Virus record (IMG/VR): IMGVR_UViG_3300015615_000629
Span: 432,711 to 496,710 of that record
Strand: one strand, 5' to 3'
Length of the DNA stretch: 64,000 nt
Source of the DNA: a virus
Taxonomy: Duplodnaviria; Heunggongvirae; Uroviricota; Caudoviricetes
Positions 1 through 64,000 of the stretch are shown here, one piece after another; position 1 is the first letter of the stretch, and the number at the start of each line of letters is the position of its first letter. A program made the position numbers and the translations under genes. The notes under the pieces were generated by a model. That model had not been told where the DNA came from and did not search any database. It worked only from the letters and a program-made list of their open reading frames with translations.

Positions 1-660
1 ATCTTCATCGAAACTTTAATTAGGCCGGCATCTGCAATGTTTTTGTCATAAGTAGCGATTGGGTAAATGACTTTGTTTTTAATGACTTTGTTTTTAATGC
101 TTTTGTCCGAATTGATCCCCATTTCTAATAGTTCGGATTCATTAAATACCAAATGAACAAAAGCTTTATTTATTTGTTGATATAAATGTCCACCATGCCG
201 GCCACACCAAGGATGACATCTTAAATAAATTCTACCATTGTTCGCTAATAAAGATTTGGCATCTTTTAAAACCTGAACAGGGTCTTGCGAATGGTCTAAG
301 ACATCATACATTAAAATAATGTCATATGGCCCTCCATTTTTAATTGTCTCTAAACAAATTGACAAAAGAAAATTTTCTTGCTTTGTTTCCCAAACAAAAT
401 TTCGAGAATTCTGAATGTCGTATCCTGCGGAAAAAAGTGCTTGGGATGAAGCATATTTTGCCATATGCCCTTCACCACAACCAAAATCTAGGAATTTTTT
501 ATCTTTTAAAGAGCCATCTATAATAAAGTCGATTACTCCTTCTGCTCTTTCTGTTTTGTCTGCCTCGGAATTTTCATCGCAGATTTGGGAGTCCGAAATG
601 GCTTTAGGCCAATCTTCTGACTTCAACAGTCTCTTTAATTCATCAAATTCTGTAACCATG
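1..660 (-). CDS. Class I SAM-dependent methyltransferase; ATG at 660, runs off the window start
   Basis: The reverse complement of 415-660 translates to ...DKKFLDFGCGEGHMAKYA... (motif I), followed by an acidic motif II, ILMYDVLDH. It is antisense to the spurious + ORF 415..738. No stop is reached before position 1. Confidence 0.65.
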
Positions 661-670
661 TCCACCTCTA

Positions 671-1318
671 TTATAGTTTGGGGTATAAAATATCTGTTCT
701 CTCAAAAACTTCCAACTTTCCGCCAACCGTGGCATTAAAAACTTTTCTGTTGTGTGCCTTGTAATGTTCATCAATGTCTTTGTATATTTGGAACGGCTTT
801 CTCCAATCAAATCTAGGAAAATTGTCGGCTTGGCTGCCATCAAAATGATGCTGGCCCGAGTAATCGCAATCACATCCAACAAGATAAACCGTTTTGAACC
901 CCATATAAAAAGCCACTTCCAAGCAAAAAGTTATAATTGTTACGCCTGCGAAAGCCCCATTTTTTAAACTCCCCCATCCTGTGTGTTTGTTTTTATTGAA
1001 AAAATCAAGAGCTGGTATTTGTATCGCATCCGGATGGAATTCTAACCCATGTTTGAAAAACACTAAGTTGTTATCTTTAACGAACTTAAGTATGCCTTCT
1101 TTGTGGTTTCTCCAAACAATCGGGTCTGAAACACAAAAGTAGGTGCCCTTCAAGCCAAAATTATTCTTATACAAACCATTCGTTAGAAAACATATTTTGT
1201 CCTTCAAAAACTCAATATTCGTATTGTTCAAAGAAGGCCCTGTTCCTAGAATAAAGCAAGTTTCTCCGGAATGTAAATTTTTAAATTTTTTCAATTTTGG
1301 ACAAAAAGGAAACAACAT
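671..1318 (-). CDS. DUF115/Maf-like (MptE-like fold) putative nonulosonic-acid glycosyltransferase
   Basis: Motifs CFILGTGPSL...FLTNG...GVTIITFCLEVAFYMGFKTVYLVGCDCDY are typical of PF01973 motility-accessory-factor-type transferases. ATG at 1318-1316 was chosen; the track's longer ORF to 1600 would overlap the conserved N-terminus of the divergent gene. Confidence 0.55.
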   Translation of the reverse strand: MLFPFCPKLKKFKNLHSGETCFILGTGPSLNNTNIEFLKDKICFLTNGLYKNNFGLKGTYFCVSDPIVWRNHKEGILKFVKDNNLVFFKHGLEFHPDAIQIPALDFFNKNKHTGWGSLKNGAFAGVTIITFCLEVAFYMGFKTVYLVGCDCDYSGQHHFDGSQADNFPRFDWRKPFQIYKDIDEHYKAHNRKVFNATVGGKLEVFERTDILYPKL

Positions 1319-1976
1319 GATTATCGCAATAGTTCCAATGAAGGAAAATAACGAGCGATTGCCCAACAAAAATACCCTATTGTTAGGCGATAAACCCCTC
1401 TGTTGGTATCTATTAAACTCCCTAAACAACTCAAAAGTAGATAAAATTATTGTGGATGCAAATGGAGACTCAATCGTAAAAGCCGTCCAATCCTTAAATT
1501 TGTCGAAGATAGAGATTAGCGTTCGCCCTCCAGAATATTGCGATCCAAAGCTCGGCGGAAACGAACTTCTTAAAAGATTCGAGATGAAGCCCGAAAACAC
1601 TTACCTGCAATGCCATGTAACTTCGCCTTTTGTCGGTTCAGGTGTAATCAATGATGGATTGGAGGAAATGGACGAGTCTTTGTTTTCAGTAACAAAAATT
1701 CATCAAAGAGCGTGGAACCTATATAGGGAACCTTTAAACCATACTATTAATGGGCCTACCCAAAGAACTCAGGATATGGAGCCCATCTTTGTGGAAAATG
1801 GAGCTTTCTTCATGTTTACTGGAAAATTCTTTTTAGAGAATCAAAAACGCAATACAGAAAAGAGTCAACGTCTCGTACTTTCCTATCCGGAAACCATAGA
1901 AATTGATTATTTAGAAGATTTAGAAACAGCAAAAGCATACATAATGTATGCAGAATTTATGGCTTCAAAGAGATAA
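1317..1976 (+). CDS. Acylneuraminate cytidylyltransferase family (CMP-nonulosonic acid / CMP-sugar synthetase)
   Basis: MIIAIVPMKENNERLPNKNTLLLGDKPLCWYL and LQCHVTSPF match the NeuA/KdsB-type CTP_transf_3 N-terminus and its TSP motif. An AAAGGA SD sits upstream. The start ATG 1317-1319 shares the CATG tetranucleotide with the divergent gene's start. Confidence 0.75.
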   Translation: MIIAIVPMKENNERLPNKNTLLLGDKPLCWYLLNSLNNSKVDKIIVDANGDSIVKAVQSLNLSKIEISVRPPEYCDPKLGGNELLKRFEMKPENTYLQCHVTSPFVGSGVINDGLEEMDESLFSVTKIHQRAWNLYREPLNHTINGPTQRTQDMEPIFVENGAFFMFTGKFFLENQKRNTEKSQRLVLSYPETIEIDYLEDLETAKAYIMYAEFMASKR

Positions 1977-2394
1977 AGCAGAAAGCGTAAGAGACCTGTT
2001 TTTCTCACTATTACCATTCGAAGATGATGCAGAAGAAAGAGATTTTTCAGATTTAGGAATTGAGAAAAATCTTTATTTAAAAGGAATTCAGTTTTATTGC
2101 GATATAACAGCAGGATTTGACTTTGACACATTAATCTGTGGTGAAGATTTCCTTAATCTGTTGGAATTAACTGGATTGCTTACAAAACAAGATGATAGAT
2201 TCATAACCCATCCAGATAGTATTGACTATATCTCCTATCATGGAACCATAAACGAATCTATTACCGCCGACGTTTATACCGTTGATCCCTACAGTGAAAT
2301 TGTTCACCTGGGAAGTGTCGGAGACACTAAACCCAAATTCTGGTCGTATGTTCGTGTTTCCAATATTCCGGATGTATATCGAAGGAAAAATTAA
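1948..2394 (+). CDS. Hypothetical protein
   Basis: ATG-initiated ORF that overlaps the previous stop by 29 nt. No motif recognised. Confidence 0.4.
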   Translation: MQNLWLQRDKAESVRDLFFSLLPFEDDAEERDFSDLGIEKNLYLKGIQFYCDITAGFDFDTLICGEDFLNLLELTGLLTKQDDRFITHPDSIDYISYHGTINESITADVYTVDPYSEIVHLGSVGDTKPKFWSYVRVSNIPDVYRRKN

Positions 2395-2398
2395 TGAA

Positions 2399-2704
2399 AT
2401 GGATGTCAACAAATTCTTGGAAAGAATCTATCAATTAGTATATTTGGAAAAAATTGAAGCAGCCGTAGATACCATTTTTGACCAAATACAGTATCTAATG
2501 GATATCGGAAGAACCGATCTCTGCGATATCCTCTTAGGACACGCCGAACCAAATAAACTCCAAACCGACTCAATCGTGGCTTTTTTGACGACCACCAAGA
2601 CACTCAAAACAGAAAATCGACATATTTTTATAGAAAAAGCCAAAATTAGGATTGGAGAAATAAAAGGCAAAGAATATGCCGAAGAAATCCTGAAAAAATA
2701 CTAG
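2399..2704 (+). CDS. Hypothetical protein
   Basis: ATG at 2399 lies just after the upstream stop (TAA 2392-94). The track's ORF starts earlier, at 2282. Confidence 0.35.
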   Translation: MDVNKFLERIYQLVYLEKIEAAVDTIFDQIQYLMDIGRTDLCDILLGHAEPNKLQTDSIVAFLTTTKTLKTENRHIFIEKAKIRIGEIKGKEYAEEILKKY

Positions 2705-2712
2705 ATTAGTAC

Positions 2713-3048
2713 ATGCTTAAGAACACTTGGCTTCATGTCCGTATTGAATACGACTTTCAAGAAAATTACGAATGGCTCGATTCCTATGCCAAATTAAAGA
2801 GCACATATCTTTGTTTGGAGAAACCCTTTTTCCCTTCTCCTGAAGATTTTCATATTGCAAATACAGATAATGGGATGTATACAATACAATTACATGCTAG
2901 CGATCCAGAAAGCGGACGGATTGGTAATTTGGCATGGCCGCCATTAATTAACATTGATGGCAAACAAAAAACCTTCATGTTCTCCAACAAAAATAGAGAC
3001 ATTAAGGAAATGTTTGCCAAATTTGGAGAAACGCGGGTTTACTCATGA
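2713..3048 (+). CDS. Hypothetical protein
   Basis: ATG-initiated ORF, tightly packed in the same-strand gene array. Confidence 0.4.
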   Translation: MLKNTWLHVRIEYDFQENYEWLDSYAKLKSTYLCLEKPFFPSPEDFHIANTDNGMYTIQLHASDPESGRIGNLAWPPLINIDGKQKTFMFSNKNRDIKEMFAKFGETRVYS

Positions 3049-3260
3049 TTGCTATATCCTTTATAACGCTCTTTGCTTTGGTTGGAGTCCTTTCTTTTTG
3101 GGCGTTATTGGCACGGTCTATTATGATCAGCCTCCAAAGGCAAATCGATGAAGCTAACCAAGAAATCGACAGATTAAAGGAATCCGCTAACGACCCAAAA
3201 GTTAATTTAGATAAGATAAGAATAGCGTTGAATCATATGCACGAGAAAAATATGGAATAA
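3045..3260 (+). CDS. Small membrane-anchored coiled-coil protein
   Basis: ATGA overlap with the upstream stop. There is an N-terminal hydrophobic helix, IAISFITLFALVGVLSFWALLA, followed by a charged coiled-coil. Confidence 0.4.
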   Translation: MIAISFITLFALVGVLSFWALLARSIMISLQRQIDEANQEIDRLKESANDPKVNLDKIRIALNHMHEKNME

Positions 3261-3262
3261 TT

Positions 3263-3517
3263 ATGGAACATCAAAAGTTTAGAAACTATATGGCTGAAAA
3301 GGGTTATGAATTAAGGCCCGATGAAGCAAAAAATATTCTCAGTATTACAAAGAATTTTTGCAAATCTGTTTGCATGCTTAGCGAGGAATCCTTCTTGGAA
3401 ATGTTTGATGAAGATTCTGAAACCATTAAAAATCTTCGAGAAACAGGCTGTAACGAACAGCAAATCAGTGATTTTAGGAGGCTTTTAGTCACTGCGAGGG
3501 CTCAAAAACCCTACTAA
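3263..3517 (+). CDS. Hypothetical protein
   Basis: ATG-initiated ORF with no overlap. Confidence 0.4.
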   Translation: MEHQKFRNYMAEKGYELRPDEAKNILSITKNFCKSVCMLSEESFLEMFDEDSETIKNLRETGCNEQQISDFRRLLVTARAQKPY

Positions 3518-3572
3518 AAAATTGTAAGATCTAGCTGGATATATAAGGTGTCTAAAAAGGAATTTGACACCT

Positions 3573-4586
3573 ATGAAACCTAAAATTCTATTCATTTGCA
3601 AGAAAAGACTCAGCAGCTACGGAATTTCAGTCGGACTTTCAAATTCCGCTAAATTTGCTGCTAATTATTTAAATAAACACGGTATCGAAGCCAAAGTTGT
3701 CAACGTTGTCGATAACAACTGCATCGACCGTGAAGTAACCACCTATAACCCAACCCATGTAATTATTGAAGCTCTCTGGGTTGTGCCTCCTAAGTTTGAA
3801 ATCCTACTTCCTTTGCATAAAAATAGGAAGTGGTATGTCAGAATCCATAGTAAAGCCCCCTTCCTTGCCGGTGAAGGTATCGCTATGGATTGGATTAATG
3901 GTTATCGAGAAATTCACCAAAAACATAAGAACTTCCACATTTCCTGCAATAATTCAGAATTTAATGACGAATTAAACACCATTTTCCCAGACCTATGCAG
4001 CGTTTATCTGCCCAATGTCTACTGCGTCGAGGGAGAAGTTGAACAACATTGCCACCGCCATCACCACGATGTAAATATCGGTTGCTTCGGTGCTGTTAGA
4101 CCACTTAAAAACCAGTTAATTCAGGCTATGGCCGCTATCGCCTTCGCTGATGAAAATAACTTGAAACTTAAGTTTCACATGAACGGCGAAAGAATTGAAC
4201 ATGGTGAAAATATTATCAAAAATATTCGTGCTATGTTTGATGGAACCTGCCATAAATTAGTTGAACATCCTTGGATGCCGCATAATGAATTCCTTAAGTT
4301 GGTAGCCAAAATGGACTTAGGACTACAAGTAAGCCTTTCGGAAAGCTTTAATATTGTGAGTTCTGACTTTGTTCATTGTAACATCCCCCTTATTGTTTCA
4401 CCGGATATTTCTTGGATGCCTTGTATCTTCCAAGCCAATCCGAATTCAATGAAAAGTATTGTTTCAAAATTAAATTTCGCTTATTATACAAAAGACCTAT
4501 ATACCCACAAGGCAGCCAGCGTTGCCCTTTGGTGGTATAACCAAAAGGCCGGATTCGTCTGGCAAGATGTCCTTGGACTTTATTAA
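3573..4586 (+). CDS. Hypothetical protein; possible GT-B-like sugar-pathway enzyme
   Basis: The track begins at TTG 3564. The first ATG is at 3573, with AAAGGA upstream. N-terminal KILFICKK...YGISVG is reminiscent of a GT-B/PseG-like beta1-loop, but no decisive motif is present. Confidence 0.4.
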   Translation: MKPKILFICKKRLSSYGISVGLSNSAKFAANYLNKHGIEAKVVNVVDNNCIDREVTTYNPTHVIIEALWVVPPKFEILLPLHKNRKWYVRIHSKAPFLAGEGIAMDWINGYREIHQKHKNFHISCNNSEFNDELNTIFPDLCSVYLPNVYCVEGEVEQHCHRHHHDVNIGCFGAVRPLKNQLIQAMAAIAFADENNLKLKFHMNGERIEHGENIIKNIRAMFDGTCHKLVEHPWMPHNEFLKLVAKMDLGLQVSLSESFNIVSSDFVHCNIPLIVSPDISWMPCIFQANPNSMKSIVSKLNFAYYTKDLYTHKAASVALWWYNQKAGFVWQDVLGLY

Positions 4587-5200
4587 TGAGTTTCAGATTA
4601 TTTGTAGAGAAAACTTCTACATCCTATAGTTTTTCGTCGCTCCAATTCGACCTGCCGCAATTTCTGGCAGATAAAGTAATGGATTGGGGACAAAAACACA
4701 TCCCAGAAAAGAATGTCTTCACGGCCGAAAACAAATTTGGTCGTGAAGATAATATCCATCTTACCGTTCTCTACGGTATCCACGCCCAAGAACCACATAG
4801 AATTGTTAAGATTCTAAGAAGTTATCCTCAATTTAATATAAAGCTAGGCCCAATTTCACTTTTCACCACAGACGAACGTTTCGATGTTCTTAAAATCGAT
4901 GTCAAAAGTGAAGATTTAATGAAGTTAAATAAATTCATAAGAGACAGTATTCCGTACTCTACTAAGCATAAATCCTACCAACCACACATAACCATTGCCT
5001 ATATCAAAAAAGGCACCTGTAGGGATTTGGTAGGAAAACAGCCGTTCGATCAAGAGATAGAGGTTAAGAACCTTATCTTTAGTTCAAAGAACGGCTCAAA
5101 GAGCAAAATAAGGCTTACTAAGAGTAACTATTTACATGAAGCTTATATTGGCTATGGACTTAGTGAAAGACCAAATCAATGGTGTTTCAACTACAATTAA
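4586..5200 (+). CDS. 2H phosphoesterase superfamily protein (LigT / Acb1-like)
   Basis: Two H-x-T-x motifs, HLTVLYG and HITIAYI, lie about 90 aa apart, the hallmark of 2H cyclic phosphodiesterases. ATG at 4586. Confidence 0.6.
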   Translation: MSFRLFVEKTSTSYSFSSLQFDLPQFLADKVMDWGQKHIPEKNVFTAENKFGREDNIHLTVLYGIHAQEPHRIVKILRSYPQFNIKLGPISLFTTDERFDVLKIDVKSEDLMKLNKFIRDSIPYSTKHKSYQPHITIAYIKKGTCRDLVGKQPFDQEIEVKNLIFSSKNGSKSKIRLTKSNYLHEAYIGYGLSERPNQWCFNYN

Positions 5201-6137
5201 TGAACTAACTCCATACCTTAATGAACGTTTTGATGAAGTTAAAGTAATTTCCCCAAGCCTATTCAAAGTCTATAAGCCATATCTCTATCCGGAAGTCTCT
5301 CTGGCGTATGGTATTACAAATAGTAAACTTGCCGAAATAATTGGCCCAACTAAGTCCACCTGCATTCATATCTTTACGGAAGGCCCAATTGGACTTAAAG
5401 TTAGAAACTACTGCGTTAGAAATAAATTAAAATTTACAACTTCTTATCTCACACATTTTGCTGAACAGTTAAAGAACATTACGTACCTGCCAGAATGGCT
5501 CACATACGCCTATCTGCGTTGGTTTCATAGAGATTCCAACAAGATAATTGTGGCAACCAATACCATTAGAGACCATCTTAAAAGCAAGGGTTTCAAAAAT
5601 AAAATAGAACCATGTTCTAAAGGCGTAAACACCACGGTTTTTCATCCATATAAACGAGATAACACCACAAAGCCTTTAATCGCCTATGTGGGCAGGGTTT
5701 CTAAGGAAAAGAATATAGAAGCCTTCTTGGATTGTAAATTTGATTGTGATAAAGTAGTAATTGGCGATGGCCCATATAGAAAGACACTACAAAGCAACTA
5801 TCCGAATATTAAGTTCGTTGGTTATTTAAAAGGAAAGGATTTGGCTAAGGCATATTCCGATGCAGACGCAACTGTATTTCCTAGTTTAACTGATACCTTT
5901 GGTTTAACCATTATCGAATCGCTAGCATGCGGCACGCCCGTGGCGGCTTTTCCGGTAACTGGCCCTAAAGATATCTTAACTCCGGAAACCGGTGGTTTGG
6001 ATTGGGATATTGACGTAGCAATTTCCAAGGCTCTTAATTCCAATTCTCAGGATTGTATAGAATTGGCGGCTAAGTATTCATGGAGTGCTTGTGCAAATTG
6101 CTTCGTTAGAAACCTTATCATAACTAAAAATGGATGA
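5136..6137 (+). CDS. GT4-family (GT-B) glycosyltransferase
   Basis: VGRVSKEKN...VIGDGP...SDADATVFPSLTDTFGLTIIESLACGTPVAAF is the retaining GT-B E-X7-E region. ATG at 5136. Confidence 0.75.
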   Translation: MKLILAMDLVKDQINGVSTTINELTPYLNERFDEVKVISPSLFKVYKPYLYPEVSLAYGITNSKLAEIIGPTKSTCIHIFTEGPIGLKVRNYCVRNKLKFTTSYLTHFAEQLKNITYLPEWLTYAYLRWFHRDSNKIIVATNTIRDHLKSKGFKNKIEPCSKGVNTTVFHPYKRDNTTKPLIAYVGRVSKEKNIEAFLDCKFDCDKVVIGDGPYRKTLQSNYPNIKFVGYLKGKDLAKAYSDADATVFPSLTDTFGLTIIESLACGTPVAAFPVTGPKDILTPETGGLDWDIDVAISKALNSNSQDCIELAAKYSWSACANCFVRNLIITKNG

Positions 6138-6885
6138 TATAAGAAGTGTTTTTATCAGCGATGTACATCTTGGTTCATCTTATGCAAAACCTGATATTTT
6201 ACTTGAATTTCTAAAATCTGTTAAAAAACAAAAACCACTTTTTTTATACATTGTGGGTGACTTCATAGACGGCTGGAAAATGGGTCGTGGCTGGTGCTGG
6301 ACAAACACATCCACTCTTTTGATTAAAGAAATTTTAGATTTTGTCAATAATGGCACCCAAATTCTTGTCACCCCAGGAAATCACGACGAATTTATGCGTG
6401 ATTTTCTAGATACCTTCAAATCCCTTAATTTCGGAAATATAGAAATTAAAGAAGAATTCATCCACGTTTCCGCCACTGGCGAAAAACTTCTCGTTATGCA
6501 CGGCGACAGCTTCGATTTCGTAACTCGTTATGCTCCTTGGCTTTGCAAACTAGGCGATATTGGCTATGAAACCCTAATTATGTTAAACCATTTGATTGAC
6601 AAGATTAGGCGTGTATTTGGTAGAACCACCTATTATTCCATGAGTAAAGCCATTAAATCCAAGGTCAAACAAGCTGTCAATTATGTTGGCGACTTTGAAG
6701 CCTTCCTTGTAAAGTATGCAGAAGAGAAAGATTGTACCGGTGTAATTGCTGGACATATTCATACTGCTAACCTTAAGGAAATAAACGGGTTAAAGTATAT
6801 GAATTGTGGGGATTGGGTGGAAAGTTATACGGCAATTATCGAGAAGAATGACGGAACCTTTGAATTGTTTGATTACTACTCATAA
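6130..6885 (+). CDS. LpxH-like calcineurin-type metallophosphoesterase
   Basis: The full ordered motif set is present: ISDVHLG, GDFIDGW, GNHD, MHGD, GHIHT and NCGDW. It aligns with UDP-2,3-diacylglucosamine hydrolase family members. ATGGATGA overlap with the upstream stop. Confidence 0.7.
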   Translation: MDDIRSVFISDVHLGSSYAKPDILLEFLKSVKKQKPLFLYIVGDFIDGWKMGRGWCWTNTSTLLIKEILDFVNNGTQILVTPGNHDEFMRDFLDTFKSLNFGNIEIKEEFIHVSATGEKLLVMHGDSFDFVTRYAPWLCKLGDIGYETLIMLNHLIDKIRRVFGRTTYYSMSKAIKSKVKQAVNYVGDFEAFLVKYAEEKDCTGVIAGHIHTANLKEINGLKYMNCGDWVESYTAIIEKNDGTFELFDYYS

Positions 6886-6910
6886 ATAATAGTGAACATG
6901 GAGGTTCACT

Positions 6911-7543
6911 ATGAGTAAAAAGCGTTTAATCATTATTGTTGTAGTGTTTGTATTGGCTTGTTTTTGTGCCAAGACCTATGTCTTCGACCACAAAACACAG
7001 CCAATTCCTTCTATTCCTCATCATGAGAAATACGAACAATATGAGGAAGGCCCATCTTCTCCTTATGAATTACAGAAGATTGATCCTGTAATTGAGGAGT
7101 TGTTGGACGCCCATAATGCTGAAAGAAAGCGTCAAGGCAAATTAGAGTTAGCTGACGATCTTTGCGAAGCGGCTCAACAACACGCCGAATGGATGGCAAA
7201 ACACAACAATATGACCCATAAAGGATTTCAGCAAAGAATACCTTCTGGGTATTCTGGAGCAGGTGAAAATATTGCTATGGGACAGGATAGTGTTGAAGAA
7301 GTCGTAAATGCTTGGATGCATTCTTCAGGACACAGGGCTAATATACTAAATAGTAGCTTTAATTGTGTTGGATTTGGCGTAGCAGAATCAAATAACGGCA
7401 CTAAATATTGGTGTACAATGTTGGGGAACAAACAATGGACTTTAATGGATTCCTTGCAGAATCATCCTATAATCAATTATTTCAAAGAACTGTGGAATCA
7501 TTTCCTCAAACGACAGCCCGACAACACGCAACCCAGCAAATAA
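6911..7543 (+). CDS. CAP/SCP/PR-1 (YkwD-like) domain protein, signal-anchored
   Basis: GGAGG SD upstream. There is an N-terminal TM/signal, IIIVVVFVLACFCA, then LDAHNAERK, GENIAMG and AWMHSSGHRANILN motifs. Confidence 0.65.
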   Translation: MSKKRLIIIVVVFVLACFCAKTYVFDHKTQPIPSIPHHEKYEQYEEGPSSPYELQKIDPVIEELLDAHNAERKRQGKLELADDLCEAAQQHAEWMAKHNNMTHKGFQQRIPSGYSGAGENIAMGQDSVEEVVNAWMHSSGHRANILNSSFNCVGFGVAESNNGTKYWCTMLGNKQWTLMDSLQNHPIINYFKELWNHFLKRQPDNTQPSK

Positions 7544-7953
7544 AGACTTCTGGATTAGTAATTACACCGTTTTTGGGATTAAAGACGCTTTTCGTTAAAG
7601 CAATAGCACAAAATGAGAATCGTGAGAACACTGCTATCATTCTGTTTAAAAATATTGCTTACGACGGCAGCGGCCATAATCTGGTTCAATTTGTTGCTAG
7701 CGATGGTCATGATTACGTATTGGAGAGAATTTCGTTAGCAGAAAACGATGTTAATGTCCGTTGTACTTGTAAAGACTTCCAATGGAGATTCAATTATTTT
7801 GACCATCTAGACCATTCTCTATATGGCAAGAAGCGTAAGAAATATGAAGCCATTCATCGCCCTGGATCGGCAAACCCCAACGAAGCCGCTGGGGTTTGCA
7901 AACACATTATGGCTTTAGTCGAGCATCTGAAGGAATCGGGGTTGATTGGTTAA
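7435..7953 (+). CDS. SWIM zinc-finger protein
   Basis: CTCKDFQWRF...GVCKHIMALVEHL is a CxC...CxH SWIM signature. The track start is TTG 7408 and the first ATG is 7435. Either start overlaps the CAP-protein tail, so the start is uncertain. Confidence 0.45.
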   Translation: MDFNGFLAESSYNQLFQRTVESFPQTTARQHATQQIKTSGLVITPFLGLKTLFVKAIAQNENRENTAIILFKNIAYDGSGHNLVQFVASDGHDYVLERISLAENDVNVRCTCKDFQWRFNYFDHLDHSLYGKKRKKYEAIHRPGSANPNEAAGVCKHIMALVEHLKESGLIG

Positions 7954-9364
7954 AAACCATTTTAACGCCTAAAGAATTCGATTCTGATTGATTAAAGATT
8001 ATTTTTTCGCACTGTGAAACGGATAAGTTAGATTTTATTCGGTTACAATTGTTACATTTTAAATCATAATCGGAGGCTCCATATTTACTCTTAGGTTGTT
8101 TGTGATCAATTTGACAATTTTCTTCGTTTAATTTAATTCCACACATGGTACAGCGGCCATCTGATTCTAATTTGGCAATTGTTTTACTAATGCTTGGTAT
8201 GTCACGATTCTTTTTACTTAAATCAAAATTAGAAGCCAGTAATTCCTCCAATATTGTAAATCTATCTTCTATTGTTCCTGTATTGTCTTGATTTGATTTT
8301 AAATTTTGTTTATCTATACGCTTATAGAATTCTAGAATTACACTGTACATTTTATCCATGTTTTCTCTTATTTGAGAAATGGTTAAAACTTCTTCTTGTT
8401 GTTTTTTAACTAAAAATGCCAAAATATCTTTTAATGTATTTTGTTCAAGGATTTTGCCTATCTCATGTTTAAAGTCTAAAACATCCGAGACAACGTGACA
8501 CGTTCTCTTTAGAGTCTCAATGTTCTTCTTAATTTTAAGATCGTCAAGCATTATTTCTGTCACAAAACTTTTTTGATCATCTGTAATTTTTGAATTTTTT
8601 TCCAAATATTGCAGAATTTTATTGTCCAATTCTTTTATTGCTTCTTCTGCGACGATCTTTCTATAGCCGAATTTATCAGTAAAGGTAGGACCAAAACACA
8701 TATAACATACTGTATTGCACCACCTATATCCAGAGTATCTTCTGTTGTTGCTTAATTCTGCTCTTAAATGTTTTTTAAGAGGATTAAAGCAATAATTCCA
8801 AATATAATCCATTAAATTTTTTGTAAAAAAGTTATTGCAATATAAAGATTCATTCTTTTTCAGATTTTGCATAGCATTTATTCTTTCAAACAATGCACGT
8901 TGTTTCAACAAAGGCATTGGCTCCCATTGGACAACATTAACACCATAATTTACAAAAGGCAAATAATATTTTGTTTTAGCAATATCTCCGAATTTCATAA
9001 GTTTGTTTTCAATTTTTATTGCGAAAATATTATTGTAGAAATCTCGTATACATTGAAGCCTCTGTTTGCCATCCAATACATTGAATATAGTCGCTTCGGG
9101 AACTTCAATGTGTATGTTTTCACGAACTGTGGTTCGTGTTTGTGTAGTGCTTTGCTTGACCAAATGGCAGGTGCCGATAGGAATTCTATATAATATTGAT
9201 TCAATCAAATTAACTTTCATTGGTTTACTCCAGACATCATTTCCGCGTTGGTATGGAGTATCAAACTCACACAATGGGAACATTCCATGTAAGGTTGTAA
9301 TTGGAATTAGGCTTTGTTCTTGCTTTGATAAGTCTTCTGCTGTTAATAAATCGTCGATATTCAT
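7907..9364 (-). CDS. DUF262 (ParB/Srx-like, DGQQR) plus C-terminal HNH nuclease, GmrSD-like fusion
   Basis: VLDGKQRL is the DGQQR-type motif, and CTMCGIKLNEENCQIDHKQP...CNNCNRIKSN is an HNH motif near the C-terminus. ATG at 9364. It is the only minus-strand gene within a plus-strand block. Confidence 0.65.
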   Translation of the reverse strand: MNIDDLLTAEDLSKQEQSLIPITTLHGMFPLCEFDTPYQRGNDVWSKPMKVNLIESILYRIPIGTCHLVKQSTTQTRTTVRENIHIEVPEATIFNVLDGKQRLQCIRDFYNNIFAIKIENKLMKFGDIAKTKYYLPFVNYGVNVVQWEPMPLLKQRALFERINAMQNLKKNESLYCNNFFTKNLMDYIWNYCFNPLKKHLRAELSNNRRYSGYRWCNTVCYMCFGPTFTDKFGYRKIVAEEAIKELDNKILQYLEKNSKITDDQKSFVTEIMLDDLKIKKNIETLKRTCHVVSDVLDFKHEIGKILEQNTLKDILAFLVKKQQEEVLTISQIRENMDKMYSVILEFYKRIDKQNLKSNQDNTGTIEDRFTILEELLASNFDLSKKNRDIPSISKTIAKLESDGRCTMCGIKLNEENCQIDHKQPKSKYGASDYDLKCNNCNRIKSNLSVSQCEKIIFNQSESNSLGVKMVFNQSTPIPSDARLKP

Positions 9365-9426
9365 ATTTATTTTCTTCTCCTGTGTCTTATATTAGCACAC
9401 CTAAATTAAAAATCAACACATTTTTT

Positions 9427-9470
9427 ATAAAATTGTGTAAAATTCTATAAAATTGTATAAAATTTTACGA
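9427..9470. repeat. Imperfect 20-bp direct repeat, TATAAAATTGTGTAAAATTC / TATAAAATTGTATAAAATTT
   Basis: Read directly from the sequence. It gives four TATAAAAT (-10/late-promoter-like) cores in 44 bp, between divergent transcription units. Confidence 0.6.
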
Positions 9471-9523
9471 AAACCAGCACCAGTTCCCAGAAATCTTTAT
9501 TTATTTTAAGATGCTTAAATAAA

Positions 9524-9548
9524 ACTGGCACGCATAGTCCGCGTGCCA
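9524..9548 (+). promoter_or_regulatory. Perfect 9-bp stem / 7-nt loop hairpin (CTGGCACGC-atagtcc-GCGTGCCAG) directly abutting an AAAGGAG SD
   Basis: Read directly from the sequence. It is GC-rich within AT-rich DNA and ends 1 nt before the SD of the 23-aa ORF. Confidence 0.5.
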
Positions 9549-9561
9549 GAAAGGAGTTCAA

Positions 9562-9633
9562 ATGAACACAAAAGTTTATACTCTGGTTCTACTTGGTATA
9601 GTTTTTGCGATCTTGGCTTTAGCCATTTTGTAA
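9562..9633 (+). CDS. 23-aa hydrophobic peptide (MNTKVYTLVLLGIVFAILALAIL)
   Basis: Strong AAAGGAG SD 6 nt upstream of ATG. A single TM-length helix is followed by tandem terminators. The ORF is below the track's size cut-off. Confidence 0.4.
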   Translation: MNTKVYTLVLLGIVFAILALAIL

Positions 9634-9643
9634 GAATTAGGCT

Positions 9644-9700
9644 AAAACCGGCCTCCTATTTGAATAAGAAAAAATAGGGGGCCGGTTTACGGCCCCCTTA
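9644..9700. terminator. Two overlapping GC-rich hairpins (AAACCGGCCTCCTATTT..AAATAGGGGGCCGGTTT and GGGGGCCG-gttta-CGGCCCCC); bidirectional terminator between convergent genes
   Basis: Read directly from the sequence. It is flanked by A/T runs and lies between the + peptide ORF and the - gene 9749..10102. Confidence 0.55.
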
Positions 9701-9748
9701 GCACTTCTAAAAATCCACTTAGAAAGGAAAGGTCAAGTGCTAGATGTA

Positions 9749-10102
9749 TTAGAGCGAGCCCTTTGTAAAGATCGCGTAATCAATTACGTCAGTACCGTTG
9801 CCAGTAATAACGAACGAAACCCATGTGCCAGCACTGTCTGTGCGGGTCGTCACACGCGGCAAAGTCGTAGTAGCAGAAACGGCAGTCAACATAATCGTGT
9901 AGTGAGCATACCCACCAGGAAGAGCAGTCGTAAACGTAACAGTCTTCGTGCCACCCGAAAGGGTAACTTCATCAGTCATCACCAAATGCGGTGTAGTAAG
10001 AGGGGCTGTGGCCGGGGCGTAAATGTTACGTCCGTTGCCAGGACCAGTCTGCCCAGGATAAGCAGCACCCTTACCTTTGCCTGTTGCACTAGTTGCACTC
10101 AT
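9749..10102 (-). CDS. Small Thr/Gly-rich beta-rich protein with GC-rich codon usage
   Basis: GGAGATAAAAAT-ATG SD. The sequence is coherent (TKTVTFTTALPGGYAHYTIMLTAVSATTTL). The antisense + ORF 9737..10207 is R/S/C-rich junk. Third-position GC is clearly higher than in neighbouring genes. Confidence 0.5.
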   Translation of the reverse strand: MSATSATGKGKGAAYPGQTGPGNGRNIYAPATAPLTTPHLVMTDEVTLSGGTKTVTFTTALPGGYAHYTIMLTAVSATTTLPRVTTRTDSAGTWVSFVITGNGTDVIDYAIFTKGSL

Positions 10103-10196
10103 ATTTTTATCTCCTTGGGAATATCCCTTTGTGTTAACTTATCTAAACCACCCAAATATAAATTCTGGAATAATTTAATCCACACTACTATAGTGT

Positions 10197-10763
10197 ATGC
10201 ACGATAAAAATCCAGATTTTACAAAACGTCAATTACAAGTTATTCGAGGAACCATTTTAGGAGGTTCCTCTATAGTAAAACCCAAAGCAGGAACCAACTG
10301 TTATCTGTCCATACGCTCTAAAAACAAGACTTGGTTTGAATTTAAAATAGCAGAATTAGAGAATTTTTCAAGACAACATTCAATTCATTCGGATGTTACT
10401 TATCGCTGGCAATCTACCTGTTATCCTATCTTTAATGAATTTAGGGAAGAATTTTATCAAGAAAATGCCAGGAATTTAAAAATTGACAGTCTAAATGTAC
10501 TTACCGACGTTGCTATGGGGATTTGGGTAACAGATTCCGCCAAACTACTTAAAAACTCTCTAATACTTAAAACTAACATCTGGGGTAAAGATGGCACGGA
10601 AGTTATCAATGAATATTTTGGATTAATTGGATATAACTCTAAAGTTATACTGGAAAAAGGTTTATATCGAGTCCAACTCGATGAAGAATCAAGTGAAAAA
10701 GTTAAAAAACTAGTTTCTCCGCATTTAGCAATATTTTGGAGTAGATTACATGTCACCAGATGA
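10197..10763 (+). CDS. LAGLIDADG-family homing endonuclease (two-motif, single chain)
   Basis: VIRGTILGGSSI and LTDVAMGIWVTDSAKL resemble the two LAGLIDADG helices (LxGxxxGDGS / WxxDDG-type). ATG at 10197. Confidence 0.5.
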   Translation: MHDKNPDFTKRQLQVIRGTILGGSSIVKPKAGTNCYLSIRSKNKTWFEFKIAELENFSRQHSIHSDVTYRWQSTCYPIFNEFREEFYQENARNLKIDSLNVLTDVAMGIWVTDSAKLLKNSLILKTNIWGKDGTEVINEYFGLIGYNSKVILEKGLYRVQLDEESSEKVKKLVSPHLAIFWSRLHVTR

Positions 10764-12006
10764 AATAGTAAAGACTCTCAAAAAGAATGTCCTAATTCCA
10801 GAACAACCTTTTGTAGTGGATACTGACAAATCTATAGGCTCTTGGATATTTGATTCTGTAACAGCCAAATTTTATCTAGATTGCTTTTCTCAATATGGTT
10901 CCCAACCAATTGGTTGGAATCATCCTTTACTCCTAGCCAGAAAAGACGAAATAGCGGACGCTGCTATTCATAAAGTTGCCAATTCCGATATGCTCACTAA
11001 AGTTTATGCTCAGTTCATGAGTAGATTTTCTAAGATTACCAAAGATTTTAAAAACCACTTTTTCATTTGTGGTGGAGCTTTGGCAGTTGAAAACAGCCTA
11101 AAAGCAGCATTTGATTACAAGGCTCAAAAACTGAACCTATCAGAAAAACAAGTAAACAATTTAGATGTTGTTCATTTGAGAGATGCTTTTCATGGAAGAT
11201 CCGGTTATACATTGTCGCTAACAAACAACAGTAAAACTACCCTTAAAACAAAAAGATTTCCTAAATTCAATTGGACTACAGTTACAAATCCAAAAATTAC
11301 ATTTCCAATCGATGAAAATAAAGTTAAGAACCTGGAAACATCTAGTTTACTTGAAATCGAACACGCCCTTAAGAAAGGAAATGTAGCAGCCCTAATTGTG
11401 GAATTGATCCAATCTGAGGGAGGAGATCACCATTTCAGAAAAGAATACATTAAGGAGTTAAGGAAAATTACAAAAGACTATGATGTTATGTTTATAGTCG
11501 ATGAAGTTCAAACAGGGATGGGAATGACAGGTAAGTTATGGGCTTATCAACACTTTGACATTGTGCCTGATATGCTTGTATTTGGCAAAAAGACTCAAGT
11601 TTGTGGGTTCTGCTCTACAAATAAGATTAATGAGATAGAAGACAATGTCTTCAAAACAAGATATAGGATTAATTCTACATGGGGTGGCAATTCAACAGAT
11701 TTTGCTCGATCTACTATCTACATGGACATCATTGAATCCGAAGGATTAGTTGAAAATGCTAGAAGAAAAGGCGATCTGCTAAGAAAATTGCTGGCGAATT
11801 TTGAAGTTTCAAATATAAGGGGCAGAGGACTAATCTTAGCATTTGATCTAGAGAATGAAGAAGAAAGAGACAAATTCTTTAAGAAAATCAAGAAAAAGAT
11901 GCTTGTTCTGCCTTGTGGGGAGAAATCAATCCGCTTTAGACCACATCTAGACATCACTGAAGCAAATATCTTAAAAGCTGCCCAATTCGTTTCAGAATGT
12001 CTTTAA
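10750..12006 (+). CDS. Class-III PLP-dependent aminotransferase (lysine 6-aminotransferase-like)
   Basis: FIVDEVQTGMGMTGKLWAYQHFDIVPDMLVFGKKTQVCG contains the DEVQTG...GK signature and a PLP-lysine region. GGAG SD upstream. Confidence 0.75.
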   Translation: MSPDEIVKTLKKNVLIPEQPFVVDTDKSIGSWIFDSVTAKFYLDCFSQYGSQPIGWNHPLLLARKDEIADAAIHKVANSDMLTKVYAQFMSRFSKITKDFKNHFFICGGALAVENSLKAAFDYKAQKLNLSEKQVNNLDVVHLRDAFHGRSGYTLSLTNNSKTTLKTKRFPKFNWTTVTNPKITFPIDENKVKNLETSSLLEIEHALKKGNVAALIVELIQSEGGDHHFRKEYIKELRKITKDYDVMFIVDEVQTGMGMTGKLWAYQHFDIVPDMLVFGKKTQVCGFCSTNKINEIEDNVFKTRYRINSTWGGNSTDFARSTIYMDIIESEGLVENARRKGDLLRKLLANFEVSNIRGRGLILAFDLENEEERDKFFKKIKKKMLVLPCGEKSIRFRPHLDITEANILKAAQFVSECL

Positions 12007-12647
12007 TGAACTGGAGGTGCTCCAGGCATTTGCTGTGTTCCTGGCAATGACGGGGGTGTTGCTCCTGTTGGCTGTTGAAAATTAGCCTGTGTCATGGGCG
12101 TATGCGGCTGTTTCCAACCAGTTGAAGCATTTTGAGTAGTTTGAGCAGGGATGGCAGTTTGGCTCTGCATTAAAGTATTTTTTATTCCAAAAAGCCATTT
12201 TGTTAATAATTCTTTACCATCTGCTGTCCTCATTTGAGACATTTGTGGATCTTTCGATATGGTTTGAGATAGGCCATCTATTGCCTTTACAGCAGCAGAA
12301 AACCGTGCTTGGGGTCCGGTAAAATAATTCATAAACTGTTTGCCCATTGTTCCTAGAGCCGAGCCGGCCGTGTTTGCCATGTTTCCCATAGTTTGCCCGA
12401 AGCCTGGAGATGTTGGCATTTGAGGTTGCGAGGCCATTTGAGCCATTTGAGGAGCCAATTCATGAAAACGTCTCATTCCTTCGATTTGATCTTGAATAAG
12501 TGCGTCTTGTAAATTTTGATCTACATCGCCAGCCCAGTTAATTAACCATTCTTGAGGGTTTAATTCTTGTTCTACCATCATGGTGGCGATTTCATGAATT
12601 AAAGATTGCAGCGGACGAGATGATAAATAGGTATTGAAACTCTTCAT
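12003..12647 (-). CDS. Gln/Met-rich low-complexity protein
   Basis: No competing + ORF. The track start is TTG 12677 and the first ATG is 12647. It is divergent from 12678 (+). Confidence 0.35.
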   Translation of the reverse strand: MKSFNTYLSSRPLQSLIHEIATMMVEQELNPQEWLINWAGDVDQNLQDALIQDQIEGMRRFHELAPQMAQMASQPQMPTSPGFGQTMGNMANTAGSALGTMGKQFMNYFTGPQARFSAAVKAIDGLSQTISKDPQMSQMRTADGKELLTKWLFGIKNTLMQSQTAIPAQTTQNASTGWKQPHTPMTQANFQQPTGATPPSLPGTQQMPGAPPVH

Positions 12648-12677
12648 AGATTTATATATATAATTAGGGGAATTCAA

Positions 12678-13232
12678 ATGGACGATAAACTACAAAAATT
12701 TTTACCTTTTATAGTAGCTGGCTTGGCAGCTTTACTTATCTATGTTGCCATAGATAAAAATAAAACCAAGCCTATTTTAAAGAATTTGCCTGGACAACAT
12801 CATGAATGGAGTCCACAAGAATCTTGGGATTCAAAGCAGCAACCGGCTCCTGAAGAAGAACTTCCACCCGAAGAAACTTTACCTCCTGGTAAAGTTGTCA
12901 ACGATTACGAGGAAGCTTTAGCGGCTGCCAAAGAGAATAATCAACTAATTTTTCTTATTTTCCATACCAACACCTGTCCAAATTGCAGGACAATGGAAGA
13001 AACCCTAAATAACGACAATGTAAAAGCAGCAATGAAAAATGTAATCATTTGCTCTGTTGATGCAAATGCTGAGAAAAGATTATCAAGAAAATACAAGATT
13101 CAAGTAGTTCCAGCCTATTTTATGGTTGATGGAAACGAAACTATTCTAAACCACGGCACCGGAGCAGTATCGGAACAAGTCTTTGTAGATTGGTTAAATA
13201 GAAAATGGAGCGGCCACCACAGTTGGCGTTAA
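12678..13232 (+). CDS. Membrane-anchored thioredoxin-fold protein (CPNC active site)
   Basis: N-terminal TM helix, LPFIVAGLAALLIYVAI, then QLIFLIFHTNTCPNCRTMEETL (a Cys-x-x-Cys motif preceded by a beta-strand) and VVPAYFMVDG. Confidence 0.6.
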   Translation: MDDKLQKFLPFIVAGLAALLIYVAIDKNKTKPILKNLPGQHHEWSPQESWDSKQQPAPEEELPPEETLPPGKVVNDYEEALAAAKENNQLIFLIFHTNTCPNCRTMEETLNNDNVKAAMKNVIICSVDANAEKRLSRKYKIQVVPAYFMVDGNETILNHGTGAVSEQVFVDWLNRKWSGHHSWR

Positions 13233-13235
13233 TTT

Positions 13236-13418
13236 ATGATTTCAAGACAGTTGTTTAATTGGACAAAGAAAAAGAGAATTCGAAACTATACTCTTGAAGA
13301 AGTCGAGAACTTAATCGTCGAAATCAAGAAGTTCAATGCTGGCGTTATTGACAAATATCTAGACGCCCACGTAGACGAAGCCTTCGAAGAATGGCGTCGT
13401 AAACTCGAAAATTGTTAG
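13236..13418 (+). CDS. Hypothetical small protein
   Basis: ATG-initiated 60-aa ORF. Confidence 0.3.
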   Translation: MISRQLFNWTKKKRIRNYTLEEVENLIVEIKKFNAGVIDKYLDAHVDEAFEEWRRKLENC

Positions 13419-13473
13419 AAAAAAATATTCTCGCGTCACTAATCTAAGGTGATTTCTTTTAGTCGAGGATATT

Positions 13474-13662
13474 ATGTCTCAAAAAACCGTTAGAGAATTA
13501 GCTGTTCAAATAGCTAATTCTTTAAATTCCTATTGTTTATTTGACGGTGCCGCAGATACGTCACCAACCTCCTGGGCTATAAAAGAAAGTTCTAGAATAA
13601 TCGAGGAACACATTAAGGAATATCTTGAGCAAAATCAGACCCATCTTCAAAATCCAAGGTAG
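13474..13662 (+). CDS. Hypothetical small protein
   Basis: GAGGA SD 5 nt upstream of ATG. Confidence 0.4.
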   Translation: MSQKTVRELAVQIANSLNSYCLFDGAADTSPTSWAIKESSRIIEEHIKEYLEQNQTHLQNPR

Positions 13663-14398
13663 TAAACATTTGTTGGCTAGCTGGATAATTGACCATTTTC
13701 CTGAAAATTACGAAAATTTAAATTATTTGGAACCTTTCTGCGGCTCAGCAGGGGTGTTTTTTCATAAAACCCCCACCACAGAAGGGTTTACAGAGAATCT
13801 AAACGATGCAGATTCAGGGATAATTCAAATTTTTAGAGCCCTACGCGATGAACCTAAACTATTTACAAGTAGGATTAAAAGGATTCATTATACTGAACAA
13901 ACGTTCAAGCGAGCTAAAAACAGGGGTGAAGAATTTGAAGATTATATAGATTATGCGGTAAATGAGTTTGTTTTACGAAGGATGAGCCGCAATGGAGCAA
14001 AACAGAACTTTGCTTGGACGGAACGCCAGAGGGGTGGACAACCAAGTGATGTAAATGCCTGGGAAAGCATAACAGAGTACCTGCCAGAAGCCGCTCAACG
14101 TGTTAAAAGTATATTTCTTCTCAATAAAAATGCCATTAAAGTTATCCAAGCGTTCAATAGTGAAAATAGTTTAATCTATGTTGATCCACCCACGGACCCA
14201 ACTATTTCTAAAGAGCCATCTGAAATGGATTTAGATGCACATACGTTATTGGCTAAAATATTAAATCAAAGTAAAGCCAAAGTCTTGATTAGTGGATATG
14301 ACACGACATTTTATAAAAGGCTTTACAAAGAATGGAAGTGTTCTAAGAAAAGCAAGGACAAAAAGGTTAAAGCAGAATGTCTTTGGCGTAATTTCTAA
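13625..14398 (+). CDS. Dam-like DNA N6-adenine methyltransferase (D12 class) with atypical DPPT motif IV
   Basis: PIFKIQGSKHLL, EPFCGSAGVFF (motif I) and YVDPPT (motif IV, Y to T). The only in-frame start that includes the conserved N-terminus is TTG 13625, which overlaps the upstream ORF. Confidence 0.6.
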   Translation: MSKIRPIFKIQGSKHLLASWIIDHFPENYENLNYLEPFCGSAGVFFHKTPTTEGFTENLNDADSGIIQIFRALRDEPKLFTSRIKRIHYTEQTFKRAKNRGEEFEDYIDYAVNEFVLRRMSRNGAKQNFAWTERQRGGQPSDVNAWESITEYLPEAAQRVKSIFLLNKNAIKVIQAFNSENSLIYVDPPTDPTISKEPSEMDLDAHTLLAKILNQSKAKVLISGYDTTFYKRLYKEWKCSKKSKDKKVKAECLWRNF

Positions 14399-14409
14399 CT
14401 ATATAAAGA

Positions 14410-14580
14410 ATGGATTTCAGACAATGGTTAGAGAATGCTTGTGAGGTAAAATCTGCTCGTCTTTCTAATACGGCACAGGATTTAGATTTCTCCTTTTTAA
14501 AGAGCAAGTATCAATCTGGTACAAAAAAAGACCATCGTCGTCTTAATCCTGAGAAAACTTTTGGCAAACCGAATAAATAA
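14410..14580 (+). CDS. Unlisted 56-aa ORF in a 200-bp gap
   Basis: ATG...TAA reading MDFRQWLENACEVKSARLSN...; weak SD. Below the track cut-off. Confidence 0.2.
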   Translation: MDFRQWLENACEVKSARLSNTAQDLDFSFLKSKYQSGTKKDHRRLNPEKTFGKPNK

Positions 14581-14594
14581 TCTAAAGGAGAAAC

Positions 14595-14933
14595 ATGTCA
14601 CAAACTAATGATAGTCAACCGAACAATCCAGTAATTGTCTTCTCGGTTAATCTCACGCCTGTTACTGAAACTACGATTGGGCCGCTTACAAATAGTCGTA
14701 CAACGGGTATTTTATCGCCAGATCGTTTCCAATCCAGCCCAGATCAAGCCTTTATTGATATGGCCACTAGAGATAACTATATCTCAACTTGGCTTCCTGG
14801 CTTACTTGATGGAGAAAATAGAAAGCTCAAGGCAGGAGATACGTTTACTGTAAAAGGTGAAAAGGCTTACTATATTAAGCAACGATATACCACAGGCACG
14901 AATCCGATACTATCCGTTGTTTCGGAGTCCTAA
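14595..14933 (+). CDS. Hypothetical protein
   Basis: AAAGGAGAAAC-ATG, a strong SD. Confidence 0.5.
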   Translation: MSQTNDSQPNNPVIVFSVNLTPVTETTIGPLTNSRTTGILSPDRFQSSPDQAFIDMATRDNYISTWLPGLLDGENRKLKAGDTFTVKGEKAYYIKQRYTTGTNPILSVVSES

Positions 14934-15193
14934 TGAGCTTTTTAAAAGCCCTTGAATTAGCAGAGAACCAGGATCCGGCCATTGTGGCAATTCAAAAAGG
15001 AATTGACATTAGGCATCCTGGTTCTCCTGATTTTTGGGATGATTTTACAAGAATCTGTGCAAATCCTGAAGCCTTGGCTGCTCTATTAGACGTATCCAGG
15101 GACAAAGTTGCCAGCTGGCCGCAAAAAATTAAAACAATGAGGGCAAATCTCCCCAATAATGGGGATTACAATAAAATGATCAATACTGGTTAG
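14933..15193 (+). CDS. Hypothetical protein
   Basis: TAATG stop-start coupling. Confidence 0.4.
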   Translation: MSFLKALELAENQDPAIVAIQKGIDIRHPGSPDFWDDFTRICANPEALAALLDVSRDKVASWPQKIKTMRANLPNNGDYNKMINTG

Positions 15194-15196
15194 ATT

Positions 15197-16951
15197 ATGA
15201 ATAAAAAGAAAGTCGTAATAACTAAGAACACCAGGAAGTCAATAGCAGAACAAAATCATCAAAGGATTCAGGACGCACTAAAAGCAAAAAATACTCCTAA
15301 GAATTTTGTTGTTAAAAAAACAAACTTAGTCGGGGTTGGTGCAATGACACGACATAAAAAACTTCCCTTAACCGGAAATACAAAAAAGCCTGAAAAAGTT
15401 GATTTTGAGTCCCAACAAAGAGCTATTAACTGTGTCGAAATTGCTACTCCTAACTGGTTTCGTAATGACGGTCCTGTCGATGTTTCTATCATCGTTCCCA
15501 TGTTTCGAAGCCATGAGGTCATCAAAGACCAAATCAAATCTTGGCAATTAAATGATAATATCTCAAAAGAGATTATCTACGTAGACGATAATTGCCCGTT
15601 TAAATCGTTCCAGAGCGTTTTAGACACATGGGAGAAGCGTTTAGGGGACTTTGAGACACCTATCGGCAAAATAATTAAAAATAATCAAAATGGGGGCTTC
15701 GCCGAAGCCTGCAACGCAGGAGCTAAATACGCTTCTGGACAATATCTCGTCTTCCTTAATGCTGATTGCACCGTTACCGAAAATTGGCTACAACCCCTTT
15801 TAAATGCATTTAATTTAGGGGATGTGGGAATCGTAGGCAATATCCAGTTAAGACCTGATGGAGTTGTTTTATCTGCTGGTTCCGAATGGTTTCATGGTTA
15901 TTTTGCACATGTTGGCTTTGAAGTCTATAAAAGACAAAAATTGGTTAAGCCCCTTACGATGGAGAACTTGCCCAATGATCTTAAGGAGCTTAGAGAAGTC
16001 GAAATGACTACTGGCTGTTGTTTTGCCATTGAAAAGAAACTCTTTAATGCAGTTGGTGGTTTTGATACAAATTATAAAATTGGTTATTGGGAAGATACCG
16101 ATTTGAACATGAAGGTTCAAATGAGGGGCAAAAAAGTCTATGTCCAACCGGAATCAATTATTTATCATAAAATAGGACATTCTGGAGCTGGTGGACATGG
16201 CTATCTTACAAGAAACCGTGATAGATTTTACGAAAAGTGGGTTGACACCAAAGCCATCGAAATGTTTGTCAACAACAAAAACTCAAAAATAGACCAAACT
16301 AAAACAGTTGTTTATACTTCTATTTGTGGCGAATACGATGACCTTTCCGATAAACAAATCCAAGATGGAACCCAATTTATCGCTTTTATGGATAATGGAG
16401 TAGAATCCAAAATATGGGATATTTTACCAGTCCATAAAGAATTCAAGGACGCTAATCGTAATGCTAAGATACATAAGGTTTTAAGTCATAAATACTTCCC
16501 AGATAAAGAATATAGTTTATGGATTGATGGAAGTGTTGAACTACTTGCTCCATCATTTAAGATTATAGAGACTTTTATAAAAGATTATGATATTGTAGTT
16601 TTTAAACATCCACAACGTAAATGCATCTATGATGAAGCCGCCGTTTGCATAGAACGAAAATTAGATTTTAAAGATGTTATTGAAAAACAAATTAGAAGAT
16701 ATCAACACGAAAACTATCCTGCTAAAAATGGGCTAGTTGAAGCAACTATCCTTTTAAGAAGGCATAATTCAAGGGTGGCAGAATTTAATGAAATGTGGTG
16801 GAGAGAAATTTGTAAAGGCTCTAAAAGAGATCAAATAAGTTTCAATTATGTAGCAAGCAAAATGGGCGTTAAAATAGGCTACTTTCATGGAAGTTTAAGA
16901 AAGACGCAGAACGCTTTATTCCATAAAAGAGAACATAATAGAACGCGATGA
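15197..16951 (+). CDS. Two-domain glycosyltransferase (N-terminal GT2/GT-A plus a C-terminal second nucleotide-sugar-transferase-like domain)
   Basis: VSIIVPMF, YVDDNC and GGFAEACNAGAKYASGQYLVFLNADC form the GT-A motif set, with DxD read as NAD/DDN. The C-terminal 250 aa (TVVYTSICGEYDDL...SLWIDGSVEL) looks like a second transferase domain. Confidence 0.7.
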   Translation: MNKKKVVITKNTRKSIAEQNHQRIQDALKAKNTPKNFVVKKTNLVGVGAMTRHKKLPLTGNTKKPEKVDFESQQRAINCVEIATPNWFRNDGPVDVSIIVPMFRSHEVIKDQIKSWQLNDNISKEIIYVDDNCPFKSFQSVLDTWEKRLGDFETPIGKIIKNNQNGGFAEACNAGAKYASGQYLVFLNADCTVTENWLQPLLNAFNLGDVGIVGNIQLRPDGVVLSAGSEWFHGYFAHVGFEVYKRQKLVKPLTMENLPNDLKELREVEMTTGCCFAIEKKLFNAVGGFDTNYKIGYWEDTDLNMKVQMRGKKVYVQPESIIYHKIGHSGAGGHGYLTRNRDRFYEKWVDTKAIEMFVNNKNSKIDQTKTVVYTSICGEYDDLSDKQIQDGTQFIAFMDNGVESKIWDILPVHKEFKDANRNAKIHKVLSHKYFPDKEYSLWIDGSVELLAPSFKIIETFIKDYDIVVFKHPQRKCIYDEAAVCIERKLDFKDVIEKQIRRYQHENYPAKNGLVEATILLRRHNSRVAEFNEMWWREICKGSKRDQISFNYVASKMGVKIGYFHGSLRKTQNALFHKREHNRTR

Positions 16952-17883
16952 ACGTATTTTTTGGTCCGGTAAGAAATTATCCTTCTTGGAGTTGGGTCGG
17001 GGAAGATACAGTTAAAGAATTATCAAAATACATAGATATTCACACCTATCGAAACGAACATGTTCCCCCAAAATCCAAAGTAATTGTCGTAATAAAACAA
17101 CTTCCGAGCAAGAAATACTTTGATTTAGCAGATAGTTTTAAATCAAAAATAATCTACTGCCCAATTGATTATTTTCTAAGCGAAAAACACCTAAGAGGTT
17201 GTGGAGAACTCTTAAAAAGATGCTCTCTTGTCCTTTCTCATAGCGAACGCCTTTTGGAATATCTGAGAGATTATTGTAAAGCACAATATATCGACCATCA
17301 TGGGAAGTTTTTTCTAGAGCAACCTTCCTCTTATAAAGAAGAAGGATATGTGTTATGGGTCGGTGGACTACAATACACCCCATATTTGATAAATTGGCTA
17401 AACAGATTTCCTATAAAAGCACCAATTAAACTATTAACCGATTTAAGTAACGAAAGAGCAGAAGCCGCAGGAAATTCCATTTGTAAAAGATTCGACTTTA
17501 AACTTTCTATACAAAATGGTAAACTAAACGGCTACGAAGCAGAAGAATGGTCTGAATCTATTCAAACTAAGGCTTTAAAGGAAGCTAAAGCCGCAATTGA
17601 CATAAAAGGAACTGATTTTAACCAAGCACACAAACCACCTACAAAAGCACAAAAATATGTCTGCTCCGGCTTGCCTTTGGCAATGAACGAAGGCGAATCA
17701 GTAGAATATTTTAGAAATCGTGGATTTTATATCACTTCTCCAAGAAACCAAGCCGAATGGTTCTCTAGAGAATATTGGGAAAAAACTCAAGAAATAGGCA
17801 CAATACTAAAGCCCAAACTGGCGGTTGAGGCTATTGCACAAGAATTCTTAAAACATATTAATGGAATTTTACATGGGTCGTAA
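16948..17883 (+). CDS. Conserved hypothetical protein, paralog of 26456..27460
   Basis: Shares FGPVxNxPSWxWVG, KIIYxPxDYF, LTxLSN, SEAKAAIxIKxxDF, HKPPTKAQ and YWEKTQE blocks, in the same order, with the other copy. Confidence 0.5.
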   Translation: MNVFFGPVRNYPSWSWVGEDTVKELSKYIDIHTYRNEHVPPKSKVIVVIKQLPSKKYFDLADSFKSKIIYCPIDYFLSEKHLRGCGELLKRCSLVLSHSERLLEYLRDYCKAQYIDHHGKFFLEQPSSYKEEGYVLWVGGLQYTPYLINWLNRFPIKAPIKLLTDLSNERAEAAGNSICKRFDFKLSIQNGKLNGYEAEEWSESIQTKALKEAKAAIDIKGTDFNQAHKPPTKAQKYVCSGLPLAMNEGESVEYFRNRGFYITSPRNQAEWFSREYWEKTQEIGTILKPKLAVEAIAQEFLKHINGILHGS

Positions 17884-18547
17884 TAGAACAATTTGCACAA
17901 AAGCCTCCGTCATTATGCCGTGCTGTAATCGTTACGAAATTCTGGCAGAAAATCTAGAAATGGTTAGGGAACAAGCATATCCAGATATGGAAATGCTTGT
18001 CTGTGATGATAGCCATCCTTCTTATCTTAAAGAAAATCGCGGCGTATTGGAAAAGATACAGGCAATTCCAAGATTAAAATATTTCTATACGGCTAAATTT
18101 GATATAGAAGGAACTAAAACCTATGGTTTGGCAACCGCTAGAAATCATGGCGTAGTTAATGCTACAGGTTCTATTCTTGTCTTTTTGGACGAAAGAATCT
18201 GTCCTGCCAACAAAATGCTTGTTAGTATTTTTGCCGAAGAAATCCTTAAAGATGTAAAAAGGAAGATTTGGTTGTTCGGAGATAAAGGGGCACAAAAAAC
18301 CTCTTTTGTTGAGAATTGTTCGGCTATCTGGCGACAACATCTTATCGATGGAGGAATGTTCAACGAACAGATAAATAAGTACGGAGCCATGACTAGAGAA
18401 CTTTATACTAGATTCACCAGACAAGGCTTTGAATTTCTTTACTTGCCTGCCGCAAAAGCAACACCACTTGCTAAAAGCAGAGACAGAGAACGTAAAGAAA
18501 AAGAGATCGACGAATCAAGAGACTTTTTGAAGAGGATAGGTTACTAA
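17861..18547 (+). CDS. GT2-family (GT-A) glycosyltransferase
   Basis: ASVIMPCCNR, VCDDSH and YGLATARNHGVVNATGSILVFLDE. An alternative ATG lies at 17873. Confidence 0.6.
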   Translation: MEFYMGRNRTICTKASVIMPCCNRYEILAENLEMVREQAYPDMEMLVCDDSHPSYLKENRGVLEKIQAIPRLKYFYTAKFDIEGTKTYGLATARNHGVVNATGSILVFLDERICPANKMLVSIFAEEILKDVKRKIWLFGDKGAQKTSFVENCSAIWRQHLIDGGMFNEQINKYGAMTRELYTRFTRQGFEFLYLPAAKATPLAKSRDRERKEKEIDESRDFLKRIGY

Positions 18548-19233
18548 TGAATCATTTAGTTTTAGGACTCGGTGAAATCGGAACCGCTATGAAAACGGTT
18601 CTATCTGAAAAATATTCTTGTTCTGGAAGAGATATTCAAAGCGATTTAACCGGAAAATTCGACGTTTTACATGTCTGTTTCCCTTATTTCGTCAATTTCG
18701 TTGAAGTTGTCGAAATGTATAAAAAAGAATATGCGGCTGATAACGCTTTGGTAATCATCCATTCAACCGTTCCTATTGGGGTTTCTTCCCAATGTGCCGC
18801 CGTTCATTCACCAGTAAGAGGCATTCATCCGCATCTCGTTGATGGAATCAAGACATTCATTAAGTTCTTCGGTGGAGAAAGAGCCAAAGATGCCGCTAAA
18901 TTATTCCAAGACCTGGGAATTGGCACCATTACCACACCCAAATCCGAAACCACTGAAGCACTTAAATTGTGGGAAACTACCATTTACGCTTGGAATATTA
19001 TCTTGGAAAAAGAAATTTACCGTTATTGTCAAGAAAAAGAGATAGATTTTGACGTTGTTTACACAGATGCCAATAAGACCTATAATGAAGGTTATGAAGC
19101 ATTGGGACGACCAGAGTATAAGAAGTTTATTCTTAAGCATGTAGATGGCCCAATTGGCGGACATTGCTTAATTCCTAATGCTAAACTCTTAAGAAGCTGG
19201 GTGTGTGATACTATTTTAGAGAAAAACAAGTGA
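18547..19233 (+). CDS. Truncated UDP-glucose/GDP-mannose dehydrogenase-family protein (NAD-binding and central domains only)
   Basis: VLGLGEIGTAM Rossmann motif, the KLWETTIYAWNIILEKEIYRYCQEKEIDFDVV central helix, and the catalytic Cys region GGHCLIPN. It ends about 120 aa short of full-length enzymes. Confidence 0.55.
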   Translation: MNHLVLGLGEIGTAMKTVLSEKYSCSGRDIQSDLTGKFDVLHVCFPYFVNFVEVVEMYKKEYAADNALVIIHSTVPIGVSSQCAAVHSPVRGIHPHLVDGIKTFIKFFGGERAKDAAKLFQDLGIGTITTPKSETTEALKLWETTIYAWNIILEKEIYRYCQEKEIDFDVVYTDANKTYNEGYEALGRPEYKKFILKHVDGPIGGHCLIPNAKLLRSWVCDTILEKNK

Positions 19234-20042
19234 AAATATCATCTTATTTCATAGTTACCGAACCCGATAAAATGGGGTTCCCTTATCTGGAATGTGTCAA
19301 AGCCGCACTTTCTTTCTGTGATGAGGCTGTTGTAGTTTGCGGACGTAAAGAACAATCCAGCGAAGACAAACTCCTCAAACTAAGCAAAAATGTAAAAGTA
19401 ATCAACACTTACGGTTGGCCAGTTAAATGGAATTATGACCATATGCGGGATCATCTCCAAATAGGATTAAATAATTGTACAGGTGATTTTTGTCTCAAAA
19501 TTGATGCCGATTGTGTATTCAGAAACGAAAGAGCAAAAGACTATCGAGATTTATTTGAAGAAAACAAAGATATTCATAGAATCGATTTTGGCAGAGTTAA
19601 TTTCTTTTGCAAGAACATATTCTTCTTCAACAGAAAGAATCACGACATTTTCGCTCTAAACAAGACTCTTCTTAAGAAGGATGGAATTGATTACTTCATT
19701 GGAAATCGCAATCCCGACGGAAGTATCAACAGCACTCAGCCAGAGTTTAGCAAAGATATCACTACGATTCAAGTTTCTGATGGCGGTTTGTGGCCGATTA
19801 ATTATGACAATACATTTATGGATAAGGAACAAGTCATAGTAAAATGGATAAACTGGCATAAAGCAATTGGAAATGATGAGCAATCAAGAAATGATTGGGA
19901 AGCAGCCTATACGTCTTATATGGATAAAAAGAGAACTAAATCGAAGGCTGAAGCGAATTACCTCCATCCGGAAGTAATGACTGAAAGGATTAAGAATCTA
20001 AAACCCGAACATTGGGGATATAATAATTTTGGAGCGGTATGA
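19230..20042 (+). CDS. Hypothetical protein (possible GT-A-like fold)
   Basis: GTG start overlaps the upstream TGA (GTGA). An alternative ATG lies at 19272. No decisive motif. Confidence 0.35.
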   Translation: MKISSYFIVTEPDKMGFPYLECVKAALSFCDEAVVVCGRKEQSSEDKLLKLSKNVKVINTYGWPVKWNYDHMRDHLQIGLNNCTGDFCLKIDADCVFRNERAKDYRDLFEENKDIHRIDFGRVNFFCKNIFFFNRKNHDIFALNKTLLKKDGIDYFIGNRNPDGSINSTQPEFSKDITTIQVSDGGLWPINYDNTFMDKEQVIVKWINWHKAIGNDEQSRNDWEAAYTSYMDKKRTKSKAEANYLHPEVMTERIKNLKPEHWGYNNFGAV

Positions 20043-20560
20043 AAACTTTTGTAGTATTAGGATTTCCAAGAAGTGCTACTTCATTGATAGCCAAGGGATT
20101 ATTTAATGAAATTTATATGGGAGAAGACTTTCTGGAACCTAATGAATGGAACGTACACGGCTATTTTGAGAACAAAAAATTTCTCGATTTAAACAATAAA
20201 ATTCTAAAAGCAGCCGGTGGAGGTTGGAGAGACGTTCCTTCTGAAGCGGCAATTCTTGAAAAAGGTGCTAAATTCTCTAATGAAATTCAAGATTTAATCA
20301 AATCTGAGTCTGCTGGAAAAGACCATTGGGGCTGGAAAGAACCCAGAACCACTCTGACAATTAGACTTTATTTGCCTTATCTTGAAAATCCACATTTTAT
20401 TTTCTGTTTAAGAGACCCAAAAGAAGCCGCTTTGTCTTTAAATAAGTTTAAACATGTTCCCTTGGAAGAAGGGCTTAAATTAGCCGCTACTTACAACGAC
20501 CGTGCTCTTAATTTTTTAAGGGATTTCTCGAATGAAGAACATTTACATAGAAAACATTAG
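20039..20560 (+). CDS. Sulfotransferase-fold protein
   Basis: VVLGFPRSATSL is a PAPS 5'-phosphosulfate-binding loop (GxPRSGTT-like). FCLRDPKEAALS is a 3'-phosphate-binding RDP motif. Confidence 0.55.
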   Translation: MKTFVVLGFPRSATSLIAKGLFNEIYMGEDFLEPNEWNVHGYFENKKFLDLNNKILKAAGGGWRDVPSEAAILEKGAKFSNEIQDLIKSESAGKDHWGWKEPRTTLTIRLYLPYLENPHFIFCLRDPKEAALSLNKFKHVPLEEGLKLAATYNDRALNFLRDFSNEEHLHRKH

Positions 20561-21407
20561 TAAACAAACCCTTGGCGGTGGCTTTATCTTTCTTTCTAAC
20601 TTCAAAAAAGGTTCAGAAGGTAAAGCAGAGTTTGTCAAAAGTTGGCAAGAATCCCATTGCGTCTTCGTTGGAAGCGTTACAATGGCAAATAGAGACGAAT
20701 TAAGTACAGCCAAATCAAAAGGTAAAAGAATTCTACTTAGAATAGATAACATGCCTAAAGATAGCAGGAATCGCGGTACTGCATTCAGCCGTATGCGTGA
20801 TATTGCTAAAATGGCAGATGTTATTGTGTTTCAGAGCAAATGGGCCAAAGAATATGTAGGGACTTGGCTGGCAGACAAGCACGGCGTTGATTTAAGTAAA
20901 AGTAAAGTTATTTACAACGGCGTAGACCCTGAATTCTTCTATTGTAACAATAAGCCCACTTCTAGAGGGGAAACTTACCTGTTTTGCACTTACAATCGAG
21001 ATGAAAACAAACGTTTTCCCGAAGCGGCTTATGACTTTCATAAAAGACATGTCCAAGCCAGAAAAGAAGGCAGACAACCGCCTAAACTAAAGATAGTTGG
21101 CAACTTTTCTCCAGAAAATATGCAATATAACTTTGACTTTTTCGATGACGAAGTCATAGAACATATGGTTCCTATTGATAGCAGAAAACAAATGGGAAAT
21201 CTTTACCGTTCTTGTCAATATCTGTATTTCCCAGCCTTTGCAGATGCATCGCCTAACACCGTTTCAGAAGCACTAGCCTGTGGTTGTAAGATTTTACTGG
21301 CAAATGATATAGGTGGAACTAAAGAAGTAATCGAAGTATTTTCTAAAAGCACGATTACCATTCAAGAAATGGCCGACCAATACTTGGAGTTAGCCTTTGG
21401 AGATTAA
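20532..21407 (+). CDS. GT-B glycosyltransferase (GT4-like)
   Basis: C-terminal FPAFADASPNTVSEALACGCKILLANDIGG is a GT-B nucleotide-sugar binding region. Confidence 0.55.
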   Translation: MKNIYIENISKQTLGGGFIFLSNFKKGSEGKAEFVKSWQESHCVFVGSVTMANRDELSTAKSKGKRILLRIDNMPKDSRNRGTAFSRMRDIAKMADVIVFQSKWAKEYVGTWLADKHGVDLSKSKVIYNGVDPEFFYCNNKPTSRGETYLFCTYNRDENKRFPEAAYDFHKRHVQARKEGRQPPKLKIVGNFSPENMQYNFDFFDDEVIEHMVPIDSRKQMGNLYRSCQYLYFPAFADASPNTVSEALACGCKILLANDIGGTKEVIEVFSKSTITIQEMADQYLELAFGD

Positions 21408-22014
21408 ATCAAGTTGGGATGATGGAGCCAAAGAAGATATAAAACTGGCCGAATTACTCAAAAAATATAACATCAAATCCACTTTCTTTTGGACTGTGGC
21501 TATGAAACATTCCCTTCATATGGGTAAAGTTAAGGAATTCCTTGATGAGAAAGACCTAGAAACTATTGCCAAAGACTTTGAAATAGGTTCTCATGGCTGG
21601 AATCATTCCAGATTAACAGAAGTAGCAGACCACGACTTAAAGCGTGAAATAGTCCATTCAAGACAATATTGGCAGGATAAAGTCAAACAGCCTATCAATG
21701 AATTCTGTTATTCCAGGGGAAGAGCAAACGATAAAATAAAGAAGATGGTTAAAGATGCTGGATACACTTCTGCCCGCTCTACCGTAGTTGGTAATGTAAA
21801 GCAGTCTTTAGACCCATTTTGGATTGAAACTGCGGTCCATGTAGGAATTGATCGTCCCCAATATGATGGTATCCCTTGGCGGGAATTTGGAATAAAAATG
21901 TTTAAACAGGCTAAAGAAACTGATGGTGTTTTCCATTTCTTTGGGCATAGTTGGGAAATAGAGCAAAACAACCAGTGGAAAGCCCTTGAGGGCTTCTTAA
22001 AGGATATATCATGA
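21397..22014 (+). CDS. Polysaccharide deacetylase (NodB / CE4 family)
   Basis: SWDDG is CE4 motif 1 (TFDDG) and GSHGWNH is motif 2. A TTG start is needed to include motif 1. Confidence 0.55.
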   Translation: MEIKSSWDDGAKEDIKLAELLKKYNIKSTFFWTVAMKHSLHMGKVKEFLDEKDLETIAKDFEIGSHGWNHSRLTEVADHDLKREIVHSRQYWQDKVKQPINEFCYSRGRANDKIKKMVKDAGYTSARSTVVGNVKQSLDPFWIETAVHVGIDRPQYDGIPWREFGIKMFKQAKETDGVFHFFGHSWEIEQNNQWKALEGFLKDIS

Positions 22015-22535
22015 GCTTTTACAGAGAACAACTAGAGAAGTATCTATCTGAATTAAATATTAATGCAGAAACCGTCCTAGACGTTGGAGGAAGGCATAAA
22101 TCGGTGCAGGGAAGGACTAAATCTTGGAATGTAAAGAATTATTATGTTTTAGACCTTCCGGAGTACGATTTGGATGAAGAAATCAAGTTTGAACATAAGG
22201 GCGACCTTATCTTCTGTTTAGAAGTATTTGAATACCTAATTAATCCGCTTCAAGGGATGAGGAATATAGCAAGTTTGTTGAAAAAGGACGGCAAGGCTAT
22301 TATTAGTTTTCCTTTGGTCTACCCAGTTCACAATGAAGTTGAAAAGGATAGTTTAAGATTTACAGAAAGTGGAATTAGACGATTGGCGACCAAGGCTGGT
22401 TTGAACGTTTCAAAAGTTAATTACAGAAAGACGAAAAGTAATACATTGGTTCAGTATTTTCACGAAGATGGCATGAGAATGGCTAAAGGGGTCAATCATC
22501 ATGTAACTGGTTATATTTGCGAGATTAAGCACTAA
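22011..22535 (+). CDS. SAM-dependent methyltransferase (Methyltransf_11/23-like)
   Basis: VLDVGG motif I and DLIFCLEVFEYL motif II. ATGA coupling with the upstream stop. Confidence 0.45.
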   Translation: MSFYREQLEKYLSELNINAETVLDVGGRHKSVQGRTKSWNVKNYYVLDLPEYDLDEEIKFEHKGDLIFCLEVFEYLINPLQGMRNIASLLKKDGKAIISFPLVYPVHNEVEKDSLRFTESGIRRLATKAGLNVSKVNYRKTKSNTLVQYFHEDGMRMAKGVNHHVTGYICEIKH

Positions 22536-22542
22536 ATAAGAC

Positions 22543-22881
22543 ATGCTTACATTTGAAGATTGGCTAAAAGAACAACCTCAACATGAGGGATGGGTGAAAA
22601 ATTTAGCAATGACTGGAGCCTTAATGGGTTCTGCATTGGGCGGATACAAATATGCCAACACTAACAACAATCCCAGTAATATACAAAATCAATCTTATAC
22701 GAGTCCGGATGCCGCTGATTACCTTAGCGGTGTTTCTTTAGACGAGCCACAAACCAAACAATCTACAGGTCCATTTGCAGCGGCAAAGAGAAATCGAGAT
22801 GAATTAAGAAACAAAGCCAAGCAATTAAAATCTGCTGGTCGTAAAAGTGGGACATTTGTTCATGGGGAATTACAACCTTGA
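22543..22881 (+). CDS. Hypothetical protein
   Basis: ATG-initiated ORF at the end of the plus-strand block. Confidence 0.4.
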   Translation: MLTFEDWLKEQPQHEGWVKNLAMTGALMGSALGGYKYANTNNNPSNIQNQSYTSPDAADYLSGVSLDEPQTKQSTGPFAAAKRNRDELRNKAKQLKSAGRKSGTFVHGELQP

Positions 22882-22901
22882 CCAATTTCGTGGAGTTTGG
22901 A

Positions 22902-23564
22902 TTAAAGTAACTGGTCGAATTCTGGCCGAAAATATTTACCAATATTTTGCCGTGTTTCTTTTTCCCACTCTTCTGTGGCAAATTTAGGATGTTCTTTATA
23001 ATTGGCGTAAAACACTTTAAATTTATTATCTCCTACCCACGCTTCATGAAGTAATTTGTCGAACCAATCATTTGGTTTATTTCTGGTAGAAAGGATTGTT
23101 ACGTTTTTGGCGTAAGAACATGCCGGTAACAATGCCTTCCAATGTGTATCCATATCTTGTGCGAAAGACATTTCATCTAAAAACAAATAATCCATCGAAC
23201 GACCGCAACAAGATATTGGCGTGCCGAAGTATATTGTAGATCCATTATCAAATTCTACTTGATGATGGTTTGTGCTAACATCGCCCCTTTTTAAAGTCCA
23301 GCGAGCCGCCATACACATTCTATCTGTTTTTGTAACAAACATTGCCTTGGTGTTTGGAGTGCTCAAACAATTCCAATATAACCAATTGCTCATTGTTGTG
23401 GTGAAGCCGCCTTGTCTGAATTTACTGCCAACTACAAACCTGTTTTTACTACATGTTTCAATCAATCTCTTCTGGAAATCGAACAATTCAAATGGAACTT
23501 CTTTAGGGTAGTCTAACGTTACCTCATTCTTGCAATACTCAAAAAATTCTTCGTAATCATTCAT
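22902..23564 (-). CDS. Terminase-large-subunit ATPase-domain paralog (ATPase only, no nuclease domain)
   Basis: FQKRLIETCSKNRFVVGSKFRQGGFTTT (Walker A) and DYLFLDEMSF (Walker B) align block-by-block with the bona fide terminase at 47885..49690 (YQRKVIKDYQKYRFNIISKFRQGGLTTV...FLIIDEAAF...THWK). Confidence 0.6.
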   Translation of the reverse strand: MNDYEEFFEYCKNEVTLDYPKEVPFELFDFQKRLIETCSKNRFVVGSKFRQGGFTTTMSNWLYWNCLSTPNTKAMFVTKTDRMCMAARWTLKRGDVSTNHHQVEFDNGSTIYFGTPISCCGRSMDYLFLDEMSFAQDMDTHWKALLPACSYAKNVTILSTRNKPNDWFDKLLHEAWVGDNKFKVFYANYKEHPKFATEEWEKETRQNIGKYFRPEFDQLL

Positions 23565-24543
23565 TTTTATTCTCCAACATAATTTTAACTAATTCTTCAA
23601 AACTTGTTTTAGGTTCCCAGCCTAGTTTCTCTTTTGCCTTTTTTGAACATCCACGTAAAAATGGCACTTCATTAGGCCGCATAAACTTTTCAGATTCAAC
23701 TACGAAATCCTTCCAATTCAAATCATAATGCCCAAATGCAACCTCAAGGAAACGCTCGACTGTATTAGTCTCCCCAGTAGCTATTACGTAATCATCGCCC
23801 TTGTCTTGTGCCAACATCAATCGCATTGCTTCCACATAATCCTTGGCATATCCCCAATCTCTAGATGCATTTAAATTGCCGAGTTCAAGTTTGGGGTAAT
23901 TAGCAGGATCTAAACAACAACGATATCCCTGAATATAATTAACTATCTTTTGCGTTACAAAATTAGCCCCTCTTCTGGGACTTTCGTGGTTAAACAGTAT
24001 TCCTACACTAGCATGTAATTTATATGTATCTCGATACATCTTCACCATTTGATGAGCCGCTACTTTGGCTACCGCATAAGGAGATACAGGCTCAAACGGA
24101 GTAAGTTCATACTGGTAGTCTACTATCTCGCGGGCGAGATTTGTCCACGCTTTACCGAATTGTTCCGAAGAACCAGCTTGGTAAAAGCGTGCTTCGGGAC
24201 AAATATTGCGATACGCCTCAAGTAGATTAACACAGCCGGTAGCAGTTACTTCAAAGGTATATTTGGGATTCTCATAAGAGATGCCTACATGGGACTGAGC
24301 AGCCAGATTATAAATTTCATCTGGCTTGTACTTAGACAACAAGGCACATAAACAATTAGAATCCGTTACGTCACCATGTTCAAGAGTAAGTTTGGGATGA
24401 TTAACTACACTACTTAATCTCCACAATCCACCCGATGTGCTATGACGACGAATTAAACCAATGACTTCATGACCATCAGCCAAAAGAGATTCGGCTAGAT
24501 AAGAGCCATCCTGACCATTAATCCCTGTGCAAAGGACTTTCAT
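23557..24543 (-). CDS. gmd: GDP-mannose 4,6-dehydratase
   Basis: CTGINGQDGSYLAESLLADGHEV, LAAQSHV, SPYAVAKVAAHQM and FNHESPRRG are canonical Gmd (SDR-extended) motifs. Confidence 0.85.
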   Translation of the reverse strand: MKVLCTGINGQDGSYLAESLLADGHEVIGLIRRHSTSGGLWRLSSVVNHPKLTLEHGDVTDSNCLCALLSKYKPDEIYNLAAQSHVGISYENPKYTFEVTATGCVNLLEAYRNICPEARFYQAGSSEQFGKAWTNLAREIVDYQYELTPFEPVSPYAVAKVAAHQMVKMYRDTYKLHASVGILFNHESPRRGANFVTQKIVNYIQGYRCCLDPANYPKLELGNLNASRDWGYAKDYVEAMRLMLAQDKGDDYVIATGETNTVERFLEVAFGHYDLNWKDFVVESEKFMRPNEVPFLRGCSKKAKEKLGWEPKTSFEELVKIMLENKNE

Positions 24544-24920
24544 TTAACCTCTTGTCGCCCATGTGTTAAAGTTTTAAAGACACCCTTAACGTTTTCCATC
24601 CATGTGTTTGCCCAAGGTCCACGAAATGTTAAAACATAAGTTCTGCCAACACTGTTTACCTTATGAAAAGTATCACGTTTGGTAATAATAGGGAAAAGAG
24701 AAGGCTTATGTTCCTCTACCTCTCCGTCAAAGTGTTGTTCAACCAATTTGCCTGAAAATATCCAACTCACACAGTTGAAAGCATGGCTGTGATATGCTTC
24801 ACGTGTGCCATTTTCAAACCTGAGCAAGGCTATGCTAAATAAGGACTTAATTTCAACCAACCAAAAGCCCCAAACATACGATTCAGGGCCACCATCTTTA
24901 CCACGAGATAGTATTTTCAT
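24540..24920 (-). CDS. Hypothetical protein (possible small cupin / sugar ketoisomerase-like)
   Basis: HSHAFNCVSWIFSG resembles a cupin HxH...G metal site. It is adjacent to gmd. Confidence 0.3.
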   Translation of the reverse strand: MKILSRGKDGGPESYVWGFWLVEIKSLFSIALLRFENGTREAYHSHAFNCVSWIFSGKLVEQHFDGEVEEHKPSLFPIITKRDTFHKVNSVGRTYVLTFRGPWANTWMENVKGVFKTLTHGRQEVK

Positions 24921-25104
24921 TTTTTGTTCTCCATTTTAGACATTCAAGACTATAATCAAAAGTGTGATAAATAATAGTTGCCAATATAAAAAATGGCATA
25001 TCTCTCCATCCTAAATTATTAAATGTCCCACCACAATACAAAACCGCTACTATTACCAAAAAATTAAGCAAAAGGCTTCTTAGCAGGTTAATGAAGAATA
25101 TCAT
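24898..25104 (-). CDS. Small 2-TM membrane protein, paralog of 28777..28974
   Basis: Shares (A/T)V(L)YCGG.(F/I)N and LE(C/Y)(L/I)KW(R/T)K blocks with the other copy. Confidence 0.4.
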   Translation of the reverse strand: MIFFINLLRSLLLNFLVIVAVLYCGGTFNNLGWRDMPFFILATIIYHTFDYSLECLKWRTKNENTISW

Positions 25105-26033
25105 AAACTCTCATAAACCTTTCTATAAGACGCCGCACGTTCCTTACTAGAATGATCTTGAACCGTTCTAAACGCCTGATCTCGAATGGAATTCAGTCTA
25201 TCCCAATTGGCCAACGATTCTGTAATTCTAGTCTTAATTAACTCGACATCCTCATTGCTTCCCCTAATTAACTCCATGTTTTTGCCATTATACAAATCAG
25301 GTACATGCCCTACAAGACGAGATAATACAGGAATTCCACATGACATCGCTTCCAAAATAGGCATTGTGCCAGACTCAAAATTATCCACAGAATTACATAC
25401 ATGCAAAGTGGATTGGTGATAGTATTTAAGCAAATCCTTTTCTAAAACATCCTGATGAAAATCAACACTTCCCGTCTTTAAGACGCTGTTCATATAACCA
25501 CTATCAGAAATCCTTCCGACCAAACATAATCTTAAACCCAATTCCTTACACGCCTGTGCTACTTCCAAGACTCCCTTCTTCCCCTCAATTCTACTAACAG
25601 TCATGTTGATGATGTTACTGTTGGATAAATATGGCACCTTCTTGAAAGCCTCTAAATCAATACCCAAAGGGATGATTTCAGCACTAGGCAGTTCACTCTT
25701 TTGATAAGAATTTACTACAAAAACACGAAGATACTCCTCCCAAAGTTCTTCCTTGAGATTATAGGGATTGTAATGAGTTAAAATCTTCTTTTTGTTATCT
25801 GCCCAAAGTTCTGGAAATAGACTTTTAATCTTCGAAGCAGATTTCCAATACTGAGCATCGACAATATCTGCCCATTTTAGACCCTCCCGAGCCGCTTTCA
25901 TTTGGGCATCATCGGGCTTCTTAGGGTGAAAATAAAGAAGTTTGAAGTCTAAATCTTTATTGTATTTCTGAATGTCCAATGCAAGGGTAGTAATGGCCGT
26001 CTTGGGAGCGGGAACAATTTGTAATATTTTCAT
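25101..26033 (-). CDS. GT4-family (GT-B) glycosyltransferase
   Basis: NFESGTMPILEAMSCGIPVLS is the E-X7-E region. Confidence 0.7.
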   Translation of the reverse strand: MKILQIVPAPKTAITTLALDIQKYNKDLDFKLLYFHPKKPDDAQMKAAREGLKWADIVDAQYWKSASKIKSLFPELWADNKKKILTHYNPYNLKEELWEEYLRVFVVNSYQKSELPSAEIIPLGIDLEAFKKVPYLSNSNIINMTVSRIEGKKGVLEVAQACKELGLRLCLVGRISDSGYMNSVLKTGSVDFHQDVLEKDLLKYYHQSTLHVCNSVDNFESGTMPILEAMSCGIPVLSRLVGHVPDLYNGKNMELIRGSNEDVELIKTRITESLANWDRLNSIRDQAFRTVQDHSSKERAASYRKVYESL

Positions 26034-26086
26034 GAATTAATATAGTGTTTTCTGGTGACGTATAACAAATGTTTTGGTATTCTGCT

Positions 26087-26404
26087 TCATAATTTCTCAA
26101 CACGATAATACCTTTCAGTGATTAGTGCGTTTCTAACATACTCAGCAGCTTCGGCCATAGTGGGAAAAATCCTTTCAGGGCGGTCACTCATAGTTACTAC
26201 GACAGGCAGGGTATTTTGAACACGATAATCCGGAAGTAATGGCTTTCCGCGCAATAATCTAGACAGATGGCGTGGATAAACTCCATCTGCTTGTCTTATT
26301 GTTTCTATTTCTACTTTGTTCAGATCGGCAACCTTTACGTACTCCCTAGCATAATCTGTTTCCACAACATAATAGCAAAAGCATTCTGAAATACTATAAT
26401 TCAT
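26087..26404 (-). CDS. Hypothetical protein
   Basis: ATG-initiated ORF, divergent from 26456. Confidence 0.4.
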   Translation of the reverse strand: MNYSISECFCYYVVETDYAREYVKVADLNKVEIETIRQADGVYPRHLSRLLRGKPLLPDYRVQNTLPVVVTMSDRPERIFPTMAEAAEYVRNALITERYYRVEKL

Positions 26405-26455
26405 AAAATTTCTCCCTCTAATAAATAGTCTAGCAGTTCAATAGATAAAATCCAG

Positions 26456-27460
26456 ATGAAAAAAGTATTATTCGGCCCGGTTTCAAACGCACCTTCCTGG
26501 GAATGGGTAGGTAAAGATATTGCAGAATCCCTAAAAACACACTACGAGGTAGAATTTTTTACGGATAAAATCACCCCAGCAGATGCTATTTTTGTAATAA
26601 AAAAGCCTCTTAACGCCGGACAACTAAGAGACACCCACGGCTCTAAAATCATCTACATTCCAGTGGATTATTTCACCAGCCACGGACACATCTACTCACA
26701 CCGCAAATTCCTGCAAAGTTGCTCCATAATAGGCGTACATTGCGATAAACTTAAATCTCATTTAGGCAAATTCGCTCTTACCCATAACGTAGAACATTAC
26801 CTAAAATACCCAATAAACCCTACCCCTTACAAAGAAAATGGCTTTGTCCTTTGGATCGGCGTCTATGAAACCTTACCTTTCTTCATAAAATACCTTCAAA
26901 CCAATCCAATTGCAAATGATATCAAAATTCTTACCAATCTCTCCAATAAAAGTGCCGTAGGAAGATCGCACAAATTCCAAGCCCATTACAACATAGACCT
27001 GAATAATATACCATTCAAACTTTATGACTGGACGCCTGAATTACAAGCCCAAATGATGTCCGAAGCCAAAGCGGCTATCGAAATCAAAGATGGGGACTTT
27101 ATAGGCTCTCATAAACCACCTACTAAAGCCCAACAATTCATTGCAAATGGCATCCCATTAGCCTGTAAGGGTTATTACGCAACTAATTATTTTAAAAAAT
27201 ATGGTTTTTCAATTCCGGAACCTAACGACTATTGGCTTTCCAAAAAATATTGGGAGAAAACCCAAGAAATGGCCAAAGTCTTAAGGAGAGACCTGTCTTT
27301 AGAAAATGTAAGAAATAAATATATTCAATTTATAGAAGCAAACGAGCCGCAAATTAAGACTACAACGGTTATAACTAAGGATTCAAAGATTAAAAAGAAC
27401 GCACTTACAATGGAACAATGGAAAAGGATTCGGCGATCTTTGAAGCAACGTGGCGGTTAA
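26456..27460 (+). CDS. Conserved hypothetical protein, paralog of 16948..17883
   Basis: See the paralog for the shared blocks. ATG at 26456. Confidence 0.5.
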   Translation: MKKVLFGPVSNAPSWEWVGKDIAESLKTHYEVEFFTDKITPADAIFVIKKPLNAGQLRDTHGSKIIYIPVDYFTSHGHIYSHRKFLQSCSIIGVHCDKLKSHLGKFALTHNVEHYLKYPINPTPYKENGFVLWIGVYETLPFFIKYLQTNPIANDIKILTNLSNKSAVGRSHKFQAHYNIDLNNIPFKLYDWTPELQAQMMSEAKAAIEIKDGDFIGSHKPPTKAQQFIANGIPLACKGYYATNYFKKYGFSIPEPNDYWLSKKYWEKTQEMAKVLRRDLSLENVRNKYIQFIEANEPQIKTTTVITKDSKIKKNALTMEQWKRIRRSLKQRGG

Positions 27461-28250
27461 GCATATGCCCAGTTCGATAACCAGTTATTTTTCCTTCTAA
27501 TCTACAGCCCAACAACCCAAAATCTCCAATCATATCCAATACTTTATGTCTGGCAATTTCATTATCAGTCTTCATTTCTACCAAAAACTTATCCGTGTAA
27601 ATGATATAAGGGCTTTTCGAACAGTTTTTAGGCAATAATTTAAATTCCTTACGTTTCTTCTCCCACAATTTTCCTTCTTCGTCTAAAGGATAATGCAAAC
27701 AAGTCCTGCTCCAAGAGATTTCTTTCCTGTAAATCAATGGATCAATGGTAAAACCTGCAACTTGTGTCCCTAAAGCATTATCATAATCCATTACAGCAGA
27801 CATGGTTATACCGGAAACTGGAGAAGGCTCTACTTCAATATGTTTGTCATTTAAGTAAAACTTCTTTCTCTCCGAAATTCTTATTAAATTAACTGGTTTT
27901 TGAATTTCTAAAAAACCAGTTTTAGAAATTATTCGTGTAAAAATATCAGAACTAGCACAGAAGGGAACTTCCTCTTGATCTAATTCGATTAAAATATTAT
28001 CCAATCCAAGGCCGTATATGGCAGATAACAGGTGTTCAGTCATAATAACGCGAACACCATCTTTTTTAAGCGTTGTAGTCAAACCTACTTCTTCATGATC
28101 TATAAACTCCAACAAGGCTGGAATAAAGGTATCTTTTACCTTAAAAACAACGCCATTGTCATGAGGATGACAATGCATGGCTATTTTCTTCCCGCTTCTT
28201 AAGGCTCGTCCTTTAAGAGTAAACGAAGAAGATAGTGTGGTTTGTTTCAT
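27405..28250 (-). CDS. LpxC-family zinc deacetylase (UDP-3-O-acyl-GlcNAc deacetylase-like)
   Basis: MKQTTL...GRALRSGKKIAMHCHP...VRVIMTEHLLSAIYGLGLDNILIELDQEEVPF...HKVLDMIGDFGLLG...GYRTGHMLNRHV. This aligns along its whole length with E. coli LpxC, including the HKxLD and GH.LN motifs. Confidence 0.75.
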   Translation of the reverse strand: MKQTTLSSSFTLKGRALRSGKKIAMHCHPHDNGVVFKVKDTFIPALLEFIDHEEVGLTTTLKKDGVRVIMTEHLLSAIYGLGLDNILIELDQEEVPFCASSDIFTRIISKTGFLEIQKPVNLIRISERKKFYLNDKHIEVEPSPVSGITMSAVMDYDNALGTQVAGFTIDPLIYRKEISWSRTCLHYPLDEEGKLWEKKRKEFKLLPKNCSKSPYIIYTDKFLVEMKTDNEIARHKVLDMIGDFGLLGCRLEGKITGYRTGHMLNRHVASKIAESFSIVPL

Positions 28251-28756
28251 TTGGCAAAAATTCCCATCTTATTCTTGCCAGCAAATACGTTTAACTCCCA
28301 AGGATAAAGACTAGAGAATTCTTCATAAGTCCAACCGGAAATATGTTGTTCATTAATGTTGTCATAATGAATTTTTGCTGGACGGATTTCGCCGGAATTT
28401 TCACTTAAAGGGACAGATACAACCACATGATTATATCTGTTTAAGGCTTTAGAAAGAATTTCTTCGGCATCTTGTTTAGGAAGATGCTCAAGAATATCGC
28501 CGAAGATTATGCAGTCAGCAGTAGGTAATTCGACGAAACGAATGTCGCCGATAATGATTCTCTCGTAATACTGCTTTAGATTAAACTGCTCTACGTAAGG
28601 CTCCCAGATTTCAATAGCTATATAATGATATTCTGGGCCTAACAGGCGTGGATAGGTAGCAGAACCAGCCCCAACATCAACAATATACTTAATATCTGGC
28701 TGCTTCTGTAACCACTCTTTAATCTCTTGTTTACCTTGAACTACACTTCCTGGCAT
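28247..28756 (-). CDS. Class I SAM-dependent methyltransferase
   Basis: IVDVGAGSA motif I and IIFGDILEHL motif II/III. Confidence 0.6.
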   Translation of the reverse strand: MPGSVVQGKQEIKEWLQKQPDIKYIVDVGAGSATYPRLLGPEYHYIAIEIWEPYVEQFNLKQYYERIIIGDIRFVELPTADCIIFGDILEHLPKQDAEEILSKALNRYNHVVVSVPLSENSGEIRPAKIHYDNINEQHISGWTYEEFSSLYPWELNVFAGKNKMGIFAK

Positions 28757-28776
28757 GGAAGTATATATAACTATTT

Positions 28777-28974
28777 TTACTCCAATTTAGTCCATTTAAT
28801 ATATTCAAGCGTTAAATCTATGACAATGAAAGTAAAAATAACGGGAAAGAAAAACAGCCAAAACCTAAAGTTTATAGCATTTATGCCGCCGCAATAAACA
28901 GCAGTTGACATTACCAGCATCGAAAGAACGAACCCTCTTATAAATTCAATTTTGTTTCTTGTCATAATTGTCAA
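28777..28974 (-). CDS. Small 2-TM membrane protein, paralog of 24898..25104
   Basis: Hydrophobic. The first of three overlapping small TM ORFs. Confidence 0.35.
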   Translation of the reverse strand: MTIMTRNKIEFIRGFVLSMLVMSTAVYCGGINAINFRFWLFFFPVIFTFIVIDLTLEYIKWTKLE

Positions 28975-29188
28975 TTTTAAATAAAACCCAAGAAAGGAAA
29001 AGATACATTATACAACAAATTACGCACGATATAACTAGTTTTAAAGATACACTGCCCTCGGAAAAATAGGTAATCGCCAACGCAAATATCAAAAGCATCT
29101 CAAAACGAATTACCAGAGACATTATCGAATTTATATTAAAAAGAGATTCTGGTGCTTCTCCAAAATATTGATAAGGATTATCTTCCAT
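28946..29188 (-). CDS. Small 2-TM membrane protein
   Basis: Overlaps its neighbours by 29 nt and 11 nt. Confidence 0.3.
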   Translation of the reverse strand: MEDNPYQYFGEAPESLFNINSIMSLVIRFEMLLIFALAITYFSEGSVSLKLVISCVICCIMYLFLSWVLFKIDNYDKKQN

Positions 29189-29381
29189 CTGATCGTTTAA
29201 GAAATCTTAAATCCAAGGTAAGGAAAAAAGCGAACAAGAGCAATTGTAACATAAATGTTGACAAATTCGAGCCGAGTATAAAGAATGAAAAGATCATTCC
29301 TATAACACAGCCAATAGCAAAGGGAAATTTCAGCCAAATATCGAAAAGGTATTTCATTTTAAACCTTTCTTTTAAAAACAA
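29178..29381 (-). CDS. Small 2-TM membrane protein
   Basis: Hydrophobic ORF. Confidence 0.3.
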   Translation of the reverse strand: MFLKERFKMKYLFDIWLKFPFAIGCVIGMIFSFFILGSNLSTFMLQLLLFAFFLTLDLRFLKRSDGR

Positions 29382-29587
29382 TGACCGCTATCTATCGCTT
29401 CATAGAATCTATCGAGAAATTGAATCGGACTTACTCGCGAAGGATAAACGTAATAAATATCACTCGGCGAAGGCGGCTTAACCCATTTAGGGGAAATGGA
29501 ATCAACTTTTGTTGTTCCACTTCGCAATAATAACGATGCAGGTAACATCGATATTAAACCAGATATAAATGAACGTCTTGTGAGCAT
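29372..29587 (-). CDS. Small protein with a Tat-like N-terminus (TRRSFISG)
   Basis: AAGAAGG SD before ATG 29587. An S/T-R-R-x-F-L-like motif is followed by a hydrophobic stretch and ASLL. Confidence 0.35.
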   Translation of the reverse strand: MLTRRSFISGLISMLPASLLLRSGTTKVDSISPKWVKPPSPSDIYYVYPSRVSPIQFLDRFYEAIDSGHCF

Positions 29588-29639
29588 TTTACCTTCTTAA
29601 GATATTTATACATTAAATTAGAAGTCTCCATATACCTCC

Positions 29640-30635
29640 TTATATTTCCTTTACATAATTAATCACACCAAACATTTTACTTCCTTCACGTAATAGCTTC
29701 CTAATCATACATGTCCTCGACGGCAAATCCACCATGAAAGGTGAGAAAACATATCCATTGAGATAGTAATCAGATTTGGGCTTTGCTACAATTAATACCT
29801 TGTCTTTTGGCATATATGTCGAAGTGTATTCTAAAGAATCCGTCGAACCGCCAGATAAAACAAACTTATCCTCATGGAGTAGCACCTTGATTAAACAATC
29901 ATGATTGTCAGGATGCGTTAAAATACTAAAAGATAATTCTTCCTTATCAATATTGGTTTTTTCTAATATCTTCGCTTTTACAGAGTCAATCATGTTGCGA
30001 AGAGATGCATTACGAGTTATATGAAATTCTGTATCGAAAAGACTGTTCTCAGGACATGTATAATGATAAACCGTCCCACTCCAATTGATTAAATCTTCAA
30101 TCAAAAGCTTGTTTAACTCATCTATACCAGCGTCATATATGCCACAACAATAATTTTCACTCTCAAAAACCCATTTGTCACCTCTGTCCCTCTTGTAAAA
30201 AATAAGACCATTTTGATCAACAAGCGGAGTACAACCTAAAAGGTATGGACTGATTATTTGCGACAATTTAGATTTAATCCTGTCTATATCAAAATCCGTC
30301 TCAAGAAATTCGCTAAAACTCTTTTGATTCTCCAATATTATTGCCACACATTGCTCAGTCCAAATTCCACAGGATAAATCTGCTTTATCTTTCCACTTGC
30401 TATGAATCGCCTCTACTTCTCGCTCTGCCAAATATTTGTAATAATCTATCGGCCAGTAAAAAACAGATCTCTCATACTTCTCATTATTCATGAAATCAAA
30501 AATTACTTTTTGATTATACCTCCGATGCCCACCCTCCGTCTTAATTACCTTTAACTTGTCATCCCACTTCCTCAATGTCTGAGGTGAAACTTGCAATAAA
30601 GTTGCAACGTCCTTTAATGTCAATAATTGCTCCAT
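29640..30635 (-). CDS. MerR/excisionase-type HTH DNA-binding protein with a large C-terminal domain
   Basis: LTLKDVATLLQVSPQTLRKWDDKLKVIKTEGGHRRY is an HTH_17/MerR N-terminal signature. Confidence 0.55.
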   Translation of the reverse strand: MEQLLTLKDVATLLQVSPQTLRKWDDKLKVIKTEGGHRRYNQKVIFDFMNNEKYERSVFYWPIDYYKYLAEREVEAIHSKWKDKADLSCGIWTEQCVAIILENQKSFSEFLETDFDIDRIKSKLSQIISPYLLGCTPLVDQNGLIFYKRDRGDKWVFESENYCCGIYDAGIDELNKLLIEDLINWSGTVYHYTCPENSLFDTEFHITRNASLRNMIDSVKAKILEKTNIDKEELSFSILTHPDNHDCLIKVLLHEDKFVLSGGSTDSLEYTSTYMPKDKVLIVAKPKSDYYLNGYVFSPFMVDLPSRTCMIRKLLREGSKMFGVINYVKEI

Positions 30636-30682
30636 AAATCTCCTAAAAATTGATAAAACCTACTAAAATGTTATAGTAAGAT

Positions 30683-31093
30683 TTATTTAAATTTTGGCAA
30701 AATTTCTTTTTCAATATAATCGGCAATTTCTGCAAAAGATTTACCATCATTGTCATTTAGAATAGCGAGCCTAACTTGATAAGACTCTTTCAGTCCTGAA
30801 GCCTCAAAATCTTCCCTAAGAAAGTCTATGCCGATTGGGTATTGAGCAACATCATTGTAGTATTTTACGTCAACGGGAGCCCCATTTGGTTCTCCTAAAA
30901 AATGACCTATACTAGACTGTTTAATCTCTTCTTTTAAATTACCATAAATCTCCTGCCACAACTCACAAGCTACCCCCAAACAACAATATTTCCATTCTTC
31001 GCCATCTTTACAAGCCAACGCTTTCCGTCCCTGCACATACTTGCCAGAACGTAATGCCTCTATCCACTTTATGATAAACTCTCTATCTGTCAT
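30683..31093 (-). CDS. Hypothetical protein
   Basis: ATG-initiated ORF, tightly spaced in the minus-strand operon. Confidence 0.4.
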   Translation of the reverse strand: MTDREFIIKWIEALRSGKYVQGRKALACKDGEEWKYCCLGVACELWQEIYGNLKEEIKQSSIGHFLGEPNGAPVDVKYYNDVAQYPIGIDFLREDFEASGLKESYQVRLAILNDNDGKSFAEIADYIEKEILPKFK

Positions 31094-31094
31094 A

Positions 31095-31559
31095 TTACTT
31101 TTTCTTTTTAATGTTTGCTATCGTTGTTTTGTTGGCACTTTTTGGAACAAATCTGAAATAAACTGAATCGAACTTAATTTCTTCCGCCACCGCAGAACTA
31201 AAACGAGTCTGCCAGAAACGAGAAACAACCTCCTCACACAAATCTACCGGACTCTTAAAAGGAATTTCATCAATAAAAGAAGCCCCACCACCCAAACAAA
31301 CATATCCACAATCTGTATTCGGAAGCCGTGGCGTAAAACCATCAGATTTCCTTTCTATATGCAATTCATAGAAAAATAATCGCCCTTCATATTTTGAAAA
31401 ATATACATAGAAATACATTTCTGGAAGTTCGACATGTTTTTGCCCACGCTTGCCAAACAATGTCCGCCCACTAGCAGGGATCGTCACCCTTCCAAAAAAA
31501 CTATCCCTGCCATGCTTAAAGAATTCAATTTTCAGTTTTTTCTTTTTCATGACCTTCAT
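31095..31559 (-). CDS. Hypothetical protein
   Basis: ATG-initiated ORF. Confidence 0.4.
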   Translation of the reverse strand: MKVMKKKKLKIEFFKHGRDSFFGRVTIPASGRTLFGKRGQKHVELPEMYFYVYFSKYEGRLFFYELHIERKSDGFTPRLPNTDCGYVCLGGGASFIDEIPFKSPVDLCEEVVSRFWQTRFSSAVAEEIKFDSVYFRFVPKSANKTTIANIKKKK

Positions 31560-31571
31560 ATAAAATATTCC

Positions 31572-32417
31572 TTATTTCTCTATTTGAACAGGAGCCTTCT
31601 GAACAGGTACAGTAACCAACGGCATTATTCCACCACTTCCCACAAACTGTGGCGAAATTCCATTCCACTTTTGAACCATGCCATATTGAATCAACTCGGG
31701 CGTTATACTCTCAGCCAATATCTTGTTAGCCTTAGCCTGTGCCTCCGCTACCATCAATATCGACTGTGCTTCACCTTCCGCTTCCGCAATTTGCTGCCGT
31801 GCTTCAGCCTCTGATTGCTTCACCTTGTTCTCAGCCTTAATCGCCAACTGTGAAGCCTCAATTGTCGCATTAATAGAAGCTTCTACGGACTGATCCACAC
31901 GTAATTTGCCCACAATCGCTATCGTATCAAATACAAATCCATCCTTCTCTAACTTAATCTGTAAATCAGACTTGATCTGCTCCAACAAGTCCTGCCGCAT
32001 TACCCCAAAAATATCCATCACCTTCATCTTGCTGGCATGAATCGTAAACGCATCCCTCACCTGCTGCCGCAAATATTGATGAGATACGTACTCTATATCC
32101 TTACGTAAATCTACAAAAATATGAGCAACCTTATCTTCCCGAATCCGGTAACTAACACTCACATCACACTCAACACGAGTACCTTCTACCGAGTTAAATG
32201 TAATAGCCTCTTCCCCAACCCAATTTACCATATTTAAAAATGTAGGGAATTTATACACTTCAGTCGTGAAAGGATTATACCAAACCCGTCCCGTCTTTAA
32301 GGGGAAATCTTCAACACCCTTTTGATTGCCATATTGATTTACCTTGATACCTACATATCCAGGCTCAACCTTCGCACAACCAGCCAACACCAAAACACCA
32401 ATCAACAAATAACGCAT
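31572..32417 (-). CDS. SPFH/Band-7 (stomatin/prohibitin/HflC-like) lipoprotein
   Basis: Lipobox LVLAGC. VEPGYVGIKV...LKTGRVWYNPF...VECDVSVSYRI is an SPFH-domain N-terminal pattern. A C-terminal A/E/Q-rich coiled-coil follows. Confidence 0.65.
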   Translation of the reverse strand: MRYLLIGVLVLAGCAKVEPGYVGIKVNQYGNQKGVEDFPLKTGRVWYNPFTTEVYKFPTFLNMVNWVGEEAITFNSVEGTRVECDVSVSYRIREDKVAHIFVDLRKDIEYVSHQYLRQQVRDAFTIHASKMKVMDIFGVMRQDLLEQIKSDLQIKLEKDGFVFDTIAIVGKLRVDQSVEASINATIEASQLAIKAENKVKQSEAEARQQIAEAEGEAQSILMVAEAQAKANKILAESITPELIQYGMVQKWNGISPQFVGSGGIMPLVTVPVQKAPVQIEK

Positions 32418-32614
32418 TACTTTCCTTTATAGAAAAATTTTGAACTCTTTATACAAATCAAAACACTAACAAAAAACCAACCCACCAAAACTACTAAACC
32501 GTAAATCACCGATTCAGTATTCGGTTCAGTTATCAAATCAAGGCTGTTAGTTAGGACTGGCATTGTAACTAAAAACCATATTATCGCAATAGTAACCAAA
32601 ATAAGGTATTTCAT
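32417..32614 (-). CDS. Small 2-TM membrane protein immediately upstream of the SPFH gene (NfeD-position partner)
   Basis: Hydrophobic. Its stop overlaps the SPFH start. Confidence 0.4.
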   Translation of the reverse strand: MKYLILVTIAIIWFLVTMPVLTNSLDLITEPNTESVIYGLVVLVGWFFVSVLICIKSSKFFYKGK

Positions 32615-32642
32615 TTTTTCTCCTCCACACTATAATGATTTC

Positions 32643-33500
32643 ATGATTATTGAAACAGATTTAGGCCACGATCCAGATGACTTCTTTACTATCTGCTATC
32701 TCGCCGCCGTCAACGTAGAAATAGAGTCTATCCTAATTACTCCAGGCGATCCAGATCAAATTGCCATCGCTAAATTCCTCTGTAAAGAATTAGGACTAAA
32801 TATCCCAATCGGTGTCTCTCGCCCAGATAGAAATAAATCTTCCTGCCGTGGCATTCATACTGATGTTCTTAACAAATACAAGTTCCCACTAACCGCAAAA
32901 CCCGATGGATTGGGAATTGACATTCTTAAAGAGATCGTAAACGAAAAAACCGAATTTTTAATTATTGGACCCGTTGAGAGTATAGGTAAATATCTGGCGG
33001 AAAATCCAGATAAAACCATTAAAAAAGCCACCATGCAAGGCGGCTTCCTCGGATACAATTTACACAATTACGATTGTGTTAAAATAGATAAATTTGAAAA
33101 TACTATCTGGCAGCCAACTTTTAATCTAAACGGCAACAGAAAAGCAGGTGTTGACTTTTTAAACGCAAATATAAAAGAACGTAGAATGGTAGGTAAGAAT
33201 GTTTGTCATACTATTGTGTATGATAAAGATGTTTTAAGTAATACAAATCCACCCCCAAATAGAGCCGCAGAAATATTCTATGAAACTATGTCCATGTATC
33301 TAGAAAAACATGAACACAAGAAGTTTCATGATCCAACCGCTGCGATCTGTCACCTAAACCCAGAAATAGGCCAATGGGTTCGTGGTAAAACAGTTAAAAT
33401 GGAATCCGGTTGGGGAACCGTCTTAGATGATAATGGAGATTATATATTGGCAAACATTGACCAAAATACTCTATGGGAACACATTACACAATGGAAATAA
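32643..33500 (+). CDS. Inosine-uridine-preferring nucleoside hydrolase (IUNH) family-like protein
   Basis: N-terminal IIETDLGHDPDDFFTICYL matches the DxDxGxDD aspartate cluster of nucleoside hydrolases. A C-terminal His-containing region is present. Confidence 0.5.
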   Translation: MIIETDLGHDPDDFFTICYLAAVNVEIESILITPGDPDQIAIAKFLCKELGLNIPIGVSRPDRNKSSCRGIHTDVLNKYKFPLTAKPDGLGIDILKEIVNEKTEFLIIGPVESIGKYLAENPDKTIKKATMQGGFLGYNLHNYDCVKIDKFENTIWQPTFNLNGNRKAGVDFLNANIKERRMVGKNVCHTIVYDKDVLSNTNPPPNRAAEIFYETMSMYLEKHEHKKFHDPTAAICHLNPEIGQWVRGKTVKMESGWGTVLDDNGDYILANIDQNTLWEHITQWK

Positions 33501-33501
33501 A

Positions 33502-33672
33502 TTAGCACTTTTCTCTCAAATCTTTTAATATCTCGTTGTTAATCTCTTTCCGGACTTCTAATTTGATAAGTTCATCAAGTTCTTCTGCTAGCGGATCCAA
33601 TTCTGGATTCAACTCGGAAATTACTAAATCATCCTGCCATTTATCAAAAAGGTCATCTTGGGATAAATTCAT
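33502..33672 (-). CDS. Hypothetical small acidic protein
   Basis: The track start is TTG 33732. The first ATG is 33672. Confidence 0.3.
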   Translation of the reverse strand: MNLSQDDLFDKWQDDLVISELNPELDPLAEELDELIKLEVRKEINNEILKDLREKC

Positions 33673-33854
33673 TTTATTCTTCGCTAATTTGTATAGCTTT
33701 CCATAAATTACGGTGATATTCAACTTCTTCAACTAATTCCTTGACAAAGTATGCCAAACGAGATTCACGCTTCTCTTGCCAACGATCATTGTGAGTTTCT
33801 TCTGCTAGCCTTTTGACCTCTTCAATCTGTTCATTTGTTAGCATATATAATGAT

Positions 33855-34079
33855 ATGAATAAAACTGTTTTGTGGATTGTAATTGTGGTTTTAGCAGGTT
33901 TTGGATTTTATATCTACTCAGATAAAATACTTGACCGAGTTATCGATAAAGCCATCGACCGTATGGACCACGAAAAAATAGTCGATAAAGTTTATGATAA
34001 ATTCAAAGAAGAATACCCAAACTTCCACCGCATTTCTAAAGATTTGGATCAAAGGTTCTATAGAAACGAACGACCTTAA
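33855..34079 (+). CDS. Small signal-anchored protein
   Basis: The track start is TTG 33813. ATG 33855 gives MNKTVLWIVIVVLAGFGFYIY (a TM helix), then a charged tail. Confidence 0.35.
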   Translation: MNKTVLWIVIVVLAGFGFYIYSDKILDRVIDKAIDRMDHEKIVDKVYDKFKEEYPNFHRISKDLDQRFYRNERP

Positions 34080-34360
34080 CGTCTTTCCACCAATTCAAGA
34101 TATTTTTGATTCGCAAGTTTTATCTCGTCTCCCCTTTGAATGTATACTTGATCGAACTCGTCGAAAGAAATAACTTTCCAAGGGGGCTGCCCTTTACCGC
34201 TAAATTTGTAATGCCCTGTTATGGTATCTCCTACTCGCAGCCATACACGATTATTGTCGGCTGTCCAAGCAGCACACGCAAATAAACTGAATTCTCTAAC
34301 TGCCGCAAAGAAAGCAGAAATAAATACAAAAAGCAATAGCAATTCTTTTAGAGAGCACAT
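34076..34360 (-). CDS. Small secreted protein
   Basis: N-terminal signal-like LLLLFVFISAFFAAV. Confidence 0.4.
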   Translation of the reverse strand: MCSLKELLLLFVFISAFFAAVREFSLFACAAWTADNNRVWLRVGDTITGHYKFSGKGQPPWKVISFDEFDQVYIQRGDEIKLANQKYLELVERR

Positions 34361-34708
34361 TTAAATCAGGCTTTTTATTAATTGATCTGTAGTATTTAGC
34401 ACTTCATCCATTTCTTCCGTTCGATCCGTCACCAAAGTCAATTCTCCCTCGCGAGCAATTACATAAACCATATTTCCTACAGCGGTTTCATCTTCCCATT
34501 CTTTTAGGGCTCTTGCATCTTTGTATACAAATAACTCTTGTACCTGCCCAAATGGTACTGCCTCGTAGGTTGTGTAGATTTCTGCGGTTTCAGTATTTTC
34601 AATTACACAATTTGGCCAACGCTCCCTAAGAAACCGCACTACTGCTGCTAATGCGGTTTCTGGCTTAGCTGTTATTTCCCAAATGGTATCTCTTCCGCCA
34701 ATTTCCAT
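34361..34708 (-). CDS. Hypothetical protein
   Basis: ATG-initiated ORF. Confidence 0.4.
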   Translation of the reverse strand: MEIGGRDTIWEITAKPETALAAVVRFLRERWPNCVIENTETAEIYTTYEAVPFGQVQELFVYKDARALKEWEDETAVGNMVYVIAREGELTLVTDRTEEMDEVLNTTDQLIKSLI

Positions 34709-34929
34709 AATAGTATTGTAGCAAATCTAAAAATATAGTAAAGTGAAAATGTCTCTAGATAGTATCTCCCCGCAAGAGAGATTATAGATAAGGATAGGAT
34801 TAATTTATGGTTTTGTACTACGCTTATCCGATTATTTGCAAAATTATTGGCTGGATTAGTGTATTTTTTGCTATTAGCAGTTATCGGGGTTATGATGTAT
34901 TTTCACGAACCATACGACGATGAGGGGTA

Positions 34930-36345
34930 CTAAATTGTTTTTATATATCTCAAATGCCCTGCATCCCAAATTCTATCATAGCCATTTAACTTCATAATCT
35001 CATATTCCGGCAAGTCGGTAGAATACCCCTCCATTTTAACCAGTTTATGCTTTTGAAACTTCATCCTGTTAAAAAATTGTTTGTTCTTTATATTGTAATA
35101 CCCATATCCAGGTGAAGTTATCCCATCTAATTTAAATCCAATCTTTTCATACAAACCACCAATAGAATACCTTCGATCAGCATAAGACATAATGCTCTTT
35201 ACATCAAAACACTTCAACAATTTGCTAGCACCTCCAACAATATTCACTCCAAGTCTAGAACAATATCTTTTTAATTCATATCCATATTGTTTGTTCGGTA
35301 CAAGAGTCATGCAGGCGACTAATTCTCCATCGTGATACAAACCATATGCTAACTTAGAGTTGTCACTGCCTTGTAAGTGATTGATATTTAGAAAATTATT
35401 CTTTTCTTCAAACGACAACTCCTTTGACACCGTCTGGCGAGCATAAATTACAGCATTTGTTCTTAAATAGCCAGACAAACGGGATTTAACAATATCTTGT
35501 TTGTTTTCCCATTCATTCTCATATATCTGAATCAGGCGTATACCTAATTTGTCTGCAATTTCGGCTTTTTGAAAATGTAGTTTTTTACCAACTACAGACT
35601 CGGTGTGCCAATACATTCCATGATATTCTACCCCAAGTTTTAGTTCTGGAAGATAAATATCTATTTCTTTATAGTCTAACAAACGCTGATTAGTCTGTAT
35701 TTCACCGGAATGTTTAGTTTTAATGAAATCAGCAATCTCACGTTCACCTCTAGATTGGGACATCTCCCCAACACAACCGGGGCAGGCCAAATCAGACTTA
35801 AGATGTGTATAAGCAGCCTGTTCAAAGTCGCCATGTTTTTTACAAGTTATCTTAATTTTATCATGGGCTTTTGTGTAGTCGCCGTGATAAGTGAATTTGC
35901 CGCCATGCGTTTCAGTTGCTAGTTTCTCGAATGTTTGAACATTATAAGCCACGCCACCTTTACATTTCGGACAACCATTTTTAATGTTTATATGATTTGT
36001 TGCCGATTGGATAAATTCTCCATGATTAGGACAAATTATGGTTACTTTAGTGTAGATTCCATTAACGAGATCAACTTTAGAATAGTCATAAAAATCTCCA
36101 TGAACTTCTCTGGCACGTTTGATAAAAGTTTCTTTGGTGTGCTTGCCTACACCTCTACCAGCACAATGAGGGCAGCCACATTTTAAATGTCGATATGGAT
36201 ACTGTTCTACATCACCATGCCTTGGGCATTTGTAGAGAATCTTGGTAACTTTGTTGACATAAACGGTTTCTGAATAATCGTATTTGTCGCCATGTTTGGC
36301 GGTGGCTTTAACAAAAAACTTGGCTGGACTGGCTTTGCTAGACAT
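34930..36345 (-). CDS. Composite homing-endonuclease-like protein: three tandem Cys/His zinc-ribbon modules, a DUF559/Vsr-like PD-(D/E)xK nuclease and a GNAT-like tail
   Basis: Three repeats of HGDKYDYS..V......CP.HG.F.Q.......GCP.C. GVEYHGMYWHTE...IRLIQIYENEW is a DUF559-type motif. The C-terminal VGGASKLL...LYEKIGFKL resembles acyltransferase motifs A/B. Confidence 0.5.
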   Translation of the reverse strand: MSSKASPAKFFVKATAKHGDKYDYSETVYVNKVTKILYKCPRHGDVEQYPYRHLKCGCPHCAGRGVGKHTKETFIKRAREVHGDFYDYSKVDLVNGIYTKVTIICPNHGEFIQSATNHINIKNGCPKCKGGVAYNVQTFEKLATETHGGKFTYHGDYTKAHDKIKITCKKHGDFEQAAYTHLKSDLACPGCVGEMSQSRGEREIADFIKTKHSGEIQTNQRLLDYKEIDIYLPELKLGVEYHGMYWHTESVVGKKLHFQKAEIADKLGIRLIQIYENEWENKQDIVKSRLSGYLRTNAVIYARQTVSKELSFEEKNNFLNINHLQGSDNSKLAYGLYHDGELVACMTLVPNKQYGYELKRYCSRLGVNIVGGASKLLKCFDVKSIMSYADRRYSIGGLYEKIGFKLDGITSPGYGYYNIKNKQFFNRMKFQKHKLVKMEGYSTDLPEYEIMKLNGYDRIWDAGHLRYIKTI

Positions 36346-36382
36346 GGTGCTATTATAGCAGAAAATTTGATATTGACAAACA

Positions 36383-36422
36383 AAAAAACCTCGCGTGGAC
36401 TCAAATCCACGCGAGGTTTTTA
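36383..36422 (-). terminator. Rho-independent terminator just downstream of the major capsid gene (11-bp perfect stem CCTCGCGTGGA / TCCACGCGAGG, 6-nt loop, U-tract)
   Basis: Read directly from the sequence. A-run on one side and T-run on the other, so it may work in both directions. Confidence 0.7.
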
Positions 36423-36441
36423 TTCAATTTTCATTCTTCCG

Positions 36442-37884
36442 TTAGATTACAAAGTTAGCAATCGAGAGACGGGCATAGAACTTAGCACCTTCACGCAAGA
36501 GCTTTTTACCATATCGGGTAATTAAACCTTTACGAGGACAGAATCCATCTGGGTCTAATACAACCGGAGTTTGTGTAAGCGGCACATACGGGCAGAAGAA
36601 GTAACCCGAATCCATATAAGAATCACCTTTATAACCTAATAACATTTGGTTAGTTGGGAACAAAGGATCCTTATACAAACGCCAACGGGTATTAACCGTT
36701 CCCACGTACTGAACACCAAGCGAGCTGGTGAAGGTTTCAGACGGGGCTGGGGCGAAACCAGCGGTAGCGGTTTCAAACATCGAGGCAACTTCCGGAGAAG
36801 TTACGATCCAGTTAGCACCACCACGCAAGGTCTTACGGTGAACTTGGTTCGAAATTTCAACAGTCTTTACGAACAAAGATTCATACTTTTCTTTAATCGT
36901 GTCACCGAGGGCCGTGTTGAAATCCCAAGACGAAACAGTACCAGCACTGGTACGCAAGTCACTGAGAACTTCACGGTCGATTTCAAGATTAACTTCCTGA
37001 GCCAAAACAGCGGTCAATTCTTGTTCGGCATCAAGGTTATGCTGCGAACGAATATCTTGCTGGGCTTCGTAGCTCCAAACGGCTTTCAACTTACGGCTCT
37101 TAGCGACAATTTCTTCGCTTTCGATAACCATGTTGATTTCCGGGAGGTCTTGATTACACTCCATATTGTATTCATAGGATACAATTGCATAATTCGTGCT
37201 AGGAGTACCACCAGTCCAAGCAATGGTCAATTCACCCGTGGTGACGTTAACCGTGCTACCGGCCTGAAGACCCTTAACAGTCGGAGTTCCGATATCGACA
37301 AACGTAACTGTGCCACCTTCAGAAACGCTGAAAGTTTGAACAGCCGTAGCCGATTCATACAACGTTCCCGTAATGGTTCCGGCAAAAACCGGCGTGTGCT
37401 TGAACGGTTCGAAGACCGTGGTCGAGGCACCACCTGCATCGCTAGCCAAGGTTTCGTTCTGGACGAACGAGCTTGAGTAATAGATGTCAAGGTTTGCATC
37501 ACCAGAAGCGGTCTGCATCAAGCTTCTTGAATCATCACCTGGGAATCCGGAATTGCTTGCACCGAGGGTAGCACCCTTGTCGCTTCCGTAACGGAAACGG
37601 AGGTAGTACACCAAGCCGGTCGGGCCGAGCAACGGCTGAACCGACACAACTTTATTGGCAATCAACTGCGGATAAATACGACGAACAAGCGGAATACTAA
37701 TACGCTTGAAGTTTGCTACGTCAGAACTATCAGTAGCGGTTTCATTCATTAATCTCTGGTTTTCGAGAAGGACAGCTGCGCATGATCGGGTAAAGCGATC
37801 ATTGATGCCTTCCAGCAAACCAGTCGGTGCCCAGAGTGATTCACACTCTTTGGCTTCATTTAAGAATCTAGAATTTCCTTCCAT
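36442..37884 (-). CDS. Major capsid protein, T4 gp23-like
   Basis: LLENQ...ISIPLVRRIYPQLIANKVVSVQPLLGPTGLVYYLRFRY is a conserved gp23-family N-terminal region. The gp21/gp22 neighbours agree, as do the GC-richer codon usage and the terminator. Confidence 0.75.
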   Translation of the reverse strand: MEGNSRFLNEAKECESLWAPTGLLEGINDRFTRSCAAVLLENQRLMNETATDSSDVANFKRISIPLVRRIYPQLIANKVVSVQPLLGPTGLVYYLRFRYGSDKGATLGASNSGFPGDDSRSLMQTASGDANLDIYYSSSFVQNETLASDAGGASTTVFEPFKHTPVFAGTITGTLYESATAVQTFSVSEGGTVTFVDIGTPTVKGLQAGSTVNVTTGELTIAWTGGTPSTNYAIVSYEYNMECNQDLPEINMVIESEEIVAKSRKLKAVWSYEAQQDIRSQHNLDAEQELTAVLAQEVNLEIDREVLSDLRTSAGTVSSWDFNTALGDTIKEKYESLFVKTVEISNQVHRKTLRGGANWIVTSPEVASMFETATAGFAPAPSETFTSSLGVQYVGTVNTRWRLYKDPLFPTNQMLLGYKGDSYMDSGYFFCPYVPLTQTPVVLDPDGFCPRKGLITRYGKKLLREGAKFYARLSIANFVI

Positions 37885-37909
37885 ATCTTCCTCTATTTAA
37901 ATTTGCTGG

Positions 37910-38845
37910 TTATTCAGACTTTGTTACGCCCGAAAGAATTCTCATATTCTTCAATTCTTCTGGGCTGATTGCTTCCACCAACGTGGTGTTAGCAGCGGCT
38001 ACTTCTTTAACTTCTGCCTTCGGCTTATCAACCGTTTCAGCAATAAGTTCTTTATTAGTAACCTTACGGCCTTTACCCTCTACATGCTGTGCTTTCTCTT
38101 CACGCAATTCTCTCTTCTCTTCAACCTTTTGAGTCTTTTGTTCAGTCAAAAGATTGTGTGATTTCTTAACCTCTTCGTTAAGTTTCTGATTGTCCATAGC
38201 CAAACGAATGTTCTTGGCTTCAACAATCTTCAAACGTCCGCTGAGGTCTTCAATATGCTTATTGGATTCTTCCAATTTCTTGCTTGTAGCAAGGCTATAT
38301 TCTTCGTCAGAAATGTAATTGGCAACCGTATCAACAATGTGATCCAAGGCAACCTTGTGTTCAGCCATTGTTGGGTCGTTAAGAACATCACGACGGGCTT
38401 GTTCGTAATAGGTGCGTCCCTTGAGCTTCAAGAACTGATCCAATTTATCAATCATGTTCTCTTCAAGTTCGGCATACTTCTTGTCATATTCTTCATAAAG
38501 ACGAGTTTCTAAATCGCCACTCTTGGATTGTTCGTCTTCGAGCATCTTGGCAGCAATGCTATACTGTTCATTCTGGAAACTTTCAAACTCATTACGTTGG
38601 GTTTCCAAACGATTACGAAGTTCTTCGATAATCGTGGCGGCTTGCTCGTAGCCTTTAGTAGCGGTTGCTTCAGCTTCCTTAAGTTGGCCAGCGAAACCTT
38701 CATAAGCTTCATCCAATTTTTCCTGATATTCAGCTTCGAGTTCAGTCTTTGCTTCATTCAAAGCTTCATCTACAGCAGAAGTGACTTCCTTAAGAGTATC
38801 TTCAGGGAGAATAGAACTTAATGCTTCGACAATTTTATTAGGCAT
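37910..38845 (-). CDS. Prohead scaffold protein, gp22-like
   Basis: Highly charged, E/K-rich and helical (coiled-coil). It sits between the protease and the MCP. Confidence 0.6.
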   Translation of the reverse strand: MPNKIVEALSSILPEDTLKEVTSAVDEALNEAKTELEAEYQEKLDEAYEGFAGQLKEAEATATKGYEQAATIIEELRNRLETQRNEFESFQNEQYSIAAKMLEDEQSKSGDLETRLYEEYDKKYAELEENMIDKLDQFLKLKGRTYYEQARRDVLNDPTMAEHKVALDHIVDTVANYISDEEYSLATSKKLEESNKHIEDLSGRLKIVEAKNIRLAMDNQKLNEEVKKSHNLLTEQKTQKVEEKRELREEKAQHVEGKGRKVTNKELIAETVDKPKAEVKEVAAANTTLVEAISPEELKNMRILSGVTKSE

Positions 38846-38853
38846 TTCTTTAT

Positions 38854-39570
38854 TTACCTCGTTTTAATCTTTCGTGTTTGCTCTGAAACAATCCCGCTTA
38901 AGCAAGCCTTTAATAGTTGCTTGTTTTTATATATGCTGGACGGTTCATTTTTTACGGATAAATTTTCGTTATATCCTGGTGTGATAACGCTTTCACGCTT
39001 TGGACTAACGACTTTTTCTTGAAAAGCAGCATACGTGCTTGGATCGGCAACGGCATCAAACGTAATAAGTTTGTAACCTTCACCAATTACCAAAACACCT
39101 TCTTCATTCACGCTTCCATTACCAACGCCACGGCTACTAATTCCAACTCTAACGCCGGAATCAATAAGTCCTTTAAGAATTTTTCCATAAGGGGTTGGAA
39201 GAATTTCTCCTTCGCCCATTAAGGATTTACCTTCCCACCACAATTTGGTAATTTTGTGGGAAACGTTAGCAAAGTGAACAATAGAATCTGTTGGATGATC
39301 AAGTTCTCCGACCAAGCCCCCAGACTTAATAGCTTCTTGTAATTTCTTTACATTTCCATCAAGAATACCGAATGGATAACTTCTTTTATTTTTGTTAATC
39401 GCATCGGCTTCTTGAAATTTGCCACGGAACCTAACGAGTTTATAACCGGTATCCGTGGTGGATTCGGAGATAACCATTTCGTTTAAAACGGCTCCGCATT
39501 CCCCATAGATTAGGTACTGTTCCCCGTAGGTAATTCCGTTGGAAATTAAATCTTCAGTTAGTAATCGCAT
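38854..39570 (-). CDS. Prohead core protease, T4 gp21-like
   Basis: AAAGGAG SD upstream. GKFQEADAINKNKRSYP...VGELDHP...SHKI resemble the gp21 His/Ser regions. Synteny with the scaffold and MCP. Confidence 0.65.
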   Translation of the reverse strand: MRLLTEDLISNGITYGEQYLIYGECGAVLNEMVISESTTDTGYKLVRFRGKFQEADAINKNKRSYPFGILDGNVKKLQEAIKSGGLVGELDHPTDSIVHFANVSHKITKLWWEGKSLMGEGEILPTPYGKILKGLIDSGVRVGISSRGVGNGSVNEEGVLVIGEGYKLITFDAVADPSTYAAFQEKVVSPKRESVITPGYNENLSVKNEPSSIYKNKQLLKACLSGIVSEQTRKIKTR

Positions 39571-39578
39571 TTTCTCCT

Positions 39579-41396
39579 TTAGAGATTCGCTACTGCGTCT
39601 GCTTCTTTGCCCTTGTTAAGTTGCGGTACAACAGACTTAGGAACGTAAGGATTCTGCAATGTTGGCCAAGTATCTCCCTGATCCGTGGCCAATTGATCTG
39701 AATCGGAATCGATATCCTTTTCACCTTTAATCTTAAATTCGCCGGCCTTTGGAACGTAAGGGTTACTTAAACTTGGATAGGCGTCTTCGCCACCAATATT
39801 TCCCCAACTGTTTCCACGCATTTCATCGGCTAAGCCACCTTTGTAGCTCTTACCATCGCTAACCGGTGCTGGGTCGCCCCAATCGCCACTTCCATCGGCG
39901 GCTGGGCTATAACCCTTTTTGGCAAGTTCGGCCATCTTTGGATGGTCGCCATTAAGCGTAGTGTGAACACTACCGCTTGGGTTCCAATCACTTGTTTCCA
40001 AATTAGTTTCAACTAATTCTGTCAGCCAATCGACAGCAGATTCAACTACTGTAACTTCTGGCTCGACATGGCCACGAATAATAGAAGCCAATTCATTTAA
40101 ATGATTAGCGGCTTCGGTGGCTACTAAAGTGTTATCATCTGCCTGAGCGGCTTCATAAACTTCTCTAATAGCAGAATATAAATCAACAAATACTTGCATT
40201 TCCAACTTGTGAGTTTCATCCAGTGTCGGATAGAAAACATCAACCATTTCGGCAAAGCCAAGATAAGCATCATCTCCTTCTGGTGTTTTATTACCAGAAA
40301 GTCTGACAACACGATTAACTTTGTCCGTATAAGTGTTGTGAGCAAGTCTTAAAATTCCTTCTGCCATGAATTCGCAAGTTTGGTCATCGAAATGAACCGC
40401 ACCAGCAGTTTCCAGGCAGGATTTAATGCTCTTGGCCAATTCGCTCTGAGTGAGATAAATTACTTCTGGCCAACGACTTACGATTTCTTCGCAAGCCTCT
40501 TCCATAGCATTATTATCAGAAAAACCATTCTGACGCTTGAAGTCGGCTATTTTCTTAATGAAATCGGTATCTTCGTTAAGTTTCTTAGCGTTTCCACGAA
40601 GAACTTTAACGTCTGTATTAAGAGTTTTCCAATTAAAAGTAAGAATCTTGGCTTCGTTACGGGCATGATAGGTAGGCAATTTCAAGAATACGACATTGCC
40701 TTCGTTATCGTGTCTGGCGACGGATTCTTTAATAACGTTTCCGTGTTCGAGAATTCCAAGATAATCATTAACGGTTTCGCAAAGATTAGCCCATTCACCA
40801 ATTTGACGAGTGATACGTTGTCTCTTAAGTCTCAAAAGATTCTTCTGACTAGGAGAACGCTTTCTGAAATTAATCTTTTTGGCACGCATACGACGAGCGG
40901 TAACGGCTGGAGATTCGCGGTGTCTCGGCGTGGTTTGCCAGCGAACCTTTTTGTAGCCAACAATCTTGCCATTTTTACGGATAGGAGCAGAACGTAATTT
41001 CTTTTCTTCAAAGAAAACTCTCTTAACCGACGGAAGATTCAAATATTCTTCGAAGCAAACATCGGCTTGCTTATCATTTCCTTCTAGGACAGATTCGAGC
41101 ATTTTACGTAAAACGCCACGTGATTTTTCTCCTTCACTTGTTTCATCAATCACAAGTTGTTCAATATTTTCAAAAGCGACAGCACCTTCTTTAATTACGT
41201 AATTGACATGAACATAAGTTCCGTCATTACATTCATAAAGTGCATTTTCGCCACCATAACAACTTAATTGAAGGCTTTCCAAGCCCAAGGCTCTCGCAAG
41301 AATGGGAGCCGATTCAGTTAATTCTAATTCCGAATTTGAAAGAGATTCGCTTTGAAGTTTTTCAAAAGCATCAAACTTAATGAGCTTTCTTTTCAT
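39579..41396 (-). CDS. Large prohead-core / internal virion protein with a C-terminal tandem repeat
   Basis: Position upstream of gp21-22-23. The acidic C-terminus carries two (Y/W)P(S/T)L(S/Q)NPYVPK repeats. Confidence 0.45.
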   Translation of the reverse strand: MKRKLIKFDAFEKLQSESLSNSELELTESAPILARALGLESLQLSCYGGENALYECNDGTYVHVNYVIKEGAVAFENIEQLVIDETSEGEKSRGVLRKMLESVLEGNDKQADVCFEEYLNLPSVKRVFFEEKKLRSAPIRKNGKIVGYKKVRWQTTPRHRESPAVTARRMRAKKINFRKRSPSQKNLLRLKRQRITRQIGEWANLCETVNDYLGILEHGNVIKESVARHDNEGNVVFLKLPTYHARNEAKILTFNWKTLNTDVKVLRGNAKKLNEDTDFIKKIADFKRQNGFSDNNAMEEACEEIVSRWPEVIYLTQSELAKSIKSCLETAGAVHFDDQTCEFMAEGILRLAHNTYTDKVNRVVRLSGNKTPEGDDAYLGFAEMVDVFYPTLDETHKLEMQVFVDLYSAIREVYEAAQADDNTLVATEAANHLNELASIIRGHVEPEVTVVESAVDWLTELVETNLETSDWNPSGSVHTTLNGDHPKMAELAKKGYSPAADGSGDWGDPAPVSDGKSYKGGLADEMRGNSWGNIGGEDAYPSLSNPYVPKAGEFKIKGEKDIDSDSDQLATDQGDTWPTLQNPYVPKSVVPQLNKGKEADAVANL

Positions 41397-41495
41397 AATA
41401 TTTTTTGACTCCTCTTTAAACTATATAAAGCCGTACCGACACTTTCGGTTAACATATAGATATGCATGAGTTTATAGTTTTTATCGGAGTTTATT

Positions 41496-41834
41496 ATGAA
41501 AACCTTTGTTGACTATCAAAAACTACGTGAAATGAGTGCTTTAGACGTAGGGAAAAGTGCAGTTGGAGGCACTGCATTAAGCAACGATGAAGAGGGAGAA
41601 ATGGGTTCTTTGTTTAAAGTAGCCAGATTGGGCTGGGACAGATACCGAGGAGAAATGGTATCGTTTTTGCAAAAGTTGGCTCACAAAGACCCAGATATCC
41701 AAGAAGAATTTAGCAAGATTAAAGACTCTGGATTTGGCAAATTATCAAGTGCTGTTAGGAGAATCAAACCCGAACCTGACATAGTAGGTCGTCCACAATC
41801 AGATTTTGGTGCAAGTGATCTTGACCAAGAATAA
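41496..41834 (+). CDS. Hypothetical protein
   Basis: GGAG SD, ATG. Confidence 0.4.
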   Translation: MKTFVDYQKLREMSALDVGKSAVGGTALSNDEEGEMGSLFKVARLGWDRYRGEMVSFLQKLAHKDPDIQEEFSKIKDSGFGKLSSAVRRIKPEPDIVGRPQSDFGASDLDQE

Positions 41835-41856
41835 AAACTTTGTTAAATAACTCCTT

Positions 41857-42447
41857 ATGAGTTTTATAACATTTTTCTCTAACAACAAGAATGAAGTAGC
41901 ATCAATTATCTTTAGAGCCGATGTTACTACACCGCAACTACTTAGGACTGCTGAGAATAGATTTGCTACTGACAAGCCTGTTCGTCAAATGCTTTGTAGG
42001 CTTTTGCCTGAGTTCTTTTCTATCCTAGATAGTTGTCGCTCAGACCTCTTATTTCGTCCTTATCAAGAAGGGATTTCCCTTAAACGTATGGATGAAATTT
42101 TTCCTAGACCTAAATTAGTTGGTCGTGGCAAAACTTGTACTCGGCCGATAGTTATTATCAATAGTTTAGGCAAATCTACTTCTATGTCCTTTGATGCGGA
42201 CTATTTATTAGCTTATCAGCCGGCGTCAAGAGTACAGAGATTCTCTGTCGGAATAATGCATGGCTCTAAAGTTACTAAATTGTGTCAGAAAATTGGCGAT
42301 CAATGGAAAATGAGTCATAAACTTTCTGATTGGGATTTTTTTCACGAATTCCCTTTTACCCTGTCTTTTTCGAATAAAGATAAGGTTAATGACATCTGGA
42401 CTTTGGGCATAGCAAAGATTATAGACGAATGTTATGCTTGTTTTTAA
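41857..42447 (+). CDS. Hypothetical protein
   Basis: ATG-initiated ORF. Confidence 0.4.
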   Translation: MSFITFFSNNKNEVASIIFRADVTTPQLLRTAENRFATDKPVRQMLCRLLPEFFSILDSCRSDLLFRPYQEGISLKRMDEIFPRPKLVGRGKTCTRPIVIINSLGKSTSMSFDADYLLAYQPASRVQRFSVGIMHGSKVTKLCQKIGDQWKMSHKLSDWDFFHEFPFTLSFSNKDKVNDIWTLGIAKIIDECYACF

Positions 42448-43402
42448 TTCAGATTGTATTACTCAAAATTATCTACCCGATGCTTCGGTAGACCTGCTAA
42501 TCTGCGATCCCCCTTTTGGCATTGATGAAACCACGTTTCATAAGCATTACAAAAGGGATGAATCGTATGTAATTAATGGCTACGTTGAAGCTCCCTCGGA
42601 TTATTATCAATTTTCACTTGATTGGTTGACTCAAGCAAAGAGAGTCATGAAAAAAGACGCAACTCTTTACATTATATCGGGTTGGACAAATTTAAGGCAT
42701 ATATTAAATGCAGTTGAAAAAACCGGTTTTTCAACAATTAATCATTTAATTTGGAAATTTAATTTTGGCGTGGCAACCAAGAACAAGTATGTAAGTTCTC
42801 ATTATCACATACTTTATGTCACAACAGGCAAGCCAAAATTTAATACGTATTGCAGATTTGGTTCGCAAGAGAAGGCATTGGGTAAGTCCTTATTGTATCA
42901 GGACTTAGAAGATGTATTTGTGATAAACAAGGAATACATGCCAGGGAGCGTAAAGAATAAGAACAAGTTACCTGATGCTTTGGTGGAGAAGTTGGTACTT
43001 TATTCATCGTCTGTGGGGGATGTGGTTGGGGATTTCTTTTTAGGGAGTTTTACAACGGCATTCGTAGCTAAAAAGTTAGGGCGTATTCCTGTAGGATTTG
43101 AGGTTAACCCTGAGAGTTTCAATCATTACTTAGCAGAATTGGATGCTTTAGAATTAGGAAGTGGGTTAGATTCATTAAAGAAGGTTGTGAATACTATTCC
43201 TGTAAACCAGGGGAAGAGGATTAGTATTGCGGAAAGGGAAGCGATATTGACTGATTATCAGACTGGGATTGGTACGAAGAAGGAGATTATTGCTTATTTG
43301 TGTGATAAGTATGGAAGAGGACGTTTTGCGATAAAGAACATCTTGGATGAAAGTCTTAATTCTGATAATGCTGATCACAATAATATTGGAACTTCTATTT
43401 AG
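42434..43402 (+). CDS. DNA N6-adenine / N4-cytosine methyltransferase (beta class, N6_N4_Mtase)
   Basis: FNSDCITQNYLPDASVDLLICDPPFG (motif IV, DPPF) precedes GDVVGDFFLGSFTTAFVAKKLGR (motif I). The IV-before-I order marks beta-class amino-MTases. Confidence 0.7.
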   Translation: MLVFNSDCITQNYLPDASVDLLICDPPFGIDETTFHKHYKRDESYVINGYVEAPSDYYQFSLDWLTQAKRVMKKDATLYIISGWTNLRHILNAVEKTGFSTINHLIWKFNFGVATKNKYVSSHYHILYVTTGKPKFNTYCRFGSQEKALGKSLLYQDLEDVFVINKEYMPGSVKNKNKLPDALVEKLVLYSSSVGDVVGDFFLGSFTTAFVAKKLGRIPVGFEVNPESFNHYLAELDALELGSGLDSLKKVVNTIPVNQGKRISIAEREAILTDYQTGIGTKKEIIAYLCDKYGRGRFAIKNILDESLNSDNADHNNIGTSI

Positions 43403-43425
43403 GTCGATATGGCATAAATAGGTTT

Positions 43426-43695
43426 GTGAGTAATCTTTATCAATATGGTCCTGATTTAGTTGCGTTATTGCGAGACAATGGCAATAAAGCATTAGTTAAA
43501 GTATTAAAAAGCAACAGGTATAAGTCTGGTGCTTTGTTTGATGTTTCTTGGAATGACTTAAGAAAACAGAAAGAAAAAAGAATTATTCCACGATTTGAAG
43601 ACCCATGTCCGACTTGTGGAACTGGCGGACATATGAGTGGCATAGAATGTCCAGGATGTGGATTTAAAGAATGGTATTCTCTATATTCTTTATGA
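43426..43695 (+). CDS. Small zinc-ribbon protein
   Basis: CPTCGTGGH...CPGCG. GTG start; no ATG available. Confidence 0.35.
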   Translation: MSNLYQYGPDLVALLRDNGNKALVKVLKSNRYKSGALFDVSWNDLRKQKEKRIIPRFEDPCPTCGTGGHMSGIECPGCGFKEWYSLYSL

Positions 43696-43758
43696 TATTT
43701 TTAACCATCTATACGTTGGCAATGGCTGGAATATTGTGGTTTTTATTTGTCACAATTC

Positions 43759-44223
43759 CTAGATGGTTCCGCAAAGATTAACTAAATGATCGACTTCTGC
43801 GTAATTAATGGTGACTTCTCCATCTTTAAACTCTAGATGGCTCAATATAATTCCCTTTGGGAAATCTTCTAAAATCCCCTCACAAAGTTCTTCTGAGAGA
43901 ATAACTGTAAAATCGCATTCTTTATCTAGCCGGCTGCTTGCTAATGGCAGTTGTTCGTATGACCTAACCTTATATGTTTTATAATTACTTAATGTTTTGC
44001 CTGAAGTAATTATAAGCATTTCATCCTGTAAACGGTTATAAATTCTTGTCAGCAAAGGAATGCTTATTCTATTGAAAAGAGGGTCGTCTCCCCAGCAGAA
44101 AATGGTATTATAATCTACCTGAGATTGTAACAATACTGCCAATGCTGTTTTATCACCAGCCGCTTCTAAGAGTCCTGTTTGTTCCCAATTTTCTCTTATT
44201 TCCCAATTTTTGTCTAATTCCAT
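43759..44223 (-). CDS. Hypothetical protein downstream of the portal
   Basis: ATG-initiated ORF. Confidence 0.45.
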   Translation of the reverse strand: MELDKNWEIRENWEQTGLLEAAGDKTALAVLLQSQVDYNTIFCWGDDPLFNRISIPLLTRIYNRLQDEMLIITSGKTLSNYKTYKVRSYEQLPLASSRLDKECDFTVILSEELCEGILEDFPKGIILSHLEFKDGEVTINYAEVDHLVNLCGTI

Positions 44224-44226
44224 AAT

Positions 44227-46767
44227 TTATCCTAAATCTGAATAATCAATTTCTTCTTGATCTTGTTGCTTGCTGTAAGATTGTATTTCAAGATCGTATT
44301 TCTTAATTTCTTCTTTAGAAGGTTCTGCCAATTCTGGCGAGTTTCTTTGTTGCGGTTGGTTTTGATCTTGCGGCTGTCCTTGAGGTTGTCCAATTTGGTC
44401 TTGTGGAATTCCCTCTTCCGGAGGTTGTTCGGGAGTTGGTTGGTTTTGGTTTTGATCAGGAGCGAGCATGGGGTTAGGGCCACCTGCTTCTGAGCCGATT
44501 TCTGTTTCACCTTGACCAGGAGTACCGAAGCCGAGGATGCCTGGATTGCTAGCGATAATTTGCATTCTAAGTTGTTCATATTGTTGCAATTTATTCCTAG
44601 AAATCTTAAGTTCCGCTTCTTTTTCTGGGATTCTTAGGAAATCTATCATGAGATCGAAATCCGAGAAGATGCCAGCGGATTTAAGAGCGGTAGCGTTTTG
44701 AATTCTATTATTCGTAACCTCTTGCATGCTAAGTTCTTGCCACCAAGAGGGAATTGTCATCTTGATGTTGAGGTCGCGGTATAATTGTTTTGGATAACCA
44801 AGCAACGTTAAATGACGTTCTGCTATGGCGTACAATCCATCTTCAACAGAGAGTTGAATTCTACGGATCATTTTGGCGAACTTAACGTCTCTGACTGAGA
44901 GGGTTATTCTCGTTGCATTAGGGTCTGTATTGGAGAAATAATCGTTAGGAAAGTTGAGTGCGGTATAAAGTTTATTTCGGAAATATAACGCATCGTCGAT
45001 TTCGCTCATATTCTGAGCCCCTGGCAAAGTATCAATTCTTGTTTGAGAATTTGCCCGTGTTGGCACCCAAATATCTTCATCGGCAGACGGAGCGAACCAA
45101 CGTTCTTCGGTAGCACTTGCTCCCTGCCCTGTTCCCCTCATAGTAGGAACCTTCTTCTTGCGATACAGCGATTTAATTCTTTCTAAATATGCTTCCGCTT
45201 TACCAGGAGGAAGATTTCCTACATCGATATAGAAAACACGGCGTTCAGGAGCCCTAACCAAACGCATAACAAGCATAGAGTCTTCCATCAATCTCAACTG
45301 ATGGGCTGGCCCTCTAGCTGGCTCGATTAAACTCTGTCCGTAAGGATAGAAAGTATTCCTATCATCGCCGATTCTAAAGTGAATAATTTGATTGGGGGCA
45401 AAGCGAATAGCCGAACTTTGATTCAATTCTTCTTCAGTGGCTTTAGTAACATCTGCTTTAGACAATGCCTGATAATCTGGGCCTTCGGGACTTTGTTGAA
45501 ATTCAACCAGTTTACCTTTGGTGGTTTCAATACGATAAACGCTTTCAGTAGCCAAATCGGCCAACTTAAAGATTCCTGCTTTTGGTTCATTTGGATCAAT
45601 AACTATTTCTAGGAATTTATCGCCATTAATGCAGAGTTGCTTTGTCCATTTCCACAAATTTCTATCAATGTTGAGACGGTCGCGAGCGAAGAAGAAATCT
45701 TCCAATTCTTTTGTCACTTCATCATTTTTACATTTTATTGTAAATAAATGGTCGTTTTCACCGGATTGGCAATTGTGTAAAATAAGGGATTTGGTGGCGA
45801 AGCACTTTAGTTTATCTACAGAAAGGTCATAAACTCTTATTTTTGAATTTTTACGGACGCCAACAACTTTTCGATAATCTTTCTTTTTAGCCAACCAGAA
45901 CATTTCGTCGGTGTGGTAGCCTTTGGTTTTTAGATGGTATCTGATTCCTTCCCATCCTCTGTCGAGCATTTGTTCAATTTGTTTTGTGGTTAAGCCTGCT
46001 TTGAGGCTTTTCATTACTTTGGCGACAAGTTCATCCTCTGGCTTCTTGGTTTCGTCTCTCCATTGGTTGATAAATGTTCTTTCAGATATCCAACTGTCCT
46101 CGAATGTAAAGATTCTTGGAAAAACGTTCTTTCTCAAAGGATTTAGGAGTGTATTTGGTTCCAATCTATAGAAAGGCATTAGGTGATCGCCAACTTTAAG
46201 ATCGCCACCTGCTCTCCAGGTTTCGTCACGCATTAGAACTAAATGGTCTTCTGTAATTACTTCGAAGCTGCCATCGTCTAATGATATTTTTATGGTTTCT
46301 TCGTCTTTAACATATCTTGGATTTTTGGCCCAACCAATGGAATAATCATGTTTTTCGTGGTCATAACCATAGACTAGGAAAGGCTCATCTTTCTTATTTT
46401 CTGCAAGCCATTCGATAGATTTATGTCCAAAATAGACTGTTTGAACGGGTGTATTAGCAGCAAAACATGCTTCATCGGCAATAACCGTCATTACATTTTC
46501 AATTTCAGGAACATTTCTTAATCTTTCATATTCCTTCATTCTGGATTGACGATTGGTAATACTGCTTAGATCAATAAAGTCGCTGCTATCTCTAAGGCGG
46601 ATGGTGCCTTGGGTGCCGCCGAAGGTTCCATCTTGACGGATATCCCGTATAACGTCGGGTCTTAGAACTCCAGCACCTGTCAAATCTTGAGATTTTTGAC
46701 GTTTGGAGATGGGATCATCTTCAGCAGCGTATGTGAATAACTTAAATAAATCAGCCCAGAATGGCAT
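44227..46767 (-). CDS. Portal protein, T4 gp20-like, interrupted by a mini-intein
   Basis: MSEIDDALYFRNKLYTALNFP, SLIEPA and other gp20-like blocks, at about 846 aa against about 520-580 aa expected. An insert with intein blocks A, B, F and G is present. The QNQ/PE-rich C-terminal tail is low-complexity. Confidence 0.75.
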   Translation of the reverse strand: MPFWADLFKLFTYAAEDDPISKRQKSQDLTGAGVLRPDVIRDIRQDGTFGGTQGTIRLRDSSDFIDLSSITNRQSRMKEYERLRNVPEIENVMTVIADEACFAANTPVQTVYFGHKSIEWLAENKKDEPFLVYGYDHEKHDYSIGWAKNPRYVKDEETIKISLDDGSFEVITEDHLVLMRDETWRAGGDLKVGDHLMPFYRLEPNTLLNPLRKNVFPRIFTFEDSWISERTFINQWRDETKKPEDELVAKVMKSLKAGLTTKQIEQMLDRGWEGIRYHLKTKGYHTDEMFWLAKKKDYRKVVGVRKNSKIRVYDLSVDKLKCFATKSLILHNCQSGENDHLFTIKCKNDEVTKELEDFFFARDRLNIDRNLWKWTKQLCINGDKFLEIVIDPNEPKAGIFKLADLATESVYRIETTKGKLVEFQQSPEGPDYQALSKADVTKATEEELNQSSAIRFAPNQIIHFRIGDDRNTFYPYGQSLIEPARGPAHQLRLMEDSMLVMRLVRAPERRVFYIDVGNLPPGKAEAYLERIKSLYRKKKVPTMRGTGQGASATEERWFAPSADEDIWVPTRANSQTRIDTLPGAQNMSEIDDALYFRNKLYTALNFPNDYFSNTDPNATRITLSVRDVKFAKMIRRIQLSVEDGLYAIAERHLTLLGYPKQLYRDLNIKMTIPSWWQELSMQEVTNNRIQNATALKSAGIFSDFDLMIDFLRIPEKEAELKISRNKLQQYEQLRMQIIASNPGILGFGTPGQGETEIGSEAGGPNPMLAPDQNQNQPTPEQPPEEGIPQDQIGQPQGQPQDQNQPQQRNSPELAEPSKEEIKKYDLEIQSYSKQQDQEEIDYSDLG
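45772..46467 (-). other. Hint-domain mini-intein (232 aa) within the portal gene
   Basis: Intein residue 1 is Cys in CFAANTPVQTV (block A). Block B is TxxH, in SFEVITEDHLVLM. The C-terminus is KIRVYDLSVDKLKCFATKSLILHN followed by +1 Cys (HNC). No LAGLIDADG/HNH endonuclease domain fits in the middle. Confidence 0.6.
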
Positions 46768-46822
46768 CGTAACCTTTTAACCTTTCTCAACTTATCTATT
46801 GCTAACGTAACTATTTTATTAT

Positions 46823-47365
46823 ATGAGAAACACAGTATTTGTCATAAGTCACGTAGGAGCAGACGCCGAAACGTTTGTTTCAATACTAAATGAGAACAGC
46901 CGTATAAAAATAGAAAAAAGAAATATAGTTTATAAACATCCTGAAGATTTACAAAATCTCTGGGAAACCAAACATAAAAACGCCAGTTCGTTAGCCGTCT
47001 ATGGAGATTTGATACTTTACAACCAACAATTCCTTTGTAAGAAAATTTATAATTTAGCCAAATTCATTTATCTGGTTAGGGAACCAGCCGGAACGTTAGG
47101 AAACATTTCAATGGCGACCCCAGAACTCTACTACAGATTTAGATTAAGACGCATGTGCGAGATGGCCAAAGAAACTCCCAATGCGTTGTTAATCACACAT
47201 CAGGACTTAGTTCTAGGGAAAGATTTAGGCTTGAGAAATTTCCTAAACCTAAGAGAGGAAATAACTTACGAATTTAAACCTTCCGAGAATTCGGTAAAAG
47301 TAGACAAATCTTGCGAGGAGTGTTACGAGAGATATTTGTATTATTTGAAGGAATATATAAAATGA
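46823..47365 (+). CDS. Hypothetical protein (weak sulfotransferase-fold resemblance)
   Basis: The VFVISHVGADAETF P-loop-like stretch and LVREP are the only hints. Confidence 0.35.
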   Translation: MRNTVFVISHVGADAETFVSILNENSRIKIEKRNIVYKHPEDLQNLWETKHKNASSLAVYGDLILYNQQFLCKKIYNLAKFIYLVREPAGTLGNISMATPELYYRFRLRRMCEMAKETPNALLITHQDLVLGKDLGLRNFLNLREEITYEFKPSENSVKVDKSCEECYERYLYYLKEYIK

Positions 47366-47586
47366 AATTAAAATGGGAAATTATTGCAGACGGGTGGACC
47401 TCGATTAGAACATTATGTTTGTTAAACAAAAGAGGCTTGGTGATTTGGCGATCTAAAGATCATTTACATCAGATTAATCAAGAACAATTTGATAATGATT
47501 TCAAGTTTCTTGTGGGAAGATACGGAATAAACGAAAGTTCTAAATTCGACATCGAAGAAAGCGTAATTAACGGTAGAGTAACATGA
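47362..47586 (+). CDS. Hypothetical protein
   Basis: ATGA coupling at 47362. The track starts earlier, at a non-ATG codon. Confidence 0.35.
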   Translation: MKLKWEIIADGWTSIRTLCLLNKRGLVIWRSKDHLHQINQEQFDNDFKFLVGRYGINESSKFDIEESVINGRVT

Positions 47587-47590
47587 TATG

Positions 47591-47881
47591 TTAATCGTTT
47601 AACTGAGTATCTGTTGGTTGGGTTAGAGAGTTTATCTTATCTCTCTCTTCTTTAATCATTTTTTCAAGCATCTCTAATGACTTATGTGGATTAATACTAG
47701 CCATGATTTGAAGTTGTGGGTCGGCAATTTTTTGTTTTGGCTGTGGTTTTTCTACATTTTCTTTTGTAATTTCGAAAAGAGCCCTTTGGATATGGATGCG
47801 GATGCTGGATAAGGAAACATTGTAAGGTAATTTCCTAAGAGCCATTTCCAGTAATTTTTTAGATTCATCTAGTTTATTCAT
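47591..47881 (-). CDS. Hypothetical protein downstream of the terminase
   Basis: ATG-initiated ORF. Confidence 0.4.
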   Translation of the reverse strand: MNKLDESKKLLEMALRKLPYNVSLSSIRIHIQRALFEITKENVEKPQPKQKIADPQLQIMASINPHKSLEMLEKMIKEERDKINSLTQPTDTQLND

Positions 47882-47884
47882 TTT

Positions 47885-49690
47885 TTACCAGTTAAATTCT
47901 CTTAGTAATTTATCATATTTTCTTCTAAATTGGAACTCCGGTGGAAGATTTTCATCATAAGAATCCAATTTTGGGTCAAATACAGGTTCTTCAACAACTT
48001 CAGGCAATCCTTCTCTAATTGCTGCGTGGATTTCGGCCATTAAATCTGGTGTAATTTGTGGTTTTAGAACTTCATGAGAAATATTTGCTCCAACCGGAAG
48101 ATTTCTATAATTCGTATTTATAGCATACATGGACATTGCCATAGCCATAATAGCATCGTCGTGCTTCCCTTTTTGAGCTTGGGCTTTCTTGGTTCTGGCA
48201 TTAAACAAGAAACTTCTTAGTTCTTCTGTAAATCTGTAACTTCTAATTAATAGCGATTTATTGAGAAGTCTAGACTGAAGTGCTTCTAGGAAAACAGGTC
48301 TGTTTGCCGATGAGGTTTTTACGCCAGGAGCGACTTTTTTACTTTTATTTTCATCATAGAAAATAGATTCATATTGAAGATCATGTTCTAAGTAACTTAA
48401 AACAGCGGCACCATAAGAACTTTGTTCAACAATAACTAGGGCTGTGTTGTAGTAAAGTCCCATGCTTCTTAGGTTTATGGCAAATTCTCTGGATGGAATT
48501 GTGTTGCTATAAAATTCTGCCACTTGTTCCATTTTGTTAATATCGATAATTTGATAGCAACTATTATCGGCAGGGCCACCAGTTCCTTCGGCACAGTCTG
48601 CTCCAATAACGTATTCATGTCCTTCTATTGGCTCTTTCCAAATCCACAAGGCTCCTATATCCCATTCATGTTTTTGGGCTGTGGCGTTACGCCATTCTTT
48701 CATAAGAATTCTAGCGGGTATAATTTCAGATACTTCCCTTGATAGTTGAACGATTAGGTCGGATGGAAAGAAGGTAGAACCGGAACCGATAAAACTTCTA
48801 AGAATTTCTTGTTTCCAGCCTTGTTCACCAAGCATTGCCTTGGTGTCGTTTACCCATTTTTTATCTGAATATTGCGGGTGTTCCCAGTAATCTAAATCAA
48901 TTACATGGAACGGACCTTGGCCTGATTCTGCTTTATGATAGGTTTCTTCATACCAGTTACCTACGCCATTAACCGTGGAAACAACGATACATTTACCACC
49001 GGTAGCGATAGTAGGATAAAGTGATTTCCAATGGGTTTCCATATCAGCGACGAATGCAGCTTCGTCGATGATTAGAAAGGTCATAGATTTACCACGAGCG
49101 GCTTCAGGAGTATAAAACTGAAGTCTGGAGCTGGTTTCTTTGAATAATTTTTCGTGTTTTGTGGGCGGTTCAACTTTCTTGTCATACATCCAAAGAGGGA
49201 GATGTTCTAACATTCTGTCAACAATTTCACCGGCTGACATGGCTTCACGGTCGGTTTTAGAAGCAACAAGCAGCTGTTGGTCTTTTTTGTACATACATCG
49301 CCACGCACCCCAAATAACGGTAACAGTGGTTAATCCACCTTGACGGAATTTGCTGATTATATTAAACCTATACTTTTGGTAGTCCTTGATTACCTTGCGT
49401 TGATATTTATAAGGGATAAAGGGAACCATACCGAAAGCTGGATGCATGATTTTTACGTAACGGTGACAGAAGTAGGGGAAACTTTTTACACATTTCTCTA
49501 TTTCTTGATATTGTCGTTCGGCTGAGAATTTTTCTGGATTTTCGTTCCAATCAATTTCTAGCTCGTATTTGTCAAATTCGTAAAATTTAGAATAGGCTTC
49601 CCATTCCGGAGTACGAACAATATCTTTAACCCTTGTGAATTTTCTGTAAAATTCTTCAAACGGTTCTGGTAAACTTTCTAAGTGGTCCAT
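47885..49690 (-). CDS. Terminase large subunit, T4 gp17-like
   Basis: Walker A is ISKFRQGGLTT, Walker B is FLIIDEAAF, and a C-terminal RNaseH-like nuclease region is present (DCAEG...D). Confidence 0.85.
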   Translation of the reverse strand: MDHLESLPEPFEEFYRKFTRVKDIVRTPEWEAYSKFYEFDKYELEIDWNENPEKFSAERQYQEIEKCVKSFPYFCHRYVKIMHPAFGMVPFIPYKYQRKVIKDYQKYRFNIISKFRQGGLTTVTVIWGAWRCMYKKDQQLLVASKTDREAMSAGEIVDRMLEHLPLWMYDKKVEPPTKHEKLFKETSSRLQFYTPEAARGKSMTFLIIDEAAFVADMETHWKSLYPTIATGGKCIVVSTVNGVGNWYEETYHKAESGQGPFHVIDLDYWEHPQYSDKKWVNDTKAMLGEQGWKQEILRSFIGSGSTFFPSDLIVQLSREVSEIIPARILMKEWRNATAQKHEWDIGALWIWKEPIEGHEYVIGADCAEGTGGPADNSCYQIIDINKMEQVAEFYSNTIPSREFAINLRSMGLYYNTALVIVEQSSYGAAVLSYLEHDLQYESIFYDENKSKKVAPGVKTSSANRPVFLEALQSRLLNKSLLIRSYRFTEELRSFLFNARTKKAQAQKGKHDDAIMAMAMSMYAINTNYRNLPVGANISHEVLKPQITPDLMAEIHAAIREGLPEVVEEPVFDPKLDSYDENLPPEFQFRRKYDKLLREFNW

Positions 49691-49703
49691 CTCTATTATC
49701 TAT

Positions 49704-49856
49704 ATGCCGCAGAAACGCAAATTTTACGATCCAATAGTTATTGCTGGTGTTTTAACTGTAAGTTTTACGATTTTAAAAGAAGTTGGAAAAGCCATTGTTA
49801 GCTTTGTAACATATACATTGCTCAAAAAGTGGTGGGAGAAAAGAGATAAAAAATGA
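49704..49856 (+). CDS. 50-aa membrane peptide
   Basis: ATG...TGA overlapping the start of the M28 peptidase gene (ATGA). Central TM helix IVIAGVLTVSFTIL. Confidence 0.3.
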   Translation: MPQKRKFYDPIVIAGVLTVSFTILKEVGKAIVSFVTYTLLKKWWEKRDKK

Positions 49857-51028
49857 ATGATAAAAGACTTATTTTAGTTGTTATCTGTTTGTCGTTAGTT
49901 GGTGGATTTATTGTTTACAATAAATTTTATGAAAAACCACATTTTTCAAATTTACCTGAAGATGCCCCTTCAACGCCTTTCTCTCTACCAGACAAAGAAG
50001 AAGATCCGCTAGAATCCATTAAAGAGTCTGAACTTACAGAGATGCTTAATTATTTGGCTTCTGATGAATTAGAAGGGCGAATGAGCGGCAAAAAGGGGAA
50101 TGTGGTAGCGGCTGAGTTTATAAAGAAGAAATTCGAAGAATTTGGTTTGCCAACGGAATATGACAAATTTAGGATTAGTAGAGAAAATCCAGGCCCTAAA
50201 AATGAGACTGGGGATGACTTTACTCAAAACATTTACGCTTGGATAGAAGGTAACGACCCGAATCTAAAAGATGAAGTTGTAATCATAGGGGCTCATATGG
50301 ATCATATTGGGTATGGCCCTTCTATGAGTAGAGCCCCAAATCGTCGAGAAGTACATAATGGTGCTGACGATAATGGGAGCGGGACGGTTGCACTAATTGA
50401 AATTGCAGAAGCATTTTCATGTGTTAAAGATAAGGTTAAGAGAACTGTAGTGTTTCAGGCATATTCTGCGGAAGAGATGGGTTTGATTGGTTCTCGTCAT
50501 TATTGCGATAATCCTAAGTTTCCGAGAGATAAGCCTGATATTAAGAAGACAGTCATGATGTGCAACCTCGATATGGTTGGATATTTGAATAAAGGTGTTT
50601 ATTCTCTAGCTTGGGGTGCTGGGGATAGTTCTTTGGACATTAGCCGAATAATTGAAGAGTTAAATGAGAAATACACTTTTGCTAGAAAAGTGACTAGTAG
50701 GGGAAGTGGCGGTAGTGATCATGCTAGTTTTTACAACAAAAGGGTTCCGGTGGCTTTCCTTCATACTGGATTACACCCTTACTACCACACACCAGATGAT
50801 GATGTAGATAAGATTAATTTTCAGGGCATGGAACAAATAGCCAAATATGCTTTTGAATTGGCGTGGAAAGTGTGCCAAGGTGAAACGCCGCCAAAATTCA
50901 ATCTTGCTACTTTTAAGGAAATGGAATATACCCATGACCACGGACATCCTGATGTAGAATCTGAAATTCATAGCTATCATAAGCATGAACATGAACACGG
51001 GCACAATCATTCACACGAGGAAAAGTAA
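49853..51028 (+). CDS. M28-family zinc aminopeptidase, membrane-anchored, with a His-rich C-terminal tail
   Basis: All five metal-ligand blocks are present: GAHMDHIG, GADDNGSG, EEMGLIGS, CNLDMVGY and GGSDHASF. N-terminal TM helix. The tail is HDHGHPDVESEIHSYHKHEHEHGHNHSHEEK. Confidence 0.7.
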   Translation: MNDKRLILVVICLSLVGGFIVYNKFYEKPHFSNLPEDAPSTPFSLPDKEEDPLESIKESELTEMLNYLASDELEGRMSGKKGNVVAAEFIKKKFEEFGLPTEYDKFRISRENPGPKNETGDDFTQNIYAWIEGNDPNLKDEVVIIGAHMDHIGYGPSMSRAPNRREVHNGADDNGSGTVALIEIAEAFSCVKDKVKRTVVFQAYSAEEMGLIGSRHYCDNPKFPRDKPDIKKTVMMCNLDMVGYLNKGVYSLAWGAGDSSLDISRIIEELNEKYTFARKVTSRGSGGSDHASFYNKRVPVAFLHTGLHPYYHTPDDDVDKINFQGMEQIAKYAFELAWKVCQGETPPKFNLATFKEMEYTHDHGHPDVESEIHSYHKHEHEHGHNHSHEEK

Positions 51029-51471
51029 TGGATTTAAACAAACTAGTTGAGAAATTGAACGAAGATTTGAACCGTGAATACATGCATATGCATTTTTATT
51101 TGCATGCTGCATCGACTATTTCCGGTACGGATCGGGAAGAATACCGAGAATTTCTATTAGATGCAGCTAAAAGCGAGCTGAATCATATCCATGAATTTAC
51201 CGATATGATTATCGGTCTTGGATATATTCCAACTCCCGAAACCCTGAGTTACCCCACCAACTTAACTAGGGTTAGGGAAATTCTTGAGTATGCCTTACAA
51301 ATAGAAGACGAGGTAGTTGAAAGATATGTCCAACGGATGGATGATGCCGAAGAATTAGAGAAAGAGGGTGGATTGAATAAAGTTCATGGAAGGTTTATTC
51401 ATATTTTTCTAGAAAACCAAATTATGGATTCACGTACCGACGCAGACAATATTCGAAGAATGTTGAGGTGA
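51028..51471 (+). CDS. Ferritin-like (Dps/bacterioferritin-like four-helix-bundle) protein
   Basis: LNEDLNREYMHMHFYLHAA and AKSELNHIHEFTDMI (E..H pairs) fit a ferritin-like di-metal site. Confidence 0.45.
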   Translation: MDLNKLVEKLNEDLNREYMHMHFYLHAASTISGTDREEYREFLLDAAKSELNHIHEFTDMIIGLGYIPTPETLSYPTNLTRVREILEYALQIEDEVVERYVQRMDDAEELEKEGGLNKVHGRFIHIFLENQIMDSRTDADNIRRMLR

Positions 51472-51474
51472 GCC

Positions 51475-52056
51475 ATTCCCACAGAAAATGAATTTAAATA
51501 TGTTCTAGACATAAAAACCGAACATATTTTTGCCAATTTAGTAGGAACACATCATTATCTTATCAAACAAGGTTATCTTGCTTCTAAAAAAGGCTTAACC
51601 TTACGCATTAGGCAATCTTGTTGTATTAGTGGCAAACATACAAAACAGATTTTATGTTTTAAGCAGAAAACCAATGGAAGGGTTATAGAAATAGAAAAAA
51701 ATATAGATAAAAGGGATTTTAGAGATTTATGGAAAATCTGTAAAAGTAAAGTTTATAAAGTAAGGCACGAGTTAGTATTTAAGGCGGATGGCATTTGGGA
51801 AGTTGATTTTTTCAAGAAAGTGGGGAATAAAAAGGCAATATTAGAAGGGGAAACGTACTTTGCAATGGCAGAACACGAAGCCCCAGAAGGTAAAACAAAG
51901 CCAGATTTTGTACCTGAATTAATTTCTCAAAATTCAATTTATATTCCTTCTCAGGATGACGATAGATTTAGTAGTAAAAAATTATCGAATATTTATTATG
52001 CAACTGATCTTTACAAAGAATTAGAAAAAGATATATTAGCGGTAACAGAAAGGTAA
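51475..52056 (+). CDS. CYTH-like (triphosphate tunnel metalloenzyme) domain protein with no ATG/GTG/TTG start
   Basis: The ORF is open from the codon after the ferritin-like gene's TGA, and in the same frame. ENEFKYVL is the ExExK beta-strand 1 of CYTH, followed by LRIR, GRVIEIEKNI and WEVDFFKKVGNKKAILEGE. The only candidate starts are ATT 51475 (GAGGTG SD 4 nt upstream) or TGA readthrough. The track's GTG 51820 would cut the domain in half. Confidence 0.4.
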   Translation: MPTENEFKYVLDIKTEHIFANLVGTHHYLIKQGYLASKKGLTLRIRQSCCISGKHTKQILCFKQKTNGRVIEIEKNIDKRDFRDLWKICKSKVYKVRHELVFKADGIWEVDFFKKVGNKKAILEGETYFAMAEHEAPEGKTKPDFVPELISQNSIYIPSQDDDRFSSKKLSNIYYATDLYKELEKDILAVTER

Positions 52057-52061
52057 TTAAA

Positions 52062-52364
52062 ATGACTTATTCAATTACAAAAAACCTACCAGTTGCTCGT
52101 TTCTATTACAAGGGAAACCATTCTCATCCGGTTAAGAGAACGATTTTAATCATTGAGTCTAATGAGAAATGGCTAAGGGGCTATGAATTACGAGAAGGAA
52201 GTGAAACTCGCTCATTTTCGGCCGCCCCTATTAAGACATATTCCCGTTGCAAAGTTGCCAGGATGGTAAATTGTCGCTTCAAGAAAGAAGTTAAAAAGAA
52301 GGAACTTAATAAGAGCACCCTTAAAAGGACAACTTTAATTGATTTAATTACAAATGGAATCTAA
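52062..52364 (+). CDS. Hypothetical basic protein
   Basis: AAAGG SD, ATG. Confidence 0.4.
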   Translation: MTYSITKNLPVARFYYKGNHSHPVKRTILIIESNEKWLRGYELREGSETRSFSAAPIKTYSRCKVARMVNCRFKKEVKKKELNKSTLKRTTLIDLITNGI

Positions 52365-52962
52365 ATTAGAAACAGGGGGCAAAATTGATATTGGCACTAG
52401 AGTTATCGGTATTTTGCTAATTTTAATACTGATAGCTGTGGTTAGTTGGATGGCTTACGAAAAACATGTCAACAACCAAATTCTCTGGATAACGCCCGAA
52501 GACAGGCAAAAAGAGGTAGATCGTTCTTACAACAGGGAAGTTGGGGCAATTTCGGAAAAATATAATGAACTAAAGACTTCTGTAGATGGTTTAAAGGATT
52601 TATCCAACGCCCTTAGTGAACTGAATGGAAAATTCACTAAATTAGAAGATATCCTAAAATTGATGAACATGGAGGAATATGCAAAAAAATTAGGCGAAAT
52701 GTCTGGAGAATTGGCGTCAACTAAAAAGCAATGGGAGCATATATTCCAGACTTCTACGGGAGAATTTGTAAGAAAAGGCGAGATTGGCTTTAGCAAGTGG
52801 GAAATAGAGGTAATGCAAGTTAACCTTAAAAATGCCGAATCTAGAATCAAGGATTTAGAACATCAATTTGAAGAAGTTAATAAAAGGTTGTTAGAATTAG
52901 GGGCAGAACCAATTCAAATTCCAGAAGAAGACACTCCTGAAGAAGAAAAAGTACCACTCTAG
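52354..52962 (+). CDS. Membrane-anchored coiled-coil protein
   Basis: TM helix VIGILLILILIAVVSWMAY, then a heptad-rich stretch. Confidence 0.45.
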   Translation: MESKLETGGKIDIGTRVIGILLILILIAVVSWMAYEKHVNNQILWITPEDRQKEVDRSYNREVGAISEKYNELKTSVDGLKDLSNALSELNGKFTKLEDILKLMNMEEYAKKLGEMSGELASTKKQWEHIFQTSTGEFVRKGEIGFSKWEIEVMQVNLKNAESRIKDLEHQFEEVNKRLLELGAEPIQIPEEDTPEEEKVPL

Positions 52963-52977
52963 ACCCTAAATAAACTC

Positions 52978-54033
52978 ATGTTCTTTCAAAATCCATTCAA
53001 AGAAGACTTCAAAGGTAATTGGGTACTAGGAGATCGCCAGCAAAGTATTACTTTCACATGTCCAGCCAATAAGGGGCGTGGCGACGAGCATATGTGTACC
53101 TGGGCGGTTGGTCCGTATGATCTTAGCGGAAACGATGACGATGGCGTCTCTGAAGCTAATCTAACTCTTTATTACGCCTATGACCCAAACTATAAGTTCT
53201 TTACACCTATTACAATTGACGTAAGTGCCGGTGCCGCTTCAACTTCAGCCGTTACCGTTAGGGAAATTATTGCGGCATTAAATGCCAATACAACATTTTT
53301 CTCTTTATTTGAAGCATCGTTAATGAACGATGTAAAAGTGCTTATTAGGCATAAACGTGCGAGTATGAAGTCCTATGTTTCTAATAACGGTGCGGAAACT
53401 AAATTAAAGTTTAATGGTCGTGCTGGTGTTGCCGAATTGCCTATATATTTCTTGAGACACACCATCGGCAATAGATTTACCTATACGGATTGCACCGCCT
53501 CTTTAGTCCCATTAAACCATTTGATTACAGCGATTTCACAGGCTAGTCCTGCTGCTGTTACATCGGCTGGTCATGGTTTGACAACTGGACAGCAAATAAT
53601 TATCACTGGCACGAATTCAGATGCTGTCATTGATGGCACTAGAACGATTACGTCCACAGGCACGGACACGTTCACAGCGGCAGCAAATGCGGCTACGGCT
53701 GCGGGTAACCGAGGTCGTTATTCTACCTTGGTAGAGGCTGCAATTATTAACAATGCCGTTGATAAGGATGGTAATACTTTAGGCTATAGTGCTTCTAGCG
53801 TCAAAGACGACTGGACACTGCTTGATGGTCGTTCTGGATTGTTTCTTTTCAAGAAAAATACCATAGATGGCAGTAGTCGAGTTACTGTTTCTATTCAATA
53901 TCCGGCAGGTGCTGGGGTTGGAGATTTGGCTAAAATGATTAAGAATACCTACACTGGTGCCGCAACTGAACCGACAAACAGCACCGAATTTCCCTATGTT
54001 TTGACAAGCGGAGATTTGATAACTCCATTTTAA
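52978..54033 (+). CDS. Putative virion structural protein (Thr/Ala/Gly-rich beta protein)
   Basis: GC-richer codon usage like the capsid genes. No motif recognised. Confidence 0.4.
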   Translation: MFFQNPFKEDFKGNWVLGDRQQSITFTCPANKGRGDEHMCTWAVGPYDLSGNDDDGVSEANLTLYYAYDPNYKFFTPITIDVSAGAASTSAVTVREIIAALNANTTFFSLFEASLMNDVKVLIRHKRASMKSYVSNNGAETKLKFNGRAGVAELPIYFLRHTIGNRFTYTDCTASLVPLNHLITAISQASPAAVTSAGHGLTTGQQIIITGTNSDAVIDGTRTITSTGTDTFTAAANAATAAGNRGRYSTLVEAAIINNAVDKDGNTLGYSASSVKDDWTLLDGRSGLFLFKKNTIDGSSRVTVSIQYPAGAGVGDLAKMIKNTYTGAATEPTNSTEFPYVLTSGDLITPF

Positions 54034-54056
54034 TGAATTAATCACTATATAATGAT

Positions 54057-54563
54057 ATGGAAGACTTCAAAGTAGAATCTATTATTCTTGATGATGGTCG
54101 TCGCGGCGAGAAACGTGTCAAAGACAGCGAAAACGAACACGTTGTTGAAATTCACATCGAGCCGGAACGCCCGAAATATCTTGGCAAACGTATTGTGGAA
54201 ACAAAGCGTCCTTGTGTTGTTCGCCGTCAAGTTGAAACTTTCAACGAAAAAGGTGAAGTTGTTGACACCAAGGTCGAAGCCTTAAACTCAGAAGAAAAGT
54301 TTTACAATGTAACTCCACAACCTTCTCCAGAATATGTAACAAAAGCAGATCTGAATGAATTTGCTGAAAAAGTACGTGCTGGGATTGTGGCTGCTGTAAC
54401 CACTTCCCAAGAACCAGTTAAATCTATGTCACCGAAGAAATCGCCTTATAATTTGGCGGCTCCGGTAGATGTTCCTGCTGATAAACCAAAAAGCAATAAA
54501 ATGTTCTGGATACTGCTTATTGTTGGACAGTTGGCCGCCTTATGGTATCTGTGGCAGATGTAA
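54057..54563 (+). CDS. C-terminally TM-anchored protein
   Basis: C-terminal MFWILLIVGQLAALWYLW helix. Confidence 0.4.
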   Translation: MEDFKVESIILDDGRRGEKRVKDSENEHVVEIHIEPERPKYLGKRIVETKRPCVVRRQVETFNEKGEVVDTKVEALNSEEKFYNVTPQPSPEYVTKADLNEFAEKVRAGIVAAVTTSQEPVKSMSPKKSPYNLAAPVDVPADKPKSNKMFWILLIVGQLAALWYLWQM

Positions 54564-54698
54564 ATTGGAATTTTGTTTTACATAATTCAATCGGTTGTGA
54601 AATTCTGGTTAAAGTTCCTATAAAGGAAACAATTATAAAACCAGATTTTAGAAGATTACAGGAACCGATTGAGAAGTATGCTGAGTTTTACGAGTTGT

Positions 54699-55295
54699 TT
54701 AAATTCCCCAAAGGCGTTTAAAGTCGGCTAACCATCCCTTACGTTCTTTTTCTTGAATGGTTCTGTTTTCATCGGTTCTGGCTTTGCTTTTTATCTTTGT
54801 TTTTTCAAGGGCGGTTGGATATAAGCGTTCTATCCATAATTCCCATTCATTATTTGGAACATAAGATTCTAGTTCAGTTCTCAGTTCTCTATAGACTTGA
54901 TATCCTTTTGCTAAAACTTTAATTTCTAGAGGGTCTGGATAGAGATAAATTTCTAGATGCATGCCGCGATTTAATCCATCAAAATGGTAGCAATGTAAGG
55001 TTTTAGATACCTCTTGTATATTTGGTCTCTCATCGCCCCATTCTGGGTATCCTGCTAAATCTGGATATGCTTCTTCGTCTATGTTTTTGGTAGGAATTAG
55101 TTCTTCTTCGGCGAAATAATCATCTAGAAACCTTTGGTCTACAAAAGAGCCGCCATCATACTGTTCATAAACAGGCTGTCCCATACCTCGAACGATGATG
55201 GCAATCTTGCCATTTAGCCCCATAAAGTTCTTTTTAGTTGCTTCTATTGTTCTTTGATCTCGGATTCTTTTTTGGAAGTCGTCTAGGTTTGCCAT
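54699..55295 (-). CDS. Hypothetical protein
   Basis: ATG at 55295 overlaps the MscL gene's end by 62 nt. An alternative ATG lies at 55223. Confidence 0.4.
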   Translation of the reverse strand: MANLDDFQKRIRDQRTIEATKKNFMGLNGKIAIIVRGMGQPVYEQYDGGSFVDQRFLDDYFAEEELIPTKNIDEEAYPDLAGYPEWGDERPNIQEVSKTLHCYHFDGLNRGMHLEIYLYPDPLEIKVLAKGYQVYRELRTELESYVPNNEWELWIERLYPTALEKTKIKSKARTDENRTIQEKERKGWLADFKRLWGI

Positions 55296-55725
55296 TTATC
55301 ACTCTTTCACCACAGTAGCAACATTTTTTACTTAACCAATAGATATCTTTATAACAAGATTCACAAATTCTCGTATCGAGACATTCAATTTTCGGTTTTT
55401 GAAAAGTTCCGAATATCTTTTTGTATATTATGTACAAGACTAGAGAGATTATTATAAAATCTATAAAAGAGCCAACCAGATAGCCAACTTCTAGATTTAA
55501 GCCTTGAATTGGCGAGTAATTGATATTACGCCAGTTATTTCCAGTTGTGCCAATAATATAATTAAGAATTGGCATAAAGAGATTGCTTGTCAAAGCGGTT
55601 ACTACTTTTTGAAAAGCAGAGCCGATAATAAAGGCTATGGCCACATCGACCATTCTATTTTTGAAAGCAAACTCTTTATATTGATGAAATTCTCGTTCTA
55701 GAGCATATTTTCCGTGGAGGTGCAT
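55234..55725 (-). CDS. MscL-family large-conductance mechanosensitive channel with a C-terminal Cys-rich zinc-ribbon extension
   Basis: FHQYKEFAFKNRMVDVAIAFIIGSAFQKVVTALTSNLFMPIL matches the MscL N-terminal amphipathic helix and TM1 (KEFxxRGNVVDLAVGVIIGAAF...IMP). A second TM follows. The tail is CESCYKD...CCYCG. The track start is TTG 55782; ATG 55725 was chosen. Confidence 0.6.
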   Translation of the reverse strand: MHLHGKYALEREFHQYKEFAFKNRMVDVAIAFIIGSAFQKVVTALTSNLFMPILNYIIGTTGNNWRNINYSPIQGLNLEVGYLVGSFIDFIIISLVLYIIYKKIFGTFQKPKIECLDTRICESCYKDIYWLSKKCCYCGERVINGKPRRLPKKNPRSKNNRSN

Positions 55726-55846
55726 TAAATAGTATAGTAACAGAAAGGCTTTAATGTTTTTATTGGTTAAAAGTTTATTCAACAGGTTGATAGGTTATGC
55801 CGGAGCCGAAAAACAAGATTTTTTGCATCTTACCGGCAACATTAGC

Positions 55847-57256
55847 ATGCAGCTAAATGACCCGACCACGCCGGATTTAAGGGTTCAGGTTTCATTGCCT
55901 TCTATGAGCAAATATCTGGGCTTTGCTGTAGCAGGATTTACTGGAGATTTAACCCCAGGAACCGCCTCTGCACAGGCTGCTAATTGCTATTACACTTTGG
56001 CCAAATCTATTGAATTTACCCAAAGCTCCATTGGAAAATTTAAAGAACCTTTGAAAAAATGGTCAGCAGTTGACAAATTGGCTATTTTCCCCCGTGCTGG
56101 TAAAGATTTTAATGCCTATTACGACAGGCAAGCCTTAAGGTTCTTCTATGAGAAAGACCCTTCTACCAGTAGAACCATCTATACTGCGGACAGCATGGAC
56201 ATTGTTGCTCATGAATTGGGACACGGCTTACTTGATACCATGCGTCCTGATTTCTGGAATGTCCAGGCTTTAGAAATTTGGGCGTTTCATGAATCTTTTG
56301 GTGATATCAATGCCATGATTACGCTTATGCACTTCGATAAGGTAATTGAAAAAGCCCTTGCTGAAACTAATGGCGATTTAAGAAAATCCAATACAATTTC
56401 CAGATTAGCTGAAGAATTGGGTTCTGCTATTTACCATTTAACCGGTGGTCGAGATGGCAGCAAGCCAGATGCGTTACGAAATGCGGTAAACGACTTCACT
56501 TATGTAAAACCTGAAACATTGCCTGAAATTGCTCCTAACGATCAATTGGCTGGGGAACCACATAGTTTTAGTAGGGTGTTTACGGGTACGTGGTATGACA
56601 TGTTCGTTAGGATTTACGAGAAAAATGTCAGTAGCGGGATTAATCCTGTAGATTCTGTTAAGAATGCCAGGGATGTATCTGGTTTGTATATTTTACAGGC
56701 TATCTCTCAATGTCCGAGAACGGCACGTTTAATGGACGCTTTGGCCAGAAACATGCTTTTAATTGACAAAAATTCTGGTGGTGTGCATCAAGAAATTTTA
56801 CACGATGTTTTCAAGGCCAGAAAAATCCTTTCTCCATCTAACAAATTAATGGGTAACGAATTAACCCTAGAACAAATGAAAAGCACAATGGGGGGAACCG
56901 ACGAAATCGTTCATAGCAGGGGCTTAACAGCAGTCATTAAGAGGGACGCTCAAACAATTAAGTTATCAGAAGGGATGCGTTCATTAAATGCAATTTCTGC
57001 CAACGGTTTTGACTTAAACACCTTAGAATTAGAAATCCCAACAGACTCATATTACGAGTTCAACGATGCTGGAAAAATGGTTTATTCTCTTGTGGCTCAA
57101 GAAGATGAAGCGATTGAAGCCGCCAAGGCATGTGCTAATGTCATTTATATTACCGAGGATATCGGTGCAGACAATAAAACCAGTTGGGATGCCATTGATG
57201 GCAAACTAATTAGGAGCAGTATCGGGGGCTGCTTTGGCTTTCACTCTGCCGGTTGA
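55847..57256 (+). CDS. Gluzincin metalloprotease, thermolysin (M4)-like HEXXH+ExxxD
   Basis: VAHELGHGLLD, then 22 residues, then HESFGD (E-x-x-x-D). An alternative upstream ATG lies at 55754. Confidence 0.6.
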   Translation: MQLNDPTTPDLRVQVSLPSMSKYLGFAVAGFTGDLTPGTASAQAANCYYTLAKSIEFTQSSIGKFKEPLKKWSAVDKLAIFPRAGKDFNAYYDRQALRFFYEKDPSTSRTIYTADSMDIVAHELGHGLLDTMRPDFWNVQALEIWAFHESFGDINAMITLMHFDKVIEKALAETNGDLRKSNTISRLAEELGSAIYHLTGGRDGSKPDALRNAVNDFTYVKPETLPEIAPNDQLAGEPHSFSRVFTGTWYDMFVRIYEKNVSSGINPVDSVKNARDVSGLYILQAISQCPRTARLMDALARNMLLIDKNSGGVHQEILHDVFKARKILSPSNKLMGNELTLEQMKSTMGGTDEIVHSRGLTAVIKRDAQTIKLSEGMRSLNAISANGFDLNTLELEIPTDSYYEFNDAGKMVYSLVAQEDEAIEAAKACANVIYITEDIGADNKTSWDAIDGKLIRSSIGGCFGFHSAG

Positions 57257-57646
57257 GTCGAATTCAATCGTATTGACATTGATATCGATTTGTTTGTAGA
57301 CTAGCTCCGCATAAGGCTTATCTCCCATTATGTCCACTCGAATGTCAACTCGGGATATGTTTTCTTCTATTTGTTTTATTTCAATAGCTAGCTTTTTATT
57401 CGACTTCACGGTGGTGATTTTGTAGGTATTGTTTTTTTCGTGTTTTTCTTGTAAAATCTTTAAATCTAGCTCTTTTAGGGCGTGTTTGGTGGACAAATAA
57501 ACATGTTTGGCTTGAAATGGGTAATATTTTTGTGCTTCCCCGTCTTTCCACATAATAATTCCATTAACTAGTGGAGTAACTAAGACATCGGCTGTGGAAC
57601 AGCCGATAAATGCTAAAGACATGAGCAAAAGTATAAATTTACGCAT
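57206..57646 (-). CDS. Lipoprotein (lipobox LAFIGCS)
   Basis: Signal peptide plus Cys. Convergent 51-nt overlap with the metalloprotease gene. Confidence 0.45.
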   Translation of the reverse strand: MRKFILLLMSLAFIGCSTADVLVTPLVNGIIMWKDGEAQKYYPFQAKHVYLSTKHALKELDLKILQEKHEKNNTYKITTVKSNKKLAIEIKQIEENISRVDIRVDIMGDKPYAELVYKQIDINVNTIEFDSTGRVKAKAAPDTAPN

Positions 57647-57655
57647 AATTTATTT

Positions 57656-57910
57656 ATGAGGTTAAAAATGTTAATTAGTGATTTTCCCAATGAATTTATG
57701 GTTGCTATTTCTGACTTCCTTGCCAGAAATCAACTCATTATGTCCGATGATGAAGATTTAGATGACTTGGAAGAAGACGACGATGATGATACTGACGAAG
57801 ATTGGGAAGATGAAGATTTAGACGATGACGATTACGACGATTTTGATGAAGACGAAGACGACGAAGATGATGATTGGGATATAGATATCGACGAAGAGGA
57901 CGATGAATAA
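57656..57910 (+). CDS. Hyper-acidic small protein (D/E-rich C-terminal two-thirds)
   Basis: DDEDLDDLEEDDDDDTDEDWEDEDLDDDDYDDFDEDEDDEDDDWDIDIDEEDDE. Its stop is TAATG-coupled to the next gene. The antisense ORF is R/H/L-rich junk. Confidence 0.5.
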   Translation: MRLKMLISDFPNEFMVAISDFLARNQLIMSDDEDLDDLEEDDDDDTDEDWEDEDLDDDDYDDFDEDEDDEDDDWDIDIDEEDDE

Positions 57911-58287
57911 TGGGAGTTGGCATTTGTTTTGGTGAAACTTTTTCTGGAATGTCGAATGCATGGGGACATACCTATGGCTCACGGCAAGTTGTTCAAAAGG
58001 AGAATAAAAAAGAACCGCCTCCTCCTAATCCAAACCCTTCAAAATATAAGATTTTAAAAAAGAAAATAGTAGGAAAATTCCTAGTAGTTGAGATTGCTTA
58101 TGACGGTTGCACGAACTACGAGGGCAAGAAGATATTAGTATTTAAAGACGTTTCGTATCAAAAGTTAATGGAACAACAATCAATAGACCCGCATTTTTCT
58201 GAAAATAAAGATTTAATTTCTCCAATTGCTCGCTTTGAGCCCACCAAACGTGGTTGGAAATTGGCTATTAGTTTTGCATCTATTTAA
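57910..58287 (+). CDS. Hypothetical protein
   Basis: TAATG coupling. Confidence 0.4.
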   Translation: MGVGICFGETFSGMSNAWGHTYGSRQVVQKENKKEPPPPNPNPSKYKILKKKIVGKFLVVEIAYDGCTNYEGKKILVFKDVSYQKLMEQQSIDPHFSENKDLISPIARFEPTKRGWKLAISFASI

Positions 58288-59053
58288 ACAACAATCTTCT
58301 ATGTATTGGTAATTTCTTGATGCTTGTCTTAACCTTAAAAGGTGAAGGCATAGGAATTTTAGGATCACGCCTTAAGTTGTGATCGATAATCGGCAATTTG
58401 TACGGAGCCTTGCTGGTCTTTGCCGGAATAATGTCGTTGTCGGCGTAAATAACACAGGCCCAGGAATCCCATCGCTTTTTGAATCTTTCCACGTTCATGG
58501 TCTGAACTTTAAGGCTGTAGTCGCTATTATCCACCCATTTAACAACATCCTTTTCTTCATCAAAGTGGACAAGTACCATAGCATGCCCTGGCACGCCGAA
58601 TAAGCAACCTCTGCCTTCTTCCATTGCCCTACGGATTAATTCTAATCCTTGCTCTCTGTCTTGATAGCTTTGTTCAAACTTGACTTCTAATTTAGTTAAA
58701 ACACTTTTTACCAACGACGGAGAAGAATATGTAGAACATTCTTTTCGGCTGGTAAGTGGTGGCTCAGTTAATTTTGGTTCTTCAGCCCAACGACCGAGCA
58801 TTTCAATAGAAGACCAAACACATTGGGTTCCTGTGTGATTTTTTACTCTATCTTTCTCAGGAATAGGGCATTGAATATCGCTGGGCGCGGTTTCGCCGCC
58901 CATTGAAATGTACGGAGCAGTATAGTCTGTCGTATAATTTGATGGATCGCGTTCAAGAGGCGACAGTTGTTCTTCTGGGGATTTGAAGTGCTTGTAAAGA
59001 AAAACAAATCCGGCGAACAACAAGAAACTTAGTAGGAATCCTTTCCAGTGCAT
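58280..59053 (-). CDS. Membrane-anchored papain-fold cysteine peptidase (C39/transglutaminase-like)
   Basis: N-terminal TM helix. HTGTQCVWSSIEMLG places a Cys at a helix N-terminus, and GHAMVLVHFDEE supplies the His. Confidence 0.45.
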   Translation of the reverse strand: MHWKGFLLSFLLFAGFVFLYKHFKSPEEQLSPLERDPSNYTTDYTAPYISMGGETAPSDIQCPIPEKDRVKNHTGTQCVWSSIEMLGRWAEEPKLTEPPLTSRKECSTYSSPSLVKSVLTKLEVKFEQSYQDREQGLELIRRAMEEGRGCLFGVPGHAMVLVHFDEEKDVVKWVDNSDYSLKVQTMNVERFKKRWDSWACVIYADNDIIPAKTSKAPYKLPIIDHNLRRDPKIPMPSPFKVKTSIKKLPIHRRLLFK

Positions 59054-60423
59054 CTTTATCTGCTTTCTAAAACATTTTTAGTTCTTGCTTCGACCAATCG
59101 ACTTAATTAATCAAAAATATTAACCAGAGGCCAACTGTCCACAAGCGTAATTTCCCGAATAGCCTTCGGTAAGTATATTTTTTGCTGCGTTTATATCTCT
59201 ATCAATGCTAACGCTACACTGATCACAAACATAAACTCTTTCACTCAATGGCATTTTCTGTTTGTTTCCGCAATTACTACATAATTGACTACTTGGAAAA
59301 AAACGTCCTACTTTGTAGACTTCATTATTCCAAATGTCTTTTTTATAGTCTAATTGACGATAAAACTCTCCTAAACCTACATCTGCCAATGTGAAACTTA
59401 GCGAACGATTCTTAAGCATGCCTTTGACGTTTAAATCTTCAATACACATAATTTGGTTTTCATTACATAATTTTGAAGTAATTTTATGCCAAAAATCTTG
59501 TCTAATATTACTTAGTTTTAAGTGTGCTCTTTGCAATTTAATAATTTGCTTTTTGCTATTATTGCTTCCTTTTTGTTTTCTTGATAAACGTCTATAAAGT
59601 TTGGCAATTTTTTTCTTTTGTTGTTTGAAGGGCCGTGGCGGCTTTATTTGCAAACCATCACTAGTGGTAATTGCCTCGTTAATCCCTAAATCTACACCGA
59701 TAACACTCTCGCCAGATCGTTCTTTTGAATAATTATCAACGTCAACACGAACAGAAACGAACCATTGGCTAGCGCGGCAGCAGATAGTACCTGATATTAT
59801 TTTACCTTTTAATCTCAAATTTTCAGAAACTTTAATTCGCCCTATTTTTTGAATTTTTATTTGTTTATTTCCAAATACAAATCTATCATTAGAAACATAA
59901 AATGAGTCTTTTTTGCCTTTCTTTTTGAAAGTTGGATATTTGGATAATTTCTTGAAAAATCTTTGAAAAGCATTGTTTAGATTAACGAATGGTTGTTGGT
60001 TGGCATCTTTTGGGCTTTCGTAGACCCATTTAGGCTTTTCTTTATTCCATAATTTTTTCAACTCGTTTGCTGTAGGTTTTTGTCCTTGTTTATACAAGTC
60101 AGTCCATTTTGCCAATGCCCAGTTGTACGTAAATCTAGCCGTTCCACAAGCTTTTTTAAGCATAGTGGTTTGTTCTTTGTTTGGATAGATTTGTATTTTG
60201 TGGGTCAATATCAAAATTTATCTCCGTATTATTTTTTTCTTCCTTTTAACAGGCGGCAACTGATCAGATCCAGGTGTGTGAACATCATTCCAGGCACCTA
60301 TCGATTGCCCCTTGCCTGGATCGGGATCAACAGGATTTTGTTTTGGAGGTTCCAAACCTCCACCCAAAACCTGTGATTCCAACCAATTCTTAAAACCAAT
60401 ACCGTTCACAGAGTTATATATCG
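59054..60423 (-). mobile_element. IS200/IS605-family insertion (tnpB-only, IS1341-like), about 1.37 kb
   Basis: It contains tnpB. The upstream ~200 bp, 60215-60423, is GC-rich. It carries subterminal hairpins, CCAGGCA-16 nt-TGCCTGG and GGAGGTT-cca-AACCTCC, which are LE-like. The short 3' segment 59054-59119 would be the RE/omega-RNA region. Boundaries are approximate. Confidence 0.55.
59120..60214 (-). CDS. tnpB: TnpB (IS605 OrfB-family RuvC-like RNA-guided nuclease)
   Basis: N-terminal KIQIYPNKEQTTMLKKACGTARFTYNWAL. RuvC-I motif IGVDLGI. C-terminal zinc finger CSNCG...CDQC. RuvC-III DRDINAAKNI. TTG start. Confidence 0.8.
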   Translation of the reverse strand: MILTHKIQIYPNKEQTTMLKKACGTARFTYNWALAKWTDLYKQGQKPTANELKKLWNKEKPKWVYESPKDANQQPFVNLNNAFQRFFKKLSKYPTFKKKGKKDSFYVSNDRFVFGNKQIKIQKIGRIKVSENLRLKGKIISGTICCRASQWFVSVRVDVDNYSKERSGESVIGVDLGINEAITTSDGLQIKPPRPFKQQKKKIAKLYRRLSRKQKGSNNSKKQIIKLQRAHLKLSNIRQDFWHKITSKLCNENQIMCIEDLNVKGMLKNRSLSFTLADVGLGEFYRQLDYKKDIWNNEVYKVGRFFPSSQLCSNCGNKQKMPLSERVYVCDQCSVSIDRDINAAKNILTEGYSGNYACGQLASG

Positions 60424-60921
60424 TTAATTACAAAAGGAATCAGTCAGATCTTCCATTTTCTTAATTTCTAGATAATGTCTGATGGGATATGGATATTCAT
60501 CCCCTTCTTCGATGACATTCATTTTTAAGAATTCATTACCGCCATCTTTATAATCCAGAAGATTTGTGGCTGTAATGGGTCTTATGTTTGCCCGATACCA
60601 AATATCTTTTTGAAGTGGCGTCATTTTACGCCATGTATCATTAGAGAGATTATTTGGTTTATAACCATTTGGTTTTTGGGGCAGATTTATATGATATCCA
60701 TTTTCCAGACTGTGAATAAAACTATCAGAATTCCCGTTATTAACTAGGAAATATTTACAAAATACCTCTTCTCCTGGTTCAGAAGTTGTTCCTTTGAAAA
60801 ACCAGATTGGGATACTTACCCCGACAACTTCGATATCTTTACCTTCGTGTAAATCATATCTTTCTTGTTTGGTCAGGTAAACATTGTGACATACAGATAA
60901 TACTAAACTTTGAGGTGCCAT
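60424..60921 (-). CDS. Hypothetical protein
   Basis: The track start is TTG 60951. The first ATG is 60921. Confidence 0.4.
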   Translation of the reverse strand: MAPQSLVLSVCHNVYLTKQERYDLHEGKDIEVVGVSIPIWFFKGTTSEPGEEVFCKYFLVNNGNSDSFIHSLENGYHINLPQKPNGYKPNNLSNDTWRKMTPLQKDIWYRANIRPITATNLLDYKDGGNEFLKMNVIEEGDEYPYPIRHYLEIKKMEDLTDSFCN

Positions 60922-60953
60922 ACGGATATATAATATGAAGGGATTTGCCAATT

Positions 60954-61898
60954 ATGCACAAAACATGGAAGTCAATCAAGATCATAGCAGCAACAGTTGC
61001 AGTTCTTTTTTCTATATTTCTAGTATCTTACGAGCCTGTGCATGAGCCAATTATTCTTGTGCCTGCTCAGGGGCCTCTTCCAATGCCTTTGGTATTGGAT
61101 ACTAACCCCCTTACAGCAAACAAGTTATACGGCGACCCCAGACCACAAAGAGACGTAGAATACAGAGAATATTTGTGTGCTTCGTTGAAGATTTCTGTGA
61201 GTGGGGCAAGCGGCTCAGGAACTATTGTTTATTATGACCACGAAAAGAACGAAGCCTATGTGGCATCTTGTGGTCACTTGTGGAGCGGCAGCCGAGATGC
61301 CAAAGACATTAAATCTCCAGTAACTTGCAAAGTGATAACTTGGTATCATAATGACGAAAAGTTAAAAGAACCGAAATCATATCCGGCCGAAGTCCTTTTC
61401 TGGTCGAATAATAGCGGTTTCGATACCAGTTTACTTAAATTTAAGCCTGATTGGGTTCCTAATTACTTCCCAATTGCTCCGGAAGATTACAAGCTAGAAG
61501 AAGGAATGCATTTGCATTCTTGTGGCTGTGACCATGCCGAAGAGGTTGCTCATTATGACGTTGAGGTTGTTGGCTATGAAGGCAAAAACCTAGTTACTAA
61601 ACTCAACAGCCCTCGTCCTGGTCGTTCTGGTGGTGGTTTAATGAGCGATGATGGTTTTTATGTAGGAACTTGCTGGGGGACTAGCGATACTAGTGGTAAT
61701 GGCGTTGGTTATTTTACAACTTTGAAGGCAATTACTACTGTTTATACAAGAAATGACTATAAATGGCTTCTAGAAGTCGGCCCAAGTGGAGTTGCCAGAC
61801 AAATTCCTATGAGAAGATGGTCTAGAATTGAAGATTTTGATTCCAATAAAATTCCAATGCCTGGACGGGGGAGTTTGCCAGCACCGTTATCTCGCTAG
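60954..61898 (+). CDS. Membrane-anchored chymotrypsin-fold serine peptidase
   Basis: TM helix IIAATVAVLFSIFLV. GASGSGTIV and GRSGGGLM (a GDSGG-like catalytic Ser motif). The track start is TTG 60945; ATG 60954. Confidence 0.5.
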   Translation: MHKTWKSIKIIAATVAVLFSIFLVSYEPVHEPIILVPAQGPLPMPLVLDTNPLTANKLYGDPRPQRDVEYREYLCASLKISVSGASGSGTIVYYDHEKNEAYVASCGHLWSGSRDAKDIKSPVTCKVITWYHNDEKLKEPKSYPAEVLFWSNNSGFDTSLLKFKPDWVPNYFPIAPEDYKLEEGMHLHSCGCDHAEEVAHYDVEVVGYEGKNLVTKLNSPRPGRSGGGLMSDDGFYVGTCWGTSDTSGNGVGYFTTLKAITTVYTRNDYKWLLEVGPSGVARQIPMRRWSRIEDFDSNKIPMPGRGSLPAPLSR

Positions 61899-62657
61899 AT
61901 TGAAAGCACAAATGCTTTTATAATCACATCTGGAACAGTGTCGGCCAACATTACCTATTACTGTATCGGGGTTGGAACGCTCGATTTCCATATAGGCTTT
62001 TAAAAGAATCTGTTCTGCTTCTATGAGCGATTTTTCTGTGAATCTAACAGGAACAAGATTAGCTCCATCTAGGTAATACAAAGCACCCCTGATATCCGAT
62101 GGGTCTACATTAAATTCTTTTTGAATTACTCTCGCATAGCACCTAAGTTGCAAATCACCTACGATGGATATTTCATCTTTCCTCCAGGAGCCCTTCTTGG
62201 TGGTTTTATAGTCGATTAGGAAATACTTTCCATTCTTATTAATGATTCGGTCGATAAAACCTGTAACAAAACGGTTGTTGGGAGGGTCTAAATCATATGA
62301 GAACTTATATTCTACAATTCCTTCAAGTCCAACCTTTTCTGTCAGTAATTCCAACGCTTGAACATGTTCTGGGAGTTTTGCCTTGTAATCTTTGGGAATC
62401 GCAGGTACAAAGATATCCTGTCCTTCTGGAGTTTGTTCAATAGGGATACGTCCCAATAAAACATCAGCACACACCTCTTTTAATGGCTTTTTCGAAACAA
62501 CATAATGTTCAGCAATTTTGTGAACTATTTTCCCATAAGTGAAATAAAATGGGGTAGGTTCTGGAGACGGAACATTCAGGTGGTAGCGAAATTTATACTT
62601 TTGAGCACATTCGTCCCAGACCCCCTTGCGTGAAATAGAAATAGCATTTATATTCAT
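61887..62657 (-). CDS. PD-(D/E)xK nuclease, Cas4/RecB-like, with a C-terminal Cys cluster
   Basis: YFLIDYKTTKK (D-x-K). C-terminal CSRCDYKSIC plus an upstream Cys, a likely Fe-S cluster as in Cas4/AddB. Confidence 0.6.
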   Translation of the reverse strand: MNINAISISRKGVWDECAQKYKFRYHLNVPSPEPTPFYFTYGKIVHKIAEHYVVSKKPLKEVCADVLLGRIPIEQTPEGQDIFVPAIPKDYKAKLPEHVQALELLTEKVGLEGIVEYKFSYDLDPPNNRFVTGFIDRIINKNGKYFLIDYKTTKKGSWRKDEISIVGDLQLRCYARVIQKEFNVDPSDIRGALYYLDGANLVPVRFTEKSLIEAEQILLKAYMEIERSNPDTVIGNVGRHCSRCDYKSICAFNLAR

Positions 62658-62686
62658 TGCCTAGTTTATGTCCTTAAAATTAAGTT

Positions 62687-63694
62687 ATGTCAATATCATT
62701 TGATAAGTTTGTTTCTTGGGCCGAGTCAAGATTTGGCGACGTTATAATCCAAGATAATGAAGTAAAGTTAAACTCAATTTTCACGGAAGACTACAAACAT
62801 CATCTTTGGTGCAATCCTTCAGGAGGCATCAATGAACGAGAAAATGGAGTCTTTCATTGTTGGAAAACAGACAAAAATGGCACACTTACCACCTTAGTAA
62901 TGTTGGTAGACAAGTGTGGCTATGAAGAAGCCTTATCTAAATTGGGCGGCTCTGATTTTGAGTTGCAAAACATAGAAGAACAACTAGAAGAATTGTTCTA
63001 TAAACCAAAGCCAAGAGAAGCACTTAACGGGGTAGTGGTTAAGAACTTAGAGCTTCCTCCAAGCAGTTATTTAATATCGGATTTGAAGCCTGGAAACTAC
63101 CATCGGATGGCTGCTGAGACGTATCTTTCTCAAAGGCAAATTTCCATAAACAACCTGTATATCTGTACGGGAGGAGATTATAGAAATAGGATTGTTATTC
63201 CTTATTACGACAATCAGAAGAATTTGATTTATTTCAATGCAAGATATTTTGGTTCTAACAAGAACGTACCAAAATATTATGGGCCAAGTAAAACATCTGG
63301 AGTCGGAAAGGGCGATGTAGTTTACATGCCCGTATGGCCAGAAATTGGTTCAAGAATTAACTTCTGCGAGGGAGAATTTAACGCTTTGTCAATTGTGAGG
63401 GCTGGCCTCTTGGCTGGTGCCTTTGGTGGCAAGAATATGACCGACAAACAGGCCAACTTAATTGCAAAATACAAAATCACACTAGCCTTTGACAATGATA
63501 GTGCCGGCCGAGCAGCCACGTACAGAACAGCTAAACTATTGGAATCCAAAGGGGTTAGCGATATAAGATTTGTTCCGCCGCCGAACAGCGTTAATGACTG
63601 GAATGAATTTCTTGTTAAATATGGCCCTACAATTCTCAGAGAATACTTGAGAATCCAAGCAAAGCCGTTTGATGAAATCCAATTTAGTGTTTAA
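62687..63694 (+). CDS. DNA primase (CHC2 zinc finger plus Toprim), T4 gp61-like
   Basis: HHLWCNPSGGINERENGVFHCWKTDKNG is a CHC2 zinc finger. FCEGEFNALSI is the Toprim Glu and LAFDNDSAG the Toprim DxD. Confidence 0.7.
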   Translation: MSISFDKFVSWAESRFGDVIIQDNEVKLNSIFTEDYKHHLWCNPSGGINERENGVFHCWKTDKNGTLTTLVMLVDKCGYEEALSKLGGSDFELQNIEEQLEELFYKPKPREALNGVVVKNLELPPSSYLISDLKPGNYHRMAAETYLSQRQISINNLYICTGGDYRNRIVIPYYDNQKNLIYFNARYFGSNKNVPKYYGPSKTSGVGKGDVVYMPVWPEIGSRINFCEGEFNALSIVRAGLLAGAFGGKNMTDKQANLIAKYKITLAFDNDSAGRAATYRTAKLLESKGVSDIRFVPPPNSVNDWNEFLVKYGPTILREYLRIQAKPFDEIQFSV

Positions 63695-63710
63695 TTTACT
63701 CTGATAATTC

Positions 63711-64000
63711 ATGCTAGAATATTTTAAGAATAAGTTCTGTACGGTTTTCACAACACCCATAAACAGGAACTTTAAAGAAGAAAATCCTGGTACTTATCCA
63801 AAGCAGATATTTACCTATTTTGCAGGAATGGTAGAAGACGTATCTCCAGAAGGAATTATGTTAACCCAATTTAATACAGGGCTAAAGACATTTCTTTTTA
63901 AGAGCCATATTGTTGGGATTGCTGAAGAACAAATGTTGGATCCAGATGATCCTCAACATAAGGAAATTATAGAGAAATTCAAGCAGGAAAGTAATACAGC
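63711..64000 (+). CDS. Hypothetical protein (runs past the window end)
   Basis: ATG 63711, open to the end of the window. Confidence 0.3.
   Translation, partial: MLEYFKNKFCTVFTTPINRNFKEENPGTYPKQIFTYFAGMVEDVSPEGIMLTQFNTGLKTFLFKSHIVGIAEEQMLDPDDPQHKEIIEKFKQESNT

Follow-up and report, generated by a model that had tools for sequence, protein, structure and literature searches.

The DNA that was analysed, hereafter the window, is a 64-kb stretch of a contig of 572,167 bp (~572 kb). It was recognised as phage DNA by its genes for a major head protein, portal, large terminase and T4-type prohead protease, and its source is a huge phage with a T4-like head. No near-identical DNA match to the window was found among cultured phages. 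No tRNA genes were found within the 64-kb window, so tRNAs gave no hint of the host. Surface-glycan genes were abundant across the window.

The earlier note, made from the sequence, had singled out two ORFs as lipid-A pathway homologs, one at 6130-6885 (+ strand, 251 aa) and the other at 27405-28250 (- strand, 281 aa). Both ORFs exist at precisely these coordinates, and glycosyltransferase genes were found near both, as that note had described. It was found that the first ORF belongs to a plcP/agt pair and that this pair and the LpxC-like gene form two separate modules, 21 kb apart, rather than a single lipid-A story.

The agt-plcP gene pair

The features of the first module and its surroundings were as follows.

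3564-5200, + strand: two ORFs, encoding a family-less protein (340 aa) and a ThpR/Acb1-like 2H phosphoesterase (204 aa), from ORF layout and Pfam
5136-6137, + strand: Agt-type GT4 diacylglycerol glycosyltransferase, predicted from full-length identity to Agt1 and Pfam GT4 domains
6130-6885, + strand: PlcP-type metallophosphoesterase (lipid-renovation phospholipase C), predicted from full-length identity, metal motifs and scores below the LpxH cut-offs
6911-7543, + strand: CAP/SCP-domain protein with a hydrophobic N-terminus, from Pfam (CAP, 3.6e-20) and ORF layout

In a full-length comparison, the product of ORF 6130-6885 had 43% identity to a protein of the PA3219 locus of P. aeruginosa (E 3e-74, 214 bits) and likewise 43% to an S. 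meliloti protein encoded beside sinR/sinI, at the SMc00171 position (E 4e-75). In P. aeruginosa, the PlcP gene was followed by a GT1-family gene, with an overlap of 4 nt, and then by an adenylate cyclase gene; the S. meliloti match adjoined genes for an AHL synthase and a LuxR regulator. These loci were identified partly through neighbours that we take to be cyaB, csaA and sinR/sinI. The PA3219-PA3218 arrangement in P. aeruginosa is a published operon with the same gene order as the matched locus (PMC8528852).

The metal-binding residues of the phage protein were D11/H13, D44, N84-H85-D86, H124 and H209/H211. The corresponding motifs (DxH, GD, GNHD, H and GHxH) were invariant between it, the bacterial PlcP proteins and a homolog from Pelagibacter phage Mosig, and its AF2 model had a pLDDT of 85.9. 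It was thus shown, at the level of sequence, that ORF 6130-6885 belongs to the PlcP family, which is sister to LpxH; the 43% identity suggests that its product has PlcP-type activity. Known members of the family are S. meliloti SMc00171, P. aeruginosa PA3219, Phaeobacter MED193_17359 and SAR11 PB7211_983. The phage protein shares with bacterial PlcP the metallophosphoesterase motifs, a similar length and an adjoining gene for a glycosyltransferase that uses diacylglycerol. It differs in lacking the bacterial extensions (10-15 residues at the N-terminus and 20-30 at the C-terminus) and in being carried by a ~572-kb phage, with no Pho box found near the genes.

The product of ORF 5136-6137 aligned along its full length, at 39% identity (E 1e-79), with P. 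aeruginosa PA3218/Agt1, the glycosyltransferase encoded directly downstream of PlcP in that bacterium. Pfam detected Glycos_transf_1 and Glyco_transf_4 domains in it, and its top NCBIfam matches were lipid glycosyltransferases. Its membership in the Agt family, which includes A. tumefaciens Atu2297, P. aeruginosa PA3218/Agt1 and SAR11 PB7211_960, was shown by these comparisons, and the 39% identity points to Agt activity. The phage protein and Agt1 have the same GT4 fold family assignment and are both paired with plcP; however, the order agt-plcP in the window is the reverse of that in the P. aeruginosa operon, where agt lies downstream of plcP. The stop of agt overlaps the start of plcP by 8 nt, read directly as ATGGATGA, and the two genes are translationally coupled. 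Together, agt and plcP constitute, as judged from their predicted products, the PlcP-Agt lipid-renovation module of bacteria, that is, a putatively complete two-enzyme pathway on a phage.

Upstream of the pair, the two ORFs of 3564-5200 lie on the same strand and in the same tightly packed run. ORF 4586-5200 (204 aa) matched Pfam 2_5_RNA_ligase2 (4e-08) and Acb1 (1.3e-05), and no Pfam or NCBIfam family was matched by ORF 3564-4586 (340 aa). Another family-less ORF of ~335 aa lies at 26456-27460; the two were considered as paralogs, and their comparison showed that they are not. The ORFs of 3564-5200 and the CAP/SCP ORF at 6911-7543 are unproven candidate members of the module. No Pho box was matched near plcP-agt, and matches across the window were at the level of chance with the proteobacterial consensus, which is perhaps not valid for this phage or for its host. 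Likewise, no convincing promoter was found near the pair, the promoter and terminator scan of the window being at chance level. Therefore, phosphorus-responsive or infection-timed expression of the pair had no support in the sequence.

ORF 6130-6885 had been described in the earlier note as an LpxH-type UDP-diacylglucosamine pyrophosphatase, possibly used for cleavage of nucleotide-sugar pyrophosphates. The description held only at the superfamily level. LpxH and the phage protein share a calcineurin-like core, into which a helical lid is inserted at the same point, the LpxH models aligned with the ORF from end to end, and the solved fold nearest to its AF2 model was that of LpxH (19-21% identity, TM 0.52-0.59). 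In addition, public annotation pipelines give the name 'UDP-2,3-diacylglucosamine diphosphatase' to the whole PlcP-like family. However, the end-to-end alignments were weak: they scored 50.9 and 43.0 bits, far below the respective equivalog cut-offs of 134 (NF003743) and 190.35 bits (TIGR01854). A solved LpxH matched the ORF with an E value of only 1e-7, and the true LpxH of P. aeruginosa (PDB 5b49) scored 28.5 bits, as opposed to 214 bits for PlcP of the same species. GNRD is the defining signature of LpxH; at this position of the H. influenzae and P. aeruginosa enzymes, the phage protein had GNHD, which was invariant across the PlcP family. The genomic partner also differed, being agt in the window and not lpxB, and in the literature LpxH serves as an outgroup to PlcP (PMC9239053). 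The scores, the GNHD motif and the Agt neighbour largely refute an identity as LpxH or as a nucleotide-sugar pyrophosphatase, which is to be regarded as very improbable; the proposed pyrophosphate cleavage gives way to assignment to the PlcP family with an Agt partner.

PlcP relatives in viral and bacterial DNA

Relatives of PlcP were encoded on at least 570 IMG/VR contigs. One of the contigs with a plcP-agt pair (L072) had curli genes next door and looked bacterial; because of such contigs, this number overstates the truly viral copies of plcP. Among the 80 best IMG/VR contigs, 30 had agt immediately downstream of PlcP. The closest relative (59% identity) was found on a 511-kb viral contig, where a GT28-like gene overlaps the upstream end of the PlcP gene; within the stretches fetched, this contig and the window had no common gene except PlcP. 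On contigs of 108-202 kb, a GT2 gene overlaps the upstream end of the PlcP gene, and genes for ribonucleotide reductase subunits lie nearby. Thus, three unrelated glycosyltransferase families (GT4, GT28-like and GT2) were paired with PlcP, which argues for a functional hand-off of diacylglycerol.

Homologs were also found in cultured phages. Mosig gp120 was 37% identical and a protein of Synechococcus cyanophage S-SRM01 32% identical to PlcP of the window. Both are annotated as LpxH, and in the genome papers of these two phages the function of the plcP homolog goes unmentioned. Mosig and S-SRM01 carry PlcP alone, whereas the window phage carries PlcP together with Agt. In Mosig and in one IMG/VR contig (L107), the PlcP gene adjoins pstS.

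As for bacterial homologs, one PlcP gene was followed by a DUF3419/BtaA gene and a methyltransferase gene (BtaB-like), and another had a glycosyltransferase gene directly before it. Such plcP neighbourhoods agree with published ones (PMC4796936).

The LpxC-like gene and its operon

The second module lies on the opposite strand and comprises the following features.

28247-28756, - strand: SAM-methyltransferase-like ORF (Pfam Methyltransf_23, 8.5e-06, 26.0 bits, just below the cut-off of 27)
27405-28250, - strand: divergent LpxC-like zinc deacetylase, from Pfam LpxC, fold, catalytic residues and a clade HMM
23557-26033, - strand: GT4 glycosyltransferase, small membrane ORFs and GDP-mannose 4,6-dehydratase, downstream of the LpxC-like gene
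25101-26033, - strand: the GT4 glycosyltransferase (Pfam Glycos_transf_1, 1.7e-12)
23557-24543, - strand: the GDP-mannose 4,6-dehydratase (GDP_Man_Dehyd, 1.2e-107; NCBIfam gmd, 352.6 bits)

The stop of ORF 28247-28756 overlaps the start of the LpxC-like gene by 4 nt (ATGA, read from the sequence); therefore, the two genes were placed in one operon.

That 27405-28250 encodes an LpxC homolog, as the earlier note had claimed, was confirmed. Pfam LpxC (PF03331) matched the product with an E value of 9.9e-50 and 170 bits (cut-off 27), over positions 1-267 of the 268 of the model, and the AF2 model (pLDDT 93.4) had a TM score of 0.84-0.89 to solved LpxC in Foldseek. The catalytic set was complete (E72, H73, T183, H235, K236, D239, D243 and H262, equivalent to E77, H78, T190, H237, K238, D241, D245 and H264 of P. 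aeruginosa LpxC), with the zinc ligands H73, H235 and D239 conserved. The phage protein has the same fold as LpxC at 25-30% identity. However, NCBIfam lpxC (TIGR00325) gave it 118.4 bits, which is under the equivalog cut-off of 187.25. The GLH loop and the PIMDGSA, ARTFGF and GGS..NAIV motifs of LpxC were replaced: G17-L18-H19 was changed to A-L-R, D104-G105 was lost, G192-F193 was changed to L-H, and 'GL..GGS..NAIV' of Insert II was changed to 'LPKNCSKSPYIIY'. Insert II of LpxC forms the passage for the acyl chain. The acyl tunnel, which the earlier note had pointed to together with the zinc ligands, was thus found, in terms of sequence, to have its Insert II and tunnel-region motifs replaced. 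Basic and aromatic residues were kept at three positions (K at Pa142, R at Pa261 and Y at Pa160) that we take to be the UDP-contacting positions of LpxC.

A word-index protein search matched only true bacterial LpxC encoded next to lpxK, lpxB or fabZ-lpxA. The protein was at one stage considered an orphan; this was abandoned once an exhaustive search revealed a divergent LpxC-like clade, which includes a Collierbacteria (CPR) genome. The clade HMM gave the phage protein 290 bits and the canonical LpxC HMM 185 bits, a margin of 105. When IMG/VR was scanned with the clade alignment, only matches of 24-29% identity were obtained, and the close clade was not among them. The conserved neighbours of the clade are an FGE-sulfatase-like gene, a gene for a 400-aa unknown protein and a radical-SAM-like gene. 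Homologs of these were absent from the window, so they were uninformative on the role of the phage enzyme; within the stretches fetched, the window and the clade loci had no common gene except the LpxC-like one.

No match to lpxA, lpxB, lpxK or kdtA was obtained by tblastn within the 64-kb window (LpxC control, 1.7e-21), and none of the Pfam-scanned ORFs of the window belonged to further Lpx families. LpxA, LpxD and LpxB had been listed as absent in the earlier note; the tblastn result bore this out for LpxA and LpxB, within the 64-kb window.

The fold, the catalytic residues and the clade placement of the 27405-28250 product were all shown directly. Most likely, it is an active-looking zinc deacetylase that would remove the N-acetyl group from a substrate of the GlcNAc type, distinct from the intermediate of canonical lipid A synthesis. 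Alternatively, it might be a working UDP-3-O-acyl-GlcNAc deacetylase that raises or deregulates the committed step of host lipid A synthesis. The fold, the conserved catalytic and zinc residues and the K, R and Y at the presumed UDP contacts would suit such an enzyme, as would Vibrio phage K566, in which an LpxC-like gene directly follows a gene annotated as PagP; however, the K566 protein belongs to a branch different from that of the window protein. The score (118 versus 187 bits) and the replaced Insert II, GLH, PIMDGSA and ARTFGF motifs argue against it. Members of the clade had no lpx neighbours within 10 kb, as the window had no lpxA, lpxB, lpxK or kdtA, and the clade is shared with Collierbacteria, while CPR are reported to be without lipid A genes (PMC5220378). 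A contribution to host lipid A is accordingly considered quite unlikely. The earlier note saw no canonical Raetz pathway here and considered repurposing of the LpxC-like enzyme probable; this opinion agrees with the rewritten tunnel region, the glycan operon and the lack of other lpx genes in the window.

Proposed roles of the two modules

Bacteria switch on PlcP-Agt lipid renovation under phosphorus starvation. The PlcP-type enzyme, using Mn, would cleave the phosphodiester of glycerophospholipids (PE, PG, PC) into diacylglycerol and a phosphorylated head group, and the Agt-type GT4 enzyme would use a UDP-sugar to glycosylate this diacylglycerol with a hexose or hexuronic acid, so that the pathway would lead from phospholipid via diacylglycerol to glycosyl-diacylglycerol. 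In the phage, it most likely acts as an auxiliary metabolic module that turns host phospholipids into phosphorus-free glycolipids during infection. The phosphorus freed from the membrane would be available for building the very large DNA genome of the phage; the membrane would be kept intact during the lipid swap, and the envelope would be changed as a side effect.

Altogether, the phage probably carries a PlcP-Agt module for phosphorus scavenging and, separately, a divergent LpxC-like deacetylase module; phosphorus scavenging is presumably the purpose of the former. PlcP-Agt could also be active and yet be selected for remodelling of the envelope rather than for phosphorus release. Such remodelling might serve to exclude superinfecting phages, to change the receptors on display, to protect against membrane-active agents or to set the time of lysis. 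PlcP-Agt glycolipids alter polymyxin susceptibility (PMC8528852), and an influence of lipid renovation on phage adsorption has been discussed (PMC9804370, PMC9938194). The lack of a Pho box match near the pair and the wealth of surface-glycan genes in the window would also fit selection on the envelope. However, the position of PlcP beside a pstS-type phosphate-binding gene in Mosig and L107 points to phosphorus economy, and selection for envelope remodelling instead of phosphorus release is considered rather unlikely. Both roles could apply together.

A broader reading, advanced here tentatively and with less than even likelihood, is that huge phages, together with many smaller ones from marine and fresh waters, actively rewrite the membrane lipids of their hosts during infection, by means of a widespread and unrecognised class of phosphorus auxiliary metabolic genes behind the 'LpxH' label, and that, in this phage, the module of the LpxC-like clade makes a de-N-acetylated (glucosamine-type) glycoconjugate or glycolipid. 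If true, the glycosyltransferase partner of viral PlcP would vary by lineage, being GT4, GT28-like or GT2, and the LpxC-like module would resemble mycothiol, bacillithiol and GPI synthesis in combining a GT4 enzyme with a deacetylase. No paper describing a phage-encoded PlcP was found in the literature, nor was one that contained both 'plcP' and 'auxiliary metabolic', and, according to a 2025 study, little is known of the form that lipid remodelling takes in infected cells (PMC12282109). The 'UDP-2,3-diacylglucosamine diphosphatase' labels invite false readings of 'lipid A genes in phages', such as that of the earlier note. The LpxC-like clade, with at least one CPR genome and this phage, represents an unassigned branch of an enzyme family for which only one reaction is otherwise known.

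In much of the ocean, as in many lakes, phosphorus is limiting both for the growth of bacteria and for the production of phages. The phosphorus genes known from phages serve uptake or regulation, examples being pstS and phoH. One copy of the 572,167-bp genome was computed to contain ~1.14 million phosphorus atoms, and a cell of the size of E. coli contains on the order of 10^7 phospholipids; therefore, the phospholipids of such a cell could supply phosphorus for some ten copies of the genome, as an order of magnitude. If true, a phage pathway from phospholipid to glycolipid would add the host membrane as an internal phosphorus reservoir.

Phage genes of the window

The window derives from a JGI metagenome contig of 572,167 bp, and its DNA is unmistakably that of a phage, as judged from the head, protease, portal and terminase genes.

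Phage hallmark genes
36442-37884, major head protein
38854-39570, T4-type prohead protease
44227-46767, portal
47885-49690, large terminase

No near relative was found among the deposited phage genomes searched. Homing endonucleases, DNA methylases and one Toprim protein were also encoded. Mobile elements comprised a TnpB/IS605 OrfB-type protein (59120-60214, -), a LAGLIDADG endonuclease (10197-10763, +) and a 471-aa HNH homing endonuclease adjoining the major head gene (34930-36345, -). The ORF at 7907-9364 (-) combined GmrSD_N (DUF262-type) and HNH domains, an arrangement seen in type IV restriction enzymes against modified DNA, here phage-encoded. A class-III aminotransferase at 10750-12006 (+), a metabolic gene unusual in a phage, reached 463 of the 521 bits required by the L-lysine 6-transaminase model. 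For the 220-aa product of 22902-23564 (-), the match to PHROG 2, the large terminase, was confined to the ATPase part (E 9e-18). The full-length terminase is encoded separately, and this ORF could be a piece of a split or duplicated terminase gene, or else code for an ATPase that works on its own.

Assignment of 6130-6885 and its glycosyltransferase partner

In the earlier note, 6130-6885 and 27405-28250 were read as LpxH- and LpxC-type lipid-A homologs, probably repurposed. Both ORFs (+, 251 aa, and -, 281 aa, respectively) were present with exactly these coordinates. In Pfam, the product of 6130-6885 was a generic calcineurin-like phosphoesterase and nothing narrower. The NCBIfam LpxH equivalogs aligned to it end to end, with scores of 50.9 and 43.0 bits where 134 and 190 are required. 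Solved LpxH structures were matched by sequence at E 1e-7 to 1e-5 at best, and the alignment placed GNHD of the window protein opposite GNRD of LpxH. Its AF2 model (pLDDT 85.9) showed an LpxH-like core with a helical lid, and the nearest solved fold was LpxH, at 19-21% identity and TM 0.52-0.59; the PDB contains no PlcP structure.

More than 3,000 homologs were found, with identity up to 59%, many of them carrying the pipeline name 'UDP-2,3-diacylglucosamine diphosphatase'. Downstream of a planctomycete homolog came a DUF3419 (BtaA-type) gene and a methyltransferase gene, and another homolog was directly preceded by a glycosyltransferase gene. Both types occur among the published neighbourhoods of plcP, whose product is the phospholipase C that remodels lipids under phosphorus stress (PMC4796936). 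In a planctomycete contig, an SPFH/Band 7 gene lay near plcP (L009:1630-3728).

Comparison loci of P. aeruginosa and S. meliloti were obtained via tblastn from chromosomal records mislabelled in a plasmid collection. The single S. meliloti homolog adjoined AHL synthase and LuxR genes, which we take to be the position of SMc00171; the window protein was 43% identical to it over the full length (E 4e-75). The P. aeruginosa homolog, also 43% identical over the full length (E 3e-74), was followed by a GT1-family gene (4-nt overlap) and an adenylate cyclase gene (L019:6813-8204), and this locus is the described operon of PA3219 (PlcP) and PA3218 (Agt1) (PMC8528852). Every metal-binding residue of the PlcP family was invariant, the window protein included. 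Of the P. aeruginosa proteins, PlcP matched the window protein at 214 bits and the true LpxH at 28.5 bits. In the literature, LpxH serves as an outgroup to PlcP (PMC9239053).

The sub-cut-off scores, GNHD in place of GNRD and the PlcP matches all but ruled out LpxH, and the sequence of 6130-6885 predicts a PlcP-type phospholipase C. The 'LpxH-type' label was thus a paralog-level mis-assignment, an error shared with public annotation, and in place of the proposed nucleotide-sugar pyrophosphatase the gene probably encodes a phospholipase C that has a glycosyltransferase as its dedicated partner.

This partner is a GT4 glycosyltransferase directly upstream (5136-6137, +), 39% identical to P. aeruginosa Agt1 over the full length (E 1e-79). 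The plcP start overlaps the agt stop codon by 8 nt, ATGGATGA. The gene order, agt then plcP, is the reverse of that in the P. aeruginosa operon. Since PlcP and Agt homologs lie side by side, the window appears to encode the complete two-step pathway, in which phospholipid would be converted to diacylglycerol and then to glycosyl-diacylglycerol. The agt start is itself overlapped by 65 nt by a 2H phosphoesterase gene of the 2'-5' RNA ligase/ThpR family (4586-5200, +), whose product also matched the anti-CBASS protein Acb1, though below threshold. Directly downstream of plcP, 6911-7543 (+) encodes a CAP/SCP (YkwD-like) domain with a hydrophobic N-terminus, which may be secreted or membrane-anchored.

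Among deposited phages, PlcP homologs were found in four records: Pelagibacter phage Mosig (37% identity, adjoining a pstS-type gene), Synechococcus phage S-SRM01 (32%, within the psbA island), an uncultured 595-kb phage and the human-faecal 'Bacteriophage sp.' contig MT836169 (40%). The genome papers of Mosig and S-SRM01 do not mention the homolog. PlcP relatives occurred in at least 570 IMG/VR contigs, an upper bound for viral plcP because at least one large plcP-agt contig looks bacterial. In this 338-kb contig (L072, IMGVR_UViG_3300032334_001259), filed as viral, plcP-agt has curli genes (CsgG, curlin repeats) and FecR on its flanks; the case warns against counting viral PlcP genes from IMG/VR. 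In another large plcP contig, the neighbours were of a kind typical of marine myophages (2OG-Fe(II) oxygenase, DHFR, HD-domain).

Among the best 80 of these contigs, an Agt homolog lay directly downstream of PlcP in 30, and pstS adjoined plcP in one. The closest relative (59% identity) was in a 511-kb viral contig, where a GT28-like gene overlapped the plcP start. In three contigs of 108-202 kb, a GT2 gene overlapped the plcP start and ribonucleotide reductase genes were close by. Apparent pairing of PlcP with glycosyltransferases from three unrelated families is the pattern that a diacylglycerol hand-off would predict. In two viral contigs of this size range, a CHASE2-adenylate/guanylate cyclase gene preceded the GT2-PlcP pair (L073:2249-4306 and L078:1685-3733); with the P. 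aeruginosa cyclase, this may be a recurring link.

The LpxC-like gene

The two flagged genes belong to separate modules. The LpxC homology of 27405-28250 was borne out: Pfam LpxC matched over the whole model (E 9.9e-50), the AF2 model (pLDDT 93.4) resembled LpxC of P. aeruginosa, E. coli and A. aeolicus (TM 0.84-0.89), and the zinc ligands and catalytic residues were complete (E72, H73, T183, H235, K236, D239, D243, H262). The score against the NCBIfam lpxC equivalog was 118 bits, below the cut-off of 187, and the canonical GLH loop, PIMDGSA, ARTFGF and the 'GL..GGS..NAIV' stretch of Insert II, which forms the acyl-chain passage, were replaced. An exhaustive search revealed a clade of proteins of ~290-300 aa (29-38% identity) with the same motif changes. 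A clade HMM built without the window protein scored 290 bits on it, and the canonical LpxC HMM 185 bits. The protein is not a standard LpxC, and the clade is an uncharacterised variant of the LpxC family.

Clade members were found in one Candidatus Collierbacteria and one Chryseolinea genome, in low-GC groundwater and digester contigs and in one 1.5-Mb contig. No lpxA, lpxB, lpxK or kdtA was found within 10 kb of them, whereas the nearest canonical LpxC matches had lpxK, lpxB or fabZ-lpxA as neighbours. Lipid A genes are reported absent from CPR bacteria (PMC5220378). CPR-like contigs showed a conserved clade neighbourhood of their own (L034:9338-10477, L036, L039-L041, L048, L052-L055), including a ~400-aa protein that matched no family and, downstream, a protein whose CxxxCxxC motif resembles that of radical-SAM enzymes. 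An FGE-sulfatase-domain gene was present in 10 of 25 clade loci, and in L053-L055 it shared 4 nt with the LpxC-like start. This neighbourhood gives the impression of an undescribed pathway, in bacteria regarded as free of lipid A.

In the window, a methyltransferase-like ORF runs into the LpxC-like gene, with 4 nt shared by its stop and the LpxC-like start; GT4 and GDP-mannose 4,6-dehydratase genes follow on the same strand, and GT2 enzymes, a CE4 deacetylase and a PseF-like cytidylyltransferase are encoded around it. We read 27405-28250 as a predicted active deacetylase that would serve a phage pathway for a glycan or glycolipid and act there on a substrate of the GlcNAc type. A function in lipid A, with which the LpxC fold and catalytic set would agree, is rather improbable. 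No LpxA, LpxB, LpxK or KdtA was found in the window, which covers 64 of 572 kb. Repurposing, as proposed earlier, is plausible for the LpxC-like deacetylase.

On either side of the LpxC-like/GT4 operon lies a small hydrophobic ORF (68 aa, 24898-25104, and 65 aa, 28777-28974, both -); the two products share a 'VYCGG' motif and 'KW' near the C-terminus and have the look of paralogous membrane peptides. No more than a few kb from the LpxC-like gene, an SPFH/Band 7 gene was found in the window (31572-32417, -) and in two clade loci (L031:5285-6061 and L033:6678-7454); this recurrence, together with the one near PlcP in a planctomycete contig, may be a coincidence. In the cultured Vibrio phage K566 (255 kb), a different, Insert-II-deleted LpxC-like 'hypothetical protein' directly follows a gene annotated as PagP, the lipid A palmitoyltransferase (L137:3535-4801; OZ196521.1 171561-172827), and the two may be a genuine phage lipid-A-modifying pair.

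Possible role of PlcP-Agt during infection

Under phosphate stress, bacterial PlcP-Agt replaces phospholipids with phosphorus-free glycolipids (PMC4796936, PMC8528852, PMC9239053). Pho-box and promoter scans near plcP-agt remained at chance level with a Pho consensus that is proteobacterial and may not fit the phage or its host. A 2025 study (PMC12282109) notes how little is known of the way lipids are remodelled in infected cells, and a literature search found no paper pairing 'plcP' with 'auxiliary metabolic'. The PlcP-Agt module itself is known; its carriage by a phage appears to be unreported. In a phage of ~572 kb, PlcP-Agt would most likely mobilise membrane phosphorus for DNA synthesis while the bilayer was preserved. 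Remodelling of the cell surface may be an alternative or additional benefit of the module.

Follow-up and report, generated by a model that had tools for sequence, protein, structure and literature searches.

A free-standing terminase ATPase domain in a glycan gene island

An open reading frame (ORF) on the minus strand at positions 22902-23564 of the window, the whole 64,000-nucleotide stretch of phage DNA analyzed here, encodes a protein of 220 amino acids and is the longest frame possible at that location. An identical protein has been recorded on a JGI contig of 572 kb, which indicates that the source is a huge phage. BLASTP aligns the protein to residues 74-289 of a second product of the window, with 31% identity over 216 residues (E-value 1e-39). 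That second product, encoded on the minus strand at 47885-49690, is a full-length large terminase subunit (TerL) of 601 residues, in which an ATPase domain and an RNase H-like nuclease domain are recognized through PHROG and Pfam matches. It matches several PHROG TerL families (phrog_2 at E 5e-42), gives weak matches to the Pfam models Terminase_6N and Terminase_6C, and has relatives at 46% identity, among them the LR756511 TerL, from an uncultured phage of 595 kb. The window also contains a T4-like head module, with genes for portal (44227-46767), prohead protease (38854-39570), and major head protein (36442-37884). Judged by these matches, the 47885-49690 product is a genuine T4-type large terminase.

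The short protein matches the PHROG_2 "terminase large subunit" profile at E 9e-18. To Pfam model Terminase_6N it scores 18.9 bits and the window's full TerL scores 16.7 bits, both below the cut-off of 22 bits. An earlier note on this DNA had described the gene as an ATPase-only duplicate of the large terminase that agrees with TerL block for block, and the description is correct: SKFRQGGFTT (SKFRQGGLTT in TerL), KTDR, DEMSF (DEAAF in TerL), and THWK all align without gaps. The nuclease domain is missing entirely, as the same note had said. RNase H-like domain PF17289 (Terminase_6C) is absent from the 220-residue protein; a tblastn search of the window with the C-terminal half of TerL finds TerL itself as the sole match, and so no second copy of the nuclease half; and no nuclease remnant was found by tblastn in the window downstream of the ORF. 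The N-terminal extension of TerL, about 60 residues, is absent as well. The last residues of the protein, ...YFRPE215FDQLL, belong to the lid helix, at the hinge between ATPase and nuclease. Besides 47885-49690, the ORF product is the only TerL-like sequence in the window.

A profile that combines the protein with its relatives matches T4 gp17 (PDB structures 3EZK, 2O0H, and 3CPE) at E 5e-43, with no comparable match to anything else. The AF2 model, made from a 66-sequence alignment, has a mean pLDDT of 94.1 and a pTM of 0.90. It is least confident, with pLDDT near 70, around the regions where the window protein is shorter than its relatives, by about 20 residues at the N-terminus and by a 13-residue "LPxWL" loop that in the relatives follows KTDR. 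The top Foldseek matches are the T4 gp17 structures 3cpe, 2o0h, and 3ezk (TM 0.81-0.85, normalized to the query), with the ATPase domains of the P74-26, D6E, and Sf6 terminases next in rank; SF2 helicase cores were also matched at lower scores, and phi28 gp11 was matched at E 1.8e-4 and TM 0.51. By profile comparison and structural modeling, then, the ORF product is predicted to be a T4-type terminase ATPase domain (N-subdomain I plus lid) that stands alone, intact and folded, without the nuclease.

The glycan island described in the earlier note is real, with genes for GT2/TOD1, GT2, sulfotransferase-like, GT1/4, polysaccharide deacetylase, methyltransferase, GDP-mannose 4,6-dehydratase (GMD), GT1, and LpxC products. 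The ORF lies 24.3 kb from TerL, in agreement with the separation of roughly 25 kb from the packaging genes given previously, and away from the portal and head genes. Its placement at the head of the sugar operon was mistaken, since it is the last (3') gene of its minus-strand run. The genes upstream of it, spanning 23557-26033, encode in order GT1 (25101-26033), a protein of 68 residues, a protein of 126 residues, and GMD (23557-24543). This sugar operon, with the ORF at its tail, and a glycan operon on the plus strand at 15197-22881 are convergent. The minus-strand junction at 23557-23577 reads as a probable site of translational coupling: the ATG of the ORF overlaps the GMD stop codon (ATGAATGA, 23564-23557), and a GGAG (23575-23572) stands 7 nt before the ATG. 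Scans for promoters and terminators returned nothing above shuffled expectation. The upstream genes from GT1 to GMD are regarded as the context of co-transcription, not as shown functional partners.

The ATPase site and the arginine finger

Alignments to gp17 and within the family place the residues of the ATPase site, all on the minus strand. The adenine-binding Gln is Q31 (23472-23474), equivalent to gp17 Q143 by HMM alignment; Gln occupies this position in 133 of 150 short paralogs, from the family described below, and in 84 of 84 TerLs. The deviant Walker A motif, K48-F-R50-Q-G-G53-F54-T55-T56 (23397-23423), was assigned from the family alignment and the motif table of PMC6379665, where lambda gpA KSA-R79-VGYS is tabulated beside T4 LS-R162-QLGKT and Mitchell & Rao 2004 is cited for deviant terminase Walker A motifs. 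In both window proteins the Walker A Lys is found at position 1 (K48), as in lambda gpA, and the "toggle" Arg at position 3, R50, corresponds to T4 R162, so that the cis arginine is kept. The gp17 alignment further equates Q51 with Q163, G53 with G165, and T55 with T167. The canonical Walker A Lys position (T4 K166) holds Phe54 in the short protein and Leu in the window TerL. Phe at this position, the seventh of the motif, occurs in 167 of 199 nuclease-less proteins versus 2 of 84 nuclease-bearing TerLs; within the alignment it marks the nuclease-less proteins, whose pattern KFRQGGF[TS]T the window protein fits with KFRQGGFTT.

The KTDR block, K79-R82 (23319-23330), is conserved in the huge-phage TerL clade and in the paralogs. 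Walker B, Y126-L-F-L-D130, with the catalytic E131 (together 23172-23189), aligns to T4 D255 and E256, and the C (coupling) motif S159-T160-R-N162 (23079-23090) aligns such that T160 corresponds to T4 T285. E215 (22920-22922), placed by family alignment, is the conserved Glu of the C-terminal lid helix (the ...F.QE... block), with Glu there in 84 of 84 TerLs and 136 of 150 short paralogs. All the predicted cis-acting catalytic residues, namely Q31, K48...T55, D130, E131, S159/T160, and E215, are kept. Across the paralogs, residues K48, R50, G53, D130, E131, S159, and E215 are 92-100% conserved, and all six core cis residues are kept in 79% of paralogs, whatever the state of the finger. The earlier note had proposed that a pseudogene would be betrayed by replacement of the Walker A Lys/Thr or the Walker B Glu; alignment to the TerL N-domain finds Lys/Thr and Asp-Glu intact, with the catalytic Glu present as E131.

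The arginine finger, the most informative of the checks that the earlier note suggested, gives a divided result: the cis arginine of Walker A stands, as R50, and the trans-acting one does not. In the P74-26 terminase, R139 serves as the trans-acting finger, and both hydrolysis and ring contacts depend critically on it (PMC5389665); T4 too has Arg at the R139 position (PMC5727402). The corresponding column was located by profile alignments to the P74-26 ATPase, whose wild-type and R139A chains are distinguished by this column only. In the window protein, the profile column and a gapless alignment place Cys120 (23205-23207, minus strand) at this position. The stretch before Walker B reads TPEAARGKSM in the window TerL, which has Arg at the finger position, SPDAVRGNSF in T4, and TPISCCGRSM in the short protein. 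At the other proposed finger position (D6E R158), both window proteins have Lys. For a census, an alignment of 289 family members to a single HMM was divided by architecture. Of 84 nuclease-bearing TerLs, 83 have Arg at the finger position; of 199 nuclease-less proteins (both the short form and a longer form, ALTC, described below), 91 have Arg there, 67 have Cys, and 41 have another residue. About half of the family members, including the window protein with its Cys120, have by this alignment lost the trans finger Arg.

A family of nuclease-less TerL paralogs

A word-indexed search returned only four relatives, all of them short (278-302 residues, 31-48% identical) and all ending just past the ATPase domain. 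A second indexed search added dozens of unnamed or "hypothetical" proteins of 245-330 residues, several on contigs of 200-430 kb. An exhaustive profile search collected 11,619 proteins at E<=1e-3, and the best 150 representatives of these were classified by architecture. About 18 of the best 150 have ATPase plus nuclease and are true TerLs; about 45 have ATPase, linker, and a conserved C-terminal domain of about 80 residues, in proteins of 460-630 residues; and about 85 are short, ATPase-only proteins of 215-350 residues. The C-terminal domain conserved in the longer paralogs is here called "ALTC" for convenience; it has no Pfam match, and neither a copy of it nor a further TerL-like gene was found within the window. 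The lid glutamate is reached by 144 of 150 short forms, some of which may be contig-edge fragments, and the window protein ends at the lid helix (...EHP...LGEK.F.QE...); other short paralogs end there or a little beyond. We considered whether such short genes could be N-terminal halves of a split terL. This was rejected, as no nuclease match adjoins the short genes and full TerLs co-exist with them.

When 50,697 deposited phage genomes were searched, the short protein matched 1,973 records, each at one place, which is its TerL. The paralog family, with at least ~200 representatives at 50% identity and none in those deposited genomes, is therefore so far purely metagenomic. LR756511 (595 kb), the closest GenBank genome, has a single TerL-like place and no paralog. 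A comparative review of jumbo phages presents TerL as a universal single protein and mentions no such paralogs (PMC7824862). The window gene is one member of a large and unnamed family, the nuclease-less TerL paralogs of T4-like huge phages.

Genomic context was compared across about 24 non-redundant loci. A paralog and a full TerL occur together in one genome in the window, in L012, L047, L057, and L084, and on the contig shared by L017 and L107. At L012, L047, and L057, the ATPase-only copy lies directly upstream of a full terL; the L012 locus is syntenic with the packaging module of the window, and at L047 the ATPase-only copy is followed, after a gap of 1 nt, by terL and then by portal. 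The paralog is within 5-15 kb of terL at L084 and on the L017/L107 contig, and it is located in or beside a head module (Gp23, S77 protease, portal) at L045 and L049. Other neighborhoods include tRNA synthetases, a deaminase, homing endonucleases, and a kinase. Viewed from the terminase side, only 2 of 80 terL loci of the clade have a paralog within flanks of about 5 kb. ALTC-type paralogs belong to a conserved module with a Volactin-type actin homolog, a highly conserved protein of 163 residues, and a protein of about 1000 residues; the actin-like gene is found only by ALTC-type paralogs, and none lies beside the short form.

The neighborhood of the window gene raises the idea that its product serves the glycan pathway, perhaps by supplying energy to a glycosylation machine or acting as its chaperone, an idea favored by the apparent translational coupling of its start to GMD and by the glycosyltransferase, sulfotransferase, or methyltransferase genes that lie near the paralog in the window and within 5 kb of it at L001, L003, L004, and L046. 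These, however, are only about 5 of the 24 non-redundant loci. A Pfam census of 125 neighbors from 14 loci found few glycan-type families, only Glycos_transf_2 (2), GT_PLOD (1), and Sulfotransfer_4 (1), all traceable to the already counted L001, L003, and L004. Close relatives P0194 and P0168 adjoin terL or a head module instead, and the window protein contains no membrane segment or sugar-binding domain. Because of the locus counts, a conserved functional link to glycan genes was rejected, and with it the tie to the sugar operon implied in the earlier note. A role in glycan synthesis is highly improbable.

Probable origin by duplication, and selection

In a neighbor-joining tree, the huge-phage TerLs and almost all paralogs form one clade with 100% support, while the internal nodes of this clade have 2-43% support. 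Pairwise identities between a tandem paralog and its own TerL are 48% at L012, 40% at L047, and 76% at L057; for the window pair, the figure is 31%. On the strength of these pairwise identities, the family is read as the probable outcome of repeated events in which the 5' half of terL was duplicated in tandem and the copy then diverged and moved elsewhere in the genome. The enrichment of paralogs near packaging and head genes is modest, and some enrichment is to be expected anyway from birth by tandem duplication.

For the young L057 pair, dN is 0.13 and dS is 0.55, a ratio of 0.25. For the window ORF compared with P0002, a protein 48% identical to the window protein, dN is 0.42 and dS is saturated. 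The domain appears to be under selection, with dN/dS well below 1 wherever measurable. These values bear on the suggestion, made in the earlier note, of a decaying duplicate, which would be a functionless remnant of a terL duplication. The window protein has traits that might be expected of such a remnant: it is shorter than its relatives, through loss of about 20 N-terminal residues and the 13-residue "LPxWL" loop, its finger Arg is gone, and its Pfam score falls below threshold. But the gene reads through without interruption, a Shine-Dalgarno sequence precedes its coupled start, none of the cis-acting catalytic residues is missing, and the model has a pLDDT of 94. The motifs are kept across a family whose members are 30-50% identical, P0002 ends at the same residue and has the same motifs, dN is much lower than dS, and no nuclease remnant lies downstream. 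Decay was rejected on the basis of the intact frame, the model, the conserved motifs, and dN/dS below 1, and we regard it as barely credible.

Comparison with known systems

The likeness to the ATPase domain of T4 gp17 (PF03237 Terminase_6N; 2O0H, 3CPE, 3EZK) covers the fold, with TM 0.81-0.85 and a profile E-value of 5e-43, and extends to the adenine-binding Gln, two Walker A residues (Arg and Gln), the Asp of Walker B, the catalytic Glu, the coupling motif, and the lid; the window protein also ends where the gp17 ATPase domain ends. Unlike gp17, it lacks the nuclease and the N-terminal extension, has its Walker A Lys at position 1 in the manner of lambda with Phe at the canonical Lys position, has Cys for the finger Arg of "AVRGN", and is encoded by a gene not adjacent to portal or head genes. 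The window protein fails three features that define a TerL: the nuclease domain, the finger arginine, and location in a packaging module.

The closest published analog is T4 vs.8 (NP_049732), an uncharacterized, ATPase-only, terminase-like protein related to the gp17 ATPase domain (PMC13601566). According to a 2026 report, vs.8 fits the EcAvs2 sensor and is toxic together with that sensor (PMC13601566). In common with the window protein, vs.8 is a terminase-like ATPase that stands alone, is almost equal in length (219 vs 220 residues), and is encoded far from the packaging genes of a T4-like phage that also has a full TerL; unlike the window protein, it has a canonical GGRQSGKS P-loop. The two proteins show no specific similarity by BLASTP (best E-value 0.25, not significant) or by hhalign (probability 1.7%), and orthology was rejected on these grounds. 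Since members of the window family resemble their own TerL clade much more closely (30-48% identity), vs.8 and the window family would represent independent duplications.

The vs.8 report also prompts the reading of the paralog as a conflict gene, a mimic of the TerL ATPase that soaks up or misleads host sensors (Avs1-3, Upx) or poisons the terminase of a competitor. The sporadic, accessory-like distribution, rapid divergence, and occurrence in variable islands by homing endonucleases and methyltransferases are in keeping with such a role. Set against it, vs.8 activates its sensor rather than blocking it, and the authors of the report leave the function of vs.8 open (PMC13601566). A pure decoy, moreover, would have no need for a conserved catalytic Glu, coupling motif, and lid, and no defense or anti-defense genes are consistently adjacent. 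We consider a role in conflict improbable.

Packaging ATPases of the phi29 gp16/phi28 gp11 type naturally lack a nuclease domain, as the window protein does, and form rings with a trans-acting arginine. In contrast to the window protein, they belong to an FtsK/HerA-like branch that is structurally more distant (phi28 gp11 TM 0.51), and each is the sole motor of its phage rather than a paralog beside a full TerL. A phi29 gp16-type identity was rejected, because the T4, P74-26, D6E, and Sf6 TerLs rank first in Foldseek. The same domain content is found in TerL ATPase domains made in the laboratory from P74-26 and D6E, constructs that fold, form pentamers, and hydrolyze ATP faster than full-length TerL (PMC5727402). 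Those constructs, however, keep the essential trans arginine (P74-26 R139, D6E R158), whereas in the window protein the R139 position is occupied by Cys.

Proposed role

The function that we consider most likely, and favor tentatively, is that of an accessory partner or modulator of the packaging motor, one that depends on ATP, does not cut DNA, and lacks the finger. The protein would still bind ATP, and would hydrolyze it when a neighbor supplies the finger. It would engage the partners of the TerL ATPase domain, namely DNA and other TerL-type subunits, and yet could neither cut DNA nor trans-activate its neighbor in a ring. A protein so limited might act as an accessory ring subunit that co-assembles with the TerL ring, or caps it, and so tunes packaging; it could damp firing, or exclude nuclease-bearing copies from the ring, during the long packaging of a genome of more than 500 kb. 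Placement in a ring is suggested because isolated TerL ATPase domains pentamerize and, in the case of D6E, are more active than full-length TerL (PMC5727402), and because the finger acts only between ring subunits. It would not be a core component of the motor, since close relatives do without the paralog.

The fold and motifs, co-existence with a full TerL, and the copies tandem to terL or inside head modules all argue for a packaging modulator. Several observations weigh against it. The paralog is sporadic, found at only 2 of 80 terL loci and absent from LR756511, and most copies are far from terL in mixed contexts, with glycan, methyltransferase, tRNA synthetase, or homing endonuclease genes nearby. 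Proximity to terL in some genomes may reflect only birth by tandem duplication. The translational coupling of the window gene itself is to the gene for a sugar-nucleotide enzyme rather than to any packaging gene, and the trans finger may sit at the D6E R158 position, which is Lys in both window proteins.

The main rival to a packaging role is co-option, in which the domain has become an ATPase motor or switch for some other nucleic-acid transaction (DNA positioning or segregation, recombination, or ejection), acting alone or with new partners. Co-option would make a ring-specific trans finger dispensable, and the finger Arg is gone in more than half of the paralogs while the cis residues are kept. 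Dispersed genomic locations, the sister ALTC architecture with its conserved module and Volactin-type actin homolog, and the lower-scoring Foldseek matches to SF2 helicase cores point in the same direction. Yet no conserved new partner adjoins the short form, no domain has been added to the window protein, the lid and coupling motifs typical of a packaging cycle are retained, and several copies are still tandem to terL or within head modules. We judge co-option rather unlikely, and retain modulation of packaging as the preferred reading.

A bolder extension of the packaging modulator, which at present seems doubtful, is a hetero-oligomeric packaging motor in huge phages, in which nuclease-less and often finger-less paralogs co-assemble with TerL and set the number of subunits able to fire or to cut. 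Were this so, it would be an adaptation for translocating several hundred kb of DNA without premature cleavage, and the paralog family would be a second, so far unrecognized class of terminase subunit.

Implications

The current view assigns one ATPase-nuclease terminase to each phage, and TerL serves as a single-copy marker for phage phylogeny and for the assignment of huge-phage clades. Searches with TerL as the marker can pick up non-orthologous copies from the ATPase-domain paralog family. TerL-ATPase look-alikes are also relevant to conflict between phage and host, because Avs1-3 and Upx target the TerL ATPase domain and vs.8 fits one such sensor. The value of the present finding lies more in the family it exposed, and in the pattern of finger loss, than in the single gene. 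That pattern recasts the question of a dominant-negative versus a co-opted duplicate in specific, testable terms, and the combination of conserved cis residues with an often replaced trans finger amounts to a natural experiment on how the subunits of ring ATPases are coordinated.

Architecture and gene neighborhood of longer paralogues

A second architecture was found among nuclease-less paralogues of the large terminase (TerL), in which the ATPase domain is followed by a charged linker and a conserved C-terminal domain of about 80 residues, here given the working name ALTC. The domain carries the motif ...G.FPDDL.L.F..G..CVN..PT.IKE.D... and has no match in Pfam. About 45 of the 150 best family representatives share this architecture, with examples at related metagenomic loci L006:7024-8556, L009:9950-11638 and L017:385-1404. 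A conserved gene module surrounds the ALTC-type paralogue at L009:5336-15624, and likewise in L006, L014, L015 and L028. One member, at L009:8401-9411, is an actin homologue of the Volactin type (PF25216, E 7e-74); copies from different loci share 73-89% identity, and the one in L006 is split by an intein. The module further comprises a 159-aa gene, the paralogue itself, a 163-aa protein (75-87% identity between loci) and a protein of 900-1190 aa without annotation.

Closest relative and neighbors of the window paralogue

The nearest relative of the 220-aa window protein, at 48% identity, is P0002 (L001:10001-10897). P0002 bears an 85-aa N-terminal extension, starting MDRRNFIKFGSILGLFPFS, that by its sequence looks like a twin-arginine export signal, an odd feature on a cytoplasmic ATPase; possibly, the true start is internal. 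The sole local synteny common to these two closest relatives is a gene whose product, of about 335 aa, has a MerR/HTH_17 domain; it is located upstream of the paralogue, at a distance of a few kb, in both the window (29640-30635, minus strand) and L001 (7028-8056), the two copies being 52% identical.

Within the glycan island, adjoining two methyltransferases, is a phage-encoded homologue of LpxC, the UDP-3-O-acyl-GlcNAc deacetylase (27405-28250, minus strand; Pfam E 1e-49). Between the island and the head module lies a gene of the SPFH/Band 7 family (31572-32417, minus strand; Pfam E 2e-20). The major head protein gene (36442-37884) is directly adjoined by a gene for a 471-aa HNH/homing endonuclease (34930-36345, minus strand; phrog_559, E 4e-108), a stretch where window G+C peaks at 0.45. 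In related huge phages, T4-type portal genes are interrupted by inteins (L045:20465-20903 and L047:10592-14371; Intein_splicing, LAGLIDADG_3). Transcribed divergently from the window TerL is a 391-aa protein (49853-51028, plus strand) whose N-terminus is signal-like and whose tail is rich in His (HSYHKHEHEHGHNHSHEEK); a conserved copy adjoins terL in L012, at 39% identity.

Variant paralogues

An ATPase-only copy and TerL occur in tandem at L057:2-2565 (76% identity), the TerL start coinciding with the stop codon of the ATPase-only copy, which retains a TerL-type Walker A, KFRQAGMTT. This pair, with dN/dS of about 0.25, is very young. Two other paralogues, L012:8865-9746 and the ALTC-type L017:385-1404, have Glu in place of the Walker B Asp (MEE, LEE). 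In T4, the D255E/E256D double mutant is the form that went into crystallography. These two paralogues may be weak in catalysis.

Follow-up and report, generated by a model that had tools for sequence, protein, structure and literature searches.

What might a bacteriophage gain from an SPFH (Band-7) lipoprotein gene that adjoins a gene for a very small membrane protein? The question is raised by two neighbouring minus-strand genes in the window (i.e. the whole stretch of 64,000 nucleotides analysed here), which a sequence-only reading had assigned to a phage genome and linked to host membrane tension or lysis timing. The role of phage SPFH proteins is called unclear in the literature to 2026 (PMC13239085, PMC7150955, PMC10269572 and PMC8540360).

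The phage genome and its gene neighbourhood

The assignment to a phage is borne out by genes for the major head protein (36442–37884), the portal (44227–46767) and the large terminase (47885–49690), all on the minus strand of the window. The head protein shares 70% identity with its counterpart in LR756511, an uncultured phage of 595 kb, a 572,167-bp JGI contig encodes a protein identical to the window SPFH protein, and the phage that bears the two genes is a huge phage of ∼570 kb. Host-derived DNA, which the same reading had named as the alternative, is not what we find: the region is phage DNA with a native composition, the G+C content near the pair (0.38) being the same as in the remaining window. 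Homologues of both LpxC and MscL are present in this huge phage.

A promoter and terminator scan of the window from 29 to 35 kb gave counts at the level of chance, megablast of 7 kb of the window against a phage collection gave no match, a scan of viral contigs with a single protein found no close relative, and a search of contigs for the exact protein was equally empty.

The minus-strand gene string of the window runs on into genes for LpxC (27405–28250), a methyltransferase, glycosyltransferases and a GDP-mannose dehydratase. Such a string is consistent with an export or assembly scaffold, a role already put forward for Kayvirus MbpS (PMC7150955), in which an SPFH microdomain would gather the Sec machinery or other enzymes of the envelope, either for the export of envelope-active phage proteins or in aid of the phage enzymes that modify LPS and glycans. 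However, the LpxC and glycan neighbours do not accompany the pair elsewhere, and none of its eight window neighbours has a homologue in the 173 other SPFH loci. Bacterial flotillins do scaffold secretion and cell-wall enzymes, but they face the cytoplasm, whereas the phage SPFH protein is predicted to be exported. We consider a scaffold of this kind very unlikely.

The two genes and their predicted products

The downstream gene (31572–32417, minus strand) encodes an SPFH/Band-7 (prohibitin/HflKC-like) lipoprotein of 281 aa. Its product matches Pfam Band_7 (PF01145) over residues 16–207 (31797–32372) with 74.3 bits, well above the cutoff of 23.6 (E = 1.7e-20), and PHROG_200 ('lipoprotein') over residues 4–279 with 236.9 bits (E = 7.9e-70). 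The SPFH/Band-7 identity proposed from the sequence is thereby confirmed by profile search. The N-terminus, MRYLLIGVLVLAGC, contains the canonical lipobox L11-A12-G13-C14 (32376–32387) at the end of a signal peptide of 14 residues (32376–32417). This signal peptide, M-R-YLLIGVLV-LAG-C14, has the basic n-region, the hydrophobic h-region and the [LVI][ASTVI][GAS]C motif of a lipoprotein. Cys14 is unchanged across 20 aligned homologues, in which 25 other residues are also invariant, and the lipobox is present in 179 of 232 unfused homologues. The earlier lipoprotein call thus stands, from which we infer lipidation at Cys14; the main phage SPFH subfamily is predicted to be exported and lipid-anchored.

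An AlphaFold2 monomer prediction with 101 homologues gave a mean pLDDT of 90.5 and consists of an alpha/beta core (residues 13–174), a continuous helix (176–237), a short helix (240–249) and an unstructured C-terminal tail of low confidence. The 62-residue helix (31707–31892), which is rich in Ala, Glu and Gln and aligns with the HflK helix, is the counterpart of the helix that makes up the coiled-coil wall in SPFH cages. The 'long coiled-coil tail' described from the sequence is therefore real, because the prediction gives one unbroken helix. Beyond it lies the conserved motif W251-N-G253-x-x-P256 (31650–31667), in which W251, G253 and P256 are invariant among the aligned homologues; together with the hydrophobic tail that follows, it may serve as a cap or in oligomerisation.

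Foldseek comparison of the model gave prohibitin (8rrh_A, E = 1.2e-14) as the best match, and the matches between E = 1e-14 and 1e-9 comprise prohibitin, HflK/C (7vhq), erlin, stomatin, QmcA and flotillin. The predicted fold thus appears closest to the full-length cage subunits of prohibitin, HflK/C and erlin. A sequence profile likewise finds HflK (2e-6) and PHB1 (9e-6). However, the SPFH protein scores only 21.2 bits in the HflK equivalog model TIGR01933 (NCBIfam), far below the cutoff of 159.4, so FtsH binding is not transferable to it by homology.

The upstream gene (32417–32614, minus strand), recognized by its open reading frame, hydropathy and HMM score, encodes a membrane protein of 65 aa with two transmembrane (TM) segments. 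It has a strong Shine-Dalgarno sequence, GGAGGA (32621–32626), 6 nt 5' of its ATG (32612–32614). Its stop codon TAA (32417–32419) shares one base with the SPFH ATG (32415–32417) in a TAATG junction (32415–32419), and an AAGGA ribosome-binding site lies at 32423–32427. This overlap implies translational coupling. The product has hydrophobic segments at residues ∼1–23 and ∼34–57 and a basic C-terminal tail, and the positive-inside rule predicts a hairpin whose two ends lie in the cytoplasm and whose short loop (LDLITEPNTES) is periplasmic.

We regard the hairpin reading frame as a real gene and not a chance one, because SPFH genes of distant phages are preceded, at the same position, by homologous hairpin frames and because an HMM built from a distant clade only (leave-clade-out) scores the window hairpin at 16.2 bits (E = 9e-4), a level that 1 of 2000 block-shuffled decoys attained. 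The iterated HMM scores it at 34.6 bits. The window hairpin is divergent: a word-based homologue search with the 65-aa protein found none, and it has no direct match in PHROG; its relatives match PHROG 1130, 11742 and 11110, the first of which is also matched by the N-terminus of a natural hairpin–SPFH fusion (P0003). The hairpin partners are a separate, fast-evolving family.

A two-TM micro-protein upstream of the SPFH gene had been described in the sequence-only reading as standing where NfeD normally sits. Both its presence and its position are upheld, the hairpin occupying the usual NfeD slot, but it is not an NfeD protein: neither the window partner nor 10 relatives has a Pfam match (NfeD, PF01957), there is no OB-fold, and the 65 aa leave only ∼8 residues outside the membrane, past TM2.

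Linkage, fusions and mobility of the cassette

The hairpin family is specifically tied to the phage SPFH subfamily. The iterated HMM, which was iterated on the same, in many cases redundant, loci in which its matches were counted, finds a partner in 147 of 174 SPFH loci (133 directly upstream, 7 at most 1 kb upstream, 5 fused and 2 downstream) and has zero matches among the other 16,759 six-frame reading frames in 1.15 Mb, including the whole window. When SPFH proteins are clustered at 70% identity, the partner is present in 50 of 68 clusters and no hairpin is detectable in the other 18. SPFH phages of Gram-positive hosts have a different neighbour, with a single TM segment. In related loci the two genes mostly overlap by 1, 4 or 8 nt.

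Natural fusions join the two proteins in 36 of 268 fetched homologues, and 34 of the best 150 representatives (50% identity) have 55 aa or more of additional sequence at the N-terminus. In the fusions, 17 of which were aligned, the hairpin comes first, then a basic linker, a signal peptide ending in a lipobox and the SPFH domain. AlphaFold2 prediction of the fusion P0003 places three helices ahead of the SPFH domain. The topology is self-consistent, with the basic tail or linker in the cytoplasm and the third helix leading outward to a periplasmic SPFH domain. The lipobox is retained in 25 of the 36 fusions, which suggests that signal peptidase II may cut them into a three-TM piece and a mature lipoprotein.

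The SPFH family (PHROG 200) occurs in 767 of 50,697 phage records (∼1.5%), where its genes are annotated as 'lipoprotein', 'prohibitin', 'serine protease' or 'transposase'. Carriers are diverse and include a T7-like Desulfovibrio phage, P1-like phages, the rV5-like PVP-SE1, Pseudomonas temperate phages, a Lak megaphage, enterobacterial prophages and Sphingomonas; the cassette is frequent in prophages of Enterobacterales and Pseudomonas. The window SPFH protein is at most ∼40% identical to that of any isolated phage. The family is already catalogued, and the window pair is a new but ordinary member of it in an unusual genome.

The position of the pair varies. It lies in the variable dmt–ban region of P1-like phages, in the early-gene region near the integrase of Pseudomonas phage Ostro, and amid replication or early genes in T7-like, rV5-like, P1-like and Pseudomonas phages. 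Across these phages it lies amid DNA-metabolism genes or in variable/accessory regions, and not in lysis modules, Kayvirus being the exception. The two genes are a self-contained mobile cassette. P1 'upl–plp' was considered as a further example and rejected: plp of canonical P1 (NC_005856) encodes 125 aa on the opposite strand, and the cassette occurs only in P1-like variants. P1 upl and plp are both non-essential by CRISPRi (PMC10695390), which has no bearing on the hairpin/SPFH cassette.

These positions bear on the proposed role in membrane tension or lysis timing, in which the pair had been combined with an MscL homologue. That homologue (55234–55782, minus strand) is real (Pfam MscL, 72.7 bits against a cutoff of 27.4), and the hairpin has the layout of a class II holin (two TMs within ∼65 aa, and a C-terminus that is basic). 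It might act as a holin- or antiholin-like pore held in check by an SPFH scaffold, or the pair might act with MscL. Eukaryotic stomatins are regulators of ion channels. In Kayvirus, moreover, mbpS and mbpV, the latter encoding a single-TM protein, have the endolysin gene lysK on one side and tgl on the other (PMC7150955). However, MscL is ∼23 kb from the pair, and MscL-like genes are found in 17 phage records, several of them bacterial-looking, against 767 for the SPFH gene, with no accession shared among the matches listed. The tested neighbours of the pair and of MscL include neither an endolysin nor a spanin. The hairpin fits a class II holin in topology, but its family is tied to SPFH genes and not to lysins. 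The placement of T7-like, rV5-like, P1-like and Pseudomonas cassettes with replication or early genes also argues against a lysis function, and fusions that are lipoprotein precursors and copies on bacterial chromosomes would be unexpected for holins. Literature searches on the expression timing of homologues, for PAK_P3 and for Kayvirus mbpS, yielded nothing of use. Without conserved neighbours, and with a cassette outside lysis modules except in Kayvirus, the proposed role finds no support, and we consider it very unlikely.

The mobility of the cassette is also consistent with superinfection exclusion or inter-phage defence, in which an altered inner membrane would block the DNA of a second phage, like T4 Imm/Sp and P22 SieA. 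Accessory cassettes lie in variable regions of temperate phages (i.e. dmt–ban, or near the Ostro integrase) and are common in Enterobacterales and Pseudomonas prophages; lytic phages carry them too, as is often so for exclusion genes, and the PHROG class of the hairpin relatives is 'moron, auxiliary metabolic gene and host takeover'. By contrast, neither protein matches a PADLOC-DB v2 defence model at E ≤ 0.01, and the hairpin is unrelated to T4 Imm, which its HMM scores at −3.0 bits. The 'superinfection exclusion protein' that adjoins the SPFH gene of PhiSH19 is soluble and not a hairpin, no exclusion phenotype is on report, and in several deltaproteobacterial MAGs the pair keeps one and the same place on the chromosome, next to a rodA/ftsW-like gene, a position that looks housekeeping. 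An exclusion role thus seems rather unlikely.

Bacterial copies raise another alternative: the SPFH gene could be a passenger without a phage role, i.e. a host-derived p-prohibitin or a lysogenic-conversion surface lipoprotein that serves the bacterium. Large bacterial MAG contigs carry close homologues (51–56% identity), and Pasteurella PM0222, an HflK/C-like SPFH protein encoded on a prophage island and possibly related to the phage family, is reported from outer-membrane vesicles and to have a part in virulence and TLR2 activation (PMC9872710). Yet the gene is retained in the 767 phage records, which include many strictly lytic families, and lysogenic conversion would be useless to a lytic huge phage. 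It matches the window in composition, it belongs to an unbroken operon with translational coupling, and Cys14 and the 25 further residues are invariant across 20 homologues. A passenger is therefore quite unlikely.

A possible membrane cage compared with known systems

We give somewhat better than even odds (about 0.55) to a reading in which the hairpin and the SPFH lipoprotein form a cage on the periplasmic face of the inner membrane and take over the host membrane by enclosing inner-membrane proteins. The 65-aa hairpin would lodge in the host cytoplasmic membrane, its two ends inside the cell, while the 281-aa SPFH product would be exported, lipidated at Cys14 and anchored to that membrane from the periplasmic side. 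Hairpin and SPFH protein would associate at ∼1:1, and QmcA–YbbJ forms 1:1 complexes. If prohibitin, HflK/C, erlin and QmcA–YbbJ are a guide, oligomerisation through the long helix could then produce a ring or cage with an enclosed patch of inner membrane. In such a cage the hairpins would make up a transmembrane 'palisade', a role filled in HflK/C by the N-terminal TM helices. The phage would gain an accessory function in host-membrane take-over. Most probably host inner-membrane proteins would be surrounded or kept apart by the cage, much as the FtsH protease is by HflK/C, and this may alter the reach of the host membrane quality-control machinery in infection.

The periplasmic inner-membrane face is suggested by the natural fusions and by residue +2 after the lipobox Cys, which is acidic in all 15 Enterobacterales members examined (10 Asp and 5 Glu). 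Asp at +2 is the Lol-avoidance signal of E. coli, and the three best-matching families (prohibitin, HflK/C and erlin) all face away from the cytoplasm. In the window SPFH protein itself residue +2 is Ala, so that sorting to the outer membrane, which would part it from the hairpin, is conceivable; we place it at the inner membrane by inference from the family. The reported presence of PM0222 in outer-membrane vesicles (PMC9872710) would also count against an inner-membrane cage if that protein were a homologue.

The client of a cage of this kind is a further matter. An FtsH-type client is a tentative proposal, and we rate it as clearly less likely than not. A broader version, in which many phage families would use a portable periplasmic-face cage to capture a host complex, most attractively FtsH, and thereby mimic or out-compete HflK/C, seems unlikely. 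If FtsH were captured, its substrates would be stabilised (e.g. the phage's own LpxC, sigma-32 and CII-type lysogeny regulators).

The cage reading can be set against several known systems. HflK/HflC of E. coli (SPFH3, FtsH-modulating; PDB 7vhq, 7wi3 and 9cz2) resemble the window protein in the periplasmic SPFH domain (predicted here) that is followed by a long helix, and in the N-terminal membrane tether (structural match E ∼1e-13; HflK profile 2e-6). They differ in being a paralogous K/C pair with an N-terminal TM segment, whereas the window has a single SPFH gene with a lipobox and a separate two-TM hairpin partner, and fails the HflK equivalog model.

Prohibitins PHB1/PHB2 (PDB 8rrh and 9o9z) are the best structural match, at ∼17% identity to the PDB chains, and GenBank assigns phage homologues to cd03401 SPFH_prohibitin. 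Bacterial p-prohibitins (SPFH4) were predicted to face the periplasm and to lack an NfeD partner (Hinderhofer et al. 2009, PMC2636767). Unlike prohibitins and SPFH4, the window protein is phage-borne, with a lipoprotein anchor and a hairpin partner that is absent from the SPFH4 survey (PMC2636767). Bacterial p-prohibitins, for which the earlier survey saw no NfeD-type partner, thus gain a candidate one.

SPFH–NfeD operons (QmcA–YbbJ 8z5g, FloA–NfeD and PH1511–PH1510) share with the window an SPFH gene that adjoins the gene of a small membrane partner. NfeD, however, has a soluble OB-fold and sometimes a ClpP-type protease domain in a cytoplasm-facing complex, whereas the window has a bare 65-aa hairpin and a predicted exported SPFH domain. 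Kayvirus MbpV–MbpS (Staphylococcus phage K/G1 group) also has a small membrane gene upstream that overlaps the SPFH gene, and the SPFH proteins are 27% identical. By contrast, MbpV has one TM segment and a long charged tail, MbpS has a TM anchor and no lipobox, and the genes lie in a lysis region (PMC7150955).

A further likeness is to phage pairs of PHROG 200 with PHROG 1130 (e.g. PVP-SE1 gp117/gp115, ProddE 010/009, Pseudomonas phage Ostro and P1-like MH422554). They share with the window the SPFH family, the gene order, often the overlap, and the hairpin motif P-x-L-[IV]-S-A-K-S/D ... G, although the window hairpin has a longer loop and no direct PHROG 1130 match. Taken together, the main phage SPFH subfamily is carried either in a two-gene cassette with a dedicated hairpin or as a fusion and, in its predicted fold, resembles the outward-facing cages of prohibitin and HflK/C. 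This provides a testable model.

The gene pair and its phage setting

Two open reading frames lie head to tail in the same orientation on the minus strand: a hairpin gene (32417–32614, −), whose 65-aa product (MKYLILVTIAIIWFLVTMPVLTNSLDLITEPNTESVIYGLVVLVGWFFVSVLICIKSSKFFYKGK) combines two hydrophobic segments with a basic tail, and an SPFH gene (31572–32417, −) encoding 281 aa. A strong ribosome-binding site (GGAGGA) stands 5' of the hairpin gene, and the hairpin TAA stop overlaps the SPFH ATG by one base. The SPFH protein matches Pfam Band_7 (PF01145; E = 1.7e-20, 74 bits against a cutoff of 23.6 bits) and PHROG_200 'lipoprotein' (E = 7.9e-70), and its N-terminus (MRYLLIGVLV-LAGC) is a textbook example of a lipoprotein signal peptide. 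Its AlphaFold2 model, with 101 homologues as input, is confident (pLDDT 90.5) and consists of an alpha/beta SPFH domain, a 62-residue single helix (176–237), a second, short helix and an unstructured C-terminal tail. All particulars observed in the sequence-only reading are present, and its description of an SPFH lipoprotein with a small membrane partner upstream was right on both counts; its interpretation as a whole is partly supported.

An inosine-uridine nucleoside hydrolase homologue (32643–33500, +; E = 2e-11) diverges from the pair. Only 28 bp separate its ATG from that of the hairpin gene, so the pair's promoter must lie within the nucleoside hydrolase gene or beyond; a scan of 29–35 kb of the window found no convincing promoter for the pair.

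The setting is a very large phage. The strand of the pair carries, 4–17 kb upstream of it, genes for the major head protein, the portal and the large terminase, and base composition near the pair is that of the remaining window. The head protein is 70% identical to its counterpart in LR756511 (a 595-kb uncultured phage) and otherwise resembles T4-type gp23 proteins (∼30% identity), while a JGI contig of 572,167 bp carries a protein identical to the window SPFH protein. A large HNH/homing endonuclease gene (34930–36345, −; PHROG 559, E = 4e-108) directly follows the major head gene, a transposase-like gene (59120–60214, −; PHROG 506, E = 1e-113) lies inside the phage genome, and the window contains no tRNA genes.

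On the same strand as the pair, and 3.3 kb downstream of it, lies a gene for an LpxC homologue (UDP-3-O-acyl-GlcNAc deacetylase; 27405–28250, −; PF03331, E = 1e-49). LpxC performs the committed step of lipid A synthesis; together with the lipobox and Shine–Dalgarno sequences, its presence points to a Gram-negative host with Shine–Dalgarno-led translation. An envelope-glycan gene cluster (22011–28756) includes a GDP-mannose 4,6-dehydratase (23557–24543; E = 1e-107), a GT1 glycosyltransferase (25101–26033), a methyltransferase (28247–28756) and an ORF of 334 aa, unassigned, on the opposite strand (26456–27460). A run of three small hydrophobic ORFs (65, 80 and 67 aa; 28777–29381, −), none matched by the hairpin HMM, lies between the methyltransferase gene and that of a 331-aa protein (29640–30635, −) with an N-terminal MerR/excisionase-type HTH, which also matches the PADLOC model 'mad1' (E = 1e-8).

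A dedicated hairpin partner, repeatedly fused

The small protein had been compared to NfeD. The comparison holds for position but not for identity: the window hairpin and ten relatives match no Pfam family, and the protein is too short for an OB-fold domain. NfeD identity was rejected, and the small protein is a dedicated SPFH partner of a separate kind.

A small two-TM ORF occupies the equivalent position in ProddE, Pseudomonas phage Ostro, a P1-like phage (unannotated there) and two metagenomic phage contigs (unannotated in one of them), in most cases with an overlap of 1, 4 or 8 nt with the SPFH start; in PVP-SE1 it lies one gene further upstream. The public records of P1-like MH422554 (L002 2257–2493) and JGI Ga0134121_10000025 (L006 5780–6004) leave the hairpin gene unannotated, and such partner genes are probably under-called generally. 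By position and hydropathy alone, 25 of 33 SPFH clusters (80 IMG/VR loci) have such an ORF.

The hairpins share a motif in a short inter-helix loop, P-x-L-[IVF]-S-A-[KR]-[SD]-x-x-x-[VL]-x-x-G, and relatives match PHROG 1130 'membrane protein', 11742 and 11110. The window hairpin, which matches none of these three, and those of its nearest SPFH relatives have a longer, more divergent loop. An HMM built from the 'classic' clade only nevertheless points to a tie between the two types, scoring the window hairpin at 16.2 bits (equalled by 1 of 2000 block-shuffled decoys) as well as the N-terminal parts of fusion proteins in the SPFH clade to which the window protein belongs. When iterated three times, the hairpin HMM, trained on the same, redundant loci that it counts, detected a partner in 147 of 174 SPFH loci (directly upstream in 133, within 1 kb upstream in 7, fused in 5 and downstream in 2), or in 50 of 68 SPFH clusters at 70% identity. 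It matched nothing else in 1.15 Mb of sequence (16,759 six-frame ORFs), of which the whole 64-kb window was part. Manual inspection of missed loci revealed more hairpins and fusions (e.g. in deltaproteobacterial MAGs, Sphingomonas and Sutterella). By contrast, the neighbour is a different, single-TM protein in phages of Gram-positive hosts (Kayvirus MbpV, Enterococcus, Bacillus) and a three-TM protein in Caulobacter phages. Three Sutterella loci (L135, L136 and L143) keep the upstream hairpin with an SPFH protein lacking the lipobox Cys, which appears to be anchored by an uncleaved N-terminal TM helix instead.

Many homologues are one polypeptide comprising the hairpin, a basic linker, a hydrophobic segment with lipobox and the SPFH domain. 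The HMM detected an N-terminal hairpin in 36 of 268 homologues fetched, 25 of which retain the lipobox, and among the 150 top-ranking representatives at 50% identity, 34 are extended at the N-terminus by 55 aa or more. This layout is topologically coherent: by the positive-inside rule, the hairpin ends and linker are cytoplasmic, and the third helix exits to the SPFH domain in the periplasm. In the AF2 model of fused protein P0003, three helices precede the SPFH fold (pLDDT 73). That neighbouring genes fuse is classic evidence that their products associate physically; in this family, fusion also links the SPFH domain with the cytoplasmic membrane. The internal lipobox Cys is kept in P0003, P0013, P0015, P0016, P0020, P0031 and others, and is invariant in an alignment of 17 fused homologues (A3); signal peptidase II might therefore process a single precursor, separating a mature lipoprotein from a three-TM fragment.

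Asp at position +2, after the lipid-modified Cys, is the Lol-avoidance (inner-membrane retention) signal of E. coli. Independently of the fusions, this residue is acidic in 15 of 15 Enterobacterales members examined (Asp in 10, Glu in 5). The window protein has Ala at +2, so we infer its destination, presumably the inner membrane, from the family.

Cassette mobility and the MscL homologue

Eight genes that neighbour the pair in the window were compared with 173 other SPFH loci, and none had a homologue there, so the mobile unit is just the hairpin and SPFH genes. In P1-like phages the pair lies within the variable dmt-ban segment, where canonical P1 has plp, upl and tciABC. The cassette is not confined to phages: six deltaproteobacterial MAGs (L091, L092, L093, L095, L098 and L106) carry a chromosomal copy of the pair (51–53% identity to the window protein). 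In five of these MAGs a rodA/ftsW-like (SEDS) gene lies immediately upstream of it, which hints at a resident bacterial gene pair in that lineage. The positions concerned are ∼65 nt upstream of the SPFH gene in all six MAGs and ∼300–400 nt further upstream in L091, L092, L095, L098 and L106.

The sequence-only reading linked the cassette, through an MscL (large-conductance mechanosensitive channel) homologue, to lysis timing or membrane tension. This homologue (55234–55782, −; Pfam MscL 72.7 bits; TIGR00220 68.3 bits, cutoff 71), which has an N-terminal extension of ∼30 aa, is real. It is also unusual for a phage, with matches in only 17 of 50,697 phage records, several of which look like bacterial DNA. 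However, the gene lies 23 kb from the pair, no accession is shared among the matches listed for MscL (17 phage records) and for the SPFH protein (767), and no lysis genes were found near it. The proposed link is unsupported, and MscL should be treated as a curiosity separate from the cassette.

The SPFH family and cage-forming relatives

Relatives of the window SPFH protein occur in 767 of 50,697 phage records (tblastn), every one at <41% identity, including T7-like Desulfovibrio phage ProddE, P1-like phages, rV5-like PVP-SE1, Pseudomonas temperate phages, podophage Ab22 (Bruynoghevirus), Erwinia phage M7 (Kolesnikvirus), Caulobacter phiCbK-like phages, Lak megaphages and Herelleviridae of Staphylococcus (MbpS), Enterococcus and Bacillus. 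Of the clusters in a library of 1.84 billion representative proteins, the family profile matches 774 when E ≤ 1e-30 is required and 3414 when the limit is 1e-10. Family members have been annotated as lipoprotein, prohibitin, serine protease or transposase. The family is large, phage-rich and catalogued but functionally uncharacterised, and the window pair is a new, divergent member. Published accounts call the role of phage SPFH proteins unclear or speculate upon it. Aid to Sec export of Tgl was suggested for the Kayvirus protein (PMC7150955), and other suggestions are that such proteins drive lysogeny via an HflC-like effect (PMC10269572, PMC8540360) or act in adsorption or DNA entry (PMC13239085). 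Rivals to the cage model set out below are superinfection exclusion, an export scaffold, the lysis-timing or membrane-tension idea of the sequence-only reading, and a role as a mere passenger or in lysogenic conversion.

Among solved structures, the family profile matches HflK (2e-6), prohibitin-1 (9e-6) and QmcA (1e-4), and the best Foldseek matches of the window model are full-length prohibitin, HflK/C, erlin and stomatin cage subunits (E = 1e-14 to 1e-11). The protein falls short of the HflK equivalog threshold (21 bits versus 159). Within the classification of Hinderhofer et al., its nearest counterparts in spirit are the SPFH4 'p-prohibitins', which are predicted to face the periplasm and for which no NfeD partner was found (PMC2636767).

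As far as we found, the searchable literature does not describe a conserved hairpin partner specific to the phage SPFH subfamily, repeated fusion of the two genes, or a hairpin–SPFH complex, as predicted here, that is suited to the periplasmic side of the inner membrane. Our results reveal an exported, lipid-anchorable, prohibitin/HflKC-like subunit with a coupled membrane hairpin, gene fusion and cassette mobility. Such features are consistent with a model of ∼1:1 assembly, in which the two proteins would form a ring or cage on that side of the membrane. HflK/C and prohibitins both cage FtsH-type AAA proteases; by analogy, our leading guess, at a probability of about one in four, is that the cage modulates host membrane-protein quality control. 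LpxC is a classic FtsH substrate in E. coli, and the phage copy near the pair is a suggestive hint of an FtsH link, although its gene is not conserved with the cassette. In the proposed cage, the hairpins would form a transmembrane fence, a role played in HflK/C and PHB2 by their own N-terminal helices.
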